Source: Nitrosopumilus sp.
Lineage (GTDB): Archaea; Thermoproteota; Nitrososphaeria; Nitrososphaerales; Nitrosopumilaceae
DNA: 64,000 nucleotides
NCBI GenBank assembly: GCA_965238275.1
Contig: OZ250186.1
Location: 800,001-864,000, forward strand
Reading direction: 5' to 3'
Shown: piece after piece, positions 1 through 64,000 of the stretch
How positions within the stretch are numbered: the first letter of the stretch is position 1
Layout: every line of letters begins with the position of its first letter
Notes under the pieces: model-generated
What the model saw: the letters and a program-made list of their open reading frames with translations, nothing else
What the model was told of the DNA's origin: nothing
The model's database searches: none
Made by a program: the position numbers and the translations under genes

Positions 1-362
1 TCTGCCAGTTCGTATATCTCCCTTGGAACCTTCTCTGCCCCCACAACAACCAGCAAATTCTCCTCGCCCCTGAGCCTCTCCTGTACCTCGTTGATGCTCT
101 CACCGTACATGGACAGGTGCGCCACGGCAAACCCGTCCTCCTTTTTCTTTCTTATGACGGGCCTCCACTTTTCGATAAACTCGACTTGAAAGTCTCCCCC
201 CCATGTCCTGCCTACCTTCCCAATGGTATCTTCTATCTCGGGGTTGACTTCGTTCATGAGTATCCTTGCAGCGCCAAACGCCCTGGCAACCAGTGCCACG
301 TGTGTCGTAACCCTGTCATCCCTGACAAGCCGCTGGCCAATCCTGACCACCTCAATTACCAA
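1..362 (-). CDS. trm56: tRNA (cytidine-56-2'-O)-methyltransferase aTrm56, 3' end runs off the window
   Basis: Manual translation from TTG at 362: [31 protein letters not shown]...HLSMYG...[17 protein letters not shown], the hallmark aTrm56 SPOUT motifs. Not in the ORF track because it is truncated. Confidence 0.9.
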
Positions 363-1449
363 GCAGGTCGGCCCCTCCAGGTTCATTCCCGTACCGAACC
401 CCTACTGCGTCCCTGACTGTCTCCTTGAGATGCCTGGCATTCTCCCCTGTTCTTGCAGATACCGGGACAACCCTTCTGCCTGTCAACCCGAGCATCTCAA
501 TTGCCCCGCTGATCTCCTCGTGTCCTATCAGGTCGGCTTTGTTTAGCGCATAAACCATCCTCTCCCTTTGGACACCCAGCTCTCCTAGGGTTCTCATGCA
601 GCTTGAAAACTTTTTTTTCATCTTTTGTGGCGGATCGCCTGCATCAATCACCACCACCACGGCATCTGCATGGAGCAGCTCCTCAAGCGTGGACTTGAAT
701 GCATCTATCATGTATGCAGGCAGCTTGTTGATGAATCCCACGGTATCTGACATCAGAAACCGCTCCCTGTCCACCTCCAGCCTTCTGGTCGTCGTCGACA
801 GCGTGGTGAACAGCTCCTCACCCTCTGCCCTCTCCTCTCCTGTCAGCCTGTTGAACAGGGTCGTCTTTCCGGCAGACGTGTACCCTGCAAGCGACACGGT
901 CTTGAATCCCATCCTCTTTCTTCCCTGTCTGTGCAGCTCCCTCTGCCTTCCTGACTTTTCAAGCTTGGTCCTCGTCGTGTTCATCCTGTGCTTGATGTCG
1001 TTATAGTATACGTCCACCTCGAACTTGCCTATCCCCATGAATCCTGGCTGCTCGCCCATTCTTGAGAGGCGAACCCTCTCCCTTGCCCTTGACATCTCGT
1101 ATCTCAGCTGCGCCAGTCTTACCTGTAGTTTTGACTCCGCACTTGAGGCCCTGCTCTCAAAGATCTCCAGTATCAGCGCCTCCCTGTCCAGTATCTCCAT
1201 GTGCAGGGCAGATGCAAGGTTGTAACTCTGGCTTGGCTTTAGAATTTCGTCGTATATTATGACATCCGGGTGCACCCTCCCTGCGATCTCCTCAAGCCTC
1301 TCCAGGATGCCGCTGCTTATACCGTATTTTGGCCTCTTGAGAAACCTCTGCCTCACCGTATGCACTATCTGGTATCCTGCAGCATCGCACAGGCCTGCTG
1401 CCTCGTCTGCAATGCCTTCCCTGTCATATGTGATTAGAATTGCCTTCAT
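352..1449 (-). CDS. hflX: GTPase HflX
   Basis: [27 protein letters not shown] (G1), DTVGFI (G3), NKAD (G4). Confidence 0.93.
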
Positions 1450-1473
1450 GTTCCCGTACGCATCCCCGCAGAA

Positions 1474-2520
1474 TCATTCCATCTTTTTGAGAACCTTCTC
1501 TATGTTCATGTTCAGCACGATCTCAGATATGTCGCTTGCATACTCTGCCACCCTCCTGATGTTCTCTGCCATCCTTCTGACCCTGTAGATCTCCTCGTCA
1601 TCCTCAAGGGATTCTGATGCCTCCCTCACCCTCTTTTCGTACACTGTGATCTTCGAGGCATCCATGATGTTCTTTTCTGCCTGGGCATAGTTCTCCTTGA
1701 ATAGTGCCAGGCAGGAGTCGTCTAGCAGCGACAGGCAGAACTGGTTCATATCCTGCAACCTCTCTAGGACGCCTGCGGGTATGGGCTTTTTAAACTCCAG
1801 CAGATCCCTTGCAATCCACGAGGCATGATCGCCGGTCCTCTCGATGTTCTTTACTATCAGCCTGTACCCAAGGCAGTTCCGGGCGTTCTTGAAGCCCATC
1901 TCCTTTAGCATGTACTCATTCTGGATTGCGATCTTTAGCTGGCGGATTATGTAAAATCCGAACCTGTCCACCTCGTCGTCCGTGTTAATCACCTCCTGCG
2001 CAAGCTCCTGATTGTTCTCCCTTACTGCCAGGATGGCATCGTTTGACATTGATTTTGTCAGGTGCATCATCCGCTTGAAGGCCCCGTCCACTGAGAGCTC
2101 CAGCAGGTTGACTAGTACCTGTATTGTTATGCCCTCGCTGGAGTCTGAGATGATCTCCGATCCCATCAGCATCCGCTTTACGGCCTCCTTTACCGCATTC
2201 CTCTGGCTGGGACCAAGCCTGCCGATCTTGGGTTTTACATGGATGGTCTTGAATCCCAGAAAGTACAGGGATATCAGCTTTCTTACAATCGACGAGGGCT
2301 CGTCGTCAGTCTCAATCTCGATTAGCGCGTCCTCCTTTTTTTGCACATTGGTCTCAAACTTTGGCGGATGCAGCTCCAGGGTGGACAAGCCCTTTCTGAC
2401 TACCCTGAGCTGGTCGCCCTGCTTCAGACCCAGCTCAACGATCCATTGTTTTGGCAGTGAAATTATGTATGATGACTTGCCGGTAAACTGAATCTTCCTC
2501 GTCTCCTCTCTTTCCTTCAC
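1474..2520 (-). CDS. AbrB-domain / PhoU-family phosphate uptake regulator
   Basis: N-terminal RKIQFTGKSSYIISLPKQW (AbrB) plus PhoU repeats (DDEVDRF, ERTGDHA, RRVAEYASDISE). Confidence 0.85.
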   Translation of the reverse strand: MKEREETRKIQFTGKSSYIISLPKQWIVELGLKQGDQLRVVRKGLSTLELHPPKFETNVQKKEDALIEIETDDEPSSIVRKLISLYFLGFKTIHVKPKIGRLGPSQRNAVKEAVKRMLMGSEIISDSSEGITIQVLVNLLELSVDGAFKRMMHLTKSMSNDAILAVRENNQELAQEVINTDDEVDRFGFYIIRQLKIAIQNEYMLKEMGFKNARNCLGYRLIVKNIERTGDHASWIARDLLEFKKPIPAGVLERLQDMNQFCLSLLDDSCLALFKENYAQAEKNIMDASKITVYEKRVREASESLEDDEEIYRVRRMAENIRRVAEYASDISEIVLNMNIEKVLKKME

Positions 2521-2612
2521 GGGATATAGTGTGTGTGGCCAGTCTATATAGTTTGAGATCCGCGATCTGTGTCATCATTGGACTAATATTTGGTCGGAGG
2601 CTGTCCATACCC

Positions 2613-3080
2613 ATGGATCACATCCTGAAACTGCAGCACACACTTGATGCACTGTTTGGGAATGGCGTCTCCAGGCACATGCCAAAGGACGTGGTGATGA
2701 CATTCTCGCGCAAGACAGGACGGATCAGAACTGTCATGTCCGGGGGACGGCTGCTGTGCACGCTGAGAATCGACGGCGGCCTGGCATTAAGTCCGTATTT
2801 TGCCCAGATGCTACTGGGCAGCAGGGCGTTCCGGGAGAACTGTGTCGAGGTAAATTCGGAGGCTGCCCCGTTTGTAGAAGAGGGACGCTCGGTATTCTGC
2901 CGGCATGTGGTGTGGTGCGGCAGAAACGTCAGGGTGTCTGCCGATACTCCTGTAATCTTCGAAGGCAGGGTCATTGCAGTGGGCAAGGCGGTCCTCTCAT
3001 ACCCGATGATCGGCGATTTCAAGCGGGGCGTGGCAGTCCGGATAAGGAATAGCTTAAAAAGTTCCGCCGTGGAGGCATAG
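2613..3080 (+). CDS. Stand-alone PUA-domain protein (archaeosine TGT C-terminal-like)
   Basis: SRKTGRIR, GRSVFCRHV, VIAVGKA, GVAVRIR resemble the TGT C2 and PUA domains. ATG at 2613 chosen as start. Confidence 0.8.
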   Translation: MDHILKLQHTLDALFGNGVSRHMPKDVVMTFSRKTGRIRTVMSGGRLLCTLRIDGGLALSPYFAQMLLGSRAFRENCVEVNSEAAPFVEEGRSVFCRHVVWCGRNVRVSADTPVIFEGRVIAVGKAVLSYPMIGDFKRGVAVRIRNSLKSSAVEA

Positions 3081-3082
3081 TC

Positions 3083-3424
3083 ATGATGCGAGGACAAAAC
3101 CGCGGCATGCGGAGGTCGATTAACAAGATGGGCATGGACATGAACGAGATGCAGGATGTTCAGGAGGTAATCATTCGGACTAGCAAGAAGGAGATCATAA
3201 TCAACAAGCCCAGCGTAACTGAGATGAAGGCCAAGGAGAGCATAATCTTCATGGTTGATGCAGGCGACTACGAGGAGAGGGAACTGGAGGTCCCGACATT
3301 CTCAGAGGGCGACATCCAGATGGTCAGGCAGGCGGCAGACGTAGACGAGGCCAAGGCCATATCCGCCCTGACAGACGCCAAGGGCAACATTGCCCAGGCC
3401 ATTCTGCTTCTGACCGCGGGATGA
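3083..3424 (+). CDS. nac: Nascent polypeptide-associated complex protein
   Basis: NAC domain (VQEVIIRT...IIINKPSV) plus C-terminal UBA-like segment (DIQMV...GNIAQAIL). Confidence 0.9.
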   Translation: MMRGQNRGMRRSINKMGMDMNEMQDVQEVIIRTSKKEIIINKPSVTEMKAKESIIFMVDAGDYEERELEVPTFSEGDIQMVRQAADVDEAKAISALTDAKGNIAQAILLLTAG

Positions 3425-3498
3425 GCCCGTCTGGCAAATACCTTTCTGAAAAGAAATCCTAAGAATGATTTAAGTATGGAACAGTTATCGTCAGGAAC

Positions 3499-3825
3499 AT
3501 GTCCGAATCCCGCGTATCTGTAGTGCTCAAATCACTCAACGCCCTGGAGGATGATCTTAACTCGCTTAATGCCAAGGCCGCTGACATAAAGCAGGCCCTA
3601 TCAGTCAAGGTTCAAAATGAGATTGACTCCATGCTGGACAAGACCCAAAAGATCGCCACAGGACAAGTCGAGATGATAATCAGTGCATCCCGGGAGAAGG
3701 CCAACGCCGAATCACAAAAAATCATCAAGGACGGCCAGACGAGGCTTGCCGAGATTCAGGGGAAGATCGATGCCAACTTTGATGAGGCCGTGGTACACGT
3801 TGTGTCAACTGTTTTGAAGGAATAA
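3499..3825 (+). CDS. Coiled-coil protein, A/V-type ATPase subunit H/G-like
   Basis: 108-aa all-helical charged protein ending NFDEAVVHVVSTVL, resembling peripheral-stalk subunits. Confidence 0.5.
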   Translation: MSESRVSVVLKSLNALEDDLNSLNAKAADIKQALSVKVQNEIDSMLDKTQKIATGQVEMIISASREKANAESQKIIKDGQTRLAEIQGKIDANFDEAVVHVVSTVLKE

Positions 3826-3864
3826 CCCTAAATTCCACATCCTTCAATACCTAGTATAGACCCG

Positions 3865-4521
3865 TTGCTTGATGCCCGTATCGGAGTTGCAACTGCCTAT
3901 GGAAGGCCGTACTACCGATTCTCTACGCTTTTGAAGAGGTTCAACCTCTCGTTTGATTCCATCCTTCCCGGGGAGATTCCCGGGTATGCGGGGCATCTTG
4001 TACTTACCACATACGGGGAATCGCTTGTGGGATGCAGAATGCCGGTACTCTTTGAGGACATTCTTGGACACCATCCGACTGTAGCTAGGGGACTTATGAT
4101 GCAGAAGATCATGCCCGGTTTTGAAGACGAGGATCTCGTGCTGGGAATAGATCCCGGACAGAGGACCGGCCTGTCAGTGTCATACTGCGGAATGGAGATT
4201 GACGGGTCGTTTCATTCCTCCGTCGAGGCTCTTGCCACACACGTGGCCTGTATCCTCAAGGGCCTTGAGGCGGGGCGCAGAATAGTAAAGATTGGAAACG
4301 GGAACATGCACATGGCAGGGCAGATAATCCGCATGCTTGGTCTGAAGCGCTGCCCGCCGTTTGTGCTGGAGTTTGTAGACGAGCAGAACACCAGTCTGAA
4401 GATAAAGAACTTCAACCAGCGCGGCAGGAGGGACATTCTCTCGGCAAGGTACATCTCCCGGCGCCAGGGATACACGCATCCCGGAATGATGATGCAGTCT
4501 GCCGGGCCCGGAACCGTCTGA
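3865..4521 (+). CDS. Protein with C-terminal YqgF/RuvX-like RNase H fold
   Basis: LGIDPG..TG, FVDEQNTS and RDILSARYI match the three YqgF-type motifs. Confidence 0.6.
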   Translation: MLDARIGVATAYGRPYYRFSTLLKRFNLSFDSILPGEIPGYAGHLVLTTYGESLVGCRMPVLFEDILGHHPTVARGLMMQKIMPGFEDEDLVLGIDPGQRTGLSVSYCGMEIDGSFHSSVEALATHVACILKGLEAGRRIVKIGNGNMHMAGQIIRMLGLKRCPPFVLEFVDEQNTSLKIKNFNQRGRRDILSARYISRRQGYTHPGMMMQSAGPGTV

Positions 4522-4951
4522 GCTCCACACATGCCTGCTGCATGCATCAATCCAAGCCCGGCAAAATCAGACAGGCTAGGACATCGCCTCACGGACACGA
4601 CCTCCATGTGGTGCCGTTGCCGACCCATATATCAGGGAGCAAATCCCGATATTTCATCATCAAGTTTCCCCTGAAACCCCCATCTGGCGGACCATTCCTG
4701 TAAAACAGTGTGCGTTCACGTCCCCCCTTACCAATTCCACGCTAGCTGGGATGTCATACATGGGCATGTGATTCTGACTCCATTATGGAAGCATCCATCA
4801 GAAGACATGCCAGTGTGTGAAAATGCATGGCAAGAATAAGATGCCATCCTGCAGACATGCCTGGGGCTTTTTGTGGCATGTTCTGCAACGTGTCCTGTCT
4901 AAACCAAAATGGTGCGGCAACAACCCGGATCTGCTGGATGTCGTGGCGCGG

Positions 4952-6768
4952 TCATTTGAGATTCGGAAGTATCGGCGGCGGCGTCCCGGCCTCGAACATG
5001 TTCCACGAGTCGCATGCGGTGACTGCATCGCCTGAGAACATTCCGCGTTTTGCGCACGTGGCGTGAATCGTCTGGAGTGTGGCAAGGTTCTCGGCGGCGC
5101 GCCGGTTCGGAAGTATACGCTGTATGTTGCGCGGCCTTACGACATACCCGCGTATGGTCCTCTCGCAGGCGTTGGTGCTGCCCTCCATTCCGGGATGTCC
5201 GATGAACGTGAGGAGGTACGGCATTGCGTTTTCAAGCGTGCCTGCAAACTCGCGGCTGGCATCATCAGAGACTGCGCCGTTCCGGTATGCATGGGCCACC
5301 TTTCCGAGGCGCTTGAGCAGGTCAGACCGGCTTGATTCGACGTGTTCTGCCAGTCCGGGAACGGTCCTGACGGCGGCGCCGATGTCGCCGGCCATCTCGA
5401 GGGTCCTGGCAGCTGCTGCCTTGGCGTCGTGGTATATGCCGCGCATCATGACATGGCAGCTGCTGCCTTGGCGTCGTGGTATATGCCGCGCATCATGACA
5501 TACAGGACATACTCTAACGAGTCGATGCCGTGGCGAATGGCCAGGCCCTCGCTCTTGCGGCTCACGTGCACAAAACACGACTGGAACTCGCCCCCAAAGG
5601 TGTAGCCGCCGCGGTACATGTCTGCCACAAACGGCCTGTTCAGCACCATCCAAAAGGCGCCCTCCATGGTCTTCCTGGACTTGTCCTTCTCTATGCGTAT
5701 GAGGACAGCATGCTCTGTGTCCAGCACCAGGGCCTGTGCCTGCCTGCCCCCGATGTTTTTTCGCGACTCGTCTATCTGCACGTATGGCGCCATGCTGATC
5801 TTTTCCTCTATCTGTCGGAGAAGCGGTTGTGTTGTTGTTGCTGCTGCTGCTGTTGTTGCTGCTACTGCTGCTGCCATCGTGCCGGACCAGACTGCATCCC
5901 GGCTCTGGTCATACGACCCGTGATCTGCAGGTGGTCGGAGCGGTGCCTTGGAGACTAACGGTATTTCTGCATGGTCTGGGATCGTTTCCGGACAGTCTCC
6001 TTTTGCGCGTCCTGCCGTCCCCGACAGACAGTTGGATATGCATCCTGTAGATAACGTGACGCCGTGGTTTGATGCCAGAAGTTTTTGGATGGATCTTACG
6101 GATGGCACGACTGCGTGTATGTTGGTGATTATCCTCCTCAGGCCGGGTCCGAGCGATGATCCCGCAATGGTGCCAGTCTCGGGGTGCGTGACGGTACCGC
6201 ACCCGATGCAGTATGCCGGCACGGTCTCCTCCACGTGGCAGACCATCTTGCCGCATCGGGTCAAATCAAGCACCACCTTCCAGAACATCCCTTCGGGCTG
6301 TGTGTCCGTCCTGCCGCAGTTTTTGCACATGTCTGCCTGGCATGTCTTGGTCTCAGTCGGCTTGCAGACGTGGGAGACTCCCCTTGTCCCGGGCTGGTGC
6401 CCGCACCGTCTTCCGGCAGGACAGGCACTGCCGTCCTCATCCTCCCCGCCGATCCTGCCGTCGGCCCTCCTCTGGAACTCTTTTCGCTTCTTGACAAACA
6501 GGACTGCCTCCCTGGACGAGTGGTTCCAACTCTCGTGGACCGACAGCATCCTTTTGAGATTGGTTATCTCTTTTTTCAGGCCGTCATTCTCCATGGTTTT
6601 TTGTGCCAGCCTGTCCCTCAGCGAATCCACCAATCCCAAACACGTCGCAACCACCCCGATCAGGCAGTCTGCCACTCCCCATGCGCGGCGCAGTTCTGCC
6701 TGCAGGATCAGCTTTTCGGATTTTGGCAGAGGAGGAGCCATGCCTAAAGGGACACCTGCCCGGGGCAT
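4952..6768 (-). pseudogene. IS66 transposase split by a frameshift
   Basis: Leucine zipper, GHQPG, CxxC fingers, QIDES, ADMY, QSCFVH in 5446-6768; TNACERTIR in 4952-5653. The frame is broken by a 47-bp tandem duplication. Confidence 0.88.
5408..5501. repeat. 47-bp perfect tandem duplication
   Basis: GGCAGCTGCTGCCTTGGCGTCGTGGTATATGCCGCGCATCATGACAT at 5408-5454 and 5455-5501. Confidence 0.95.
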
Positions 6769-7159
6769 CCCACGGATGCCGGATCGGTTTTTTTAAATAT
6801 TGATTTCGTGCATGGATATTGACGCGCATGTTTCATGTGGATTCGTTGTTTACTGACTCATGCGTTGTCATTTTAAGCACAGATTTGGAAAAAACTTATT
6901 CATTGGTTTGTGCTGTTTGACACCTGTGCATTGGGATGACTGGCGTGGGTGGGTGCAGTATCTGGGGGGACGTGAACGCACACGTAAAACATGATGGTAA
7001 AATCAGCTATACATATTTATTGAAGTTTTCTAGGTTTTCTTTGCAACTAATGAGGCTAGTTGTGTTAGTAGTTGGAATATTTCCAACATTTAGCATCATT
7101 TTGTTGATATTTTATCGATCTACCCTTATATAGTTATAAAATATATATTAGTTACCAAG

Positions 7160-7570
7160 ATGACTTGCAAAGGAATTTGTGTTAGATACAAGGCTCAAAA
7201 GCCTGTTGGAACCGGACGATACGCTTCGGGACAACGTCGATGCCAAATTTGTGAAATATTCATCAAATGGGAAGGACTCTGGTGTCCATGTTGTGGTTAC
7301 AGACTGCGAACCAAGCCACGCAATCTGAAATACAAGGCAAAACTGCGTGCCCGAGTTGAAGCCGACTCGATCGAGGCCAAACCGGACATGATTGTCCAGC
7401 CTGAGGTAGTAGTGGCATCAACCAAGGTGGCAAAAACCAGAGAGAAGGCGCCATGCAAATACTGCGAGAAGCTGTTTGTCTATCCTGGCAAGCATGAGAA
7501 GAACTGCAAAAAGAACCCCGCACATGCTGCCGTCCCCCAGGAGCATGAATCAATAGCAATAAAAGCATAG
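7160..7570 (+). CDS. Thaumarchaeal Cys-rich zinc-finger protein
   Basis: CKGIC, RRCQICE, WCPCCG..LR and a second CxxC/H/C finger. AT-rich TATA-like leader at ~7126-7140. Confidence 0.75.
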   Translation: MTCKGICVRYKAQKPVGTGRYASGQRRCQICEIFIKWEGLWCPCCGYRLRTKPRNLKYKAKLRARVEADSIEAKPDMIVQPEVVVASTKVAKTREKAPCKYCEKLFVYPGKHEKNCKKNPAHAAVPQEHESIAIKA

Positions 7571-7585
7571 GACAATGTTCAAAGT

Positions 7586-7930
7586 GTGTTGAACTCTCCA
7601 GACGGAACCTGTCAGAAGATGGTATGTCTGGAGAACCGCACTTTTTCTTTATTGATTCAACGATTCGAGAACGGATGTTCCGTATTTATCAGCGAGGGAC
7701 CGGCCCGGATAGGATCCATGACTGCGTCCCTGGCAGGCGGGCCGGTGCCGGTGACCATTACCATCATTCCATCAAAGACCGAGTCCCTCTTCCTGAAGCT
7801 TGCAGCAGAGCGCCTCAGTACGCGGATGCGGGGCATTGCGCTTGTCTCGGTGTTTGTACAAAGGGAGCTGGGATCAGATACTGCCAAGGCCCTGATGAGC
7901 CAGATGATGGAGATGATCGAGGATGACTGA
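7586..7930 (+). CDS. Hypothetical protein, proteasome assembly chaperone PAC4-like
   Basis: Small alpha/beta protein (FENGCSVFISEG...LAAERLSTR...LVSV) overlapping the next gene. Confidence 0.5.
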   Translation: MLNSPDGTCQKMVCLENRTFSLLIQRFENGCSVFISEGPARIGSMTASLAGGPVPVTITIIPSKTESLFLKLAAERLSTRMRGIALVSVFVQRELGSDTAKALMSQMMEMIEDD

Positions 7931-9272
7931 CCTGAGGGAGTACATCTCCAGGATACGAGACAGCGGGGATCTGCTGACTGTAAAATCTCAGGCATCTCCG
8001 GTCTTTGAGATTGCCGGGATCACGGCAAAGTCCGACGGATCCCATGCTCTGATGTTTGAGGATGTGGAGGGGAGCGACTTTCGGCTTGCCGCCAACCTTG
8101 TAGGGACCAGAAGCAGGTTTGCAGCCGCAGTCGGGGCACCTGAGGACGGCATCCACAAGAGGATAATCTCGGCAATCAACCAGACAAGGCGGCCGGAGAC
8201 TGTTCCGTCTGGCAGATTCATGGAGAACAGAACTAGGGACGCCTCATGCCTGCCTGTTGTCACCCACTTTGAAAAGGAGTCAGGCCCGTTCATCACCTCG
8301 TCTATGGCATATGTCAAGAATCCTGATACCGGTATGCAGAACTCCTCATTCCACCGGATGATGCCCATTGATGATACGCATTTCTCAATAAGGATGGTGG
8401 AGGGACGTCACCTGCACAGATGTTTTGTGGATGCAGTAGAGCACGGGGAGGATCTGAAGACAGCAATTACGGTGGGCGTCCATCCCGCAGTCTCGATTGC
8501 AGGGGCATACCAGGAGGAGTGGGGCTCAGACGAGATCGACATTGCAAACTCCCTGCTTGACGGCCGACTTGCCCTGGCAAAGCTTCCGATTACCGGCCTG
8601 GCGGTCCCGTCAGGAGCCGAGATTGTGATGGAGGGAAGAATCCTTGGAGACAGAACGCATGAGGAATGGATGGTTGAGATGCTTCAGACATACGATCACA
8701 AGAGACACCAGCCGGTCTTTGAAGTAGACTGCCTGTACTATAGGAACAATCCCATATTCCATGACATTCTGTCAGGGTATTCTGAGCACAGACTGCTGAT
8801 GGGAATGCCGATCGAGTCAAAATTGAACAGGGACATTAAGGAGGCGTTTCCGCAGACCCGCAGGGTATCGCTGACCGGCGGGGGCTGCAACTGGCTGCAC
8901 GCAGTGGTGCAGATTGAAAAGAGGCAAGAGTCGGATCCCCTGGAGATAATCGACAAGACGTTTGCATCCCACCGCTCCCTCAAGCAGGTGGTGGTAGTCG
9001 ATCCTGACATTGATCCGGATGATGCCGGATCAGTCGAGTATGCCATGGCCACGCGGTTCCAGGCCGACAGGGATCTTGTAATTCTGAGAAACGTAAGGGG
9101 TTCGAGTCTGGATCCATCCAGTGATCAGGCCAGCCTGCAGACTGCAAAGATGGGCATCGATGCGACCCGGTCGCTTGCAAAACGCCAGGAGGGGTTTGAA
9201 GTGGCAAGGATTCCTGGAATCGACGGGATCAGTCTTGATGGGTATGATGGCCTGACGGATCGTACCGCTTAA
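7923..9272 (+). CDS. UbiD-family prFMN-dependent decarboxylase
   Basis: DLREYI, N.SFHR, AEIVMEG, VVVVDPDID, VEYAMATRFQAD, GSSLDPS, KMGIDAT. Possibly the archaeal mevalonate-pathway decarboxylase. Confidence 0.9.
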   Translation: MTDLREYISRIRDSGDLLTVKSQASPVFEIAGITAKSDGSHALMFEDVEGSDFRLAANLVGTRSRFAAAVGAPEDGIHKRIISAINQTRRPETVPSGRFMENRTRDASCLPVVTHFEKESGPFITSSMAYVKNPDTGMQNSSFHRMMPIDDTHFSIRMVEGRHLHRCFVDAVEHGEDLKTAITVGVHPAVSIAGAYQEEWGSDEIDIANSLLDGRLALAKLPITGLAVPSGAEIVMEGRILGDRTHEEWMVEMLQTYDHKRHQPVFEVDCLYYRNNPIFHDILSGYSEHRLLMGMPIESKLNRDIKEAFPQTRRVSLTGGGCNWLHAVVQIEKRQESDPLEIIDKTFASHRSLKQVVVVDPDIDPDDAGSVEYAMATRFQADRDLVILRNVRGSSLDPSSDQASLQTAKMGIDATRSLAKRQEGFEVARIPGIDGISLDGYDGLTDRTA

Positions 9273-9297
9273 ATCCGCTGGCCTGAAATTTTATACA

Positions 9298-9816
9298 ATG
9301 TCTGCAGGATACCGGCCGGATCAGAGAACCTCTTCTGAGTCACGCGCCGAGGTGATAGTTCGGATGTTTCCATCAGATGCCAACCCTGCAGGCAACGTCT
9401 TTGGCGGCCAGATACTCAAGCACATTGATATGGTGGCAGGGATAGTTGCCCAGAGGCACTCCCGGTCCAACGCCGTCACAGTGTCAATGGACAGCGTCAG
9501 CTTTCTCAAACCGGTTCTTGTCGGAAACGTCCTTACACTGAGTGCCCGGATAAACTACGTCCATAATTCGTCAATGGAGATCGAAGTCAGGACCGAGGCT
9601 GAGGACATAATTACCGGGATCAGCACGGTCACCGGTACGGCATTTGTGACGTTTGTGGCACTTGACGAGAATGGAAAACCCACGCCCGTCCCCGGGCTGA
9701 TCCTCAGTACAGACGAGGACAGGATCAAGTTTGAGGAAGGACGGCTCAGGATGGAAAAACGACTGCAGGCCAGACACTCGGGCCGGGCCACGTCCACCGG
9801 AACAAACCTGCCATAG
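9298..9816 (+). CDS. Acyl-CoA thioesterase (HotDog, YciA-like)
   Basis: DANPAGNVFGGQIL, VTVSMDSVSFLKPV, SSMEIEV, TFVALD. Confidence 0.9.
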   Translation: MSAGYRPDQRTSSESRAEVIVRMFPSDANPAGNVFGGQILKHIDMVAGIVAQRHSRSNAVTVSMDSVSFLKPVLVGNVLTLSARINYVHNSSMEIEVRTEAEDIITGISTVTGTAFVTFVALDENGKPTPVPGLILSTDEDRIKFEEGRLRMEKRLQARHSGRATSTGTNLP

Positions 9817-9836
9817 ATTGGTTTAAGAGAGGCAGC

Positions 9837-10253
9837 ATGTTACACCAGTTAATGTCCGGACAAGACAACAATGCACAATGGGATTCATTGTGGCAGGAGT
9901 ACTCAAAGTCACTTGAAAACTGGAAGACGCTCTTTGAGCAGATGCAGAAGGCAAGCGCCGAGATGCAGTCCAAGTTCAACGAGGTCTGGGAGAAGGCTAC
10001 TGCCGAATCCAGCAACGACACCCTCAAGTCGTTTGGAGAAAACTGGCAGAGGGCCATGACTGAGACCAACATGAGGGCCTTTGAGGGATGGCAGAAGGGC
10101 CTTGGCGATACAGGCAAGTCTTCGTTTGCACAATTTGCCGACAGCTGGCAGAAATCCCTCGGCACGTCGGGACTGGATCAGATGAACGCCTACGGGGAGA
10201 TGATGATGAAGTTTGCCGATACTTGGAATTCGATGTGGCCCCAACCAGGCTAG
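9837..10253 (+). CDS. Trp/Met-rich amphipathic helical protein
   Basis: Periodic W/F pattern (WDSLWQEY, FNEVWEK, FGENWQR, FADSWQK, FADTWNSMW). The true start may be the ATG at 9852. Confidence 0.65.
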   Translation: MLHQLMSGQDNNAQWDSLWQEYSKSLENWKTLFEQMQKASAEMQSKFNEVWEKATAESSNDTLKSFGENWQRAMTETNMRAFEGWQKGLGDTGKSSFAQFADSWQKSLGTSGLDQMNAYGEMMMKFADTWNSMWPQPG

Positions 10254-10574
10254 CATGAATTGAGAGAAAAACTGTTATTTTTTTGCACCTGCACGGCCTT
10301 GGAGATAATGACTGCCGTCGGGGTTGCCGGGTACCTGCTGTACCTTGGGGAGCACATACTGGCACTAATTTCAACTGTGGTGTTTGGCAAGCTGATCGTG
10401 TTTCATGCCGACAGCTGGCAGAAATCCCTCGGCACGTCGGGACTGGATCAGATGAACGCCTACGGGGAGATGATGATGAAGTTTGCCGATACTTGGAATT
10501 CGATGTGGCCCCAACCAGGCTAGCATGAATTGAGAGAAAAACTGTTATTTTTTTGCACCTGCACGGCCTTGGAG
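10136..10574. repeat. 169-bp direct duplication
   Basis: 10136-10304 is identical to 10406-10574 (offset 270). Confidence 0.93.
10260..10523 (+). pseudogene. Chimeric ORF: membrane-protein N-terminus fused to a duplicated tail of the upstream gene
   Basis: Two hydrophobic segments followed by ADSWQKSLGTSG...WPQPG, identical to the end of 9837-10253. Confidence 0.6.
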
Positions 10575-10642
10575 TGACTGCATGGAATACTTTGACAGGA
10601 GGTCTGCTGCGACCCTGGCAACCGAAAAAGGCGGTTCATGTA

Positions 10643-11897
10643 TACCAGCAATGAAAAATTCATATCAAAATCGCTCATAAATTTTTGATGCAACAGCCGT
10701 CTCTGGAAATTACGAGGTGCGTTGAATTCCCAAATGACGAGAAAAGACGCCCCGAACATTAGACATTGCATGCTCTGGTGCGCCGTGCATGGCACACGCT
10801 AGGCGGCGTGGATCCGGTGCGGTTTGATGTCGTTCTAGATGGCCCTGTACAGAAAGTTTTCAACGACCAGATTCGGTTTTTTGTACCTCGTGTACCTGGT
10901 GATCGCCTCGCGGAGCATGCTCAGGCTGGTGTACGGCACGTCAAGCACTGCCCGCTTGAGATCCCTCCAGTACGTCTCTATGGCGCTCAGGTCCGGGGTC
11001 GCAGTTGGCAGGAAGACTATCTCCAGGCCGTCTGTGCCATCAAGCAGTTTGCGTATGTTTGATGCCCTGTGCTGGGAGGCCTTGTCCATGATCAGGCAGA
11101 TCTTCTTGAACCTGTACATCGCCTGCCTTAGAAAGTCCTCAAAGGTGTCCTTGGTAAACGCATCGTACTGCCGGAACATGCCCCTGCCGTCCGTGGTGAT
11201 TAGTCCATGGATTATCGTCTTGGAGTGTGAGCCGGTGTACGTGAAAAACGCCCGTATTCCCTTCCTGGTGTAGCCGCGTCTTCGCGGCCGCGCATCGGAG
11301 ATTACTATGGACTCGTCCTGTATCGCTACGACTGTTCCTTCACTGTTCTTTTTTTTATAAGCTCTGGCATCTCTTTTTGGAATTTCCTGATCTCCTCGTC
11401 AGGTGCCCTTCTTGCATGTTTTCCTACGGGAACCTTCTGGGAATAGCCCCACCCGCGCAGTATCTGGCGCACATATCCGAGTTCGTACCTTACTCCGGTC
11501 TTCTGTTGGATGTATTGCTGCATCTCCATGCCCGTCCAGACAGGTTTCCTGCATGCGGCCTTTCTGATCTTCTTCATGTCTGCCTTGCTCGCCTTGGTCG
11601 GCCTGCCGGAACGCGGCATGTTTCCCAGCCTGTCAAATCCGACTTCCAGGTAGCGCTCGTGCCACTTGTAGCCCCACGAGGCTGACTTTCCCAGGGATTT
11701 TGCAGAATCCCTCATGGTTATCCCGTCACGTTTGACTCTGATGATCAGCATCATGCGGTCCTTGGTATCGCAGTCTGTCTCAGCGGCGTATCTTTTCAAC
11801 ATCGTCTTGATCTTCATTGACTATGCTACGTGAAATAAGCATAATTTCACATGGAGTTAAAATATTTTACAATCACATCAATTTTTCATCTTTGGTA
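10643..11897 (-). mobile_element. IS630-family element
   Basis: Imperfect TIRs TACCAGCAATGAAAAAT / ATTTTTCATCTTTGGTA, flanked by TA at 10641-10642 and 11898-11899. Confidence 0.9.
10835..11817 (-). CDS. IS630 transposase, two frames joined by a probable -1 frameshift
   Basis: OrfA has HTH and wHTH domains (PRSGRP). An A8 run at 11349-11356 shifts into KNSEGTVVAIQDES...IMDKASQH...PDLSAIETYW (DDE). Confidence 0.88.
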
Positions 11898-11904
11898 TAC
11901 ATGT

Positions 11905-11951
11905 TCAGGCCGCCTCCAAAACTAGGAATGATTACTTGCATGATTCATGTC
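11905..11951. repeat. Dispersed 47-bp intergenic repeat, copy 1
   Basis: 40/47 identical, ungapped, to 24620-24666. Confidence 0.75.
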
Positions 11952-12010
11952 TATATGGATTCCAGCCCTGCGAACATACATGTTCCTTCCGTATAGGGAA
12001 ATGTCTGCCC

Positions 12011-12400
12011 TTAGGCACTGCTGGGCATGTCCGGTTTCTGGACTGCATACCTTGACTGCCTCTTGAGGTTGGTTGCCAGCTCCTTGAAGATCTCATTCAC
12101 ACTGACATCAACCAGATTGATTGTGGCGTTCTCCTTTACGATCTGTTTTTCAAACTTTTCCTTTATTGCAAATGAGACAGACGACCAGTGCAGGATTCCC
12201 TTCAACTGTTCATCGATCGTTGCGTTCGTGGTGGGAAAGTTTGCCGACGAAAAGACGATTCCGTTTGTCCACTGCATTGTCGGGATTCCGCCTCCGGATG
12301 TACGCGTACTGAATGCTATCTGTTTTACCCAGTCGTCGAACTTGTATTCTATTACCTCGTGAATGATAAGCTTCTTCCACGGCTCAATGGATATGTCCAT
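12011..12400 (-). CDS. Conserved archaeal hypothetical protein
   Basis: MDISIEPWKKLIIHEV...MQWTNGIVF. Start placed at ATG 12400. Confidence 0.7.
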   Translation of the reverse strand: MDISIEPWKKLIIHEVIEYKFDDWVKQIAFSTRTSGGGIPTMQWTNGIVFSSANFPTTNATIDEQLKGILHWSSVSFAIKEKFEKQIVKENATINLVDVSVNEIFKELATNLKRQSRYAVQKPDMPSSA

Positions 12401-12576
12401 CCATCTTACTTGGTTTATGCACGTTATAACCTTGTTTACCCGAACACCTGCACGCACTACAGTCCGGCGCCGTACAATGCCGGACATGGCGTGCACGATT
12501 TCACCAATCCTGGCATGACCCGGAGATGTTCTATCCGTCGTGTTTATTTACCGGTTGCTATCCATTATTTTTTGAA

Positions 12577-12906
12577 ATGGAGAAATGGGCAGACTATCTG
12601 ATCTCTCAGGTCCAGTACGATGCTGATCACCTGATCTCCTTTGTCATGTGTCATGAGGACGTAGGCCAGACGCTTACTGACGGGGCACTTGTCGATAGAA
12701 TGACGCTGTCCTCTGAACTCAAGAAGAACCGCAGGTACGCCACCGTATATGACTGGGGAAAGTCCTGGAAGGTTGGACACCGGATCCGGTTGCACAAGGT
12801 TGGCGGCTTACCATACATACGAATCGATGACAACCAGGTCAATCTGGACCACTTGGGGGATCTGCCGGAAGTATCTGCACCCATGTTGGAAAACTCCTCA
12901 GAGTAG
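12577..12906 (+). CDS. DUF3892-like protein
   Basis: WADYLISQVQY...YIRIDDNQVNLDHLGDLPE C-terminal signature. Confidence 0.7.
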   Translation: MEKWADYLISQVQYDADHLISFVMCHEDVGQTLTDGALVDRMTLSSELKKNRRYATVYDWGKSWKVGHRIRLHKVGGLPYIRIDDNQVNLDHLGDLPEVSAPMLENSSE

Positions 12907-13027
12907 ATCCATCCACGACTGATTTTCACTGTAGATTCATGATGAACACACGCGAATATGCTGCCGGCAGACTATCCCCGGCATTTCTGACTGCCGAACC
13001 AGGATGCATGTGAGATGCACGTTCGGG

Positions 13028-13870
13028 TTAGCACATTACCCATGCCTGGTTGAATTTCTTTATGGCTTCCTGATACGCCGTTATCGAGTCGTTGCCTGAC
13101 GTCTTGAGGAATTTTTCCCACTGTTCGTTGAATTTGTTTATCGTCTTGATGTTGGTATTCACAAAGATGTTCTCAATCATGCTTGTCTGCTGCCTTATGT
13201 ATGTCGGACCGATTACTTCCCATGTATTCTGCCAGCTTGCACTGACCCTCTTTAACGCCTCTGCATCCGTCTCCAATGCCCTCTGGCAGGCGGTACGGTA
13301 AGTAACTAGGGTTTTATTTGTAGTGTCATACCACCATGCAAGAGCATCCTTCCAGTTGTCCAGAGCATGATTGTACTCTTCCCACGCCTCCTCAAACTCG
13401 GTTCTGACCTCCTCTTTTATTCTGGCCGGCTTCCCTGCAGGCTTCTGACTAGTTGCAGGCTTTACCTTGGCAGGCTTCTGACTAGTTGCAGGCTTTACCT
13501 TGGCAGGCTTCTGACTAGTTGCAGGCTTTACCTTGGCAGGCTTCTGACTAGTTGCAGGCTTTACCTTGGCAGCTTCCCTGATGGTCTTCTGTGGTGCACT
13601 GGCCGGCTTCCCTGCAGGCTTCTGACTAGTTGCAGGCTTTACCTTGGCAGCTTCCCTGATAGCCTTCTGTGGTGCACTGGCCGGCTTCTGACTAGTTGCA
13701 GGCTTTACCTTGGCAGCTTCCCTGATGGTCTTCTGTGGTGCACTGGCAGCTTCCCTGATGGGTTTCTGTGTGCCTGAGGATTCTGCCTTGCTGCTGCTGC
13801 TGCTGCTGCTGCTGACTGTAGCATTCCTCCTGGATTCAACTGTAAAACTCCTCTTCTTCTTCCTAGCCAT
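13028..13870 (-). CDS. Lys/Pro/Ala-repeat (histone H1-like) protein with Trp-rich helical C-terminal domain
   Basis: MARKKKR start, poly-Ser, six KVKPATSQKPA units, then an amphipathic helical domain. Confidence 0.75.
   Translation of the reverse strand: MARKKKRSFTVESRRNATVSSSSSSSSKAESSGTQKPIREAASAPQKTIREAAKVKPATSQKPASAPQKAIREAAKVKPATSQKPAGKPASAPQKTIREAAKVKPATSQKPAKVKPATSQKPAKVKPATSQKPAKVKPATSQKPAGKPARIKEEVRTEFEEAWEEYNHALDNWKDALAWWYDTTNKTLVTYRTACQRALETDAEALKRVSASWQNTWEVIGPTYIRQQTSMIENIFVNTNIKTINKFNEQWEKFLKTSGNDSITAYQEAIKKFNQAWVMC
13424..13760. repeat. Intragenic 33-bp-based repeats
   Basis: Repeated GGCTTCTGACTAGTTGCAGGCTTTACCTTGGCA units, interspersed with units encoding APQKxIREAA. Confidence 0.9.
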
Positions 13871-13884
13871 GCAAAACCCCAAAT

Positions 13885-14076
13885 TCAGTCATTGTTAAAC
13901 CTTTCAATTGTATTCTCATGGCGCCTATCTGATGCCCTTATAAAATTCGATGCATGCTTGACATCCTTGTCCATGAACAACGCATAGTGTTTTTTGCACA
14001 GGTTTCTCTTCTCCCTGAACCCAATCCCCACTGTTTTGACTGCCTTGGACTTGCACTCTGATATGCTGCATTGCAA
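13885..14076 (-). CDS. Small zinc-binding protein
   Basis: CSISEC...LCKKHY pattern. Probable TTG start at 14076. Confidence 0.55.
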   Translation of the reverse strand: MQCSISECKSKAVKTVGIGFREKRNLCKKHYALFMDKDVKHASNFIRASDRRHENTIERFNND

Positions 14077-14200
14077 TATGACAGATCGCGCAGATTCACT
14101 AATAAAACTTTGAAACCGTCCCCATACCGGTCCCGAAGGACATTTCAAATGAAACCCCGCTTATCCATTATCCTGTCTGCAAGACCGGTCCGCCTGTTCC

Positions 14201-15130
14201 CTACAGCGCAGAGTCTACCATCAGCGCGATAAACAGCACTGCCAGATACGGGCTGGAAAACTTGAACAGGGTCCATGAGGCCCTCTCCATGGGCTTTGCG
14301 ATCACCCATGCTGACAGGATTATCATCAGTCCGCCTGACGCTATGGCAGTCCAGAGGTATACGCTACCCACCATCGCCTCACCGTCCCCCGTGGTTATGA
14401 AGAACGGGGCAATCGAGAACAGCACCATCACCACAGTAGAGCCTGCAATAGCCCTTGCCGATGTCTTCTCAGACTGCACTGCAGTCAGCATCGGGACGTT
14501 GACCTTGTTGTAGTCCTCCTTGAAGTGCAGCGTAAGGGCCCATATGTGCATCGGAATCCAGATGAATACCAGTCCTGCCATTGCCAGCCCCATCGTCCAC
14601 AAATCCGACGTTGTTACTGCCACCCATCCTATCATGGGAGGCGATCCGCCGCACAGTCCACCCAGAATGATGTTGGTTCTGGAGTTTCGCTTCAGGACGT
14701 ACGAGTAGACAAGTACGTTGTTTAGCAGTCCAAATGCAATGAATGCAGCAGCCCAGGCACCCTGTTCTACGGTTGTGGTAAGCGATATTGCAAGGGCCAA
14801 AACCATGGATATTGCAGCTAGCGCGAGTCCGAAGTTTCTTGCCTTGACTGCCGGATAGATTCTCTTTGAGGGCAGCGGCCTCTTCTTTGTTCTCTCCATG
14901 ATTGCATCAATGTCCCTGTCGTGATAGTTTGTCAGGGTGTTTGCCGCCGCCGATCCGGCAGCCACAGAAAAGAGCATCAGCGCCCATGTGGCAGGAGATA
15001 TTTCAATCTGGTATATGTTGGATGCAGTAAGGGCCGCACCAAATGCGGTAAACACCAGCAGGTACCATATCTTGGGCTTTGTGAGTTCATAGTATACTGC
15101 GATCCTTGATTCTGTTCTTTGCCTCTGCAA
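14201..15130 (-). CDS. cyoE: Protoheme IX farnesyltransferase (heme o synthase)
   Basis: LTKPKI, DRDIDAIMERTKKRPLP, PPMIGW, HIWAL, DY..VNVPML. Confidence 0.95.
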   Translation of the reverse strand: MQRQRTESRIAVYYELTKPKIWYLLVFTAFGAALTASNIYQIEISPATWALMLFSVAAGSAAANTLTNYHDRDIDAIMERTKKRPLPSKRIYPAVKARNFGLALAAISMVLALAISLTTTVEQGAWAAAFIAFGLLNNVLVYSYVLKRNSRTNIILGGLCGGSPPMIGWVAVTTSDLWTMGLAMAGLVFIWIPMHIWALTLHFKEDYNKVNVPMLTAVQSEKTSARAIAGSTVVMVLFSIAPFFITTGDGEAMVGSVYLWTAIASGGLMIILSAWVIAKPMERASWTLFKFSSPYLAVLFIALMVDSAL

Positions 15131-15132
15131 CG

Positions 15133-15600
15133 CTAATCCCTTCTGCTTGAGGGCATATATGGCATTACCTTTCCGTGCGCCTTCATCTCAATGAACGACT
15201 CTGAGGACCGGATCCCCTCTATCCTGCCGACTCCCTCTGAGACTCTCTTGTGCATCTGTTCCAGTGATGTGGAATACATGGTTACCAGTATGTCAAACCT
15301 CCCTGTCACCTCTGCTATCTCCCTGACCCCGTCAATCTTGAACAGCTCCTCGATTATGTGATCCCGCATCTTTGTATCAATGTTTATTCCGACCAGGGCC
15401 TTTACGCCGTATCCAAGCTCCTGATCATTTACCACTATTGTAAACCTCTCTATCAGCTTCTTTCTGACCATTCTCTTGATTCTCGAGTACACCACTGATG
15501 CGTTGACGTTGATCTTTTTTGACAGGCGCGGAATCGACATCGAGGCGTCATTGGAGAGTTCAGAGAGAATGAGAAGATCCAAATCATCTATCCTTGCCAT
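15133..15600 (-). CDS. Lrp/AsnC-family transcriptional regulator
   Basis: IDDLDLLILSEL..DA HTH, RIKRM, VTGRFDIL. Confidence 0.92.
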   Translation of the reverse strand: MARIDDLDLLILSELSNDASMSIPRLSKKINVNASVVYSRIKRMVRKKLIERFTIVVNDQELGYGVKALVGINIDTKMRDHIIEELFKIDGVREIAEVTGRFDILVTMYSTSLEQMHKRVSEGVGRIEGIRSSESFIEMKAHGKVMPYMPSSRRD

Positions 15601-15657
15601 CCAAAACACCAGCTCTAGTATACGTTTACAGTTCTTATAAAGCTATTATTGCAAAAA

Positions 15658-16749
15658 TTACAATAAAACCGATTTAATCTTACCTTTCTTGTAGAGCATC
15701 TCTGCAAGCAGAACCGCGCCCTTTGCAGAACCCATCTTTTTGTTGTGTGAGAACAGCATGTACTTGATGCCGTGCTCAAAGAGCTCCTCCTTTTCGACAC
15801 GCCCTATGGTGGTTGTCATGCCGCCACCTACGGTCCTTTCCATTCTTGGCTGGGGCCTGGTGGGATCCTCGTGAAACGCATAGTAGTCCTTTGGCGCCGA
15901 AGGCAGGCCTGCCACCGTAATGGTCTGGTTGCAGGAATCGTACATCTCCTTTGCCATGCCAGGATCTATGTCCTCGCGCGTCTCCACAAAGACGGATTCG
16001 GTATGGCCGTCAATTACTGGAACCCTTGTGCATCTGCAGCTTATCCTGATGTCGGCGTCCTCTATCCTGCCGTCTGCAAGACTTCCAAGAATCTTTCTAG
16101 TCTCGGTCTTTACCTTCTCCTCCTCCTTGGGTATGAACGGCAGTATGTTGTCTGTGATGCCCATTGCAGATACGCCGGTCTTTCCGCCGCCGGAGATTGC
16201 CTGCATTGAGGTCATCAGGACCTTCTTTACGCCATACTTGTCCAGAAGCGGCTTGAGCGTGATTGCAAGACCCGTCGTGGTACAGTTGGGCAGCGGTGCC
16301 ACCCAGCCCTTCCAGTTGCGGTTCTTCTTTTGCGCCTCAAGCAGCTCGGCATGCTCGTCGTTCACGCCGGGAATGAGAATCGGAACGTCGTCTTCGTACC
16401 TGTATGCAGAACTAGTCGAGATTACAGGCAAATGCTCTGCCATGGCAGTCTCTATGTCCCTTGCAGCCACGGATTCGACTGCAGAGAAGACCAGATCCAG
16501 CTGGGATGTGTCAAGCTCTTGAATCCGCCTGACCTTCATGGACTTGATGTACTTGGGGATCTCCCCGCCAACATCCCATGCTATGATTCCGCTCGAATCC
16601 CTTATGGCATCCAGATAGTTCTTGCCAGCCGATCGCTCGGATGCTGCAATCTGGGTCACCTCGAACCACGGATGGCCATCCAGCGACTGGACAAACTCCT
16701 GCCCGACGGCTCCGGTAACACCGATGATTGCCGTCTTGATCTTTTGCAT
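15658..16749 (-). CDS. asd: Aspartate-semialdehyde dehydrogenase
   Basis: GVTGAVGQ, ASERSAGK, PNCTT, QAISGGG, RVPVIDGH. Confidence 0.95.
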   Translation of the reverse strand: MQKIKTAIIGVTGAVGQEFVQSLDGHPWFEVTQIAASERSAGKNYLDAIRDSSGIIAWDVGGEIPKYIKSMKVRRIQELDTSQLDLVFSAVESVAARDIETAMAEHLPVISTSSAYRYEDDVPILIPGVNDEHAELLEAQKKNRNWKGWVAPLPNCTTTGLAITLKPLLDKYGVKKVLMTSMQAISGGGKTGVSAMGITDNILPFIPKEEEKVKTETRKILGSLADGRIEDADIRISCRCTRVPVIDGHTESVFVETREDIDPGMAKEMYDSCNQTITVAGLPSAPKDYYAFHEDPTRPQPRMERTVGGGMTTTIGRVEKEELFEHGIKYMLFSHNKKMGSAKGAVLLAEMLYKKGKIKSVLL

Positions 16750-16916
16750 GTTCCGGGTTGGTTCTGTTCAATTAATAATCGTTTTCTGTTGTCTCAAACC
16801 ATCCGGGTGGCGGTTCATGTTCGGCCTGCAGATTCAAGCGAACAGCACCATCCTTTGCAGACTGCAGACTCCGTAATTACCAAAACATACTATATCAGCA
16901 GGCACCATCCAAAACC

Positions 16917-17996
16917 ATGAATGTGGATCCCCGGCCTTCCATTCTCGGATACACCCCTGCCCTGCACGGCGGCAGATACTCCATAGAGGGAACCGATCAC
17001 ACCACGATAGATTTTAGCTCAAATATCACCCCCCTGGGGACTCCGCAGTCAGTCAGGGCAGCCATCAAAAGGAACATCGACAGCATAGCAGAGTATCCTG
17101 ATCCGGGCTCGTCTGCCCTGCTGTCTGATCTTGAGGGGTATACCGGCCTGCCTGCAGCCAACCTGGTTGCAGGAAACGGGGCAGTCGAGATAATCCACAA
17201 CTTTTGCCATGCGTTCCTCTCGAGGAAGATGCGCGTCCTGATGCCTGTTCCAACATTCTCAGAGTACGAGGCCGCATCACTCCTGTACAATGCCCGCCCC
17301 TCCTACTTTGAGACCATGAACCTCTCTGACTCCATGGATGGTTTCCTTGCCCGTATTCCCGATGGCGGATGCGTCTTTTTGTGCAACCCAAACAATCCCA
17401 CAGGGGAACTGCTCTCAAAAAACGACGTACTGTCAGTGGCAAGGCGTGCACAGGAGGCATCCTCTGTGGTGCTGGTGGACGAGTGCTTTATCGAGATGGT
17501 CGGGTCTGACGAATCCGTCATGGGGCACGTCCAAAGACATGAAAACCTGATGGTACTACGCTCCCTGACAAAATCCTTTGGCATGCCTGGGATCCGAATC
17601 GGGTATGCTGCTGCCCCCGTAGGGATGGCCAAAACCCTGCGGCGTCTCCAGGTACCGTGGAGCGTCAACTCGCTTGCACAGGCTGCCGCGCGTGCAGCGC
17701 TTGCAGACACGTCGCACCTGGCCAGGTCCAGGAAGATCATCCAAAGGGAGTCCAGATACCTGAGGCAGAGGATATCAAAAATCAGGGATCTTGAGTGTCT
17801 TGAGTCGTCTGCAAACTTTATCCTGATCAGAACTGCACGCGACTCCCGTGTGCTGCAAAAGATGCTGCTTGCCCGGGGGATTCTGGTACGCGACTGCAGC
17901 AGCTTCCGGGGGATGGGCTCCCACCACATACGGATCGCCGTGCGATCCCACGCAGACAACCAGAAGCTGGTCGGTGCGCTGGAGGCAGTATCATGA
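16917..17996 (+). CDS. cobD: L-threonine-O-3-phosphate decarboxylase (CobD-type PLP enzyme)
   Basis: HGG, DFSSNITP, GNGA, CNPNNPTG, DECF, RSLTKSFGMPGIRIGY. First gene of the cob operon. Confidence 0.85.
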   Translation: MNVDPRPSILGYTPALHGGRYSIEGTDHTTIDFSSNITPLGTPQSVRAAIKRNIDSIAEYPDPGSSALLSDLEGYTGLPAANLVAGNGAVEIIHNFCHAFLSRKMRVLMPVPTFSEYEAASLLYNARPSYFETMNLSDSMDGFLARIPDGGCVFLCNPNNPTGELLSKNDVLSVARRAQEASSVVLVDECFIEMVGSDESVMGHVQRHENLMVLRSLTKSFGMPGIRIGYAAAPVGMAKTLRRLQVPWSVNSLAQAAARAALADTSHLARSRKIIQRESRYLRQRISKIRDLECLESSANFILIRTARDSRVLQKMLLARGILVRDCSSFRGMGSHHIRIAVRSHADNQKLVGALEAVS

Positions 17997-18832
17997 GATC
18001 CCTGATGGTTCAGGGGACGTCCTCAGGCGCAGGCAAGACCACGCTGGTTGCCGCATTCTGCAGGATATTTTCGGATGTGGGGTACAGGGTCGCCCCGTTC
18101 AAGTCCCAGAACATGTCATGTCTTTCATACCGCGCCCCCGACTTTGAGATATCACGCGCGCAGGCCATACAGGCAGTGGCTGCAAGGTGCCCGATTACTG
18201 CTGATCTCAATCCGATCCTGCTCAAGCCCGACGGGGATCAGTCCAGCATGGTATACCTCAACGGCAGGCCCTACAGCAGGATGAATGCACAGGAATACTA
18301 CCACACCTTTGTAAACTCAGAAGGGGTCAGAGCCGCCTCTGCCTCGCTTGCAAGGCTGCAAAGGGAGTTTGATCTGGTGGTGCTGGAGGGTGCAGGCTCC
18401 CCTGCAGAGATCAACCTGCAGAGGTTTGACATTGCCAACATGCGCATGGCATGCAAGGCAAAGGCATGCGTCCTGCTGGTCTCTGATATTGACAGGGGCG
18501 GCTCCTTTGCAAGCCTGGCCGGAACAATGGCCCTGATGAGCCCAAGGCACCGGAGCCTGGTACAAGGCTACATACTCAACAAGTTCAGGGGGGATGTTGG
18601 TGTCCTCAAACCCGGATTCCAAAAGATCAAAAGGATTACCGGGGTGCCGGTAGTCGGCACCGTCCCGCTTGTCCGGCTGAATCTGCCAGAAGAGGACTCG
18701 CTGGATTCGAACCCTGAGGAGTTTGCCTGGGATGATGCAGGCATTAGTCAGCTTGATGCAGAACTGGACAGACTGGCCGGAATAGTAAAGGAACATGTGG
18801 ATCTTGCACGAATCAAGAGGATGATACTGTGA
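17993..18832 (+). CDS. cobQ: Cobyric acid synthase, synthetase domain only
   Basis: QGTSSGAGKT, PFKSQNM, EGAGSPAEINL, DIDRGG, NKFRGD, PEEDS. No glutaminase domain. Confidence 0.9.
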   Translation: MRSLMVQGTSSGAGKTTLVAAFCRIFSDVGYRVAPFKSQNMSCLSYRAPDFEISRAQAIQAVAARCPITADLNPILLKPDGDQSSMVYLNGRPYSRMNAQEYYHTFVNSEGVRAASASLARLQREFDLVVLEGAGSPAEINLQRFDIANMRMACKAKACVLLVSDIDRGGSFASLAGTMALMSPRHRSLVQGYILNKFRGDVGVLKPGFQKIKRITGVPVVGTVPLVRLNLPEEDSLDSNPEEFAWDDAGISQLDAELDRLAGIVKEHVDLARIKRMIL

Positions 18833-19800
18833 TGTTTGAGCCGCTCCTTGTCATGGCAGCTGCCCTTGCAATAGACGCGGCCCTTGGCGATCCCGGAAAC
18901 AGGTACCACCCCACCGCCTGGATGGGGGGAATGATTGCAGCCATCACCGTCCGGGCGCGGAACATTCCTGGCAGGTTCGGCGGCGTTGCAGTGGTGGTGC
19001 CTGCAGCAGCTGCCGTGGCAGCATCCGTAACGATAATCCTGTACCTGTTTGATGCAGGCGCATCCGTACTTCCAGAATACCTGCAGGTTGCCGCATCCGT
19101 ACTGTTTGGCGGGCTCCTTCTCAAGACGACCCTTGCAGTAAGGGGCATGAAGAGGCATGCCGAGGCGGTGGTCGCATCCCTTGACCGGGACGACATTGGA
19201 GCTGCCAGGGTCGGCCTGTCTGCGATAGTCAAGAGGGACACCCGGAACCTGAACAAAAGGCACATCATATCCGGCGTGCTTGAGAGCATCAGCGAGAACA
19301 CAGTCGACGGAATTACAGGGCCGCTGTTCTACTATGCCATATTCGGACTGCCCGGCGCCTTTGTGTACCGTGTCATCAACACTGCTGATTCCATGATTGG
19401 ATACAGGACCCGCATGTTCCGGGACGTGGGATGGTTTGCAGCACGGTGCGACACAATTCTCAACTATGCCCCGTCCCGCCTCACCGGGCTGGTCATGGTG
19501 GTCTCTGCGGCCATGTTGCGTTACGACTGGAGGGGATCCTACTCCACCATGATGCGCGACGGCGCAAAGACTGCAAGCTCCAACGCCGGATACCCGATGG
19601 CGGCCCTTGCAGGCGCCCTCGGGACTCAGTTTGAAAAGATTGGCCACTACAGTCTGGGAAGCGGGGGCACACACCTGACAAGGGAGCATGTGCAGGCTGC
19701 AGTGTCCATAATGAGGCTCACATCCGTCCTATTTGTTATAGTGGTGTCTGCCCCGATCACTACGGCCCTCTTCCTTGCAGGATGGTGGATTCATGCTTAG
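18829..19800 (+). CDS. cbiB: Adenosylcobinamide-phosphate synthase
   Basis: GDP..YHP, ESISENTVDG, YRVINTADSMIGY, SSNAGYPMAALAGAL. Confidence 0.92.
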   Translation: MMFEPLLVMAAALAIDAALGDPGNRYHPTAWMGGMIAAITVRARNIPGRFGGVAVVVPAAAAVAASVTIILYLFDAGASVLPEYLQVAASVLFGGLLLKTTLAVRGMKRHAEAVVASLDRDDIGAARVGLSAIVKRDTRNLNKRHIISGVLESISENTVDGITGPLFYYAIFGLPGAFVYRVINTADSMIGYRTRMFRDVGWFAARCDTILNYAPSRLTGLVMVVSAAMLRYDWRGSYSTMMRDGAKTASSNAGYPMAALAGALGTQFEKIGHYSLGSGGTHLTREHVQAAVSIMRLTSVLFVIVVSAPITTALFLAGWWIHA

Positions 19801-20518
19801 GGGGGCAGGCTCGGTCATCTCGTTTCTGACCATCCTCCCGTCGTCCGGTGGCCGTCTCGAGGAGACTGCAAGGCACATGTACCTTTTTCCCGCAGTCGGG
19901 ATCCTCATCGGGGTGCTTGCCGGCTCCCTGGCATTCGGGCTGTCATTGTTTCTGGATCCGCTGCTTGTCGGGGTTCTTGTTGCAGCGTTTCTTGCAATAA
20001 TCACCGGAATCCACCACACAGACGGCCTGGCAGATTTTGCCGACGGCCTCATGGCAAAAGGCGACAGGGAGCACAGGCTTGCGGCCATGAAGGACGTCTC
20101 GACTGGCTCTGCTGGAACAGTCAGCGTTGTACTGTACATGGCAGGCCTGATAGCGGCTGTATCCCTTGCCGACGGCCTTGACCTGCTCCGGGCAGTCCTG
20201 ATAAGCGAGATACTGGCCAAGTTCTCGATGGTACTGATGGCAGGCATTGGCAGTTCTGCGGCATCCGGCTCAAACTCGCCGTTTCTCCTTGCCATGAAGG
20301 ACAAGAGGAGGCTTGCAGCCGCGTTTGCAATCATGCTGGTGCCGGTGATGCTGCTGGGCGGAATCGAGGGACTGCTGATGCTTGGCATTGCCATTGCAGT
20401 GACGCTGTTCCTTCTGGCAGTCTCCACTAGGATCTTTGGCGGGATTACCGGGGACGTCCTTGGTGCCTCCAACGAGCTGACAAGGCTGTCGTGCATGGTG
20501 GTGTTTGTATCGGTATGA
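19793..20518 (+). CDS. cobS: Adenosylcobinamide-GDP ribazoletransferase
   Basis: SFLTILP, HHTDGLADFADG, MKD, GGITGDVLGA. Confidence 0.93.
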   Translation: MLRGAGSVISFLTILPSSGGRLEETARHMYLFPAVGILIGVLAGSLAFGLSLFLDPLLVGVLVAAFLAIITGIHHTDGLADFADGLMAKGDREHRLAAMKDVSTGSAGTVSVVLYMAGLIAAVSLADGLDLLRAVLISEILAKFSMVLMAGIGSSAASGSNSPFLLAMKDKRRLAAAFAIMLVPVMLLGGIEGLLMLGIAIAVTLFLLAVSTRIFGGITGDVLGASNELTRLSCMVVFVSV

Positions 20519-28658: not shown

Positions 28659-30179
28659 ATGATTGTCAGCAAAATCATCAAGATAACACAATCTCGGGAA
28701 CTGTCACGCAAGATCGTGAAATGCTCCCGGGAAACAGACATCATTTACGACATGACGATCATGATGAAACTCACACATCCCAGAATCACGCAGTTTGATG
28801 TCAACAACCTGATAACAGGATGGCGCAGGGAATTCGGCCTGACCAACAGCGTCCGCATGCATGAGGCCGCCTCAAAACAGGCTTTCCAGGCGGTAGTCAA
28901 ATTCCGCAAGGCAAACCGGCTCAAGCACAACAAGCGCATCTGGCGCAAGAAACAGATCAAGCTGGGGAAAAAGAAGACGTACAGGCACAACAGGTGGACC
29001 GAGCCGTCTGGCCTGATGAGGCGCGGCAGGAAAACAACCAGGCTGCGCTCGCTGAATTCACGCGGAAAGCCAAAACTGCGGGACGACGGCACCGTATTTC
29101 TGCCCGGACTCGGGGAAGTAAGGCCGCGCGTAAAGATCCCGGAAGGCAGGCTCGTGTCATTCCAGATGATTGATGTTACGAAAAAAGTCACGCGCAGGAC
29201 GAAAGATTCTGACTGCGAATTCAGACTGTGCCTGCAAATCGAGGTTCCGGATCCCGAACCCGTGACAGACGGCGACGGCGACAGTTGCAAGGCCGGATTG
29301 GATCTTGGAGTCAGGCACCTTGCGGCAGTCGCAGACGAGCATGGGAATGAAAAACTGTACAATGTCCCGGGAGGCTGCAAGAGGCATGACGGCGACAGGA
29401 TTGATCAGCTGAAATCACTTAGATCAAGATGCCAGACAGGCTCCAGAAGATGGAAAGAGATCGGCCGCAAGATAGCGCATGAATTGAAAAATATATCAAA
29501 CAGGCAAAAACACAACGAGATCGACATTGCCAGGCGGATAACAAAAGGGCTGTCTGCGTTGTTCTTGGAAGACATGGATTTGACCAAGATGAGGCGATCC
29601 AACGGAGCAGCCTCAAAGACTGGGTTGAATCGCGAGATGGCATACTCTAGGATTGGAGAGTTTCGATGCCAGCTTGAATGGCAGATGAAAAAGAAAGGCG
29701 GCGTTGCAAAACGCGTGAAATACAGGTACACGAGCCAGAAATGCGCTGCCTGCCAAATAGTGGACAAGAAGTCCAGAAACGGCGAATCCTTTGTCTGCGT
29801 GTCCTGCGGGTGGTGCCACCATGCCGACAAGAACGCGGCAAAAAACATTTTGGATAATGACTGTCTCCATACGGAGGAGACTGGCGGCCAAGCCCACGGG
29901 AATCGTGGAGGCACCATTGCAGGTGTCGAGGTCGTCACAAGGCGCGAGGATCACGGATCGGATGGTTCTGGAATGAACGATTCGACAAGCCGGCTTGGAC
30001 CCGGCAACAAGGAGGATGATGTTGGAAGATCTGACAGAGCGCCGGAAAGAGCATCAGGACATGCTACAGAGAGATCTGTTTGCACGAACTTTCGCTCGCC
30101 GCTATACTACCTGAACGCACCTGATCGCACTATTGCATCTCGATCGTGGACGGGGGCTTGCTTGATATCGCGTACGTGA
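28659..30179 (+). CDS. tnpB: RNA-guided endonuclease TnpB
   Basis: RuvC-I GLDLGVR, RuvC-II LFLEDM, YTSQKCAAC...CVSC zinc finger, RuvC-III HADKNAAKNI, then a ~110-aa tail. Confidence 0.9.
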   Translation: MIVSKIIKITQSRELSRKIVKCSRETDIIYDMTIMMKLTHPRITQFDVNNLITGWRREFGLTNSVRMHEAASKQAFQAVVKFRKANRLKHNKRIWRKKQIKLGKKKTYRHNRWTEPSGLMRRGRKTTRLRSLNSRGKPKLRDDGTVFLPGLGEVRPRVKIPEGRLVSFQMIDVTKKVTRRTKDSDCEFRLCLQIEVPDPEPVTDGDGDSCKAGLDLGVRHLAAVADEHGNEKLYNVPGGCKRHDGDRIDQLKSLRSRCQTGSRRWKEIGRKIAHELKNISNRQKHNEIDIARRITKGLSALFLEDMDLTKMRRSNGAASKTGLNREMAYSRIGEFRCQLEWQMKKKGGVAKRVKYRYTSQKCAACQIVDKKSRNGESFVCVSCGWCHHADKNAAKNILDNDCLHTEETGGQAHGNRGGTIAGVEVVTRREDHGSDGSGMNDSTSRLGPGNKEDDVGRSDRAPERASGHATERSVCTNFRSPLYYLNAPDRTIASRSWTGACLISRT

Positions 30180-31653
30180 CCAGCGTGACGTCCTCGATCT
30201 CGTTTGTAATGCGGTTGCTCATCCTCTCCAGGACATCGTGGGGCAGCCTGGTCCAGTCGGCAGTCATCGCATCTATGGAATCGACTGCCCTGATGATCAC
30301 TATGTTTCCGTACCTTCGCTCGTCTCCCACTACGCCTACGGCCCTGTCATCGCCCACTGTAGCATATGCCTGCCATATCCCCTCGTACAGTCCGGCCTTG
30401 ATCAGCTCGTCCTCGACTATCCTGCTTGCCCTCTTGGCAATGTTGAGCTTGGCAGGCGTTATCTCCCCGATGATTCTTACTGCCAGGCCGGGACCGGGAA
30501 ACGGATGTCTGGTGAGTATCTTCTCAGGAACCCCCAGAATCCCTGCAATCTTTCTCACCTCGTCCTTGTACAGATCCCTTAACGGCTCCAGGACATCCAG
30601 ATGCAGCCAGTCAGGCAGCCCTCCCACGTTGTGGTGAGTCTTTATCACGGCTGCAGGCCCCTTTGATACCCCGCTCTCGATGACGTCCGGATAGAGCGTG
30701 CCCTGCGCCAGCCATTTGAACGGACCGTTCTGTTCGGCAAACTCTGTAAAGACATGGACAAACTCCTCCCCTATTATCATCCTCTTCCTCTCCGGGTCAG
30801 TTACCCCCCTTAGCCTCTCCAGAAACCTCTCTGATGCCTCAATGGCAGTAAAGTTTACGGCAAAGTTGTCCCTGAACATCCTCTCCACCTCGGCCCCCTC
30901 GTCCATTCTCAGCAGGCCGTTATTCACAAAGACACACTTGAGCCTGTCCCCTATGGCCCTGTGGATGATGAGTGCTGCAACTGTCGAGTCGATGCCCCCG
31001 CTGACACCGCACAGCACGTTGCCTTCGATCCCCGCGATGCCCCTGACTGCCTCCTCTACGAACCCCTCCATGGTCCACTCCTGGCCTGCCCCGCACACAT
31101 CAAGTACAAAATTACCAAGAATTCTGGTTCCCTTCTCGGTGTGCGCCACCTCCGGATGGAACTGGATTCCGTATACGGGCCTCTCCTCTGAGACGATTGC
31201 AGCAGCCTTTACGTTATCTGTATGTCCTATAACCCTGAATCCCGGAGGTACTGCCTCTGCCTCGTCGCCGTGGCTCATCCACGCCTTTACAGAATCCCCT
31301 ATTCCTCCCAAAAGATCGCCTGCGTCATCTATCCTGAGTTGTGCCGAACCGTACTCCTTGTTTGCCCGCTTTACCCTTCCGCCGTGCCTGTCCACAATAA
31401 GCTGGTGCCCGTAGCAGATTCCAAGTATGGGAAGCCCCATCTCAAAGATCCCGTCGTCTGGCATGGGGGCATCCTGCTCGTATACGCTTGACGGACCGCC
31501 TGACAGAATGATTCCCTTGGGGTTGCGTTTTTTCAGCTCCTCGCAGGTAATGTCATAGGGAACCAGCTCTGCGTACACTGAGAGATCCCTTATCCTTCTG
31601 CAGATTAGGTGGCTGTACTGTGATCCAAAATCTAGCACCGTGATCCTGTCCAT
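30130..31653 (-). CDS. guaA: GMP synthase (glutamine-hydrolysing)
   Basis: LDFGSQY, GICYGHQ, QFHPEV, SGGIDS, QGTLYPDVIES, KPPSTIE. Confidence 0.96.
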   Translation of the reverse strand: MDRITVLDFGSQYSHLICRRIRDLSVYAELVPYDITCEELKKRNPKGIILSGGPSSVYEQDAPMPDDGIFEMGLPILGICYGHQLIVDRHGGRVKRANKEYGSAQLRIDDAGDLLGGIGDSVKAWMSHGDEAEAVPPGFRVIGHTDNVKAAAIVSEERPVYGIQFHPEVAHTEKGTRILGNFVLDVCGAGQEWTMEGFVEEAVRGIAGIEGNVLCGVSGGIDSTVAALIIHRAIGDRLKCVFVNNGLLRMDEGAEVERMFRDNFAVNFTAIEASERFLERLRGVTDPERKRMIIGEEFVHVFTEFAEQNGPFKWLAQGTLYPDVIESGVSKGPAAVIKTHHNVGGLPDWLHLDVLEPLRDLYKDEVRKIAGILGVPEKILTRHPFPGPGLAVRIIGEITPAKLNIAKRASRIVEDELIKAGLYEGIWQAYATVGDDRAVGVVGDERRYGNIVIIRAVDSIDAMTADWTRLPHDVLERMSNRITNEIEDVTLVTYAISSKPPSTIEMQ

Positions 31654-31660
31654 ACCATCA

Positions 31661-32263
31661 TCACTTGCCGGTCTTTTCAAGCATTCTTGTAAGCGACCAT
31701 TCTGCCGCATTGATAAGATCCCCTGTCCTGTCGCCTCCGCCATAATTCCTGATTACTATCTCACGGATGCCGTTCTTGTCGCTGTCCACCGTACACTCTA
31801 TGACCGACTCTGGTGAAATCTCCCCCTTTTTGGCCATGGCCTCGTCCTTTCTCCTTATGTCCCCGATGACCCTGTCCATGAAGAATGACCGGAACGGTGG
31901 CGTATCCTCCCCTACCCTGATGTGATCCTCAAGCGTGATGGAGAGCCGATCCTGCGTGATGCGCGCCCTTGCGATAAGATCCCCGCCGTTCCCCCTCTTG
32001 ATTGGAATCGAGTCGTCCTGCACCGAATCCTCCGGAATATCCTCGGGGGCATCCTCCGGAATATCCTCAGTGGCATCCTCCGGAGCATCCGTCCTTGGGG
32101 CCATCTGGGATGCCCTTGTAAAACTGGATCCCTTCAGAACCGTATCCAGAATGCGGAGGTTCTTCTCCAGGGAATCGATGGCCTCCTGGTGGTCGCTTAT
32201 CTTTCTGGCCAGTTCCTCCTTGAGCGTTACAATGTCCCTTATCTGCTCCTCTGAGAACATCAT
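31661..32263 (-). CDS. Conserved archaeal hypothetical protein with acidic repeat linker
   Basis: Coiled coil, SFTRAS, (D-A/I-P/T-E)n linker, PPFRSFF, IRNY, WSLTRM. Confidence 0.7.
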   Translation of the reverse strand: MMFSEEQIRDIVTLKEELARKISDHQEAIDSLEKNLRILDTVLKGSSFTRASQMAPRTDAPEDATEDIPEDAPEDIPEDSVQDDSIPIKRGNGGDLIARARITQDRLSITLEDHIRVGEDTPPFRSFFMDRVIGDIRRKDEAMAKKGEISPESVIECTVDSDKNGIREIVIRNYGGGDRTGDLINAAEWSLTRMLEKTGK

Positions 32264-32319
32264 GATTAGATGATCGGCAGATTGGGTATTAAATGCATTC
32301 CAGCCAGTACTGGCATGCG

Positions 32320-33072
32320 TCACTCTGCAGAACTACCTGCCATCAGCCCCAGCGTTTCATAGGATATCCTTTCAAATCCCCGAATCGGCCTTGACGTGGT
32401 GTACAGCCCGGTTCCCGTGTGTACTGCAAGCCATTCCAGAAGCTCCTGACCCTTTTTGAGCTTTGCAAGCTTTGTCTGCCTGTCCTGTATTGGCGTGCCA
32501 GAATGCCTCCCGATCCTGTCTCCAAAATCCATCCCAAACAGGACTATTCTGTCTGCGCCATAGTGGCTTGCAAGAAAGACTGCCCTGTCCCCGTCGGTAA
32601 ACCCCCCAAAGTTTTGAATCCTGCCTGACTGTCCTGACTGGGCCGTCCCGATGCAGTTTTTGAACCTTCCTGCAATGTGCAGCCTGTCCCGGTTGTCCCC
32701 GTGGGCATGCACGACGAATATGGTCTGCGTATCTGCCATCCCATCAAAAAGGTCCAGATCCCCGTCCAGATCGGTAACTATGACATCCGGCACGATTTGG
32801 TTCCTCATGAGCAGTCCTGCCGAGCTGTCAGCTGCAATTATCACCGCCCCTTCCCTGTATCTCCTGAGATGCCTTACTGCAGACGGCAGCGAGGGCCCGG
32901 CACCTATCACAAAGATTGTACTGCCGCGTATCATCCTGGCGATTCTTGCCTCCGCGTCAGATTCCCTTATGATGGTTCCAAGAAGGGCAGCCGATCCCTC
33001 GTCCTTGTCCCTGTCATACCCGAACTCCTTTAGGATCCGGGCATACTGGCGCTCCCAGTCCGGAATGGTCAT
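32320..33072 (-). CDS. mptE: 6-hydroxymethyl-7,8-dihydropterin pyrophosphokinase
   Basis: GAGPSL, IAAD, VTDLDG, VHAHGDN, NFGGFTDGDRA, GMDFG. Divergent from folP. Confidence 0.88.
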   Translation of the reverse strand: MTIPDWERQYARILKEFGYDRDKDEGSAALLGTIIRESDAEARIARMIRGSTIFVIGAGPSLPSAVRHLRRYREGAVIIAADSSAGLLMRNQIVPDVIVTDLDGDLDLFDGMADTQTIFVVHAHGDNRDRLHIAGRFKNCIGTAQSGQSGRIQNFGGFTDGDRAVFLASHYGADRIVLFGMDFGDRIGRHSGTPIQDRQTKLAKLKKGQELLEWLAVHTGTGLYTTSRPIRGFERISYETLGLMAGSSAE

Positions 33073-33100
33073 ATGACTAAAATTGTCCGGACACCCATAA

Positions 33101-33985
33101 ATGATTATGACCGTGATTGGAGGCGTGCGGGTGGGCAGACCCCACAGGATCCGCATAATGGGAATTCTCAATACCAGTCCCGAGTCATTCTACAGCGGGT
33201 CGGTCCGCACCGGCAATACTGCAATACGCGATGCTGCTAGGCAGATGGAGGATGACGGGGCCGACTTTATCGACGTGGGGGGAATGTCCACTGCGCCATA
33301 CCTTCAGACCATGATATCCGAGGGAACGGAGCGGGATCGAATTCTTAACGCGGTGCGCATAATCCAGGACGCATCAAACCTGCCCATATCAGTTGACACC
33401 TGCAGGGCCTCGGTGGCCCGGGCCGCCATGGAGTGCGGGGTTCGGATAATTAATGACATCACAGGACTAAAGTACGACCCGGAGATGAGGAATGTGGCAT
33501 CCAGGTATGCACCGTCCCTAATCCTGTGTGCGTACAGTTCCCGGCCTGTAAAGGGGAACCACGTGGCTGTCGCATCCGGACTATTACAGGAGAGTCTGGA
33601 TATTGCAAGACTTGCATCCGTCCCGGCAAACAAAATAGTGCTGGATCCGTCGATAGGATTATTCAGGAGGGATGGGAACGGCCCGTTCCATACAAGGATT
33701 AGGGGCAGCTGGGTATCCCGGGATCTTGCCGTGATCCGGAATCTAAAGCATATATCCCCAGACATTCCAATCATGGTATCCGTATCCAACAAGTCGTTTC
33801 TCGGATACCTGCTGAAAGAGGATGATCCCTCCCGAAGGCTGGCAGGATCCATTGCAGCCGAGACTGTGTCTGTCATGTCAGGCGCCAGCATCATCCGCAC
33901 CCACAACGTAAGGGCGGCCCGCGATGCGGCAACCGTTGCCACTGCGCTGATGCGTAGCAGCAGCAAGGACTCGGACGGTTGTTAG
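33101..33985 (+). CDS. folP: Dihydropteroate synthase
   Basis: IMGILNTSPESF, IDVGGMST, SVDT, INDITG, LDP, SNKSF, IRTHNV. Confidence 0.92.
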   Translation: MIMTVIGGVRVGRPHRIRIMGILNTSPESFYSGSVRTGNTAIRDAARQMEDDGADFIDVGGMSTAPYLQTMISEGTERDRILNAVRIIQDASNLPISVDTCRASVARAAMECGVRIINDITGLKYDPEMRNVASRYAPSLILCAYSSRPVKGNHVAVASGLLQESLDIARLASVPANKIVLDPSIGLFRRDGNGPFHTRIRGSWVSRDLAVIRNLKHISPDIPIMVSVSNKSFLGYLLKEDDPSRRLAGSIAAETVSVMSGASIIRTHNVRAARDAATVATALMRSSSKDSDGC

Positions 33986-34038
33986 AGACTGGCATCCCCC
34001 GGATATGGCCGGTTGCGCACGGCATCCAATACCTGAAT

Positions 34039-36060
34039 TTACAGTTTCAAAAGCATCCTTACAAGCCGATATAAATTGCCAAAACCCTGCTGGCTCATTC
34101 CGGACATGTATTGAAAATCACTTCTTGTAGTGTAGTTTCCGTTTGTCATGCATGCCGCATAAAGCACTGCAGCTGCAAGCCCGCTTGGTCTTCTGCCCAC
34201 GCCTCCGCCCGTATTGGTAATCCTGTCTGCATATTCCAAAGCCAGCTGTGTTGTTTTGGCGTCAGGACGTATCTGTTTAGAGTGTGCCATGATGTATTTT
34301 TTTATTCTTACGTTGGAATCAAAAGGATTTTTCGAATAAACATTAAGACCGATCTTCCTCTTTGCCTTGATGAAAACCTTGTTGTTCTGACTCACCTTTG
34401 TCAAATAATTGGTTCGTTGCAGATAGTCTATCCTGTTTCGAATTGCCTTTTCTGTTATATCTCCTCCCTCAAGCAGTTCTATTATGCCTTCAAGAGGGAT
34501 TGTTTCTTCCCTGATTATTCCCTTTATTTCATTGTCCAGTGCGCGTTTAATCAGTCTCTTATACCATGGCAATGGAATACCTGCCTGTTTCTGAAGGTAA
34601 TCTAGGCTTTCTAAAATCTGACTCGAAAAATTTGTTTTTGTGTCATGTTCCTGTCTGATTATCTCCTCCCATACCGTCTCCCATTCAAACTCTCCTGCCC
34701 GCACTATCAGTCCCATGTCCTGAATGTCGCCTTCCCTTGATGTCACAGCTTTTAGTAAAAACAGGTCTTCGTTGCAAAGAGTGTACAGATTCAGCCTGCC
34801 AAATTTTTCATGCGTGGCCCTTTTGATCATGCCATCCGAGAGTAGCAGCTTTTTTGCGATTCTGGTTTTGAACAGATCCACGCGGCTTCTTGCAGGATGC
34901 TCAAATATGTCAAACGGGTCTGTCCTGTTGTCATCCTCTGTGAAGCGTGATCTGTTTATGGACGCATATCCGATCTTCTCTAGGGCATTGACAAGCTCCT
35001 TTTCATGCTTCAGATCCGTTACAACGATGTCACAGTCCTTTGTTCTTTGCTTGATTCCTTTTTTTCTCATGTTCTCCCCTCCAAACAGATAGGCATCCAC
35101 TGGAACTGCCAGCTTGTCTCCAACCTCCTCAAAAAGCTCTGGATATGCGTTTGGGAGAGTATACAGTTCTGGGGGCATGTTGTACAGTCTTGCCTTCTCT
35201 TCAAATTCGGCCCTTGGCAGAAACAGCCTGTTGTTGGTTACGGGATTGTTTCTAATGTATCCCTCAATGTCCAGCCAGACATCAGATACCGAGTACAGTC
35301 TTGCCGTCGGCCTTATGTCTGCTGTATCCATCCTGCTTCTGTTCCTGAGATAGAACAACACGCACATTGTAGTCTCACTTTTGTTCTGATCTTTTACGGC
35401 CGCCACTATGGCATGAACCAGTACCTCCTCAATCCTTAACGGGGAATCCTGTCTTGCATAGTAGTCGTGCGTGGTATGGTATTCGATGCCGTAATCCCAA
35501 AACATGGAAAATCCAGTAAGCTCTCCCTTGATTTTTTTGCCTTTCTTGGCCTTCTTCAGCACCCTCAGGCTGTCTTGATAAATTATCTCAGAATCGGGTT
35601 CTATTAATGACAGCTCCTTTTCCGTCTTCAAATATTTTGCAAAAAGAAGAACCGTTTCCCTGTCCTGCCTTATGTGAATCCTGTCGTGGTTTCTCCTCAC
35701 TATTCCCACAGAGTCAAAATCCGATACTGCCCGCTGGACTGTTCTCAGGGAGAGCCCTGTGGCATCCTGCATCTCTTTGATCGTTGCAGGCTCTGTCATG
35801 TTGCACAGTACTGCTTCGTTTGAATCGTGAAGCAGGATCTGGACATCATACTGTTCTGCCACTTTGCTGAATAGTGCATATTTTGGATTGTGGTTCGTTC
35901 TCAAAACACCTCTGTCCCTGTTCAGATAGTTTTGGCTGATCAAATCATTTGCCAGCAGGTTGAGGTGGGACTCGCTTATTCCCAGAATCTGCCCTAGTCT
36001 GGACCTTTCTCCTATTCCCTTGCTCACCTGTTTTAGCAGTCGTATTGATGATTTTTTCAT
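34039..36060 (-). CDS. Multidomain wHTH / nucleotidyltransferase (DUF6036/AbiEii-like) / TFIIB cyclin-repeat protein
   Basis: Two N-terminal wHTH-like segments; YLFGGENM...RTKDCDIVV, LFLLKAVTSREGDIQD; C-terminal GRRPSGLAAAVLYAAC. ATG at 36060 follows a TATA-like tract. Confidence 0.75.
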   Translation of the reverse strand: MKKSSIRLLKQVSKGIGERSRLGQILGISESHLNLLANDLISQNYLNRDRGVLRTNHNPKYALFSKVAEQYDVQILLHDSNEAVLCNMTEPATIKEMQDATGLSLRTVQRAVSDFDSVGIVRRNHDRIHIRQDRETVLLFAKYLKTEKELSLIEPDSEIIYQDSLRVLKKAKKGKKIKGELTGFSMFWDYGIEYHTTHDYYARQDSPLRIEEVLVHAIVAAVKDQNKSETTMCVLFYLRNRSRMDTADIRPTARLYSVSDVWLDIEGYIRNNPVTNNRLFLPRAEFEEKARLYNMPPELYTLPNAYPELFEEVGDKLAVPVDAYLFGGENMRKKGIKQRTKDCDIVVTDLKHEKELVNALEKIGYASINRSRFTEDDNRTDPFDIFEHPARSRVDLFKTRIAKKLLLSDGMIKRATHEKFGRLNLYTLCNEDLFLLKAVTSREGDIQDMGLIVRAGEFEWETVWEEIIRQEHDTKTNFSSQILESLDYLQKQAGIPLPWYKRLIKRALDNEIKGIIREETIPLEGIIELLEGGDITEKAIRNRIDYLQRTNYLTKVSQNNKVFIKAKRKIGLNVYSKNPFDSNVRIKKYIMAHSKQIRPDAKTTQLALEYADRITNTGGGVGRRPSGLAAAVLYAACMTNGNYTTRSDFQYMSGMSQQGFGNLYRLVRMLLKL

Positions 36061-36360
36061 TTTCAGTGTCTTAAGATAGCATATCTTAATATATATCCTA
36101 TTCTGTGACACTGAAATATCCATGTGGCTCCAGAATTGACTGAAACCACCGAGCATTCCAACCCCATGCCAACCGTCGTTTGGACTGTGGCCGTATGCAC
36201 AAGGGGAGGGGATCACGCAAACGACATCAATCATTGCTCATGGTAATGATTGCTAGACGACTGCATACGGTGCTGACGCCCTAGATACGGCAGTCCCGAC
36301 TGCCAGTATCCTCAAAACAAAGGCTTATAATCAATATGTACACTTCCTAACAAGGTTTCA

Positions 36361-37791
36361 TTGGAATTCAGAGAGGGGTTGACATTTGACGATGTTCTCC
36401 TAGTTCCCAAATACTCCAACATTACAAGCAGGAGCCAGACTGATCTGACCACCCGGCTGTCCCGCAACATCTCAATCAACATTCCGTTTGTAAGTGCAAA
36501 CATGGACACTGTCACCGAGTCCTCCATGGCAGTGGCCATGGCCCGGGCAGGCGGAATCGGCATCATACACAGGTTCCTGACGATAAGGGAGCAGACAGAC
36601 GAGGTCCTCAAGGTAAAGCGGTCAGGCAGCGTCATAATAGAGAACCCGTACCTGATATCCCAGGACAGATCCGTTCAGGATGCCATGAACTACGCAACAG
36701 AAAAGGATGTATCCGGACTGCTGGTGGTGGACTCTGAGTCCCGACTGGTCGGAATAATGACTGACAGGGATCTGCTGTTTGCCGATCCGCAGAACACCGT
36801 CATGGAGTGCATGACCAAGGACGTCATCTCTGCAAGACCCGGGGTGACCCTTGATGTCGCAAAGGAGATGCTGCACAGGCACAGGATCGAAAAGCTTCCC
36901 ATTATTGACGACTCTGGCAAGGTCATGGGGTTGATTACAAGCAAGGACATTACAAACATTGCAGACTTTCCAAACGCCTCCAAAGACGGCAAGGGCCGTC
37001 CGCTGGTGGGCGCAGCAGTGGGAGTCCGGGGGGACTTTCTGGAAAGAAGCGAGTCCCTGCTGGATGCGGGGGCAGACGTGCTTGTAGTGGACATAGCACA
37101 CGGCCACAGCGAAAACGCACTTAATGCAATCCGCAGCATCAAAAAGGCGTTCCCGGACGGAGAGCTGATTGCAGGAAATGTTGCAACCGCCAATGGCGCC
37201 CGGGATCTTATCCGGGCCGGAGTCGATGCCGTAAAGGTGGGGGTTGGTTCGGGCTCCATATGCATAACCCGCGTAATTACAGGCTCCGGCGTGCCGCAGC
37301 TTACTGCGGTAATGGACTGTGCACAGGTGGGGCGAGACGAGAACATCCCAATAATCTCAGACGGGGGCACGAGAAACTCCGGCGATGCCACCAAGGCACT
37401 GGCATCCGGTGCGTCATCAGTCATGGTGGGAAGCATGCTGGGAGGAACAGACGAATCTCCGGGTACCGTCCTGACAAAGAACGGAAAGCGCTTCAAGGTG
37501 TACCGCGGGATGGCCTCGCTTGCAGCATCCCTGGGACGCAAGTCAAAGGAGACCGGCCAGACATTCATCGACGACGAGATCAACGACTATGTGGCAGAGG
37601 GCGTCGAGGCGATGGTTCCATACAAGGGAACCGTAGTAGACATACTCAAGCAGCTTACAGGCGGGGTGCGCTCCGGCCTGAGCTACTGCGGGGCACACAC
37701 CATACTCCAGATGCAGGCAAATGCCGAGTTCATCAAGATGTCACGGGCCGGATTTGCAGAAAGCCAGCCGCACGATGTCTCACTGATGTGA
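36361..37791 (+). CDS. guaB: IMP dehydrogenase
   Basis: LTFDDVLLVP, SANMDTVTE, CBS pair, GSGSICITR, YRGMAS, EGVE. Confidence 0.97.
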   Translation: MEFREGLTFDDVLLVPKYSNITSRSQTDLTTRLSRNISINIPFVSANMDTVTESSMAVAMARAGGIGIIHRFLTIREQTDEVLKVKRSGSVIIENPYLISQDRSVQDAMNYATEKDVSGLLVVDSESRLVGIMTDRDLLFADPQNTVMECMTKDVISARPGVTLDVAKEMLHRHRIEKLPIIDDSGKVMGLITSKDITNIADFPNASKDGKGRPLVGAAVGVRGDFLERSESLLDAGADVLVVDIAHGHSENALNAIRSIKKAFPDGELIAGNVATANGARDLIRAGVDAVKVGVGSGSICITRVITGSGVPQLTAVMDCAQVGRDENIPIISDGGTRNSGDATKALASGASSVMVGSMLGGTDESPGTVLTKNGKRFKVYRGMASLAASLGRKSKETGQTFIDDEINDYVAEGVEAMVPYKGTVVDILKQLTGGVRSGLSYCGAHTILQMQANAEFIKMSRAGFAESQPHDVSLM

Positions 37792-38050
37792 GATCCTGCA
37801 GGCAAGGATTTTGCGTATGCAGGTTTGGTATGGTGTTGCCTGCCACATTGGGCATAAAGACTCAGATGCACGTACGGACTTGAGAATGTGACCGATGAAA
37901 TACGGTACCGCCAAGATCCTTAATTTTAAAAAAACGTGGTCAACACTGCCTGTCCGTATTGCTTCCAGACCGGCATTGAATACATCATGCAAATTCGTGT
38001 CTGGATGGATAACGCGCATGACGCTGTTTTTTAATATTTTTATACATCCG

Positions 38051-38317
38051 ATGCCGTATACTGTCATGCCACAGGTCAGTACCGCTGATGACATAGAACG
38101 AGAATCAAGGCGGGTCATAGGTGCATTGTACGGCGATGTCAGCGACTTTCGGGTCAACGCAACGTTTCAGATTCCGGAGAAGGGGCCACGGGAGGCATGG
38201 GACGTGCAGGTAAACTTTATGCTCAACTCCCTAAAGTATACCGTCGATCTTGAGATGCAGGAAAAGGACGGCCAAGTAACCAATGCCAGACTAATCGACA
38301 CCATGACACCTCTCTAA
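38051..38317 (+). CDS. Small hypothetical protein (PepSY-like)
   Basis: AWDVQV...YTVDL...DGQV pattern. Start at ATG 38051 or 38066. Confidence 0.55.
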   Translation: MPYTVMPQVSTADDIERESRRVIGALYGDVSDFRVNATFQIPEKGPREAWDVQVNFMLNSLKYTVDLEMQEKDGQVTNARLIDTMTPL

Positions 38318-38336
38318 TTTTTAAAATCTCTCAAGC

Positions 38337-38855
38337 CTATACTGTCAAAATCTTCTTTGCTTCCTTGATCCTTCCAAGCAGGCTGTTGATGTAGGTGTCT
38401 GCAAACCGCTCAAACGTTACATATTCGTTGGCCCTGTCCAAGCTCTTCTGCTTTTTGTACTCTGCTTGCAGCCATTCAAAATCGGACTCCTTGAGGCTGA
38501 TGGCGCAGTTCTGGGAGTCAAACTTTGACTCTATCACGTTGGCGATGAAATAGCTGACAAACTTTGTAAAGCACTTTACCCTGTACTTCTCATAATACTC
38601 CTCCCCAAGCTCCGTATGGTTTGCCTCCAGCCACTGTTGTATATCCGACCTGATGGTCATGGTGTTGTATCGTCCCGAGAGATCAAGCCTGATCCTGTGC
38701 GGCTCCACAGAGTAGTAGCCGCGCCTTACCTCATTCATCATGATGATCAGCGTGCTTGGAAGAAACATTCCGGGATAATTCTTGTCTGTTACATCCTGCA
38801 GTTTTGCAATGATCGCAGGCTTCAGGCCCACGGTGGCATAGCCTTTTCCGGGCAT
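38337..38855 (-). CDS. Hypothetical protein, possible tandem ribbon-helix-helix DNA-binding protein
   Basis: MPGKGYATVGLK, YNTMTIRSD and CAISLKESD each begin a strand-helix-helix unit. Confidence 0.55.
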   Translation of the reverse strand: MPGKGYATVGLKPAIIAKLQDVTDKNYPGMFLPSTLIIMMNEVRRGYYSVEPHRIRLDLSGRYNTMTIRSDIQQWLEANHTELGEEYYEKYRVKCFTKFVSYFIANVIESKFDSQNCAISLKESDFEWLQAEYKKQKSLDRANEYVTFERFADTYINSLLGRIKEAKKILTV

Positions 38856-39003
38856 ACCCAATAGACTGGTCTGATGCTTATATCATTTTCAGATTCCCAT
38901 ACGTATCTGTCCTTGCCAATCCAAATGTGACGTCGCATCCTGTTCGGGTATCGCTCCCCGGCACCATCCATGCTTCTGATTCTGCACCGCAGACGGTTCC
39001 GTA

Positions 39004-39168
39004 CTACTTTTTCTTGAACTCCTTTATCAGCCGGATTGCCACCCACACCGTTCCCATTATCATGGTTCCGACGCCAAGGCCGCTATAGAACGGATCTTCT
39101 CCACCGGTCTGGCTCAGGCCGATCCCCAGTATGATCAAAATGACTGCAAACGCATACTGCTTGTCCAT
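39004..39168 (-). CDS. Small two-TM membrane protein (54 aa)
   Basis: MDKQYAFAVILIILGIGLSQTGGEDPFYSGLGVGTMIMGTVWVAIRLIKEFKKK. Below the ORF-track cutoff. Confidence 0.65.
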   Translation of the reverse strand: MDKQYAFAVILIILGIGLSQTGGEDPFYSGLGVGTMIMGTVWVAIRLIKEFKKK

Positions 39169-39447
39169 GTCTCCCTTGGGGCTGATGAACTAATAAGATT
39201 TTGAAGGCGTTGCGGTACCTGGTCCATGTCGGCCCCGGAATGGGATTTCTGACCATCGGCGATCCGTCATCTGCCCGCAGAATACCGGTTCCCGGATTTG
39301 ATCCGTTTGTGCATCAAAAACGCACAAAAACTCAAAAATCACACAGTTTTTCTAAGAAAATGTACTATACGCATTATTTTTACACACTAAAACGTATTAT
39401 ACCTGAAAATTTCAATATTTATATAATTTCACGTGTATATCTAATGG

Positions 39448-41034
39448 ATGGCAGAGGTTGACGGATTTGGTGCTGCAATTATCGTATTCATCATAATCAC
39501 GCTTGTAGTGGGCGTCCTTGCAGGCAGGCTGGTAAAAAAGAGCGGCAAGAGGCTGATAATTGCAGGCAAGAGTCTGCCGCTGGTCATGGTAGGAACAATG
39601 CTTGCAGCACAGGCAGTGGACGGAAACTCGTCACTGGGAAACATCTCGCTGGTCTTTCAGTTCGGATTCTGGGCCGGGGCCGTCGTTCCGATAGGTTTGG
39701 GAGTGTGCCTGCTGGTGGTTGCCGCATTCTATGCCAAGCCGCTAAACAAGATGTCGATGATCACCCTGCCTGACTTTTACTACAGAAGATTCGGAAACGG
39801 GGCCGAGGGGATATCCGGCGTGCTCATGATTCTCAGTTTTATCATTCTTGTGGCAGGAAATCTGGCTGCCAGCGGGTTCATTCTAGAGGTCGTATTTGGA
39901 ATAGACTATTTCTGGGGCGTGTTGATCTCATCTTTGGTAGTCGTGGCATATACTATAGCCGGGGGACTGTTTGCCTCTGCATACACGAACCTCTTCCAGG
40001 TGTATCTTGCAATAGGCTCGTTCTGGGCAGCATTCCTGTTCTTTGGCGGCGGCTTTTCAGAGGTGCCGTGGGACGTCATATACAACAACGCTCCGCCGGA
40101 GTTCTTGGATCTCTCGGGACTGTATGATATCGCCAACGGGGCCCTGATCAACTGGGGTGCCATACTTGCACTGGGACTTGGAGACATCATCGCACTTGAC
40201 TTCATGGAGAGGGTGTTCTCTGCCAAGAATCCAAAGACTGCAAGGAGGGGCGCCCTCATGGGAGGCGCACTGACACTCTTTACAGTTATTCCTACCAGCA
40301 TGCTGGGAATCGTGGCATTCTACTATCTTCCCGGAGACACACTGCCTGACTTGGCCCTGCCACTGCTTGCCACGGAGTTCATGCCGTTTGCCATAGGGGC
40401 CTCCATACTGATGGGGGTGATCGGGGCATCCATGTCCACTGCAAGCGGGGGGCTGCTGGCCATATCAAGCGTGGTTTCTCGGAACCTGCTACAGAGGATA
40501 ATCCGGCGCAGGTGGCTGGGCAAGCAGGCCTGGAGCGACGGCAAGCTGCTTGTAACCACGCGGATTGTCATTGCCCCCATGATGATAGCCGGCGCCACCC
40601 TGGCATACTTTGTACCGGCACCGGGGGTCTTTCTCGTGCTGGCATTTGATATCGTCTTTGCCGGAGCCTTGGCGCCTCTCACATTCGGACTGTTCTGGAA
40701 GAAGGCAAACATGCCTGCAGCCATTACCTCCCTGCTTGTAGGATCATTCCTGCGGCTGGCGTTCTTCTTCGTAATTCCACTAGAGTACGACGGAATAGGC
40801 TCAATGATACCGCCTGCAGTCTCGTTTGTACTGTTTATAGTGGTCGCACTTGCAACCCAGAACAGGTATCCAGGAAAGGCAAGGCACGACATAAGGGACT
40901 ATGTTCCGCCCGAGGAGGATATCATTGCCGGCGAGGATCTCAAGCACTTTCAGGAGAGCGACGAGTCGCTGTCCGGCGTACAGAACACAGACACGTCGGG
41001 GCCGGACTCTGGCATGGCGCACAAGAACACCTGA
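39448..41034 (+). CDS. Sodium:solute symporter (SSS family)
   Basis: About 13 TMs, ITLPDFYYRRFG, YTIAGGLFASAYT, ASMSTAS, LFWKKAN. Confidence 0.9.
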   Translation: MAEVDGFGAAIIVFIIITLVVGVLAGRLVKKSGKRLIIAGKSLPLVMVGTMLAAQAVDGNSSLGNISLVFQFGFWAGAVVPIGLGVCLLVVAAFYAKPLNKMSMITLPDFYYRRFGNGAEGISGVLMILSFIILVAGNLAASGFILEVVFGIDYFWGVLISSLVVVAYTIAGGLFASAYTNLFQVYLAIGSFWAAFLFFGGGFSEVPWDVIYNNAPPEFLDLSGLYDIANGALINWGAILALGLGDIIALDFMERVFSAKNPKTARRGALMGGALTLFTVIPTSMLGIVAFYYLPGDTLPDLALPLLATEFMPFAIGASILMGVIGASMSTASGGLLAISSVVSRNLLQRIIRRRWLGKQAWSDGKLLVTTRIVIAPMMIAGATLAYFVPAPGVFLVLAFDIVFAGALAPLTFGLFWKKANMPAAITSLLVGSFLRLAFFFVIPLEYDGIGSMIPPAVSFVLFIVVALATQNRYPGKARHDIRDYVPPEEDIIAGEDLKHFQESDESLSGVQNTDTSGPDSGMAHKNT

Positions 41035-41085
41035 GTCCCTCCCTCCCTCCGTATGTTTTAATATTTTATCGATGATGTGGAATAG

Positions 41086-42777
41086 ATGAAGTATCCTGAC
41101 TTGTTGCCTGCGGACCTTGCACGCGTGGGAACCGCAGAATCAAGAAAGCTCAACCTCATAGTGGGCCGGCTGGTAACTGATGCCGTAAAGACGTCTTTGG
41201 GGCCCAGGGGGATGGAGAAGATCTTCACTGACATCATCGGCGAGGACACCATAACCAAGCACGGCGGCGCGTTTCTGCGAAAAGTCGACGTCGAGCATCC
41301 CGTGGCCAAGGCGATAGTGGAAGGCGTCAACACGGTGGATACGCACGTGGGGGACGGAACAGTCTCTGCTGCAATCCTGATAGGCTCCCTGCTCAAAAAG
41401 GCCGACGGGATGCTCGGGATGGGACTGCAGCCTGCCACAATCATCAGGGGGTATGAGCGGGGGCTGGATCTCGCACTGGAGACGCTTGACGAGGTAAAGA
41501 TGGCCCGGGATGCCTCGGACAGACATGTCCTGGAGCAGCTTGCAGCCTCGTGTCTTGACGGAAAGGCCATAACCAGCCTGGTCTCTGATGCACAGAGACT
41601 CCGGCAGATGATAGTTGATGCATGTTGCCATGTGGCCGATCTTCAGAACGGCTCCATTGATGTTGATGACATCAAGATAGAAGAAAAGCTTGGAAACGCA
41701 AACGACATACAGCTGGTCCGGGGAACCGTGATTGACAAGACCATTGACAATGCGGCAATGCCACGGTGCGTTACTGATGCCAGGATACTGCTCCTCAACG
41801 AGCCGCTTGAGACGATGCGCACCAAGACTGACGATGCCATTGAGATAGACTCCCCGGAGCAGATGTCGCGCTTTCTTGAACAGGAGGTCATCGACGTGCG
41901 CAATATGGTACAGAAGATTATTGGTTGCGGGGCCGGCGTGGTCGTGTCCCGAAAGGGGATAAACGACATTGCACAGGAGTGCCTTGCACAGGCCGGAATA
42001 ATCTCGATAAGAAGGGCCAAGTATAATGATCTCTGGTGGCTTGAAAAGGCCACGGGAGCCTCCGTCTGCAAGAGTCTTGATGCAGTGTCCTCCTCGGAAC
42101 TGGGATATGCGCAGAAGGTGCATGAGAGGGTGGTCGGCGACGAGAGGATGGTATTTGTCGAGGGCTGCAGGAACCCGCGCTCGGTGACCATCCTGCTGCG
42201 TTCAAACTCCAAGAGGTATCTTGACGAGTTCCACCGCAGCGCCCTTAACGCGCTGTTCGTACTGAGGGACTTTATCCAGACCCCGTACGTGGTGCCCGGA
42301 TGCGGCTCCATCGAGGCGGTGCTGGCAGACAGGATCAAGGAGCGATCAGTCGGCATAGGGGACAGGAGCCAGATTGCAGTTGCAATGTTTGCAGACGCCC
42401 TGGAGGAGATCCCGCTGACCCTGGCAAGAAACGTCGGCATGGATCCGCTTGACACCCTGGCTGCCCTCAGATCCCACTATGGGGATTCCCACGGCAGATC
42501 CAGATGGTACGGCATAGACTCGGAGAGGAGGTCAGTCTCTGAGATGCCTGGCACGGGGGTGATAGAGCCCCTTGTGGTCAAACAGCAGGTGCTAAAGACT
42601 GCAGCAGAGGTGTCTGCGATGATCCTCAACGTTGATGACATATTCATGAAGGACGAGATTGACAACACGCACTGCCACATAGACGGAACGGTCCATGCGC
42701 ACCATGACGGCGGGAAGGCGCACAACCACTTTGAGCAGGAGGGGTTGGAGCAGAGGCAGATGCACCACTACTACTAG
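41086..42777 (+). CDS. Divergent group II chaperonin with His-rich C-terminal tail
   Basis: SLGPRGMEK, HPVAK, GDGTVS, IPLTLARNVG, ILNVDD; tail HCHIDGTVHAHHDGGKAHNH...MHHYY. Confidence 0.9.
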   Translation: MKYPDLLPADLARVGTAESRKLNLIVGRLVTDAVKTSLGPRGMEKIFTDIIGEDTITKHGGAFLRKVDVEHPVAKAIVEGVNTVDTHVGDGTVSAAILIGSLLKKADGMLGMGLQPATIIRGYERGLDLALETLDEVKMARDASDRHVLEQLAASCLDGKAITSLVSDAQRLRQMIVDACCHVADLQNGSIDVDDIKIEEKLGNANDIQLVRGTVIDKTIDNAAMPRCVTDARILLLNEPLETMRTKTDDAIEIDSPEQMSRFLEQEVIDVRNMVQKIIGCGAGVVVSRKGINDIAQECLAQAGIISIRRAKYNDLWWLEKATGASVCKSLDAVSSSELGYAQKVHERVVGDERMVFVEGCRNPRSVTILLRSNSKRYLDEFHRSALNALFVLRDFIQTPYVVPGCGSIEAVLADRIKERSVGIGDRSQIAVAMFADALEEIPLTLARNVGMDPLDTLAALRSHYGDSHGRSRWYGIDSERRSVSEMPGTGVIEPLVVKQQVLKTAAEVSAMILNVDDIFMKDEIDNTHCHIDGTVHAHHDGGKAHNHFEQEGLEQRQMHHYY

Positions 42778-42808
42778 TACCGTTACATGTCCGCCGCATC
42801 ATGCCATG

Positions 42809-43558
42809 CTAGAGGATGCTGCCTGGAGTAAGTACGCCGTAGATTATGTGCGCCCCTATCGCAAGGCTGAACGCACCTGCCAGATACCTGGCAATCCTCT
42901 GTACGGATCCCGCCCTTGAGGTAAGGGCAAGCGGCAGGCCGATCAGGTTGCTTATCAGGGTCATGCCGATTATGGAGCCGAGTCCGAATATGAGGATGAA
43001 GCTGATCACCATTCCTGCGCTGTCCAGCGTGACTGCAGTCAGGACGACCAGGCTGCCGCTGCCTGCAAGCCCGTGGATCAGCCCTATGATGTACGACTTG
43101 TGGCTGTGCCTGTGATCCGTGTGACTGTGCTCATGAACATGGAATGTTCCGTCATCGTGCCTGTGGGGGTGCCTGTGCCTGAGGCTGAAGAGCCTCCTCC
43201 TGTCCAGTATCGTGACTGCCCCCAGTACGACAAGCATGACCCCCACTGCCGCCTCAAGGCCGGTAAAGACGTTATCCTGAATCTGTATTGCAAGGACGTA
43301 CACCAGCAGCCCCATTATGATCAAAGTCGTCGTGTGTCCTGCGCCCCACAGTATCCCGATTACTGATGACCTGGCTATCCCTTTCCGGATGACATCCCTG
43401 ATCCGCCCACCACCACCACCACCACCTGTTCTGGCCCCGGACACCCTGGTGGCCACTGCTGCGACATGGTCGGATTCGAACGCGTGCTCCAGTCCTATGG
43501 CAAGCCCCAACCCCAGTGCAAGCAGGGGACTGAAATCAAACAGGTTCTCCAGGGTCAT
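42809..43558 (-). CDS. Nickel/cobalt permease (UreH/NiCoT-like)
   Basis: HAFESDHVAAV, WGAGH, His-rich loop, GLIHGLAGSG, FGLGS. Confidence 0.87.
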   Translation of the reverse strand: MTLENLFDFSPLLALGLGLAIGLEHAFESDHVAAVATRVSGARTGGGGGGGRIRDVIRKGIARSSVIGILWGAGHTTTLIIMGLLVYVLAIQIQDNVFTGLEAAVGVMLVVLGAVTILDRRRLFSLRHRHPHRHDDGTFHVHEHSHTDHRHSHKSYIIGLIHGLAGSGSLVVLTAVTLDSAGMVISFILIFGLGSIIGMTLISNLIGLPLALTSRAGSVQRIARYLAGAFSLAIGAHIIYGVLTPGSIL

Positions 43559-43661
43559 GGCACACCAGAACCTGCCTGCCTTGTGTAAATATTACCCATG
43601 CCGGTAATTCCCGTGCATGTGCACGCCGGTACTACTGCCCTGGCTCGAAAACCCGGACACA

Positions 43662-44033
43662 CTATGATCCCCTCAGGACATACCTGCTGATTCTTATCGG
43701 GGAGTCAAGGACCAGCACCGTCTCTGAACTACCAGATGCCATGCGGAATACAAGCCTTCTCATGCTCTCCGGAACGCCGATCATGACATTGTCAGGTGAG
43801 ATGAGATCGCATACCTGCTCCCCTATGTCATCTGCACTCGCTCCTGCTGCGATCTGCCTCATGACGTATGCTGCCATTGCCATGACTGCCTCGTTTATGT
43901 TGATGCGTATGCCTCCCTGAATCTTCCTGTTGATGGCCTTTGCCGACTCTATCACCACATCCCGGTCGTACCCTGAAAAGATGATCATTGGCTGCGTGTC
44001 CGGATCGCCTTGAACCTCTGCGCTGAACCTCAT
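43662..44033 (-). CDS. Urease gamma-subunit-like protein (orphan)
   Basis: GIRININEAV...AG...LISPDNVMIGVPE resembles UreA (GLKLNYPEA...DDVMEGVPE), with a divergent N-terminus. Confidence 0.7.
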   Translation of the reverse strand: MRFSAEVQGDPDTQPMIIFSGYDRDVVIESAKAINRKIQGGIRININEAVMAMAAYVMRQIAAGASADDIGEQVCDLISPDNVMIGVPESMRRLVFRMASGSSETVLVLDSPIRISRYVLRGS

Positions 44034-45157
44034 TGCCTGTCCGGAATCTTTGCACGCGGGCCGTCACTGAAGTGGTATGTGTTGCCCGTTCCCCTGTAGT
44101 CGTTGGGCCTTACAGGACTTCCTTCCTTCAGCCCCCTCTTTGTCAGGGAGAGGCCTGCAAGCAGCTCGACTATGAGCCTCTGGCCAAGTCCGGATGTTAT
44201 TCCTCCGTTGTACGAACTGTTGTCGCTGACATCATACGCAGGTGCGACTTCCACCAGATCCATGGCAAACCTGTCCGGATCAAATGATTTTGAGAGGAGC
44301 CTTACCATCCTCATTCCTTCCCTGGATGTCAGGCCGTTGGGTTCAGGCTCGCCGGTACCCGGGGCGTATGCCGGATCAAACGAGTCAATGTCCCAGCTAA
44401 GATACACTGCGTCGGTTCCGTCATTGGCCCTGTCTGCAATCTCCTTTGCAATCATGTCGATTCCAAGCTCCTCTACGTCCAGCATGGTAAACCACTGAAA
44501 GTCCTGGTCAGACATCCACTTGTACAGGTCCGGTCCCGGCCAGTATCCGCGGGGACCTACCAGGGTGTAGTTCTTTCCCTTCATGCAGCCCATCTCCATT
44601 ATCCGCCGGATGTGCGCGCCATGATCGTACTTGTAGCCTGTGAGCCCCTGCGGTGCGCAGTCTGCGTGGGTATCAAAATGAATCATGCCAATGTTTTTGT
44701 ATTTTTTTGCAAACGCCCTGACATTGGCATATGTAATCGAGTGATCTCCTCCAAGCATTACCGGTATGCCCTCCTCGTCGAGCACCTCCTTGACCTTTTT
44801 TGTCATGCGCTTGTGCGACTCTATGACATCTCCGGGGGAGACATGGACGTCCCCGTAATCCACTGTCCTGAACGTTCCAAACGGATCCGCGCCTGTCTCG
44901 ATGTTGAACCTCTCGTACGGGGGGGACGGAATCGTTGATGCGGCGCGAAGTGCCCTCGGGCCGTACCTTGCCCCGGGACGGATCGTGGTCCCAAAATCAA
45001 ACGGTTCGCCAATAACGGCAACGTCAGGCTTTGCCTGCTTTAGCTCCTCGTGCGTTCTTATCCATGGCAGGTGCAAAAACGTATTGATGCCGACAAACGG
45101 CGCAACATCGGCACCCCTGTAATCATCACCATAAAACTCCATGCCCATAACACCCAA
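44030..45157 (-). CDS. Ureohydrolase (agmatinase/guanidino hydrolase family)
   Basis: PFDFGT..RPGARYGP, GGDHSIT, HFDTHAD, WDIDSFDPAYAPGTG, DLVEVAP. Confidence 0.92.
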   Translation of the reverse strand: MGVMGMEFYGDDYRGADVAPFVGINTFLHLPWIRTHEELKQAKPDVAVIGEPFDFGTTIRPGARYGPRALRAASTIPSPPYERFNIETGADPFGTFRTVDYGDVHVSPGDVIESHKRMTKKVKEVLDEEGIPVMLGGDHSITYANVRAFAKKYKNIGMIHFDTHADCAPQGLTGYKYDHGAHIRRIMEMGCMKGKNYTLVGPRGYWPGPDLYKWMSDQDFQWFTMLDVEELGIDMIAKEIADRANDGTDAVYLSWDIDSFDPAYAPGTGEPEPNGLTSREGMRMVRLLSKSFDPDRFAMDLVEVAPAYDVSDNSSYNGGITSGLGQRLIVELLAGLSLTKRGLKEGSPVRPNDYRGTGNTYHFSDGPRAKIPDRQ

Positions 45158-45297
45158 TCGGTAAATTTGATAATTAAGGATTCTAGGTAAACTACGTATG
45201 CTGTATCATTGCTGATTCATGCGGCGTGGTGGGAGGAATTCCGGAATATGTAATGTACGATTTAACTATAAAAATAATATCTGCCAAAATAACATTG

Positions 45298-46533
45298 ATG
45301 ATAGGTGCCTCCAAGAGTTCGACTGACTACATGAACGAGGGCCTGACTGCCGTATACTATAACGAGTTCAAAAAGGCCGTATCAAAGTTTGACCGGGCAG
45401 TCTCAATTGATCCGGAAAATATCGTGGCGCAGCTTCACAAGGGCATTACGCTTGGCAGGATTGGCCGTCACAAGGATGCCGTGGCATGCTTTGATGCAGT
45501 GCTTGATGCCGATCCCAAGAATCTTGATGCGCTGTACAACCGCGGCCTGTACCTGGGGAGAATGGGGAAGTACGAGGATGCCATACGCTGTCTTGCCGAA
45601 TCCCTCCAAGTCGATCCAGGATTCCTGGACTCCCTGACTGAGACCGGGGCGTGCCTTGGCAGGATGGGAAGAAACACGGAGGCCCTGGAGATGATTGAGC
45701 GTGCGCTGTATATCGATCCGAAATACTCTGCTGCATTATACAACAAGAGCCTGATTCTGGGACGGCTGGGCAGGAAGGCTGAGGCAATGTCACTCCTGCA
45801 GGACGCGATCGAGGAGGATTCCAGACAGTCTGATGCAGTCTATCGGGAGGGACAGAAGCTTACCCGGGAGGGAAAGCACGAGGAGGCGATAAGACTGTAC
45901 ACCCGCGCCCTGGAGATTGACGACAAGAATACCAGGGCACTGGTCGCAAAGGGATGGACTCTTGACTTTGCAGGGTTCTCAAACAAGGACGTATTCGTAT
46001 TCTATGACAAGGCGCTGGAGGCAGACCCGCATTGCACCGATGCCTGGCTGTACAAGGGACTGGTGCTGGACAGGACGGGCATGTATAAGAGGGCAGTCGA
46101 GTGCTTTGATCGCATCTTGGAGTATGATCCGCAAAACATCCGGGCGCTTTACAGCAAGGGCATATCGCTCTTCTCGCTCAAACGCTTTGGGGCTGCGCGG
46201 TTCTACTGCGAGTGCGCCCTGGACGTGGATCCCAAGAACATCCGGGCCGTATGCAGCATGGTGTGGCTTTTGGAGCATGCAAAAAAATACAACGAGGCGC
46301 TGGCCTACTGCGAGCAGGCGCTGAAGATCAATCCGGACTATGTCTATGCCGTAAGCTACAAGGGAAAGTTGCTCATGCTGCTCAAGCGGTACGCCGAGTC
46401 CCTGGAGTGGTACGACAAGACACTGGCCCTTGCGCCTGACAACCAGACTGCAATATACCACAGGAACATGGTTGTTGATGCAATCGAGAAGGCCAAGAGG
46501 GATTCTGCACCCAGAAGGTTCCCAAGACTATAA
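45298..46533 (+). CDS. Tetratricopeptide repeat protein
   Basis: About 11 tandem 34-aa TPRs (ALYNRG...EDAI.C...L..DP). Confidence 0.92.
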   Translation: MIGASKSSTDYMNEGLTAVYYNEFKKAVSKFDRAVSIDPENIVAQLHKGITLGRIGRHKDAVACFDAVLDADPKNLDALYNRGLYLGRMGKYEDAIRCLAESLQVDPGFLDSLTETGACLGRMGRNTEALEMIERALYIDPKYSAALYNKSLILGRLGRKAEAMSLLQDAIEEDSRQSDAVYREGQKLTREGKHEEAIRLYTRALEIDDKNTRALVAKGWTLDFAGFSNKDVFVFYDKALEADPHCTDAWLYKGLVLDRTGMYKRAVECFDRILEYDPQNIRALYSKGISLFSLKRFGAARFYCECALDVDPKNIRAVCSMVWLLEHAKKYNEALAYCEQALKINPDYVYAVSYKGKLLMLLKRYAESLEWYDKTLALAPDNQTAIYHRNMVVDAIEKAKRDSAPRRFPRL

Positions 46534-46616
46534 ACTTCTGCACGGTGCGGATACATGACTCGCCCGGATAACGCCAATGAGACTTTAAATTATAATTCTT
46601 GCAGCTGACTTCGAAA

Positions 46617-46783
46617 TTGGATGTCTTTGATGCTATCGCATTAGCCATTCATGCAAACAATGATCAAGTTACCGGCAAGACAACAACGATGCAGAAGTTG
46701 ATTTATTTTCGTACCAGAATGATTAAAGATTTGGAGACTTAATTATGCCAACCGTTTCTATGGCATTTTATATTTTGGATGAC
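46617..46783 (+). pseudogene. Remnant of a Panacea/SocA(YwgA)-like antitoxin
   Basis: LDVFDAIALAIHAN..VTGKTTTMQKLIYF ends in a stop at 46740; NYANRFYG follows in the next frame. Confidence 0.45.
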
Positions 46784-47194
46784 TAAAGATCCGCGCAGGG
46801 TCCAATATTTCCCAGATGGCATCAAGGAGACTGCCCGGTGTTGGTTGAAAGGCCTCTTCTGATGGCGCACCAAAGATTTACACTGGTTGAGAGCCCCAAC
46901 CTTGCCACCTTCCAGCATGCGTCTCGGATTCAAGACCATAAGGGCTTTCCCCTTTGTGGTTTTATTGGCATTTCTGCATTGGAAACCAAAACAACCGATA
47001 CTGAAATTTTAAGGGCTTTAATCCATCAATCTTTCCAATTCCTGATACTCTCACATAACCCAAAATGATCACCGCGTACATCCAAACCCGGGATATTCCT
47101 GCCCGATACACACGCCGCGTGCCGGCCCAATCCGTCACGCCGGACCGGATCCGTCTCCGCTAATCTTTTAAACTGTATTCTGACCAGTTGAATC

Positions 47195-47665
47195 ATGATC
47201 TCCAAGAGAACCGTCATCGGAATGATAGTCGGATGCATAATAATCGGAATCGGGGCAGCCTCCCTTGTCGTGCACATAGGAACCATCACAGTCAACGAAT
47301 CCTACGGGCTGGTAGTGGGGGATTCGACGCTCTACACGATTCCGGCTCCTGCAGGCACCGCGCAGACCATGCAGATTACCGGAGAGTCCTTTGATCTCAA
47401 ACTGGAGATTCCAGGAGACGACCAGCAGCCCGTCTCCCGCACCTCCTACAAGGACGGGGTGGATTTGAACTGGACCCACATATCTGATGGCCCAAGCATA
47501 CTCCAGATTCAAAACACGGGGGGGACGGATCTTGAGATTAGAGGCATATTGGTTAGAAGTTCGGATCCAATCTGGTTTACATACGATCTCATGGTGATGA
47601 TATCAGGCGTGGTCATAATCGGATTCAGCATGGGCTTTACCATGCGCAAGCCCAAGGGATTCTAG
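47195..47665 (+). CDS. Membrane protein with N- and C-terminal TMs and a central beta domain
   Basis: Hydrophobic termini around a beta-rich core. Confidence 0.7.
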   Translation: MISKRTVIGMIVGCIIIGIGAASLVVHIGTITVNESYGLVVGDSTLYTIPAPAGTAQTMQITGESFDLKLEIPGDDQQPVSRTSYKDGVDLNWTHISDGPSILQIQNTGGTDLEIRGILVRSSDPIWFTYDLMVMISGVVIIGFSMGFTMRKPKGF

Positions 47666-48477
47666 CCTGCGTGTGCAGACGGATACGAACCCAGCACCTT
47701 CATGAACAGCGTCTGCGATTTTATCTTCTCAAGCATACCGGCAATGTGCGGATCCGATGCATGTCCGTCAAAGTCAACGTAAAAGTTGTACTCCCAGGTG
47801 CTTGTCTTGGTGGGTCTTGACTCTATCTTTGTCAGGTTGATGTTGTTGTCGTGAAACTTTTCAATTATCCGAAACAGCGAGCCTGGCTCGTGCTTTATGG
47901 AAAATATCAGCGAGGTCTTGTCCTTGCCCGTGGCCTGTCGCCTCCCCTTTGAGAGTAACAGAAACCTTGTGTAGTTGTTGGGGTTGTCTGCAATGCTGAC
48001 TGCCACCACCGGCACGCCGTATATCTCCGATGCCCTTCTGCTGGCAATACAGGCACAATCGCTCCTGCCCATCTCCTTGATTATTTTTACGCTTCCTGCC
48101 GTATCGTATGATGAGATGGGCTTGATGCGGTTCTTCTCGATAAACCCCTTGCACTGTCCGAGTGCCTGCGGATGGGAGTATACGGCGTCTATCTCCCCAA
48201 GACTGCCTGTGCCGATCAGGCAGTGCTCTATCTTGTGGTAGATCTCCCCGGTCGCATTCAGTGGCGTGGAGTACAGCAGATCGTAGCTTCTGCCGACGCT
48301 TCCCTCTATGGAGTTCTCTATGGGAAGAACCGTATATTCTGTCCTTCCCTCTGCCGTACTCGCGAGGGCCCTGTCAAACGTCTCACACGGCACTGCCGTG
48401 ATCTCCGGACCAAGGAACTGCACGGCTGCATCCTCGCTGTACGCGCCACGCTCTCCCGGGAATGATACATCCGTCAT
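47662..48477 (-). CDS. pheA: Prephenate dehydratase
   Basis: GERGAYSE, PIENSIEGSV, SHPQALGQC, NYTRF, LTKIESRP, LGSY. Confidence 0.95.
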   Translation of the reverse strand: MTDVSFPGERGAYSEDAAVQFLGPEITAVPCETFDRALASTAEGRTEYTVLPIENSIEGSVGRSYDLLYSTPLNATGEIYHKIEHCLIGTGSLGEIDAVYSHPQALGQCKGFIEKNRIKPISSYDTAGSVKIIKEMGRSDCACIASRRASEIYGVPVVAVSIADNPNNYTRFLLLSKGRRQATGKDKTSLIFSIKHEPGSLFRIIEKFHDNNINLTKIESRPTKTSTWEYNFYVDFDGHASDPHIAGMLEKIKSQTLFMKVLGSYPSAHAG

Positions 48478-49031
48478 CTGTTTTCTCTTAGGTTTACAAA
48501 CTCGCCGCTGCCAAAGTTTGAGGATAGCTTTCTCTCGTCGATCCACGAGCACTCCCTGCACTTTATGGCATCCCGCATGGGCATCACCTCGCACCCGCAC
48601 TTTCTGCACTTGGTAAACAGTACTCCAAGACGGGACTCGTCGATCGTGGCGTGAATGGTACCGTTGAGGTGGCTGAGAATCCTCAGCGCCACTATGTCGC
48701 CTACCAGTGCTATGTTTCTCCTTCTGATGTTTCTAGTTGAGCATACGCATTCCACCTTGGACGTGGTGGGCTTGCCGTTGATATAGTCTATGGAGATTGC
48801 AATCATTGATGACATCACTGCAGCCACAGTCCCCACGATGACATCGCCCTGATTGGGCACAGAGAGAAGCTTTGGATGGCTTATGCTGGCAACGCGTGCT
48901 ACCTTGTCGATGTGCTTTCTGCCCACCGTCGCTGCCCTGACCATGCTTCCGTCGTCAAACGTGTTCCTGCCTGCCTCGTACTCTTCGATGGATGATATGA
49001 CATCCCCTGGAAATATTACATTTTCAGACAT
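48474..49031 (-). CDS. csl4: Exosome complex RNA-binding protein Csl4
   Basis: PGD...EEY, S1 domain, LGVL..KCRKC...KCREC..IDERKLS. Confidence 0.9.
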   Translation of the reverse strand: MSENVIFPGDVISSIEEYEAGRNTFDDGSMVRAATVGRKHIDKVARVASISHPKLLSVPNQGDVIVGTVAAVMSSMIAISIDYINGKPTTSKVECVCSTRNIRRRNIALVGDIVALRILSHLNGTIHATIDESRLGVLFTKCRKCGCEVMPMRDAIKCRECSWIDERKLSSNFGSGEFVNLRENR

Positions 49032-49157
49032 GCATAGAGTCGATCTGCTGTGATTATAATTGTTTGTGGGAATCGTCTGTGACCTGTTAACAAAAACAAG
49101 CTTGTTGGTAAACACGGATTGTTGTTGTTTTTGCTATACTACATGTCTGCAACATAG

Positions 49158-52100
49158 TTGTTGAACAGAGCTTGGATCCTGCTGCCTATCCTGACAGCAT
49201 CTGTATTGATAGCCGGATATGATGCCGCATACGGCCTGCTCCCGCCGGCGCCAAGTTCTACCACGTATACCACACATAACGGCATGCTCGTCATAGAGTT
49301 CAGCGAGCCGGTAACCATGATCGACTATTCAAAGATACACATACGCAGTGGCGACACCGGCATCACACTTGCAGACGTGGTAGTGAAAACAAACGATACC
49401 GATACCATAACTGCCACGTTCAACCCCAACCAGAAGGCGACCTTTGAGACCATGATCCTTCCCAGACTGGCAGTGGATCATGCCGCCGTATTAGGACAGA
49501 TTGACACCCCGATTCTGGAGGGAAGACACATCATTACCATACATGACACCAAACCGCCCGGGTTTGTATCTGCTGTATACAATGCAACTGATAAGCAGGT
49601 ACGCATCACGTTTGATGAAAGGATCATCAAACCGGTTGATCGTACAAAACTGCATCTCCGCGAGTCCGGCAACAGCACGGGTGGCATTACGCTTACCTCT
49701 ACCAATATTGTACATTATCACGGAGACACCCTAATTGTTAATCTTAAGTCGCCCCAAAATGCGACATTTGGCGGGTTTGACATGCCACAACTGGACATTG
49801 ATGCCGGCGCCGTGTCTGATGAATCGGGCAATCTGATTGCCGTCGCGCCGGACCAGCGAATCGACACAGACGACGCGATCGCACCGTCGGTGGAATCGGT
49901 GAAATACGATACCAATCTGAGACTGCTGCTCATCACGTTTGACGAGCCGGTAGCGGAACTGGCCTATTCAAAGATGCACATCCGAGATTCCGGCAACAGC
50001 ACCGGCGGCATCACTCTCTCCTACATAGGCCCTCGACACCATATTGCCAATACGGTGTCTGTCTTGCTTGATACGCCCAAGACAGCAACATTCCATGAAA
50101 TGTCTGCCCCCCAGCTGGACGTGGATCCTGGCGCGGTGTCTGATTTCTCTGGAAACGGCATAGCCGCCGCCCAAAACGACATTACAATCGCCATAAGCGA
50201 TACCGTCCGGCCGGTCTTCGAGTCTGCACGTTACAGCACCAGCGATAGTGTCCTGAGCATCACGTTCAGCGAGAACGTGACTGTCGGCGGCTCTCAGAGA
50301 CTGTACATACATGATATCAACTACAATCATACAAACGGCATATCCCTTGGCACAGACGATCTCAGTTTCGCACTAGGCAACGTCGTAAACGCCACACTGA
50401 ATTCGTCCCATATAGATGCCATAGACAGTATGCACGCCCCGCGGCTGCACATCCCTCAGGGTACAGTATATGACGGTTTGGGCAATGGGATAGCACCTGC
50501 TGCGGACTTGGAGATAATCATAGACGATGCCGCACCGCCTGCGCTGGTTCACGTTGAATACTCCACAGATGACGACAAAGTATATCTCACATTCAACATG
50601 CCCGTGGACAATCCGAACCACTCGAAGCTACGCATACACGATTCTGGCACCATTCTCGGCAGCATTCAGTTTAACAACACCATATTCGTACGCACTGAAG
50701 GTGACACCATGACTGCCTATCTTCACGACGCTCAGGAGAAGGCGATAGAATCCATGGCAGCGCCGCAGCTGGACATTGATGCAGCTGCGGTATCTGATGC
50801 TGCCGACGCCTTAAACACGATTCGGCCAGCTGCCAACCTGACCATCAGCATACCTGACACCATTCCCCCAGAACTTGCTTCTGCAACGTACACCACCGGT
50901 GACGGCACGCTGACTGTCACGTTTGACGAGCCGATATCCCTGCTAAACTATGCAAAGATGCACATCCGCGACTTGAGTACCTCCAGCAGCGGCATCAGCC
51001 TTGCCGACGTCGTCTCGATACGACATACCGCCGGTACCGATACCGTGACTGCCACACTCGACTCACTCCAGAGGACCGCCTTTGAGACCATGGAAAGCCA
51101 CATCCTTAGGATAGACGAGTCTGCAGCGTACGACACGGCTGCGGCATACGACATGTCTGCCAACGCCATCCGGGCAAAAATCCTTTTGATCAACGTATTA
51201 GATACTACTCCACCGGCGTTTGTATCATCCACGTATGATGCAGTTCTGAACATGACAACTGTCACGTTTGATGAAAGGATCATCGAACCGGTTGATTATA
51301 CAAAACTGCACATCCGCGACTCCGGCAGCGATACGGGCGGCATTACGCTTATAGATGTCTCGCCGAAAGTGCACCGTATAAATTCCCTCAGTGTTACGCT
51401 TAACGCGTCCCAAAATGACGCATTTGGAAATCTTACTGCACCCCAGCTGGACATTGATGCCGGTGCCGTGTCTGACGAATCAGACAATTCGATTGCCGCC
51501 ACGACAGACCGGCCAATCATCCAAGACAACAGGACCCTGCCGCTTGTGGTATCGGTGGAATACGACACCAATCTGGAAATGCTGAGCATCACGTTTGACG
51601 AGCCGGTACACACGCCGGATTATTCCGGACTGCGCATCCGTGATTCCGGCATCCACACCGGCGGCATTCAGTTTGACGAGATTCCGCGGAGACACCAGGC
51701 AGGCACCATGATGCATGTCATACTAAACGCGAGCTTGGTAGGTGAATTCAACGCAATGTCCGAACCCCGGCTGGCCATCGACCAGGATGCCGTGCGCGAC
51801 TACTCTGACAACGAAATTACCGGCACCATCAAAATCCCAATCACGATAAATGACACCACCCGGCCGTCGGTTGAATATGCCGCATACAAGATGAAACACG
51901 TTGAAGAACCAAAAATCACATCTGCCGTATACCATCCGGGATTCGGCAACATGACGCTCATGTTCAATGAACCAGTAACGGAGCCGGATCTTGCAGACCT
52001 GTACGTCCGCGACTATGTACACTACGTGTCCCTTAACATGTCCCATGACATGTCCAGGCAAGACCCGATAACCAACCAGTCCATTACAGTCTGGTTTGAC

Positions 52101-53897
52101 CCACCTCACCAGTCTGAAATCCACTATCTGAACACCCCGTTGTTTGGTATCAAACGTGACGCCGTGTCTGATAATGCAACCACTCCAAATCAGATTCTGC
52201 CCTTCCTTGACAAGTTCACCGTAGTCGACATAACTCCGCCCAGACTTATCATCGCAATCAAGTCTCTCCCTGACACAGTTGACCTGTACTTACTTGAGGA
52301 TGTTGTCAGCGTGAATGCCACCTCTGGGGACTTTGCAGTGGAGTACGGCAATATCCCAATCCCAGCATCCAAAATCGAAACCTTCGGCGATCACATCAGG
52401 TTGACGTTCACTACTCCCCTGCCTGATGATATACCCAGCGTCGACCCGTACATCACCTATACCCGGACACTCGGAACCATAGAGGACCTTTCAGGAAACA
52501 TTTTTGAAGACATTGAAGATGAATACTTTCCTTTGTATCCAGTTGAATCCGTCACATTTGTTAATGCGGAGCCAGTATCTGTTGGTGGCGAGCCAGTAAT
52601 AGCAGCACAACAACAACAGAGCTTGGATGACAATGAAGAGGACGACGTACAGAACGACGGCGTCAACCGCGAGAACGGCAACGGCATCGACGGCATCGAC
52701 GGCATCGACGGCATCGACGGCAACGGGGACGGCGGTAGCAGCGGCAACGGGGACGGCGGTAGCAGCGGCAACGGGGACGGCGGTAGCAGCGGCAACGGGG
52801 ACGGCGGTAGCAGCGGCAACGGGGACGGCGGTAGCAGCGGCAACGGGGACGGCGGTAGCAGCGGCAACGGGGACGGCGGTAGCAGCGGCAACGGGGACGG
52901 CGGTAGCAGCGGCAACGGGGACGGCGGTAGCAGCGGCAACGGGGACGGCGGTAGCAGCGGCAACGGGGACGGCGGTAGCAGCGGCAACGGCGGCAACGGC
53001 AACCCGGGCTCATCCGGAATCATCTCCAGTAACAATCACAGATCCAGCTCGAGCGGCGGCAGCAACGATCCCCCGGTCTTGGATCTTAACGCGCTGCGCG
53101 ATTCCCAATTTAACATAGATATCCCGTATGCATTACTGCAAATCGTCCATGACCCTGATTGGCGCACGCCCATATCCCCGATTGTCGTCAACTGCACGTT
53201 TGACTACCCCGTGACGATAAACGGCCTAGGGTATCCGCTGGCAGGTCTGTCCAACACGCTTGACTCGCAGGAAGTTGTGGCCGACCAGCCGACCAGCATC
53301 GACTTTGTCCTATACGACTACAACACAATTGCCCACTTTACCCTCTACATGAACCTGCATGATACGGACATACACTACTTCAACAGCGACACGTTCATCA
53401 GGCTTGACAACGGCAACCTTCAGGTGACGGATCCTAACGGCTGGCTTGCAAACGTCACTGTGACGCAGGAGACAGACGAGAAATACTCGTTCAAGACCAA
53501 TGTCAACTTCCTTGTCACGTTTAATGAGACAATGGGAAACACCAATCTGGTGGCCAGAACATGGGACAGTCGGTCCTCCACCACACTGGCACACATGATA
53601 GATGCAATCACGGTAATACCTGCAGCCAACGCCACTGCAACGCCGATTCCGGCAGACCCCTTAGTTCCCGCACCCGACCCGGGAACTTCCGAGGCCGACA
53701 TGCTGTTGGCCATCCGCATGTGGGCAGGATTTGACTCCACGCCTGCAACCGATGCCGAACTGCTTGAGGCGCTGAACCTGCCGCAGGACGGAGAAATCCC
53801 GTCATGGGTAAAGCCAAACCTGGGCAGAATGGTCTCACTGGGCGATATCACAGTTGCCGAGTTCGTAACCGCGGTGTCGTGCCTGCTCGGGGTCTGA
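49158..53897 (+). CDS. Large secreted/surface protein with tandem Ig-like repeats
   Basis: Signal peptide; about 9 repeats of ~110 aa (D..P..V...Y...L.ITFDE.V...LHIRD...LDIDAGAVSD.SGN); Gly/Ser/Asn linker; C-terminal IRMWAG...IPSWVK...EFVTAV segment typical of thaumarchaeal surface proteins. Confidence 0.85.
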   Translation: MLNRAWILLPILTASVLIAGYDAAYGLLPPAPSSTTYTTHNGMLVIEFSEPVTMIDYSKIHIRSGDTGITLADVVVKTNDTDTITATFNPNQKATFETMILPRLAVDHAAVLGQIDTPILEGRHIITIHDTKPPGFVSAVYNATDKQVRITFDERIIKPVDRTKLHLRESGNSTGGITLTSTNIVHYHGDTLIVNLKSPQNATFGGFDMPQLDIDAGAVSDESGNLIAVAPDQRIDTDDAIAPSVESVKYDTNLRLLLITFDEPVAELAYSKMHIRDSGNSTGGITLSYIGPRHHIANTVSVLLDTPKTATFHEMSAPQLDVDPGAVSDFSGNGIAAAQNDITIAISDTVRPVFESARYSTSDSVLSITFSENVTVGGSQRLYIHDINYNHTNGISLGTDDLSFALGNVVNATLNSSHIDAIDSMHAPRLHIPQGTVYDGLGNGIAPAADLEIIIDDAAPPALVHVEYSTDDDKVYLTFNMPVDNPNHSKLRIHDSGTILGSIQFNNTIFVRTEGDTMTAYLHDAQEKAIESMAAPQLDIDAAAVSDAADALNTIRPAANLTISIPDTIPPELASATYTTGDGTLTVTFDEPISLLNYAKMHIRDLSTSSSGISLADVVSIRHTAGTDTVTATLDSLQRTAFETMESHILRIDESAAYDTAAAYDMSANAIRAKILLINVLDTTPPAFVSSTYDAVLNMTTVTFDERIIEPVDYTKLHIRDSGSDTGGITLIDVSPKVHRINSLSVTLNASQNDAFGNLTAPQLDIDAGAVSDESDNSIAATTDRPIIQDNRTLPLVVSVEYDTNLEMLSITFDEPVHTPDYSGLRIRDSGIHTGGIQFDEIPRRHQAGTMMHVILNASLVGEFNAMSEPRLAIDQDAVRDYSDNEITGTIKIPITINDTTRPSVEYAAYKMKHVEEPKITSAVYHPGFGNMTLMFNEPVTEPDLADLYVRDYVHYVSLNMSHDMSRQDPITNQSITVWFDPPHQSEIHYLNTPLFGIKRDAVSDNATTPNQILPFLDKFTVVDITPPRLIIAIKSLPDTVDLYLLEDVVSVNATSGDFAVEYGNIPIPASKIETFGDHIRLTFTTPLPDDIPSVDPYITYTRTLGTIEDLSGNIFEDIEDEYFPLYPVESVTFVNAEPVSVGGEPVIAAQQQQSLDDNEEDDVQNDGVNRENGNGIDGIDGIDGIDGNGDGGSSGNGDGGSSGNGDGGSSGNGDGGSSGNGDGGSSGNGDGGSSGNGDGGSSGNGDGGSSGNGDGGSSGNGDGGSSGNGDGGSSGNGGNGNPGSSGIISSNNHRSSSSGGSNDPPVLDLNALRDSQFNIDIPYALLQIVHDPDWRTPISPIVVNCTFDYPVTINGLGYPLAGLSNTLDSQEVVADQPTSIDFVLYDYNTIAHFTLYMNLHDTDIHYFNSDTFIRLDNGNLQVTDPNGWLANVTVTQETDEKYSFKTNVNFLVTFNETMGNTNLVARTWDSRSSTTLAHMIDAITVIPAANATATPIPADPLVPAPDPGTSEADMLLAIRMWAGFDSTPATDAELLEALNLPQDGEIPSWVKPNLGRMVSLGDITVAEFVTAVSCLLGV
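52683..52982. repeat. Intragenic VNTR: 9 bp x4 plus 24 bp x11
   Basis: GGCATCGAC x4 (52683-52718), then GGCAACGGGGACGGCGGTAGCAGC x11 (52719-52982). Confidence 0.96.
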
Positions 53898-53967
53898 ACA
53901 ACTCCTGCCGTGCTGCGGTTCTCCTGCATCATCGGTTGGTGACACAAAATCAGGATCTTCTCCAGAT

Positions 53968-54144
53968 TCACTCGTCTGGTCTGCGCACCATTATGTCATC
54001 GCCGGAAATGACAAACTTTAGTTTGTCGGGATTGCCAAGCATTTCAAGTATCGGTTTTGGTATGTAGCTGTAGTTTGTCAGACGCTTCTCGTTTTTGATC
54101 ACAGAAACGGTAAATTCCTTGGCGTCTTTGGCCCACTGGGTCAT
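53968..54144 (-). CDS. Small AbrB-like passenger protein (58 aa) inside IS6
   Basis: MTQWAKDAKEFTVSVIKNEKRLTNYSYIPKPILEMLGNPDKLKFVISGDDIMVRRPDE. The IPK.I...LG pattern is AbrB/SpoVT-like. Confidence 0.7.
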   Translation of the reverse strand: MTQWAKDAKEFTVSVIKNEKRLTNYSYIPKPILEMLGNPDKLKFVISGDDIMVRRPDE

Positions 54145-54215
54145 GAATTTTTTTTAGCTGCCTGTTATTTAAGACTGGTAGAAAGATCTATGTAATAATA
54201 CCAATTGGTTTATTT

Positions 54216-55361
54216 ATGAACAGGGCAAAACGCGCCAAAACGGCGGCAAGGCAGGGACAGGTGATCAGCAACGACCCAAAGCAGGTGAGGATGACAAGTC
54301 TCAGACGATGGAATGTGGCATCGCAGTCTATTCCAGGACTGTGGTATCTGGTGATTCTTGGCTCTGCCGGGTTTGTATGCGCGTGCCAGCATTACGTCAA
54401 TTGTGACGGCCTGTGCAAGCACGTGCGGGCAGTGGACGTGTTGCTTGGCCGGATGTGGGACCGGTGCAGGAACCAAAATACAATTGTCATTAGCATGCCT
54501 CAGACTGCATGCCACCATTGCAAGTCGACTGTGTTTGCACGCAACGGGCACCGGCACAACGCGTACGGGCCGATCCGGCGGTACCGGTGTAAGCCGTGCG
54601 GCCGGACATTCTCCGGACGGCCGGGCTTCAAGAAGCGCCATGCCGGCCCGGAGGCGATATCCCGGGCGCTCAGGGAGGCAGCGTACGGGCTGTCCTGCGC
54701 TGCGGTGCAGGCAGTGATGGCACAGGACGGAACAACCGTGCATTCAAGCACGATATACAGGTGGACTGCGCATTATTCGACGCTGATGGATGAATATTCA
54801 AGGCGGCTGCAGCCGCGCACGAGCTACAAGTGGCACTGTGACGAGATACATTTCAAGGTTCGCGCGCAGGCGCGGTGGCTTTTTGCCGTCATGGACGGCG
54901 CCAGCAGGTTCATACTGTCCCATGACGTGTCTGAGACAAAACTCAACTACAGACCCGCCCCCCTGTTTGCAGCCGCAAGGAATCTGGCCGGAACCACCCC
55001 GTGGGTGCTGGTAACAGACGGCCTGCAGGCGTTTTGTCCTGCCGCCCGCAGGGCGTTTTGGAGACGCAACGGCTTCAGGCTGATCCACGTCCGGGAGATT
55101 CACCTGAAGAACCGCTTCAGTCATAACAACAAGCACGAGAGGCTTAACGGTGAATTCAAGGATCGCATCAAGACCGCCCGCGAGTTCGGGACAGAAAGTC
55201 CCGCGCTTGTGCGGCTGATGATCGTCCACCACAACTTTTTCCGCCCCCATGGCGGCATTGGCAAAATTACACCCGCAGAGGCCGCAGGGATCGTCATATC
55301 TGGAACGGACAAGCAGATCACCCTCATCAGTAATGCAGCAGCTGCTGCAGCAGCAGCGTAG
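54216..55361 (+). CDS. IS6-family DDE transposase with SWIM and Zn-ribbon N-terminus
   Basis: CAC...CKH (SWIM), CHHC..CKPC, HSSTIYRW, WHCDE, VTDG, NNKHER, NFFRPH. Confidence 0.9.
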   Translation: MNRAKRAKTAARQGQVISNDPKQVRMTSLRRWNVASQSIPGLWYLVILGSAGFVCACQHYVNCDGLCKHVRAVDVLLGRMWDRCRNQNTIVISMPQTACHHCKSTVFARNGHRHNAYGPIRRYRCKPCGRTFSGRPGFKKRHAGPEAISRALREAAYGLSCAAVQAVMAQDGTTVHSSTIYRWTAHYSTLMDEYSRRLQPRTSYKWHCDEIHFKVRAQARWLFAVMDGASRFILSHDVSETKLNYRPAPLFAAARNLAGTTPWVLVTDGLQAFCPAARRAFWRRNGFRLIHVREIHLKNRFSHNNKHERLNGEFKDRIKTAREFGTESPALVRLMIVHHNFFRPHGGIGKITPAEAAGIVISGTDKQITLISNAAAAAAAA

Positions 55362-55655
55362 TCGCAGCAGCAGCAGTAGCAACGGCAGCTGTAGCAACGG
55401 CAGCGACACACGTAGCCCAGACTGGCCTTGGCGTGATGGATGTCCCATCAATGCATGTCATGGCAATGACTGGGATTATCCATCACAACTGGCAGATTCT
55501 CCCTAGAGGAATTATGATTTAATGGGGAATGGCATAACGGTGCGTAAAACAGCAAGTAAATCTGGAGAAGATCCTGAATTTGTGCCACCAACCGATGATG
55601 CAGGAGAACCCCGTGCTGCTCACACTGATATATCTCCAAGTATGCCAGATGTGCA

Positions 55656-56732
55656 ATGAGGGCGCTGGTATACGACAGGTATGCAGTTGACGACGACTAT
55701 TCCAAGATACTGCAGATCCGGGATGTTCCCCGCCCGACCCCCGGCCCCGGCCAGGTCGTATTCCGTGTAGAGGCCGCCGCGCTCAACTATGACGACATCT
55801 GGGGCATGAGGGGCAAGCCCCTGGCAGTCCCACTGCCCCACATCTCCGGCACCGACGCTGCCGGCGAGGTGGTCGCGGTGGGAAGCGACGTCCGCGGCAT
55901 TAGTATAGGCGACAGGATAGTCTCGCACGGAAACCTATCCTGCAGGGTCTGCAGCGCATGCACCGGCGGAAGAGAGTACGACTGTCCAAAAAGATCCATC
56001 TGGGGGTTTGAGACCGGACCCCTGTGGGGCGGATACTGTGAGTATGCCCACCTTCCCGAGTACAACGCAGTCCGGATTCCCGACGGCGTCTCATACGACG
56101 ACGCGGCTGCTGCATCCATGACCCTTATGACGTCATGGCACATGCTTGTGGGCCGGGCCAGAATACAGCCGGGCCAGCTGGTATTGGTAATGGGCGGGGG
56201 TTCGGGGGTTGGCAACTATGGCATCCAGATCGCCAAGATGCACGGGTGTGTGGTGATTGCCACTGCCAGTCCGGACAAGCTTGACAGGCTGTTGGACCTG
56301 GGGGCAGACTATGCAGTGGATCACCGGCAGGACGACTGGCACCGGCAGGTAAGGAAGATTGCAGGCAGCCTTCCGGTGCCATACGGCGACGTGCCCGGGG
56401 TGGATGTGATATTTGAGCATATAGGGGGATCCCACTGGAACCGGGAGCTTGCCCTGCTCAACTACGGCGGAACCATAGTCACCACGGGAGCCACTACGGG
56501 GTATGATGCCCGAACCGACCTGCGCCACATATTCTTCAAGGGAATCAACATACTCGGATCCACCCAGGGCACCAGGGCCGAGCTGGAACAGGGACTCTAC
56601 TGGATGTCCAGGGGCAAGATAAGATCCGTCATAGACTCGGTGTATCCGCTGGAGGATGCAGTCCAGGCGCACACGAGAATGCTGCGCGGCAAGGGGCTGT
56701 TCGGAAAGATCCTGATAAAGCTGCAACTGTAG
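55656..56732 (+). CDS. Zinc-binding dehydrogenase/reductase (MDR family)
   Basis: PHISGTDAAGEV, structural Zn CRVCSAC..C, GGGSGVG, GATTG, FGKI. Confidence 0.88.
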   Translation: MRALVYDRYAVDDDYSKILQIRDVPRPTPGPGQVVFRVEAAALNYDDIWGMRGKPLAVPLPHISGTDAAGEVVAVGSDVRGISIGDRIVSHGNLSCRVCSACTGGREYDCPKRSIWGFETGPLWGGYCEYAHLPEYNAVRIPDGVSYDDAAAASMTLMTSWHMLVGRARIQPGQLVLVMGGGSGVGNYGIQIAKMHGCVVIATASPDKLDRLLDLGADYAVDHRQDDWHRQVRKIAGSLPVPYGDVPGVDVIFEHIGGSHWNRELALLNYGGTIVTTGATTGYDARTDLRHIFFKGINILGSTQGTRAELEQGLYWMSRGKIRSVIDSVYPLEDAVQAHTRMLRGKGLFGKILIKLQL

Positions 56733-56748
56733 GGCAAATACCATCCGG

Positions 56749-57744
56749 CTACAGCCAGTGGGGAATCTCCAGATACCCTTCGATGTCCTCGTTTCGCAGA
56801 ACCTTGAGCAGGGCGTTTGCCTGCGGTGTGGACAGGACCGGCATGTCAAACTGGTTGTCAGTGGATATTCTGGGGCACGCCACCTGCACGAATGCGTCAA
56901 TACCCCTGATGTTTCTGAGCCTCTCGTTTGTTATGTCTGTCATCGCAAACAACTGTACCTTCTTGCCTTCTTTTTCAAGATCCCTTTTGATCTTCAGGGC
57001 AAACACCTTTGACAGCTGCCCTTCCTTGAGCCCCACTATCACCCCGAACGTCTTTGCCTGTGCTGCCTTGTACACCGCCAGGGTGGCCTTTCTCTTGAGC
57101 TTTTGCGCAAACTCGCTCACCTCTCTTACCTCGTTGAAGTAGGGATCCAGCACGTAGGTGGGCAGGCCAGTAGAGAGTGCGACGCCTGCGGCATGAAAGT
57201 TGCTCTGCCCGAGGAACACGTACGCATCCACCGTCTTCTTTAGTTCTGTAGCGGGATAAAACTCGCATCCAAACACCTGCCCGTCGTTTAGCTGGCCCTT
57301 TCCGCTGCCTATCACGACCTTGACTCCGTCGGCTTCAAGTATTTTCCTGACCGGCTCCACCTGGCGCAGGTGCTGGCTGTCGGTGACAAGTCCGACTGTC
57401 TTGCCTGCAAGCATGTCTGCGCACTTTTTTGCCACGCTGTCAAATCCCACGTCGTCAAAGGCGTCAACCAGTATCGTGGTTCCATCCGGAGACTCGGTGT
57501 TTATGGTGTGGCCTATGTTGAAGTGTATTCCGGCGCCAAGAACCTCGGCACCCTTGGCGTTGAGGTCGCACGTCCCCCACGTCGTGTCTGCAATGACGTA
57601 TGCCGGGATTCCAAACCTTTCTGTTATCTTTACTGCCGTATCCTGAACGCCGGCAATTATCCCCTCCGGGCCGTTGAGCGAGACAGATGCAGGCTGCCTC
57701 CTTTCAATCTCCTCAAATATCCTCTCCTCGTCTATTACTATCAA
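56749..57744 (-). CDS. dph2: Diphthamide biosynthesis enzyme Dph2
   Basis: PEG, WGTCD, GH, GQVFGC, FH, K.GQ, ACPRI. Confidence 0.92.
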   Translation of the reverse strand: MIVIDEERIFEEIERRQPASVSLNGPEGIIAGVQDTAVKITERFGIPAYVIADTTWGTCDLNAKGAEVLGAGIHFNIGHTINTESPDGTTILVDAFDDVGFDSVAKKCADMLAGKTVGLVTDSQHLRQVEPVRKILEADGVKVVIGSGKGQLNDGQVFGCEFYPATELKKTVDAYVFLGQSNFHAAGVALSTGLPTYVLDPYFNEVREVSEFAQKLKRKATLAVYKAAQAKTFGVIVGLKEGQLSKVFALKIKRDLEKEGKKVQLFAMTDITNERLRNIRGIDAFVQVACPRISTDNQFDMPVLSTPQANALLKVLRNEDIEGYLEIPHWL

Positions 57745-57925
57745 TGTCAGATTGTGGTGCTGTGCTTTTAATTTAAACCAAATGGCTTTGCCGTGTCAGA
57801 ACAGATGTCTGGACAGATAAGAATTCGTTTGGATTAGTATGCAGACTTGGACTGGCAATCTCAGACTTGACCATTCACCTACAGGAACCGCCAACAACTA
57901 AAAATACCCACGCCATACTGACTCC

Positions 57926-59248
57926 ATGGAAATTCTGCACATCGGGTTTGACGATACCGACTCCCCCGAGGGAATGTGCACCACGTTTCTTGCCTACAAG
58001 ACGGCAGGCATGCTGCTCAAACAAGGGGACGTGTTTTTGGACTTTCCAAGGCTCGTTCGCTTCAATCCCAACATACCGTGGAAGACCCGGGGAAACGGGG
58101 CAGTCTCGATGAAGATCTCCACTGACAATCCCGACCGTGCCAAGGAACTGGTGCGGGATGTCGTGACCCAATACTCTGACACTGCCAACGGGGCCAACCC
58201 CGGGCTGGTGTTTGTCGAGGGAGACGAGATCCCGCCGGAATTTGCAGACCTTGGCCGCCTGGCGCTGTGGCAGCTTGTCAGCCGGGGCAGCGCAAGACGA
58301 CTGGTTCAAAGGAACAAACTTGACTACCTTTCCCTAGGGAACGGCCAGGGGTTGGTTGGCGCGATAGGCGCGATAGGGTACGAGTTTGGAGACTGCACGC
58401 TAGAACTTTTGGCATACCGCGCAAGAGGAATGCTGGGACAAAAGAGAAGAATATCTGCCAGCAGCGTCAAGGCCATGCAGGAAGAGACGTTTCCAGACAC
58501 CTTTGGCAGCGTTGACGACGCAAGCGGGCGCGTGCTGATAGCGCCGCACGGATCCGATCCCGTATTCTACGGGATTCGTGGGGAACGAGCCGACCGGCTG
58601 GTGCTGGCAGCAGGAATGCTTGAAAGTGACGAGCGGCCAGTCGGCCACATGATATTCAAGTCAAACCAGGGCACGGGCGACCATCTCCGGCATGACCTGG
58701 ATGAAAGCACCATGACACCCTACACTTCCGGAAGAATCACCGGAACCGTGTCTGTCCGGCCGCGGATCATGCGCGGCGGGCACGTCGTGTTTGGCGTAAA
58801 ATCAAACGGAGTTGAATTCGGATGCGCAGTATACCGTCCCACGGGATTCTCCACTGCGGCCTCGCACCTGATGCCCGGCGACAGGGTGTGCGCGGGCGGC
58901 GGCATAAGGCGCGCATCACCAAACCATCCCAGGACGATCAGCTTGGAGTTCCTTGATGTGCAGGGCCTTCAGACCGACGTTGTCCCCTCAAACCCCCGGT
59001 GCCCGAAGTGCTCCAAGAGGATGAAATCCAAGGGACGCGGGCAGGGGTTCAAGTGCGTCCGTTGCGGCACGACATCGGAGCGGAAGGAGGATGCCGTCAT
59101 GCCCCGATTGGTTCGATGCCAGACGTACACGCCTGTAGCATCTGCCCGGAGGCACCTTACCCGCCCTCCGGAGCGGATTGGAAGATGCAATACTGCTCCA
59201 TTTGACGGATCGGTTTCGTGGTTTTATAGTAATAATAGCGGGGAGTAG
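57926..59248 (+). CDS. tiaS: tRNA(Ile2) agmatinylcytidine synthetase
   Basis: GFDDTDS..GMCTT, NPNIPWKTRGNG, PVFYGIRG, NQGT.DH, C-terminal Zn ribbon, HLTRP. Confidence 0.95.
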   Translation: MEILHIGFDDTDSPEGMCTTFLAYKTAGMLLKQGDVFLDFPRLVRFNPNIPWKTRGNGAVSMKISTDNPDRAKELVRDVVTQYSDTANGANPGLVFVEGDEIPPEFADLGRLALWQLVSRGSARRLVQRNKLDYLSLGNGQGLVGAIGAIGYEFGDCTLELLAYRARGMLGQKRRISASSVKAMQEETFPDTFGSVDDASGRVLIAPHGSDPVFYGIRGERADRLVLAAGMLESDERPVGHMIFKSNQGTGDHLRHDLDESTMTPYTSGRITGTVSVRPRIMRGGHVVFGVKSNGVEFGCAVYRPTGFSTAASHLMPGDRVCAGGGIRRASPNHPRTISLEFLDVQGLQTDVVPSNPRCPKCSKRMKSKGRGQGFKCVRCGTTSERKEDAVMPRLVRCQTYTPVASARRHLTRPPERIGRCNTAPFDGSVSWFYSNNSGE

Positions 59249-59325
59249 ATTTGAACTACTGATTTGCGGGTTATGAGCCCGCCGGGATGACTTAGCCCTG
59301 ATGAGTCTGACTTCCCCACCCCGCT
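59236..59325 (-). tRNA. Initiator tRNA-Met(CAT) with a 15-nt D-loop intron
   Basis: Acceptor stem AGCGGGG/CCCCGCT (A1-U72); anticodon arm GCGGG-CTCATAA-CCCGC; T-loop TTCAAAT. Intron 59292-59306 lies in a BHB motif. Confidence 0.93.
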
Positions 59326-59516
59326 GAAGATAAGTGAAGATCAGCGGTATATACGCTTTATCAAGTAACATTCTCGCCAGACCGTTTCCCAAAATAGCTG
59401 CCACACCACATTCCCTGACATGTCGGATTCACTGGTGTTTCATTTACCTGTAATGTTCCAGTTGCAGGCTGTGCGCTGTTGCGGGAATGATTTAATGTTT
59501 GCAACACATAGTTTCA

Positions 59517-59537
59517 TATCCTGTAAGTTACAGGATA
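59517..59537. promoter_or_regulatory. Perfect palindromic operator candidate
   Basis: TATCCTGTAA-G-TTACAGGATA, immediately upstream of a TATA-like GATAAATA and 35 bp before the next ATG. Confidence 0.6.
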
Positions 59538-59571
59538 ATGATAAATACGGGTAGCTAAAACATATTATAAA

Positions 59572-60924
59572 ATGAAGCAGTATCTCTTCCTTCTAGGAGT
59601 ATTATCCATTATCACACTAGTGTCGGCGTTGCCTGCGTATGCCTTGTCAGATGCCATGGAGGACGTCCAGTATCCGTCCCCATTGGAGCAGTATAATGCC
59701 GGGGTTGCGTTGCACGAGATACAGTGCAATGAGCCAAGAGATCTATACGTAACTGGTTCTGACACGCCTGTCTGCCTGTACTCAGACACGTACGAAATGT
59801 TGCTGGATCGCGGCGTAAGCCTTTCCCTGCCGCCCACGTTAGAGTCTGTAGTCAGGGGAGTGGTGGATGACACGATCGCCATGTACAACTCAGATCCGGA
59901 TGGCGCGTTTGCAACCATCAGCGCGATGATGTCATCTGACACGTCGTATCCGTTTGTAATAGACTCTGATGGCATCGTTGTGGCACACGGAGCAAATCCT
60001 GACCATGTAGGTGCCGACAGCGCATTGATTGCATCCACCGACAAACCAGTTGACGTGATTATATCAGAACTTCAGGAGGGCGAGGTGTGGGTAGAGTATG
60101 TATTCAACAATCCCGCGACCGGAACAGACCAGAACAAGCGCTCCCTGATTATGCTGCATGACGGGTACATCTTTGGCTCCGGATACTATGTTGCATCTGA
60201 CGACGCGATGACTGATGCAATGTCTTCACTGGAACTGACTGCAGAAGAGACTGCATGGCTGGAAGAAAATGACACCATACGCGTAGCCTTTGATCCTGAC
60301 TGGTTCCCGATAGAGTATGCTGACGAAGAAGGAAATCTTGCAGGAGTCACGCTCCAGTATACAGCAGAGTTTTCCAAACTGACCGGGGCTGACTTTGCAG
60401 GAGTTCCTGCAGCAGCCAGTTGGAGTGATGCCCTTGCGATGATGCAGGATGGCAGTGCCGATGTCATGTACATGGTAGTCAACACTCCTGACAGGCTCGA
60501 ATACATGGGCTTTACAACCCCACACTACACCGTGGAGACAAGAATAGCCTCATCTGAGGACAGGCAGTTCACCATGGAGGATGAGGATCTAAAACTGATC
60601 ACCATAACCGGCTATGCTACAGAATCATGGCTTGATGAGAATCATCCTGACGTGGAATACATCTCCGTAAGCGGCTTTACCGAGGGCATTGAACTGATGA
60701 AGACAGGAGAGGCAAACGCGTTTGCAGCCACGTGGCAAGTCATAGTAGATCATGCAGAGACTGCAGGAATCGATGTGTACGATGCCGGCCCAACCGGATA
60801 CTCGTATGACCTGCATGTCGGATACAGTAACCAGAACCCGACACTCGGCTCCATACTGCAAAAGGTAGTCGATGCCATACCTGCATCCCAGATAGAGCAG
60901 TGGTGGAGTGATACTGTACAATAA
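59572..60924 (+). CDS. Secreted Cache-domain plus substrate-binding (family 3, BvgS/EvgS-like) protein
   Basis: Signal peptide; SPLEQ..C..C module; Cache (YPFVID..G.VVAHG, WVEY.F.NP.TG...KRS, IFGSG); LTAEE.AWL..IRVAFDPDWFPIE VFT domain. Confidence 0.8.
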   Translation: MKQYLFLLGVLSIITLVSALPAYALSDAMEDVQYPSPLEQYNAGVALHEIQCNEPRDLYVTGSDTPVCLYSDTYEMLLDRGVSLSLPPTLESVVRGVVDDTIAMYNSDPDGAFATISAMMSSDTSYPFVIDSDGIVVAHGANPDHVGADSALIASTDKPVDVIISELQEGEVWVEYVFNNPATGTDQNKRSLIMLHDGYIFGSGYYVASDDAMTDAMSSLELTAEETAWLEENDTIRVAFDPDWFPIEYADEEGNLAGVTLQYTAEFSKLTGADFAGVPAAASWSDALAMMQDGSADVMYMVVNTPDRLEYMGFTTPHYTVETRIASSEDRQFTMEDEDLKLITITGYATESWLDENHPDVEYISVSGFTEGIELMKTGEANAFAATWQVIVDHAETAGIDVYDAGPTGYSYDLHVGYSNQNPTLGSILQKVVDAIPASQIEQWWSDTVQ

Positions 60925-61085
60925 TCCGTAGAATTACAACGATTCAAGAATGCAAATTCCGATCTGAATGACCAACCGTAATGACTCTGTGCATGCAGGA
61001 GCAGAGTACCGTATGTCAAAAAACCACTAACCGGTCCGCCTCATTTCTGCAAACAATTAATATTATTTCAGGCTCCTGACAGCGT

Positions 61086-62177
61086 GTGGACAAGAGGATT
61101 CAGATTGCAGCAGTAGCAGGCGCAGTCATGTTCTCCGTACTGGTACTCACATCCCCGTCTGATCCCATTCCAATACCTGCCCCAAGCTCGGGTCCTGAAT
61201 CCGATTCAGTCTCCATTATTGCCCAAAACCTTGACCAGCCGCGCGCAATGGCAGTCCACGACGACAGGGTCTTTGTGACCGAGAAGGAGGGCCGCATCAG
61301 GGTGGTACAGAACGGCACGCTCCTGGATGCCCCGTTGGCAGTACTGCGTCCGGCGGAGGCCTTTGATGCCGGGCTGCTTGGCATTGCACTGCATCCGAAC
61401 TTTGCCGAGAACCATTTCATTTATGTATTTTTGACGTATGCAGAGGACGGGGAGCTCCGGAACAGAATCATGAGGATAACAGAGTCACAAAACAGGCTGC
61501 AGAATGCAACGATCATCCTTGAGGAAATTCCCGGCTCGCCTTTTACCAACGGCGGCTTTTTAAAATTTGGACCAGACGGCAAGCTGTATGTGGGAACCGG
61601 AACCCCGTTTGATGCATCCCACCTTCCGCAGGATCCCGACTCCCTGGCAGGAAAGATCCTCCGAATTAATGATGACGGCAGCATTCCTGAGGACAACCCG
61701 TTTGCGGATTCTCCGGTGTACTCGCTTGGCCACAGAAACCCCCAGGGGATGGCATGGGATGACGAGGGCAGGATGTTTGCAGCAGAGTTGGGGCCGGAAA
61801 AAAACGACGAGATAAACCTGATACTGGCAGGTGCCAACTACGGGTGGCCCGAGCACGAGTGCGCAGGGGATTCGCAGTTCCGGGGCGCCGCCCTCTGCTA
61901 TGATCCCAGCATAGAGCCGGGGGGAATCATGTTTTATTCGGGCAGCCTGATTGATTTGGAGCACCAATTTGTAATGGCCTCGCTGCGGGCCTCCAACCTG
62001 TACCAGCTGGATCTGGACGAGGGTCTGAGCTCGCAAAAGTCGATTCTCAGCGGGATTGGGCGTGTCCGTGATGTCGTCCAGGGAGATGATGGCAGTATCT
62101 ACGTAATTACATCCAACACGGACGGAAAGGGCTTTGCAGACGGCACCGATGACAAGCTGCTCAGGGTGGTACGGTAG
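61086..62177 (+). CDS. PQQ-dependent sugar dehydrogenase (soluble GDH type)
   Basis: GLLGIALHP.F, FGPDGKLYV, GKILRIN.DG.IP.DNPF, GHRNPQG, DEIN..NYGWP, GRVRDV. Confidence 0.9.
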   Translation: MDKRIQIAAVAGAVMFSVLVLTSPSDPIPIPAPSSGPESDSVSIIAQNLDQPRAMAVHDDRVFVTEKEGRIRVVQNGTLLDAPLAVLRPAEAFDAGLLGIALHPNFAENHFIYVFLTYAEDGELRNRIMRITESQNRLQNATIILEEIPGSPFTNGGFLKFGPDGKLYVGTGTPFDASHLPQDPDSLAGKILRINDDGSIPEDNPFADSPVYSLGHRNPQGMAWDDEGRMFAAELGPEKNDEINLILAGANYGWPEHECAGDSQFRGAALCYDPSIEPGGIMFYSGSLIDLEHQFVMASLRASNLYQLDLDEGLSSQKSILSGIGRVRDVVQGDDGSIYVITSNTDGKGFADGTDDKLLRVVR

Positions 62178-62180
62178 GAG

Positions 62181-63443
62181 ATGGCAGACTCGTCCATACC
62201 GGGATTCTTTAAAAAGTCGCGCCAGGAGAGGCTGGCAGCGGTTGCAGACTTTGCAGGCCTGTCCAGGGATGAACTGGACATACTGTGGAGTGGTGACGGC
62301 GGCGTGCCCTTTGAGAGGGCCGAGACGATGGTGGAAAATGCAATCGGAACGTTCGGTCTGCCGCTGGGGGTTGCGACAAACTTTTGTATCAACTCCCGGG
62401 ATTATCTGGTTCCGATGGCAATAGAGGAGCCCTCGGTAATTGCTGCTGCATCCAAGGGTGCCAAGACTGCAAGGGTGATGGGGGGCTTTGAGGCATCGGC
62501 TGACCCGTCCTACAGTATAGGCCAGATACAGGTGCTGGACTGCGACATGCCCCGGGCGGTTCAGGCGATACAGGATTCTGCAGATAGGATAATATCCATT
62601 GCAAACTCGCAGAGCAGGACGCTTTCTGGCATGGGCAGGGGTGCCCGGGATGTTGACTGCCGCATTGTTGATGCCCCCTCGGGACGGATGCTCATAGTGG
62701 AGATTGGAATAGACGCAGGCGATGCGATGGGGGCCAACATTACAAATACGATGTGCGAGGCAGTCTCCCCACTGATAGAGGAGGTTACAGGCGGCCGCGC
62801 ACTCCTCCGGATACTCTCTAACTACTCCACCAGGAGGCTGGCACGGGCAAGGGCAGTCTTTGCCAGGGATGCAGTGGGCGGGGAAAGAACAGTCGATGAC
62901 ATGGTGCTGGCATTTGAGTTTGCCGACTGCGACGTGTACAGGGCCGTGACGCACAACAAGGGCGTGATGAACGGCATCATATCGGTTGCAAACGCGGTGG
63001 GGCAGGACTCCAGGGCAATAGAGGCAGCAGCTCATGCGTATGCGGCCAGGTCAGGCAGGTACCGCTCCCTTACAAGGTGGGCCAAGGACGGCGAGGGCAA
63101 CCTGGTAGGAGAGATAGAGATTCCGCTTCCGGTGGGGATAATCGGCGGCGTTGTCAAGGTCCATCCCGTGGCACGTGTCTGCTCCAAGATCCTTGGCGTC
63201 TCGTCTGCGCAGGATCTTGTATGCGTCATGGTCTCTGCCGGCCTTGCGCAGAACTACAGTGCAATGCGGGCGCTTGCAACCGACGGAATCCAAAAGGGAC
63301 ACATGGGACTGCATGCAAGAAACGTAGCAGCCGCTGCCGGGGCGGCACCGGACCAGATAGAAAGGATTGCCAGAATGATGGCAGACGAGGGCAACATCAC
63401 AGTTGGCAGGGCAAAGGAACTGTTGAGCAGCCTGAAGAAATGA
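62181..63443 (+). CDS. mvaA: HMG-CoA reductase, class II
   Basis: ENAIG, EEPSVIAA, DAMGAN, RILSN, THNKG, GLAQN, GIQKGHMGLH. Confidence 0.93.
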   Translation: MADSSIPGFFKKSRQERLAAVADFAGLSRDELDILWSGDGGVPFERAETMVENAIGTFGLPLGVATNFCINSRDYLVPMAIEEPSVIAAASKGAKTARVMGGFEASADPSYSIGQIQVLDCDMPRAVQAIQDSADRIISIANSQSRTLSGMGRGARDVDCRIVDAPSGRMLIVEIGIDAGDAMGANITNTMCEAVSPLIEEVTGGRALLRILSNYSTRRLARARAVFARDAVGGERTVDDMVLAFEFADCDVYRAVTHNKGVMNGIISVANAVGQDSRAIEAAAHAYAARSGRYRSLTRWAKDGEGNLVGEIEIPLPVGIIGGVVKVHPVARVCSKILGVSSAQDLVCVMVSAGLAQNYSAMRALATDGIQKGHMGLHARNVAAAAGAAPDQIERIARMMADEGNITVGRAKELLSSLKK

Positions 63444-63511
63444 GCCCGTACGGCTAATGGCATATCAGAGACTTGGGTTAGTATTCGGTTCGTCCATCTC
63501 AAATCTGATTT

Positions 63512-63940
63512 TTAATTAGATTTCTGCATGGTGGTTTGCTTTTTTTCCAACTGTAGTGCATGAAATATTTCTTTGATTCTTGCCAGGCTTGCAGACTCGT
63601 AATCTGTCTGTTCATAACGCTGTATCTGTTGTTCATGCAATCCTGTTCTTGCTGCCAGATCCTTCTGTGTCAGGCCTAGCACAATTCTGCTTCTGATTAA
63701 AGTGTTGGAAAGATCCTCGATGCTTGCAAACTCCAATACCGGCGCTTTCCGAGATTTGAGTTCCTCGTATTCTCGTAGTTCCCGTTGCAAATCGGCCAGT
63801 TGCCCCTTTAATGCATCATGTTCAAGTTCCAGCAGTGGGTCGTATTTGTCGTCAATCCTGTTCCTCAAATGTGTCATGGACAGGAGGAATTCCCTTGCCT
63901 TTGATTTTGTTATTTTGTATTGCTTTTCATTCTTTATCAT
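63512..63940 (-). CDS. XRE-family HTH protein (antitoxin-like)
   Basis: MIKNEKQY..T helical N-terminus; LIRSRIVLGLTQKDLA..G...QQIQRYE. Confidence 0.85.
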   Translation of the reverse strand: MIKNEKQYKITKSKAREFLLSMTHLRNRIDDKYDPLLELEHDALKGQLADLQRELREYEELKSRKAPVLEFASIEDLSNTLIRSRIVLGLTQKDLAARTGLHEQQIQRYEQTDYESASLARIKEIFHALQLEKKQTTMQKSN

Positions 63941-64000
63941 CTAAATCACCCAGATTAATCTGCACAGTTCCTTTTGGATTGTCATCCCTGTCGCTTTGGA
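63927..64000 (-). CDS. 3' end of an upstream partner gene, possibly a DUF6932-type nucleotidyltransferase
   Basis: QSDRDDNPKGTVQINLGDLDDKE* overlaps the HTH gene start. Only the C-terminal R...KG.V.I.L pattern is visible. Confidence 0.45.
   Translation of the reverse strand, partial: QSDRDDNPKGTVQINLGDLDDKE

Follow-up and report, generated by a model that had tools for sequence, protein, structure and literature searches.

A candidate guanidine import and hydrolysis module linked to urease in ammonia-oxidising archaea

Gene content and regulatory features of the locus

The locus lies in a 64,000-nucleotide stretch of DNA, here called the window, from Nitrosopumilus sp. (GCA_965238275.1, contig OZ250186.1, positions 800,001-864,000 of the forward strand). 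Five open reading frames claimed in an earlier note on this DNA, for a sodium:solute symporter (SSS), a chaperonin, a membrane protein, a urease-gamma-like protein and a ureohydrolase, were all found at the places given, and four of them belong to Pfam families PF00474 (SSS), PF00118 (chaperonin), PF00547 (urease-gamma-like) and PF00491 (ureohydrolase). The urease-gamma-like and ureohydrolase frames share 4 bases. Together with an 83-aa protein, a ribbon-helix-helix (RHH)-like regulator and a TPR protein they make up an eight-gene module, which reaches past the interval 39448..45157 first given (Table 1). The two convergent units described earlier are present in the window, but this layout is specific to this lineage, and gene order varies widely.

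Table 1. Features of the module, in window coordinates
Feature	Position	Strand	Remarks
83-aa conserved hypothetical protein, module member	38066..38317	+	ATG at 38066
Candidate regulator, 174 aa, tandem RHH-like	38337..38861	-	two strand-helix-helix repeats; divergent from symporter
Promoter/operator-like motif CGTANTWTACYT	39393..39404	+	upstream of symporter, ahead of AT-rich TATA-like box
Sodium:solute symporter, candidate guanidinium importer, not Dur3	39448..41034	+	PF00474; subfamily with bacterial members in guanidine operons
Third, divergent thermosome subunit, candidate metal-buffering/assembly factor	41086..42777	+	near-invariant His-rich C-terminal tail, about 42667-42774
NiCoT/UreH-type nickel/cobalt permease-like membrane protein	42809..43558	-	His-rich loop
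Divergent urease-gamma (UreA) paralogue	43662..44033	-	extra N-terminal segment; PF00547
Ureohydrolase, candidate non-GdmH guanidine hydrolase	44030..45157	-	own very conserved clade without characterised member
Promoter/operator-like motif CGTANTWTACYT, second copy	45185..45196	-	upstream of hydrolase, ahead of AT-rich TATA-like box; strict match
TPR-repeat protein, usual module member	45226..46533	+	TPR Pfam hits

Synteny was followed in 44 well-flanked loci from the best 80 of 241 matches, 36 of the 80 being left out for flanks under 8 kb. In these loci, the SSS and the 83-aa protein are present in 44/44, the chaperonin and the UreA-like protein in 40/44 each, the TPR gene in 37/44, the permease in 33/44 and the regulator gene in 30/44, and the five genes first described occur together in 25/44. 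This grouping is far beyond chance. The earlier note had proposed a synteny check across Nitrososphaerota, and the genes do co-occur across Nitrososphaerales. The 83-aa protein is weakly PepSY-like by language-model features, its nearest Atlas clusters being Nitrososphaerota hypothetical/PepSY proteins (0.93-0.94). Four sponge metatranscriptome runs from a single study gave short contigs, at least 99% identical, that match parts of the SSS, chaperonin and hydrolase genes, with DNA carry-over a possible source; no such contig reaches the permease, UreA-like, regulator or TPR genes, an absence that is uninformative.

The predicted structure of the regulator (pLDDT 84) shows the E-H-H pattern twice. 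The top Foldseek rows, none with E<=0.001, were F relaxosome chains (E 1.6e-3), DndE, VirC2 and AvtR, all of which we take to have the RHH fold. Strict matches to the promoter motif number only 3 in the whole 2.2-Mb genome, and that at 39393..39404 is one of them. A looser core motif stands upstream of the SSS in 20/43 loci and upstream of the hydrolase in 43/52 Nitrosopumilaceae-side loci, where it is visible in aligned upstream regions. On this sequence evidence, the convergent halves share a promoter motif and the gene set is co-regulated; this motif is a probable target of the RHH-like protein. A sigma-70 promoter and terminator scan, whose models are ill-suited to archaea, stayed at chance level.

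The ureohydrolase, the symporter and the possible substrate

Homologues match the hydrolase from residue 3-4, and its true start is therefore likely to be ATG 45148; TTG-start numbering is used below. As the earlier note had stated, the metal ligands are retained, all six being present (H139, D162, H164, D166, D256 and D258). The arginase fold, the six ligands and the equivalents of T105, H222 and E344 are shared with GdmH (Synechocystis Sll1077, 7ESR/7OI1) and comammox guanidinase (N. inopinata, 9FEK). T58 occupies the GdmH T105 site, so that the guanidinase Thr is kept (TT in 81/81 sequences); H179 and E303 occupy the H222 and E344 sites, which are common to most ureohydrolases and not diagnostic. 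On the other hand, the site of GdmH Trp313 holds Glu270, with Glu in 80/81 sequences and Gln in one. In the accessible part of PMC11410670, guanidinases are classed by Thr plus Trp, with Trp313 required, and no guanidine genes are reported from archaeal genomes. GbuA, GpuA and SpeB share the fold, the ligands and the HG motif with the hydrolase but have Thr at the Glu270 site.

The phylogeny with GdmH, GbuA and SpeB that had been proposed earlier was run without GpuA, 5 of 158 rows being left out of the first tree as gappy. The hydrolase forms its own clade, separate from that of GdmH, each with SH-aLRT 100; on the GdmH side, the tree contains plasmid proteins that carry the Thr/Trp motif in place of the characterised enzymes. 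Members of the hydrolase clade come from ammonia oxidisers, haloarchaea, Scalindua and Aquificae, and proteins of Thermocrinis, Hydrogenobacter and Thermodesulfovibrio fall in it. Forced groupings with SpeB (p-AU 0.002) and GbuA (5e-5) were rejected, and that with GdmH (0.09) was not. In the tree, the hydrolase adjoins an RGYWP clade outside the GdmH clade. When the clade profile was compared with the PDB, GdmH gave the best matches (278 and 262 bits), with GbuA at 250. The scores under agmatinase NCBIfam models (159 vs 174 bits and 210 vs 302) fall below the cut-offs; with the SpeB grouping also rejected, the protein is not a canonical agmatinase, the identity that the earlier note had set against its own reading. 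Judged by its residues and phylogeny, the hydrolase is not GdmH either. A HutG-like release of formamide, considered because a formamidase lies beside two loci, was rejected (TIGR01227 143 vs 229 bits; fmdA in 1/69 haloarchaeal loci).

The window symporter is 37% identical to the SSS of a Rubrobacter riboswitch-GdmH-SSS group, compared with 25% to Dur3 (E 1e-10). A plasmid collection yielded three close bacterial homologues (two actinobacterial), 35-40% identical to the window symporter, and all three lie in a guanidine context: the order in Rubrobacter indicoceani is guanidine-I riboswitch, GdmH-type gene and SSS; in Acaryochloris, a guanidine-I riboswitch ends 92 bases upstream of the SSS; and the Nonomuraea SSS is divergent from a Thr/Trp GdmH-type gene. 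These three and the archaeal symporters form one clade (support 100/99) with invariant D58, N60, W75 and D251, and Dur3 and the symporter of the P. aeruginosa gbuA operon fall outside it. The uncharacterised bacterial operons (L193-L195) resemble the module in symporter clade and in D58-x-N60, W75 and D251, but the symporter is accompanied there by a GdmH-type gene proper or by just the riboswitch, and the module has a hydrolase of another clade and a DNA promoter motif. When the Rubrobacter SSS was used to search the plasmids again, no further full-length close member came up, and two scans of viral collections found nothing. No guanidine riboswitch was matched by Rfam in window positions 37000-47500, by RF00442 in the genome, or in the Scalindua-type and haloarchaeal loci scanned. 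The earlier note held that the substrate cannot be read from the sequence; the bacterial neighbourhoods of the transporter nevertheless point to guanidine and are the best substrate clue. Since the window SSS is only 35-40% identical to these homologues and belongs to a group sister to theirs (support 80/79), its specificity may have shifted.

Alternatively, the same route may act on a guanidino acid or amine (taurocyamine, glycocyamine, guanidinopropionate or -butyrate, arcaine or agmatine), with Mn or Ni, the urea being kept and the amine excreted or used. Such a substrate would suit the missing GdmH Trp; GbuA was top in a single-sequence PDB search, slightly above GdmH; the next-nearest symporter, at 27%, is that of the P. 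aeruginosa gbuA operon, the operon in which GbuA too is accompanied by an SSS; and the sister RGYWP clade has polyamine-type neighbours, one member (Rubrobacter radiotolerans) lying among polyamine-catabolic genes. We nevertheless regard it as unlikely, given the rejected GbuA and SpeB groupings and the guanidine contexts of the closest symporters, and an aminotransferase or dehydrogenase for the carbon skeleton is not among the conserved neighbour families. A creatine-type host metabolite, suggested in the earlier note, is not the preferred substrate, given that lineages from soil, freshwater and groundwater commonly have the module. DHS-like genes beside the module in 16/80 loci would fit a role in polyamine biosynthesis, for example the hydrolysis of bis(guanidino)homospermidine in concert with a deoxyhypusine-synthase homologue, as in bacterial SpeY (PMC13625781), but these genes are >700 kb off in this genome and occur in 0/69 haloarchaeal loci, biosynthesis needs no importer, and a urease link would not be expected; this role is very improbable.

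Link to urease and candidate metal-supply proteins

The hydrolase was found in 106/301 Nitrososphaerales genomes, at 75-94% identity, and in 105/233 other genomes of its three carrier families; the symporter was found in 104/301 and the His-tailed chaperonin in 100/301. Among the 106 hydrolase-positive genomes, urease is present in 101, the symporter in 103 and the tailed chaperonin in 100, so that every tailed chaperonin accompanies a hydrolase; the tail count leaves out two genomes (G047 and G060) that matched only the generic first 37 residues. All 34 hydrolase genomes of the window's family have urease, and the five urease-less hydrolase genomes are MAGs of 60-720 contigs. Neither the tail nor the symporter occurs in any of the 53 urease genomes without the hydrolase (0/53), and the helpers therefore follow the hydrolase, not urease. 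The genomes are kin, which means that co-occurrence p-values are overstated. No Dur3 match was obtained in 65/101 genomes with hydrolase and urease, compared with 17/53 urease-only genomes, a difference that intracellular production of urea would predict; this count takes no account of UT-channel uptake, passive diffusion or gaps in MAGs. Hydrolase and SSS stand together in 30/69 haloarchaeal loci (18/32 where at least 4 kb lies upstream), the SSS there being 55-57% identical to that of Rubrobacter, and urease genes lie near the haloarchaeal hydrolase in only 3/69 loci.

The earlier note reported no urease alpha/beta and no UreE/G in the window. Urease and its loaders do lie outside the stretch given; elsewhere, however, the genome has a complete ure cluster (ureC C1:216476, UreG C1:220151), and it encodes UreEFGD. 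A published reading for the NS-delta clade (PMC11131427) assigns such genes to a SpeB agmatinase yielding putrescine and urea, a low-affinity urea symporter and urease accessories. Database names do read agmatinase, urease genes lie inside 28/44 well-flanked loci (best 80 of 241), a Ni permease together with a paralogue of UreA would suit urease, and where Dur3 is missing the SSS could carry urea. On the other hand, agmatinase cut-offs are missed, this genome holds a distant second arginase-family gene (30% identical to the hydrolase) and three Dur3 copies, the SSS is far from Dur3, the tailed chaperonin and SSS are absent from all urease-only genomes, and the core motif stands before ureC/ureE in 0 of 18-19 cases. 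We consider this reading quite improbable.

The chaperonin is one of three encoded in the genome. It scores above the cut-off of NF041082 (498 vs 450 bits) and below that of TIGR02339 (485 vs 671). Its tail is conserved across the copies listed, with a mean of 8.8 His in the last 45 residues (51 copies). The GDGT ATP motif is kept, with D90-G-T in 51/51 copies, whereas the Asp pair of the housekeeping subunits is replaced by H59 (His in 36/51) and N388 (Asn in 33/51), Asp being kept in 15 and 16 of 51. This altered pair is presumably the one that is catalytic for ATP hydrolysis in thermosomes. In three genomes without the tailed chaperonin (G002, G015 and G033), the hydrolase itself ends in a His-rich extension, the long forms having 4-12 His in the last 70 residues and the ordinary forms counted having 0-2. 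Mycobacterial GroEL1 and H. pylori HspA, as far as the available excerpts describe them, are likewise chaperonin-family proteins with a His-rich C-terminus tied to metal handling; the present protein differs from them in being a group II thermosome paralogue, linked to one enzyme and altered at the ATP-site Asp.

The membrane protein had been called a Ni permease, an assignment favoured by Atlas NiCoT/UreH clusters (0.96-0.98) and by HAx(E/D)xDH in 48/49 copies but without a Pfam or NCBIfam match; it adjoins the ure operon in many loci and could serve urease. The UreA-like protein reaches 28.7 bits for PF00547 (cut-off 23.9), and its profile matches urease gamma 1A5K with E 5.6e-16, which makes the homology clear; under the NCBIfam UreA equivalogs it scores 29-31 bits, far below cut-offs of 82-123, and it is the ure cluster that encodes the genuine UreA. 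HypA above the cut-off was found in none of the three families with the hydrolase (f1, f3 and f12), and the only HypB-like match is UreG.

Two observations speak against the earlier proposal that the chaperonin and the UreA-like protein are dedicated substitutes for HypAB: haloarchaeal orthologues of the hydrolase occur without helpers, and UreEFGD, encoded in the same genome, could provide the nickel. The UreA-like gene is absent from one locus (L172) and from 69/69 haloarchaeal loci, in which the permease occurs in 0/69 and the chaperonin in 1/69. These absences, the presence of UreEFGD and a different degenerate chaperonin adjoining the canonical urease of another genome (G124) make it a substantial possibility that chaperonin, UreA-like protein and permease do not load the hydrolase and serve the linked urease or general folding, the hydrolase taking Mn, or Ni via UreEFG. 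Against this, the tailed chaperonin tracks the hydrolase (100/100) and is missing from urease-only genomes, and in the three genomes named above, which lack that chaperonin, it is the hydrolase that bears a His tail. A service of the His tail to the hydrolase is put forward tentatively, at slightly under even odds, and it is doubtful that the UreA-like protein is a maturation factor of the hydrolase.

Proposed pathway and its significance

Based on the results presented above, the module may be read as an import-and-hydrolyse route feeding urease and thence ammonia oxidation, to which we give a probability of roughly 0.55. A Na+-coupled symporter would import guanidinium or a small substituted guanidine, and the binuclear ureohydrolase would yield urea plus ammonia or an amine. 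Glu270, in place of the Trp of GdmH and the Thr of agmatinases, may shut the alkyl-tail channel and pair with the third nitrogen. Urease, whose genes are present, would then free two more ammonia for ammonia monooxygenase. Conversion of a guanidino compound to urea is probable, and free guanidine as the substrate stands at even chances. The metal centre is probably Ni or Ni/Mn, with somewhat better than even odds for nickel; the NiCoT/UreH permease may bring nickel in, and the His-rich tail, on the third thermosome subunit or on the hydrolase, might hold or deliver it in genomes without HypA.

As in GdmH and comammox systems, a transporter and a hydrolase would supply urease, and as in comammox no Ni chaperones adjoin, according to the accessible text of PMC11410670. 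The module differs from GdmH systems in its archaeal host, its separate clade, the lack of a riboswitch and of GhaA/GhaB, an SSS importer in place of ABC or APC, and the added chaperonin, UreA paralogue, TPR and RHH-like genes. The metformin and dimethylguanidine hydrolases MfmAB, MefH and DmgH are about 30% identical to the hydrolase and belong to a different clade. Their operons, in the parts of the descriptions available, also combine a ureohydrolase (a Ni enzyme) with a nickel importer, and DmgH clusters with urease; they are unlike the present system in being heteromeric with one inactive subunit and in needing HypAB. A nickel importer is a known companion of Ni-dependent ureohydrolase operons in the accessible part of PMC10927577. 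It is conceivable, if somewhat improbable, that the module represents a nickel guanidinase of separate evolutionary origin, the second of its kind, which has a Na-coupled importer and is matured without HypAB by a thermosome-borne or enzyme-borne His tail.

Ammonia-oxidising archaea are major drivers of soil and ocean nitrification. As given in the accessible sections of PMC11410670, the confirmed alternative ammonia sources of ammonia oxidisers were urea and cyanate only, to which guanidine is joined in the case of comammox; tests there covered five AOB strains together with N. inopinata, and acetylene-sensitive soil nitrification of guanidine was observed that was not attributable to comammox. 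The module provides a concrete archaeal candidate for guanidine use, from which many ammonia-oxidising archaea may obtain urea and then ammonia, and it explains why copies of a gene annotated as 'agmatinase' keep 75-94% identity throughout the order and are nearly always accompanied by urease. If the reading is true, roughly one in three of the Nitrososphaerales genomes sampled would encode a nickel guanidinase, as would some haloarchaea, Scalindua and Aquificae, and metal delivery by a thermosome paralogue would be a maturation route of a new kind. Guanidine, or a similar compound, would then be a food source that ammonia-oxidising archaea were thought unable to use, and guanidine would be their third alternative ammonia source after urea and cyanate.

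Conservation, synteny and regulation of the module

The five open reading frames of the proposed nickel-dependent guanidino-compound module were all found where the earlier note had placed them, with the types as described, by ORF, family and motif checks (table); the surrounding genome, of which the window is C1:800001-864000, is a single contig of 2.22 Mb (99.9% complete). The reported lack of urease and loaders holds within the window but not genome-wide, as ureABC and ureEFGD, with three Dur3 copies, are encoded elsewhere. A second arginase-family gene in this genome is 30% identical to the module hydrolase, which shares 99% identity with a Nitrosopumilus MAG and 88-94% with other Nitrosopumilaceae. 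The organism is probably sponge-associated, because short contigs from one sponge metatranscriptome study, in which DNA carry-over is possible, match the SSS symporter, chaperonin and hydrolase genes at at least 99% identity.

Coordinates of features in the window, the genome (contig C1) and other loci
Location	Strand	Feature
Window 39448..41034	+	SSS symporter
Window 41086..42777	+	His-tailed chaperonin
Window 42809..43558	-	Permease-like protein
Window 43662..44033	-	UreA-like protein
Window 44030..45157	-	Hydrolase
Window 34039-36234	-	731-aa ORF, lower GC; helix-turn-helix-like, nucleotidyltransferase-like and C-terminal cyclin/TFIIB-like stretches (by eye)
Window 49158-53897	+	1579-aa repeat protein, secreted-looking, GNGDGGSS tandem array
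C1, ~208-224 kb		ureABC, ureEFGD, three Dur3 copies
G000:C1:208149-210655 and 213480-216109		Dur3-type duplication
G000:C1:1955577-1956697		Second deoxyhypusine-synthase-like gene
L176:1869-3500 (G124)		Degenerate chaperonin
L170:4187-5803 (Haloarcula pNG700)		Degenerate chaperonin
L181:11214-12179; L168:13337-14218		RHALDxDH-motif permease
L193:4588-4698 (Rubrobacter indicoceani)		Riboswitch
L194:7720-7840 (Acaryochloris)		Riboswitch
L194:7932		SSS

Next to ureC, two copies of a gene pair, a Dur3-type symporter of 663 aa and the gene beside it, lie on either side of an inserted gene. The second deoxyhypusine-synthase-like gene is split over two matching segments in different reading frames and is therefore frameshifted or mis-assembled.

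Among 301 Nitrososphaerales genomes at least 90% complete (the unpublished G281 included in these counts only), the hydrolase was present in 106, ureC in 154, the chaperonin tail in 100 and SSS in 104. With the caution that related genomes are not independent and that a gene counted as absent is one that the search of these genomes did not find, ureC accompanied the hydrolase in 101 of 106 genomes, the hydrolase was present in 100/100 tail-positive and 103/104 SSS-positive genomes, neither tail nor SSS occurred in urease-only genomes (0/53 each), and a Dur3 match was missing in 65/101 module-plus-urease genomes versus 17/53 urease-only genomes. Some Nitrososphaeraceae genomes (G124, G112, G082, G139 and G259) carry two ureC genes of distinct score classes (~920-940 vs ~870-890 bits); in G124 one adjoins the module and the other Dur3, suggesting that internal and imported urea each have their own urease.

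From the 241 related stretches that a genome scan turned up, the best 80 were retained, a set skewed toward close relatives. Synteny, which the earlier note proposed to test for the five genes, was counted in the 44 hydrolase loci among these best 80 of 241 with at least 8 kb of flank on both sides: SSS and an 83-aa protein were each present in 44, the chaperonin and the UreA-like gene each in 40, a TPR protein in 37, the permease in 33, a 174-aa protein in 30 and urease genes in 28. Gene order is shuffled from lineage to lineage, which argues that the genes are kept together, beyond simple block inheritance. The motif CGTANTWTACYT has three matches genome-wide, two of them immediately 5' of SSS and of the hydrolase. 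Within loci L009-L063, its core lies 5' of the hydrolase in 43/52 and of SSS in 20/43, and never 5' of ureC or ureE; most of the Nitrososphaeraceae upstream regions among those listed lack the motif. The 174-aa protein, with a predicted fold of two strand-helix-helix units and weak matches to DNA-binding proteins, is a candidate reader of the motif. The module is real, conserved and co-regulated.

Outside Nitrososphaerales, hydrolase orthologues occur in haloarchaea (50-59% identity) and, by source names, in Thermocrinis, Hydrogenobacter, Thermodesulfovibrio and Ca. Scalindua. In the 69 haloarchaeal loci, SSS accompanies the hydrolase in 30, and neither permease nor UreA-like gene was found. 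A PhoU/AbrB-like protein encoded 5' of the hydrolase in 49/69 (L169-L171, L089-L159) is a candidate guanidino-responsive regulator. The Scalindua-type locus L152 has the hydrolase, then SSS, and this locus and one protein cluster place the pair in sequences named Ca. Scalindua; these anammox bacteria are another group whose energy comes from ammonium.

Candidate metal helpers

The chaperonin is the genome's third thermosome subunit. Its tail has about nine His, where the two housekeeping subunits end Gly/Met-rich, and two ATP-site Asp of the latter, which we take to be catalytic, are often substituted in it. The tail match is missing from six hydrolase-positive genomes. Three are fragmented MAGs (210-520 contigs). 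In the remaining three, all of them carriers from family f3 (long hydrolase type named Ca. Nitrosomirales), the locus has no chaperonin, and the hydrolase itself ends in a His-rich extension. This was probably a single evolutionary event, but the f3 cases do link the His tract to the hydrolase.

The earlier note had the chaperonin and UreA-like protein replacing HypAB, and none of the three carrier families yielded a HypA above cut-off. Some points argue against the helpers being obligatory: haloarchaeal members have neither, some loci are without the UreA-like gene, and UreEFG is encoded in the genome. Nickel is somewhat favoured as the hydrolase metal.

Degenerate chaperonins also adjoin ureC in a Dur3-linked urease cluster (L176) and, with a short His tail, a formamidase (L170); the pairing of a divergent chaperonin with a metallo-amidohydrolase may be a pattern that recurs. 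In some Nitrososphaeraceae, a permease of a different type, with the RHALDxDH motif, replaces the UreH-type gene near the module, a second hint that nickel import is under selection.

Residues and phylogeny of the hydrolase

The hydrolase model has an arginase fold (pLDDT 86), and Foldseek ranked GdmH, PAH, GpuA and MfmAB nearly equal. In PMC11410670, guanidinases are defined by T105 and W313. By counting along alignments and by alignment to plasmid proteins bearing both residues, the Thr is kept (T58) and the Trp site is Glu (E270), where SpeB, GbuA and PAH have Thr. E270, DHG, (Y/F)WP and a SYNGG insertion are almost invariant throughout the clade. In a quick 50-row tree with a weak backbone, the clade (SH-aLRT 100) adjoins an uncharacterised RGYWP clade, apart from GdmH. 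In the phylogenetic comparison suggested earlier, forced grouping with SpeB or GbuA was rejected, that with GdmH was not. The enzyme has Glu at the Trp site and a separate clade, and is no GdmH member. On the residue set, the clade and the forced groupings together, the hydrolase belongs to none of the characterised families.

The symporter, the substrate and earlier reports

SSS is only 25% identical to Dur3. Against 72,556 plasmid records (E<=1e-20) it had nine matches, namely five haloarchaeal, three close bacterial and one distant, the last a member of the P. aeruginosa gbuA operon. All three close bacterial homologues sit in guanidine context. In Rubrobacter indicoceani the order is riboswitch, Thr/Trp hydrolase, SSS, then formamidase and urease; in Acaryochloris a riboswitch precedes SSS; and in Nonomuraea the Thr/Trp hydrolase gene is divergent from SSS, no riboswitch being found at that locus. 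In a 21-row tree, archaeal, Scalindua-type and the three bacterial symporters fall into a single clade (100/99), within which haloarchaeal and bacterial members group (100/100) with those of ammonia-oxidising archaea as sister, with the caution that long branches meet at the base.

Judging from gene context, in haloarchaea the module-type hydrolase takes the position that GdmH has in bacteria beside near-orthologous transporters. It is mainly for this reason that guanidine is favoured, by guilt by association over three loci. Conversion of a guanidino compound to urea has a probability of roughly 0.8, and for free guanidine as the substrate the odds are about even. Supplement file 7 of PMC11410670 lists one Nitrosopumilaceae MAG with two mini-ykkC (guanidine-II) matches.

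The open-access papers searched yielded no description of the module or of archaeal guanidine use. In the portions available, PMC11131427 describes how, in NS-delta soil archaea, an SSS lies in a cluster with an 'agmatinase (SpeB)' that is expressed, the two being read as urea transporter and SpeB, a pair that we infer to be the module's SSS and hydrolase; PMC10753782 gives most ammonia-oxidising archaea two to three speB copies, not told apart; and guanidine genes are reported neither in ammonia-oxidising archaea (PMC11410670) nor among the nitrifier MAGs of PMC12625717. Where guanidine transport is treated in the accessible text of PMC6790972, PMC4084955, 10.1101/175141, PMC7785015, PMC10927577, PMC12704784, PMC12186494, PMC11399263, PMC8390497 and PMC13625781, the carriers named are ABC and APC types, and searching by term gave no symporter.

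The module would work like a guanidinase route, yet without GdmH membership, and a single culture experiment could overturn the belief that guanidine is no substrate for ammonia-oxidising archaea.

Follow-up and report, generated by a model that had tools for sequence, protein, structure and literature searches.

Group II chaperonins activate water for ATP hydrolysis with a pair of catalytic aspartates, and chaperonin C-termini extend into the folding chamber. The CCT ring works even though some of its subunits hydrolyse ATP only weakly. Outside the chaperonins, UreE, HypB, SlyD and Helicobacter HspA carry His/Cys-rich terminal segments, and their genes are linked to those of a nickel enzyme and a nickel permease. 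His-rich nickel stores of ureolytic bacteria include Hpn and the HspA tail of Helicobacter. The mycobacterial paralogue GroEL1, a group I chaperonin, has its Gly/Met tail swapped for a low-complexity run of histidines; we know of no loss of catalytic Asp in it and of no linkage to a nickel enzyme module. Metal binding or help to metalloproteins has been proposed for this paralogue (PMC5904260).

Two further systems bear on nitrogen metabolism. Urease loci of ammonia-oxidising Thaumarchaeota can encode an "Hsp60 homolog", for which a role in stabilising urease was proposed and which was reported absent from Nitrosopumilales (Abby 2018, PMC5797428); histidine, nickel and arginase are not mentioned in the portion of that text searched. 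In E. coli, Ni-dependent guanidine hydrolase, an arginase-family enzyme, requires the HypA/HypB-like accessory factors GhaA and GhaB for nickel loading (PMC11410670).

Here we analyzed a chaperonin paralogue with a His-rich C-terminal tail from Nitrosopumilus sp. The window, i.e., the whole stretch of DNA analyzed, was 64,000 nucleotides long. The literature searched, outside subscription journals, contained no account of a thermosome with a His-rich tail and none of the chaperonin of this gene module.

Chaperonin gene and its neighbourhood

The chaperonin gene lies among genes that recur with it at other loci. The features, with the canonical thermosome gene used as the comparison reference, are as follows.

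24752..26368, + strand: canonical thermosome subunit, comparison reference (PF00118, E 8.8e-188)
37895..38317, + strand: small conserved module protein (45/48 full loci)
38337..38861, - strand: conserved 174-aa module protein (40/48 full loci), with a weak ribbon-helix-helix lead (atlas, 0.85 only)
39448..41034, + strand: sodium:solute symporter (SSF) transporter (PF00474), 51 nt upstream of the chaperonin gene on the same strand
41055..41068, + strand: AT-rich TTTTAATATTTTAT box read directly from the sequence, putative archaeal TATA-like promoter element, 18-31 nt 5' of the ATG
41086..42777, + strand: 563-aa group II chaperonin paralogue carrying the tail, ATG start, one of three PF00118 genes in the genome
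42809..43558, - strand: NicO-like (Ni/Co permease-like) membrane protein with the His-rich loop ...HRHDDGTFHVHEH... (orthologue matches, shared motif)
43662..44033, - strand: urease-gamma-like protein, 123 aa (PF00547, E 1.7e-6; 28.7 bits, cut-off 23.9)
44030..45157, - strand: arginase-family ureohydrolase (PF00491, E 1.4e-81), start probably the ATG near 45148
45226..46533, + strand: TPR-repeat protein (module member in 42/48 full-flank loci)

The chaperonin product matched PF00118 over residues 30-522 (E 1.4e-135, 453 bits; Pfam) and was 40% identical to the canonical subunit over 506 columns (BLASTP). It scored above the cut-off of NF041082 thermosome_alpha (497.8 bits against 450) and below that of TIGR02339 (485 bits against 671). 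The AF2 model (pLDDT 85.5, pTM 0.81) was matched by Foldseek to M. maripaludis Cpn 3rus_A with TM 0.86/0.94 and rmsd 2.4, and equatorial, intermediate and apical domains as well as a helical lid were recognised. The protein therefore resembles thermosomes such as Thermococcus KS-1 alpha and M. maripaludis Cpn in its three-domain fold with a built-in lid, at 36-38% identity to solved thermosomes. It contains few insertions or deletions relative to them, the whole fold is retained, and it still has the GDGT loop, Lys at position 160 and the G-x-G loop.

Chaperonin frames of 546 to 626 residues were found at 75 of 78 loci, and the remaining three reach a contig end. Among the 76 tail-positive genomes, remnants were limited to G207 and to a second copy in G140. 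The extra length of the 607-626-aa orthologues consists of Gly/Ala/Arg-rich insertions that are not His-rich. A 1122-aa frame in G291 was rejected as a fusion; it is an artefact of 68% GC, and its Arg-rich upstream part results from reading the SSF gene in the wrong frame. RNA-library contigs from four libraries of one study covered only small parts of the 5.8-kb stretch, with DNA carry-over possible and the gaps in coverage uninformative. The SSF gene was partly covered in all four, pieces of the hydrolase gene turned up in three while the fourth had a 53-nt match to it at 90-95%, and the chaperonin gene had one 207-nt contig with zero differences in a single library, which is weak evidence.

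At the 48 full-flank loci, the SSF gene lay at most 8 kb from the chaperonin gene in 47 cases and the hydrolase gene in 44; the SSF gene was directly upstream on the same strand at 46/72 loci. The 38337..38861 product belonged to no Pfam or NCBIfam family, and the true start of 37895..38317 is probably later, since its orthologues are about 83-100 aa long. The NicO-like window copy had no Pfam match, so the plain "NicO" label was dropped in favour of "NicO-like"; of 12 orthologues, six matched PF03824 (three above the cut-off) and three matched DsbD_2. The start of the urease-gamma-like gene overlaps the stop of the hydrolase gene, and the true ureA of the genome is a distinct gene located elsewhere.

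Assignment of the hydrolase as agmatinase SpeB was rejected: it scored 159.1 against an equivalog cut-off of 174.3, and the true SpeB is encoded elsewhere. The second arginase-family gene of the genome exceeded this cut-off with 218.5 bits. The closest PDB relatives of the module hydrolase were 3nio (178 bits) and 7esr (170 bits) / 7oi1, placing it about equally near guanidinobutyrase (3nio) and the Ni-dependent guanidine hydrolase (7esr). Read from its sequence, the enzyme keeps the ordinary arginase-family motif set, which we take to be the metal ligands of that family; as such, the ligand set does not discriminate Ni from Mn.

The C-terminal tail

42646..42774, + strand: extension of 43 residues at the C-terminus, containing the pairs HCH, HAH and HNH and ending in HHYY (sequence, orthologue alignment)

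The canonical thermosome ends in ...VSGGPGGGGPMG, while the tail-bearing product carries on after the shared ...NVDDIF with MKDEIDNTHCHIDGTVHAHHDGGKAHNHFEQEGLEQRQMHHYY. The first-pass annotation had described the Gly-rich end as replaced by a different tail, and this was borne out: the 43 residues contain three HxH pairs and are conserved in orthologues. They include 10 His and 1 Cys. Of the 43 columns, 21 were invariant, and the mean majority-residue frequency was 0.90, compared with 0.58-0.85 in body regions; across Nitrosopumilaceae no other part of the chaperonin is as well conserved. Residues H529, H531, D533, G534, H537, H539, H546, G553, Q556, R557 and H560 were invariant throughout the class sample, where seven tail histidines are invariant or nearly so and the extreme C-terminal HHYY and the QR pair are conserved as well. 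The non-His residues (EQEGLEQRQM) were conserved as well as the histidines. In the relatives compared, 35-42 of the 43 tail amino acids were identical to those of the window copy, against only 9-18 of the 43 third codon positions in seven AT-rich relatives and 27 and 32 in two GC-rich ones. Judged from these codons, the tail is under strong purifying selection at the protein level.

Like UreE, HypB, SlyD and HspA, the protein combines a His/Cys-rich terminal segment with genetic linkage to a nickel enzyme and a NicO-like uptake gene. In this case, however, the segment sits on a chaperonin subunit of 60 kDa, whereas elsewhere it is borne by a small metallochaperone, a GTPase or a co-chaperonin, and no sequence relation to UreE, HypB, SlyD or HspA was found. 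GroEL1 shares the swap of a Gly/Met tail for a His-rich one, but the present protein belongs to group II and its tail is a conserved 43-residue motif. In the AF2 model, pLDDT was below 50 from residue 524 on, residues 526-530 and 536-539 showing faint signs of strand, so a defined metal site is without structural support. Prediction of a complex between the ureohydrolase and the 43-residue tail, made without controls, gave scores of 0.00 and 0.00, which speak neither for nor against binding.

All 49 short proteins with full-length tail matches were consistent with fragments of the tail-bearing chaperonin: 35 contained PF00118, and the other 14 were pieces of 43-93 residues. A tail profile search of 1.84 billion representatives returned 20 proteins at E<=0.001, three of them non-chaperonin (P0170, P0172 and P0185); P0172 and P0185 contained the bare HxHxDGTxHxH unit. 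In neither set of matches was the full tail found on a non-chaperonin protein. Within the 2.2-Mb genome (six-frame ORFs of at least 50 aa), the pattern H.H.DGT.H.H occurred twice, once in the tail and once in the loop of the NicO-like neighbour. The looser pattern H.H..G..H.H was present in 39/53 NicO-like orthologues.

The ATP site

41260..41262, + strand: His59 codon, replacing the first catalytic Asp (His in 34/34 main-clade orthologues)
41344..41346, + strand: His87 codon (VDTHVGDG; canonical VDNEVGDG; His in 33/34 main-clade orthologues)
42232..42249, + strand: His383 to Asn388 (HRSALN), with Asn388 replacing the second catalytic Asp (33/34)
42298..42309, + strand: GCGS replacing the GGGA nucleotide loop (G405 and G407 invariant; 406 varies G/A/S/C)

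All four motif changes listed in the first-pass annotation relative to the canonical subunit are present: TNDGATIL to TKHGGAFL, GDGTTS to GDGTVS, RSIHDAL to RSALNAL and GGGAPE to GCGSIE. Its claim that both catalytic aspartates are lost held across the main clade. Aligned with Thermococcus KS-1 alpha (1q3r), without gaps in the relevant blocks, the protein has His59 opposite Asp64 and Asn388 opposite Asp393, and the catalytic pair that thermosomes possess is absent. Two further fixed histidines lie outside that motif list, His87 and His383 (EFHR; canonical EVDR; His in 34/34 main-clade orthologues), so that three extra fixed histidines near the pocket motifs set the protein apart from thermosomes. 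As regards the phosphate loops, GDGT is retained with a variable following residue, and G405 and G407 are retained. Segments 41-100 and 361-400, which form the pocket, had the highest conservation of the body (0.80-0.87), exceeded only by the tail. Such conservation of the former ATP pocket suggests a change of purpose and not decay.

Basal copies have the tail with one or both catalytic aspartates still in place, and Nitrososphaeraceae copies have a related tail, some of them retaining both aspartates. The tail therefore probably predates the change of the ATP site.

Distribution and linkage to urease

The sample comprised 301 genomes of the class, and the counts take in the unpublished genome G282. 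A link between the chaperonin and the ureohydrolase in other genomes, expected from the first-pass annotation, was observed: the tail was found in 76 genomes, a hydrolase orthologue in 80, and both in 75. The sampled genomes are related rather than independent, so these co-occurrence counts exaggerate the number of independent events. Within genera the two genes were similarly patchy, the tail and the hydrolase being present in 13 and 14 of 66 genomes, 6 and 6 of 20, 4 and 4 of 13, and 7 and 7 of 27. Unlike the thermosomes, the tail-bearing chaperonin, which occurs in Nitrosopumilaceae and Nitrososphaeraceae, is accessory rather than universal and is encoded in a metabolic gene module. Five genomes of 97-99% completeness encoded a hydrolase orthologue and only canonical-scoring PF00118 genes, and therefore the dependence of the hydrolase on the chaperonin is not absolute. 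Three of these five, from one family, contained an intact-looking Arg-NicO-UreABC-UreEFGD locus (L092, L093).

The alternative that stands up best is a chaperonin specific to urease, which would fold or assemble UreABC or pass Ni to UreDEFG, the hydrolase merely sharing the locus. We consider this improbable, yet it deserves serious attention. Urease is an established nickel enzyme, and ureC was present in 75/76 tail-positive genomes. In several lineages the module adjoins or sits within the urease operon: the chaperonin gene is next to ureD or ureABC in L091, L087, L089 and L096, and in L104 the module separates UreEFG from UreABC. A NicO-like gene also stands beside a module-free urease operon (L101), so its presence is not specific evidence for Ni use by the ureohydrolase. 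Both the ureD/ureA adjacency and the NicO-like genes at module-free operons fit a urease client equally well. On the other hand, 49/124 urease-positive genomes lacked the tail chaperonin, and Nitrosopumilus-type operons with UreEFGD and without the module (L100, L101) work with no local chaperonin. In the window genome, urease is encoded about 620 kb away with its own UreE, F, G and D, but the chaperonin gene stays beside the hydrolase and SSF genes. Overall, the presence of the chaperonin follows the hydrolase far more tightly than it follows urease.

A precedent for a urease-associated chaperonin is the gene located between ureC and ureE at L097-L099, the proposed urease stabiliser of Abby 2018. 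It encodes a paralogue of 516-518 aa with 29-31% identity to the canonical thermosome, the canonical motifs SNDG, GDGTTT and GGGAAE, and no His tail. What the product of 41086..42777 shares with this Hsp60 homolog is that both are dedicated chaperonin paralogues of ammonia-oxidising archaea whose genes accompany those of urease. The two were rejected as the same protein, because they differ in length, motifs, tail and identity; the Hsp60 gene is the tail-less, canonical-motif one at L097-L099. Recruitment of a chaperonin to urease loci has thus happened repeatedly.

Proposed function

The tail-bearing chaperonin probably helps to build a metal enzyme, given its His tail, its lost ATP residues and the company of the hydrolase, permease and urease genes. 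Nickel is a plausible metal for the tail, because the adjacent NicO-like permease has the same HxHxDGTxHxH motif and nearly all tail-positive genomes have urease. Our preferred reading, to which we give a probability of about 45%, is a module-specific chaperonin subunit whose predicted Ni-binding tail aids folding or metal loading of the ureohydrolase or, less likely, of urease.

Under this proposal, the protein would be a specialised third group II chaperonin subunit of an accessory urea/guanidino-nitrogen module of ammonia-oxidising archaea. The module comprises the SSF transporter, ureohydrolase, urease-gamma-like protein, NicO-like permease, TPR protein and two small proteins, often joined to the urease operon. 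The body retains the chaperonin fold and lid, and the 43-residue tail would form a His-rich metal site, most likely for Ni(II) delivered by the neighbouring permease. In the Nitrosopumilaceae clade the Asp pair was replaced by His and Asn and these were then fixed, so the subunit probably binds nucleotide without hydrolysis, or its pocket takes another ligand. It would probably be built into mixed rings with the two canonical subunits, as in CCT, where it could hold a new metalloenzyme subunit and supply the binuclear metal centre. The ureohydrolase is the best-correlated candidate client and urease the second. GhaA and GhaB offer a parallel as accessory factors for loading Ni into an arginase-family enzyme, but the module contains no HypA/HypB-type pair, and the candidate loader would be the chaperonin.

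A more far-reaching version is doubtful. In it, the ATPase-free chaperonin would itself be the metallochaperone: the pocket (His59, His87, His383, Asn388) and the tail would take Ni from the NicO-like permease and build, inside the chamber, the binuclear centre of a ureohydrolase that would itself be Ni-dependent, replacing the HypA/HypB-type GTPases used elsewhere. Together with urease, this would allow the nitrogen of guanidine or guanidino compounds to be oxidised, a capacity that, to our knowledge, is currently thought absent from these archaea.

A little less credible again is that the protein mainly stores or buffers nickel, an ATPase-dead ring or non-ring oligomer sequestering Ni in its many tails to supply the enzymes of the module, with no folding role. 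Loss of the catalytic Asp pair, the abundance of His in the tail, the shared motif of the linked permease and the His-rich Ni stores of ureolytic bacteria would all suit such a function. However, the whole fold is kept and the apical and lid regions have a majority-residue frequency of 0.74, which is unlike the expectation for a mere tail carrier. Tail-bearing basal copies retain one or both catalytic aspartates, and the equally strong conservation of the non-His tail residues is more in keeping with a specific fold or a binding partner than with a metal sponge.

We regard as unlikely, more so than storage, that the tail is chiefly a docking peptide, for example for the module TPR protein, or a binder of Cu, Zn or Co, its histidines then acting in recognition or in another metal economy. 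The C-termini of Hsp70 and Hsp90 dock TPR co-chaperones, NicO-type permeases also carry Co, and ammonia-oxidising archaea use much Cu. The frequent presence of the TPR gene and the class-wide HHYY and QR pair are in line with this possibility. But C-termini inside the chamber would be hard to reach for a TPR protein of 435 aa, and this protein is poorly conserved across loci (median identity 53%, minimum 27%) compared with the nearly invariant tail.

A decaying, functionless thermosome duplicate is scarcely credible: lost catalytic residues and faster divergence than in the neighbouring hydrolase (median identity across loci 61% vs 91%) would agree with it, but the frames are long at nearly all loci, the replacement residues became fixed in turn, tail and pocket are under strong purifying selection, and the identical 207-nt RNA-library contig, for what it is worth, points the same way.

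Implications

The preferred reading, a module-specific subunit with a metal-binding tail, would bear on chaperonins in general. If it is true, this would be a natural group II subunit without the catalytic aspartates, kept so by selection, whose tail binds metal inside the chamber. Such a subunit would offer a natural experiment on the role of a non-hydrolysing subunit in a chaperonin ring and a new way of loading a binuclear centre with Ni or another metal. The published absence of urease-linked chaperonins from Nitrosopumilales needs correction, as a different chaperonin is found there. For ammonia-oxidising archaea, a new accessory module, found in roughly one in four genomes of the sample, brings together a transporter, a non-SpeB ureohydrolase and urease, and suggests a so far unnoticed path by which guanidino compounds could yield ammonia.

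Tail chaperonin: fold and motif changes

The window's genome, a single contig of 2.22 Mb, contains three PF00118 genes, two scoring about 625–629 bits and one, the tail chaperonin, 453 bits.

41086–42777, + strand: tail chaperonin, 563 residues (Pfam Cpn60_TCP1 at residues 30–522, E 1.4e-135)
24752–26368, + strand: canonical thermosome subunit

A pairwise comparison of the two showed 40% identity over 506 columns, and their alignment contained all four motif changes named in the first-pass annotation. In gap-free blocks of the alignment to KS-1 alpha, a solved Thermococcus thermosome subunit, His59 aligns with Asp64 and Asn388 with Asp393, which we take to be the hydrolytic pair, so both catalytic aspartates are indeed replaced. 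Titles of PDB entries (e.g., "Lidless D386A Mm-cpn in the pre-hydrolysis ATP-bound state") agree with this assignment. Of the two canonical subunits, the one at 24752–26368 has a short Gly-rich ending and the other a long GGM-type tail; as described previously, this type of ending is replaced here, by a 43-residue extension containing ten His and one Cys. The body of the AF2 model (pLDDT 85.5, pTM 0.81) superposes on solved group II chaperonins (TM 0.86/0.94), and the model gives no confidence for the tail.

Conservation and age of the tail

A word-indexed search revealed hundreds of orthologues of 558–564 aa, the named ones being annotated as thermosome subunits of Nitrosopumilaceae. Of 78 loci taken from species-representative genomes, 75 gave frames of 546 to 626 residues, and the tail was present on every C-terminus recovered (75/78); L040, L043, and L070 were cut by a contig end. 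The main clade, 34 Nitrosopumilaceae sequences, was recovered as one clade with SH-aLRT 100 in a quick maximum-likelihood tree with an arbitrary root. Asp90, Thr92, Gly405, and Gly407 were retained in all 34 of its members and Lys160 in 33.

Table. Conservation in the 34 main-clade sequences (regions: mean majority-residue frequency)
Position 59: His, 34/34
Position 87: His, 33/34
Position 383: His, 34/34
Position 388: Asn, 33/34
Tail: 0.90, with 21/43 columns invariant
Segments around the former nucleotide pocket (41–100, 361–400): 0.80–0.87
Apical domain: 0.74
First intermediate segment: 0.58

The relatives compared shared 35–42 of the 43 tail amino acids with the window. At third codon positions, seven AT-rich relatives matched it at only 9–18 of 43 sites and the two GC-rich relatives at 27 and 32, which indicates that the peptide itself is under selection. 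The initial observation of a replaced Asp pair and a His-rich tail is confirmed and extended.

A related tail with the pattern T-H-T-H-x-D-G-T-x-H-S-H ... H-D-H ... Q-R-P-x-H-H-Y-Y was found on seven more distant copies from Nitrososphaeraceae and two other Nitrosopumilaceae genera. Among these, position 59 is Asp (four copies), Ser (two), or Asn (one), position 388 is Asp (six) or Ser (one), and three copies retain both catalytic Asp residues. Therefore, the tail, rather than the loss of Asp, is the hallmark of the family. Judging from these sequences, the tail probably predates the change of the ATP site; the hydrolytic residues were relaxed repeatedly in the family and, in the large clade of marine and freshwater members, were exchanged once for residues that then became fixed. 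Residues H529, H531, D533, G534, H537, H539, H546, G553, Q556, R557, and H560 are invariant among 35 aligned tails, and Cys530 is unconserved. A 399-aa fragment of a tail-bearing chaperonin (P0179) carries an extra His-rich insertion of ~45 residues in the apical domain.

The tail as a candidate metal site

The tail comprises three HxH pairs with a D-G-T turn between the first two. Weak strand hints in the AF2 model at 526–530 and 536–539 would fit a small hairpin with four His on one face. The HxHxDGTxHxH motif is shared by the adjacent NicO-like permease (42809–43558, − strand), which carries it in a His-rich cytoplasmic loop, and no other protein with it was found in the window's genome. 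H.H..G..H.H was present in 39 of 53 NicO-like orthologues; across orthologues this loop varies, and the chaperonin tail is nearly invariant.

A tail profile searched against 1.84 billion representative proteins gave 20 matches at E ≤ 0.001, of which 17 were tails or fragments of the tail chaperonin and three were other proteins. One (P0170) is a repeat protein matching the tail in its distal half only; P0172 (2392 aa) contains 19 tandem THTHEDGTTHSHP-type units, and P0185 (1108 aa) has one THTHEDGTTHSHP-type unit ahead of a C-terminal membrane anchor. The latter two share THTHxDGTxHSH with the tail, which suggests a free-standing metal-binding unit; its occurrence in unrelated proteins marks it as self-contained and is compatible with a metal-binding role. 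Ni is the favored candidate metal, given the permease and urease.

Gene neighborhood

The tail chaperonin begins 51 nt after the end of an SSF transporter gene and is convergent with the NicO-like gene, beyond which lie genes for a 123-aa urease-gamma-like protein, an arginase-family hydrolase (ureohydrolase), and a TPR protein. Two small conserved proteins are encoded on the upstream side.

37895–38317, + strand: orf140
38337–38861, − strand: orf174, a conserved 174-aa protein
43662–44033, − strand: diverged urease-gamma-like protein (PF00547, 28.7 bits)
34039–36234, − strand: 731-aa ORF with weak matches to an HVO_A0261-type domain (N-terminal) and to DUF6036 (nucleotidyltransferase-like), and with a TFIIB repeat at the C-terminus

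Table. Neighbors within 8 kb of the tail chaperonin in 48 loci with full flanks
SSF transporter: 47
orf140: 45
Arginase-family hydrolase: 44
NicO-like protein: 42
TPR protein: 42
orf174: 40
Urease-gamma-like protein: 36

The gene order of this module differs from locus to locus. The urease-gamma-like gene overlaps with its start the stop of the ureohydrolase gene, and the true ureA is located at G000:C1:218559–218912 of the same genome; the gamma-like protein may serve the hydrolase as a subunit or as a tether. Matches of orf174 in Atlas were limited to Nitrososphaerota, with weak leads (0.85) to ribbon-helix-helix families, and it may be a regulator.

The hydrolase is exceptionally well conserved, with a median identity to the window across loci of 91% versus 61% for the tail chaperonin, and is still 75%–84% identical in other families of the class. 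It scored 159 bits as a housekeeping agmatinase, below the equivalog cut-off of 174, and this identity was rejected. That role belongs to a second, separate arginase-family gene (TIGR01230, 218.5 bits, above the cut-off).

L103:1468–2343 (G000:C1 about 1832476–1833351), − strand: housekeeping agmatinase, adjoining threonine-tRNA ligase

Among solved structures, the module hydrolase is closest, with near-equal scores, to guanidinobutyrase (3nio) and to the Synechocystis guanidine hydrolase, a Ni-dependent enzyme (7esr/7oi1). One orthologue (G256) contains an in-frame TAG, which could be a sequencing error or mark a pseudogene.

Distribution across the class

Three queries were run against the same set of 301 genomes, sampled evenly from the class. 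The tail (52-aa query) was found in 76, the hydrolase orthologue (E ≤ 1e-100) in 80, urease alpha in 124, and tail and hydrolase together in 75 genomes; since the genomes are related and not independent, these counts measure association rather than the number of events. They include G282, flagged unpublished and positive for all three; without it, the values are 75, 79, 123, and 74 of 300.

The only tail without a hydrolase orthologue was a 64-residue remnant frame in G207, located beside a NicO-like gene at about 9794–9985 (−) of L095 (G207:C1:324000–343999). Five genomes had the hydrolase without the tail (G283, G070, and G173, G191, and G265 of one family), and all their PF00118 genes scored as canonical (614–643 bits). 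In G283 (locus L094), the hydrolase is retained, the tail chaperonin is absent, and the SSF gene is down to 86 aligned residues; this locus and L095 look like stages of module decay. The module is patchy inside genera (13/66 in the window's genus), with tail and hydrolase occurring together; in the Nitrososphaeraceae-like family, both sets were identical (20 and 20 of 39). Urease alpha was present in 75 of the 76 tail-bearing genomes, the exception being G237 (96% complete, 60 contigs), and 49 of the 124 urease-bearing genomes had no tail.

Relation to urease and possible function

In the window's genome, the region at 214–224 kb, some 620 kb away from the module, encodes UreCBA and UreEFGD together with two large SSS transporters. 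In other genomes, urease genes and module lie together: L091 has the order chaperonin-UreDGFE/UreABC-orf140-orf174-SSF-TPR-hydrolase-gamma-like, the tail chaperonin is divergent from UreABC in L087, L089, and L096, and in L104 the entire module lies between UreEFG and UreABC. Urease operons of module-less genomes contained no chaperonin in L100 and L101; one has a NicO-like gene beside ureD, so the permease is best regarded as supplying Ni to the urease locus in general.

Abby et al. (2018, PMC5797428) report that the urease loci of Nitrosocaldus and Nitrososphaerales share a conserved "Hsp60 homolog," not found in Nitrosopumilales, and propose it as a urease stabilizer. Such genes occur in urease loci of three module-less genomes:

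L097:6796–8349, − strand: "Hsp60 homolog"
L098:11685–13238, + strand: "Hsp60 homolog"
L099:6629–8176, − strand: "Hsp60 homolog"

They represent a different paralogue of 516–518 aa, located between ureC and ureE and 29%–31% identical to the canonical thermosome. Unlike in the main-clade tail chaperonin, their ATP-site motifs are canonical and a His tail is lacking, which indicates that chaperonins were recruited to urease loci twice.

A 2024 paper (PMC11131427) describes the clustering of an SSS transporter gene with "agmatinase" within a single soil clade. Palatinszky et al. (2024, PMC11410670) report guanidine-degradation genes as not found in ammonia-oxidizing archaea and note that it is unexplained how the comammox guanidinase is loaded with Ni. 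His-rich C-termini are listed for mycobacterial GroEL paralogues in a review (PMC5904260). No description of a His-tailed group II chaperonin was found in the literature searched, supplements aside, and the family appears undescribed.

The tail chaperonin is best explained as a module-specific subunit with a putative metal-binding tail, probably assembled with both canonical subunits into mixed rings; the main clade would have given up ATP hydrolysis, with the former pocket still under selection. Tight co-inheritance and the many urease-bearing genomes without the tail chaperonin favor the ureohydrolase as its client, a version to which we assign a probability of roughly 0.45. Urease is a less likely client. 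In its favor are the repeated physical linkage to urease genes, the fact that urease loci recruited another chaperonin independently, the five genomes with the hydrolase and no tail chaperonin, and the general role of the permease. A pure Ni store is less probable still, and a docking peptide or a site for another metal slightly less so again. Gene decay of the tail chaperonin is excluded for practical purposes. The earlier interpretation, an ATPase-impaired subunit presenting Ni inside the chamber of a mixed ring or as a metal store, is partly supported: the replacement and fixation of the Asp pair, selection on the tail, and co-inheritance with the ureohydrolase stand.

The tail chaperonin combines a group II chaperonin with a His-rich putative metal tail, and its accessory module is newly delineated in a globally important group of organisms.
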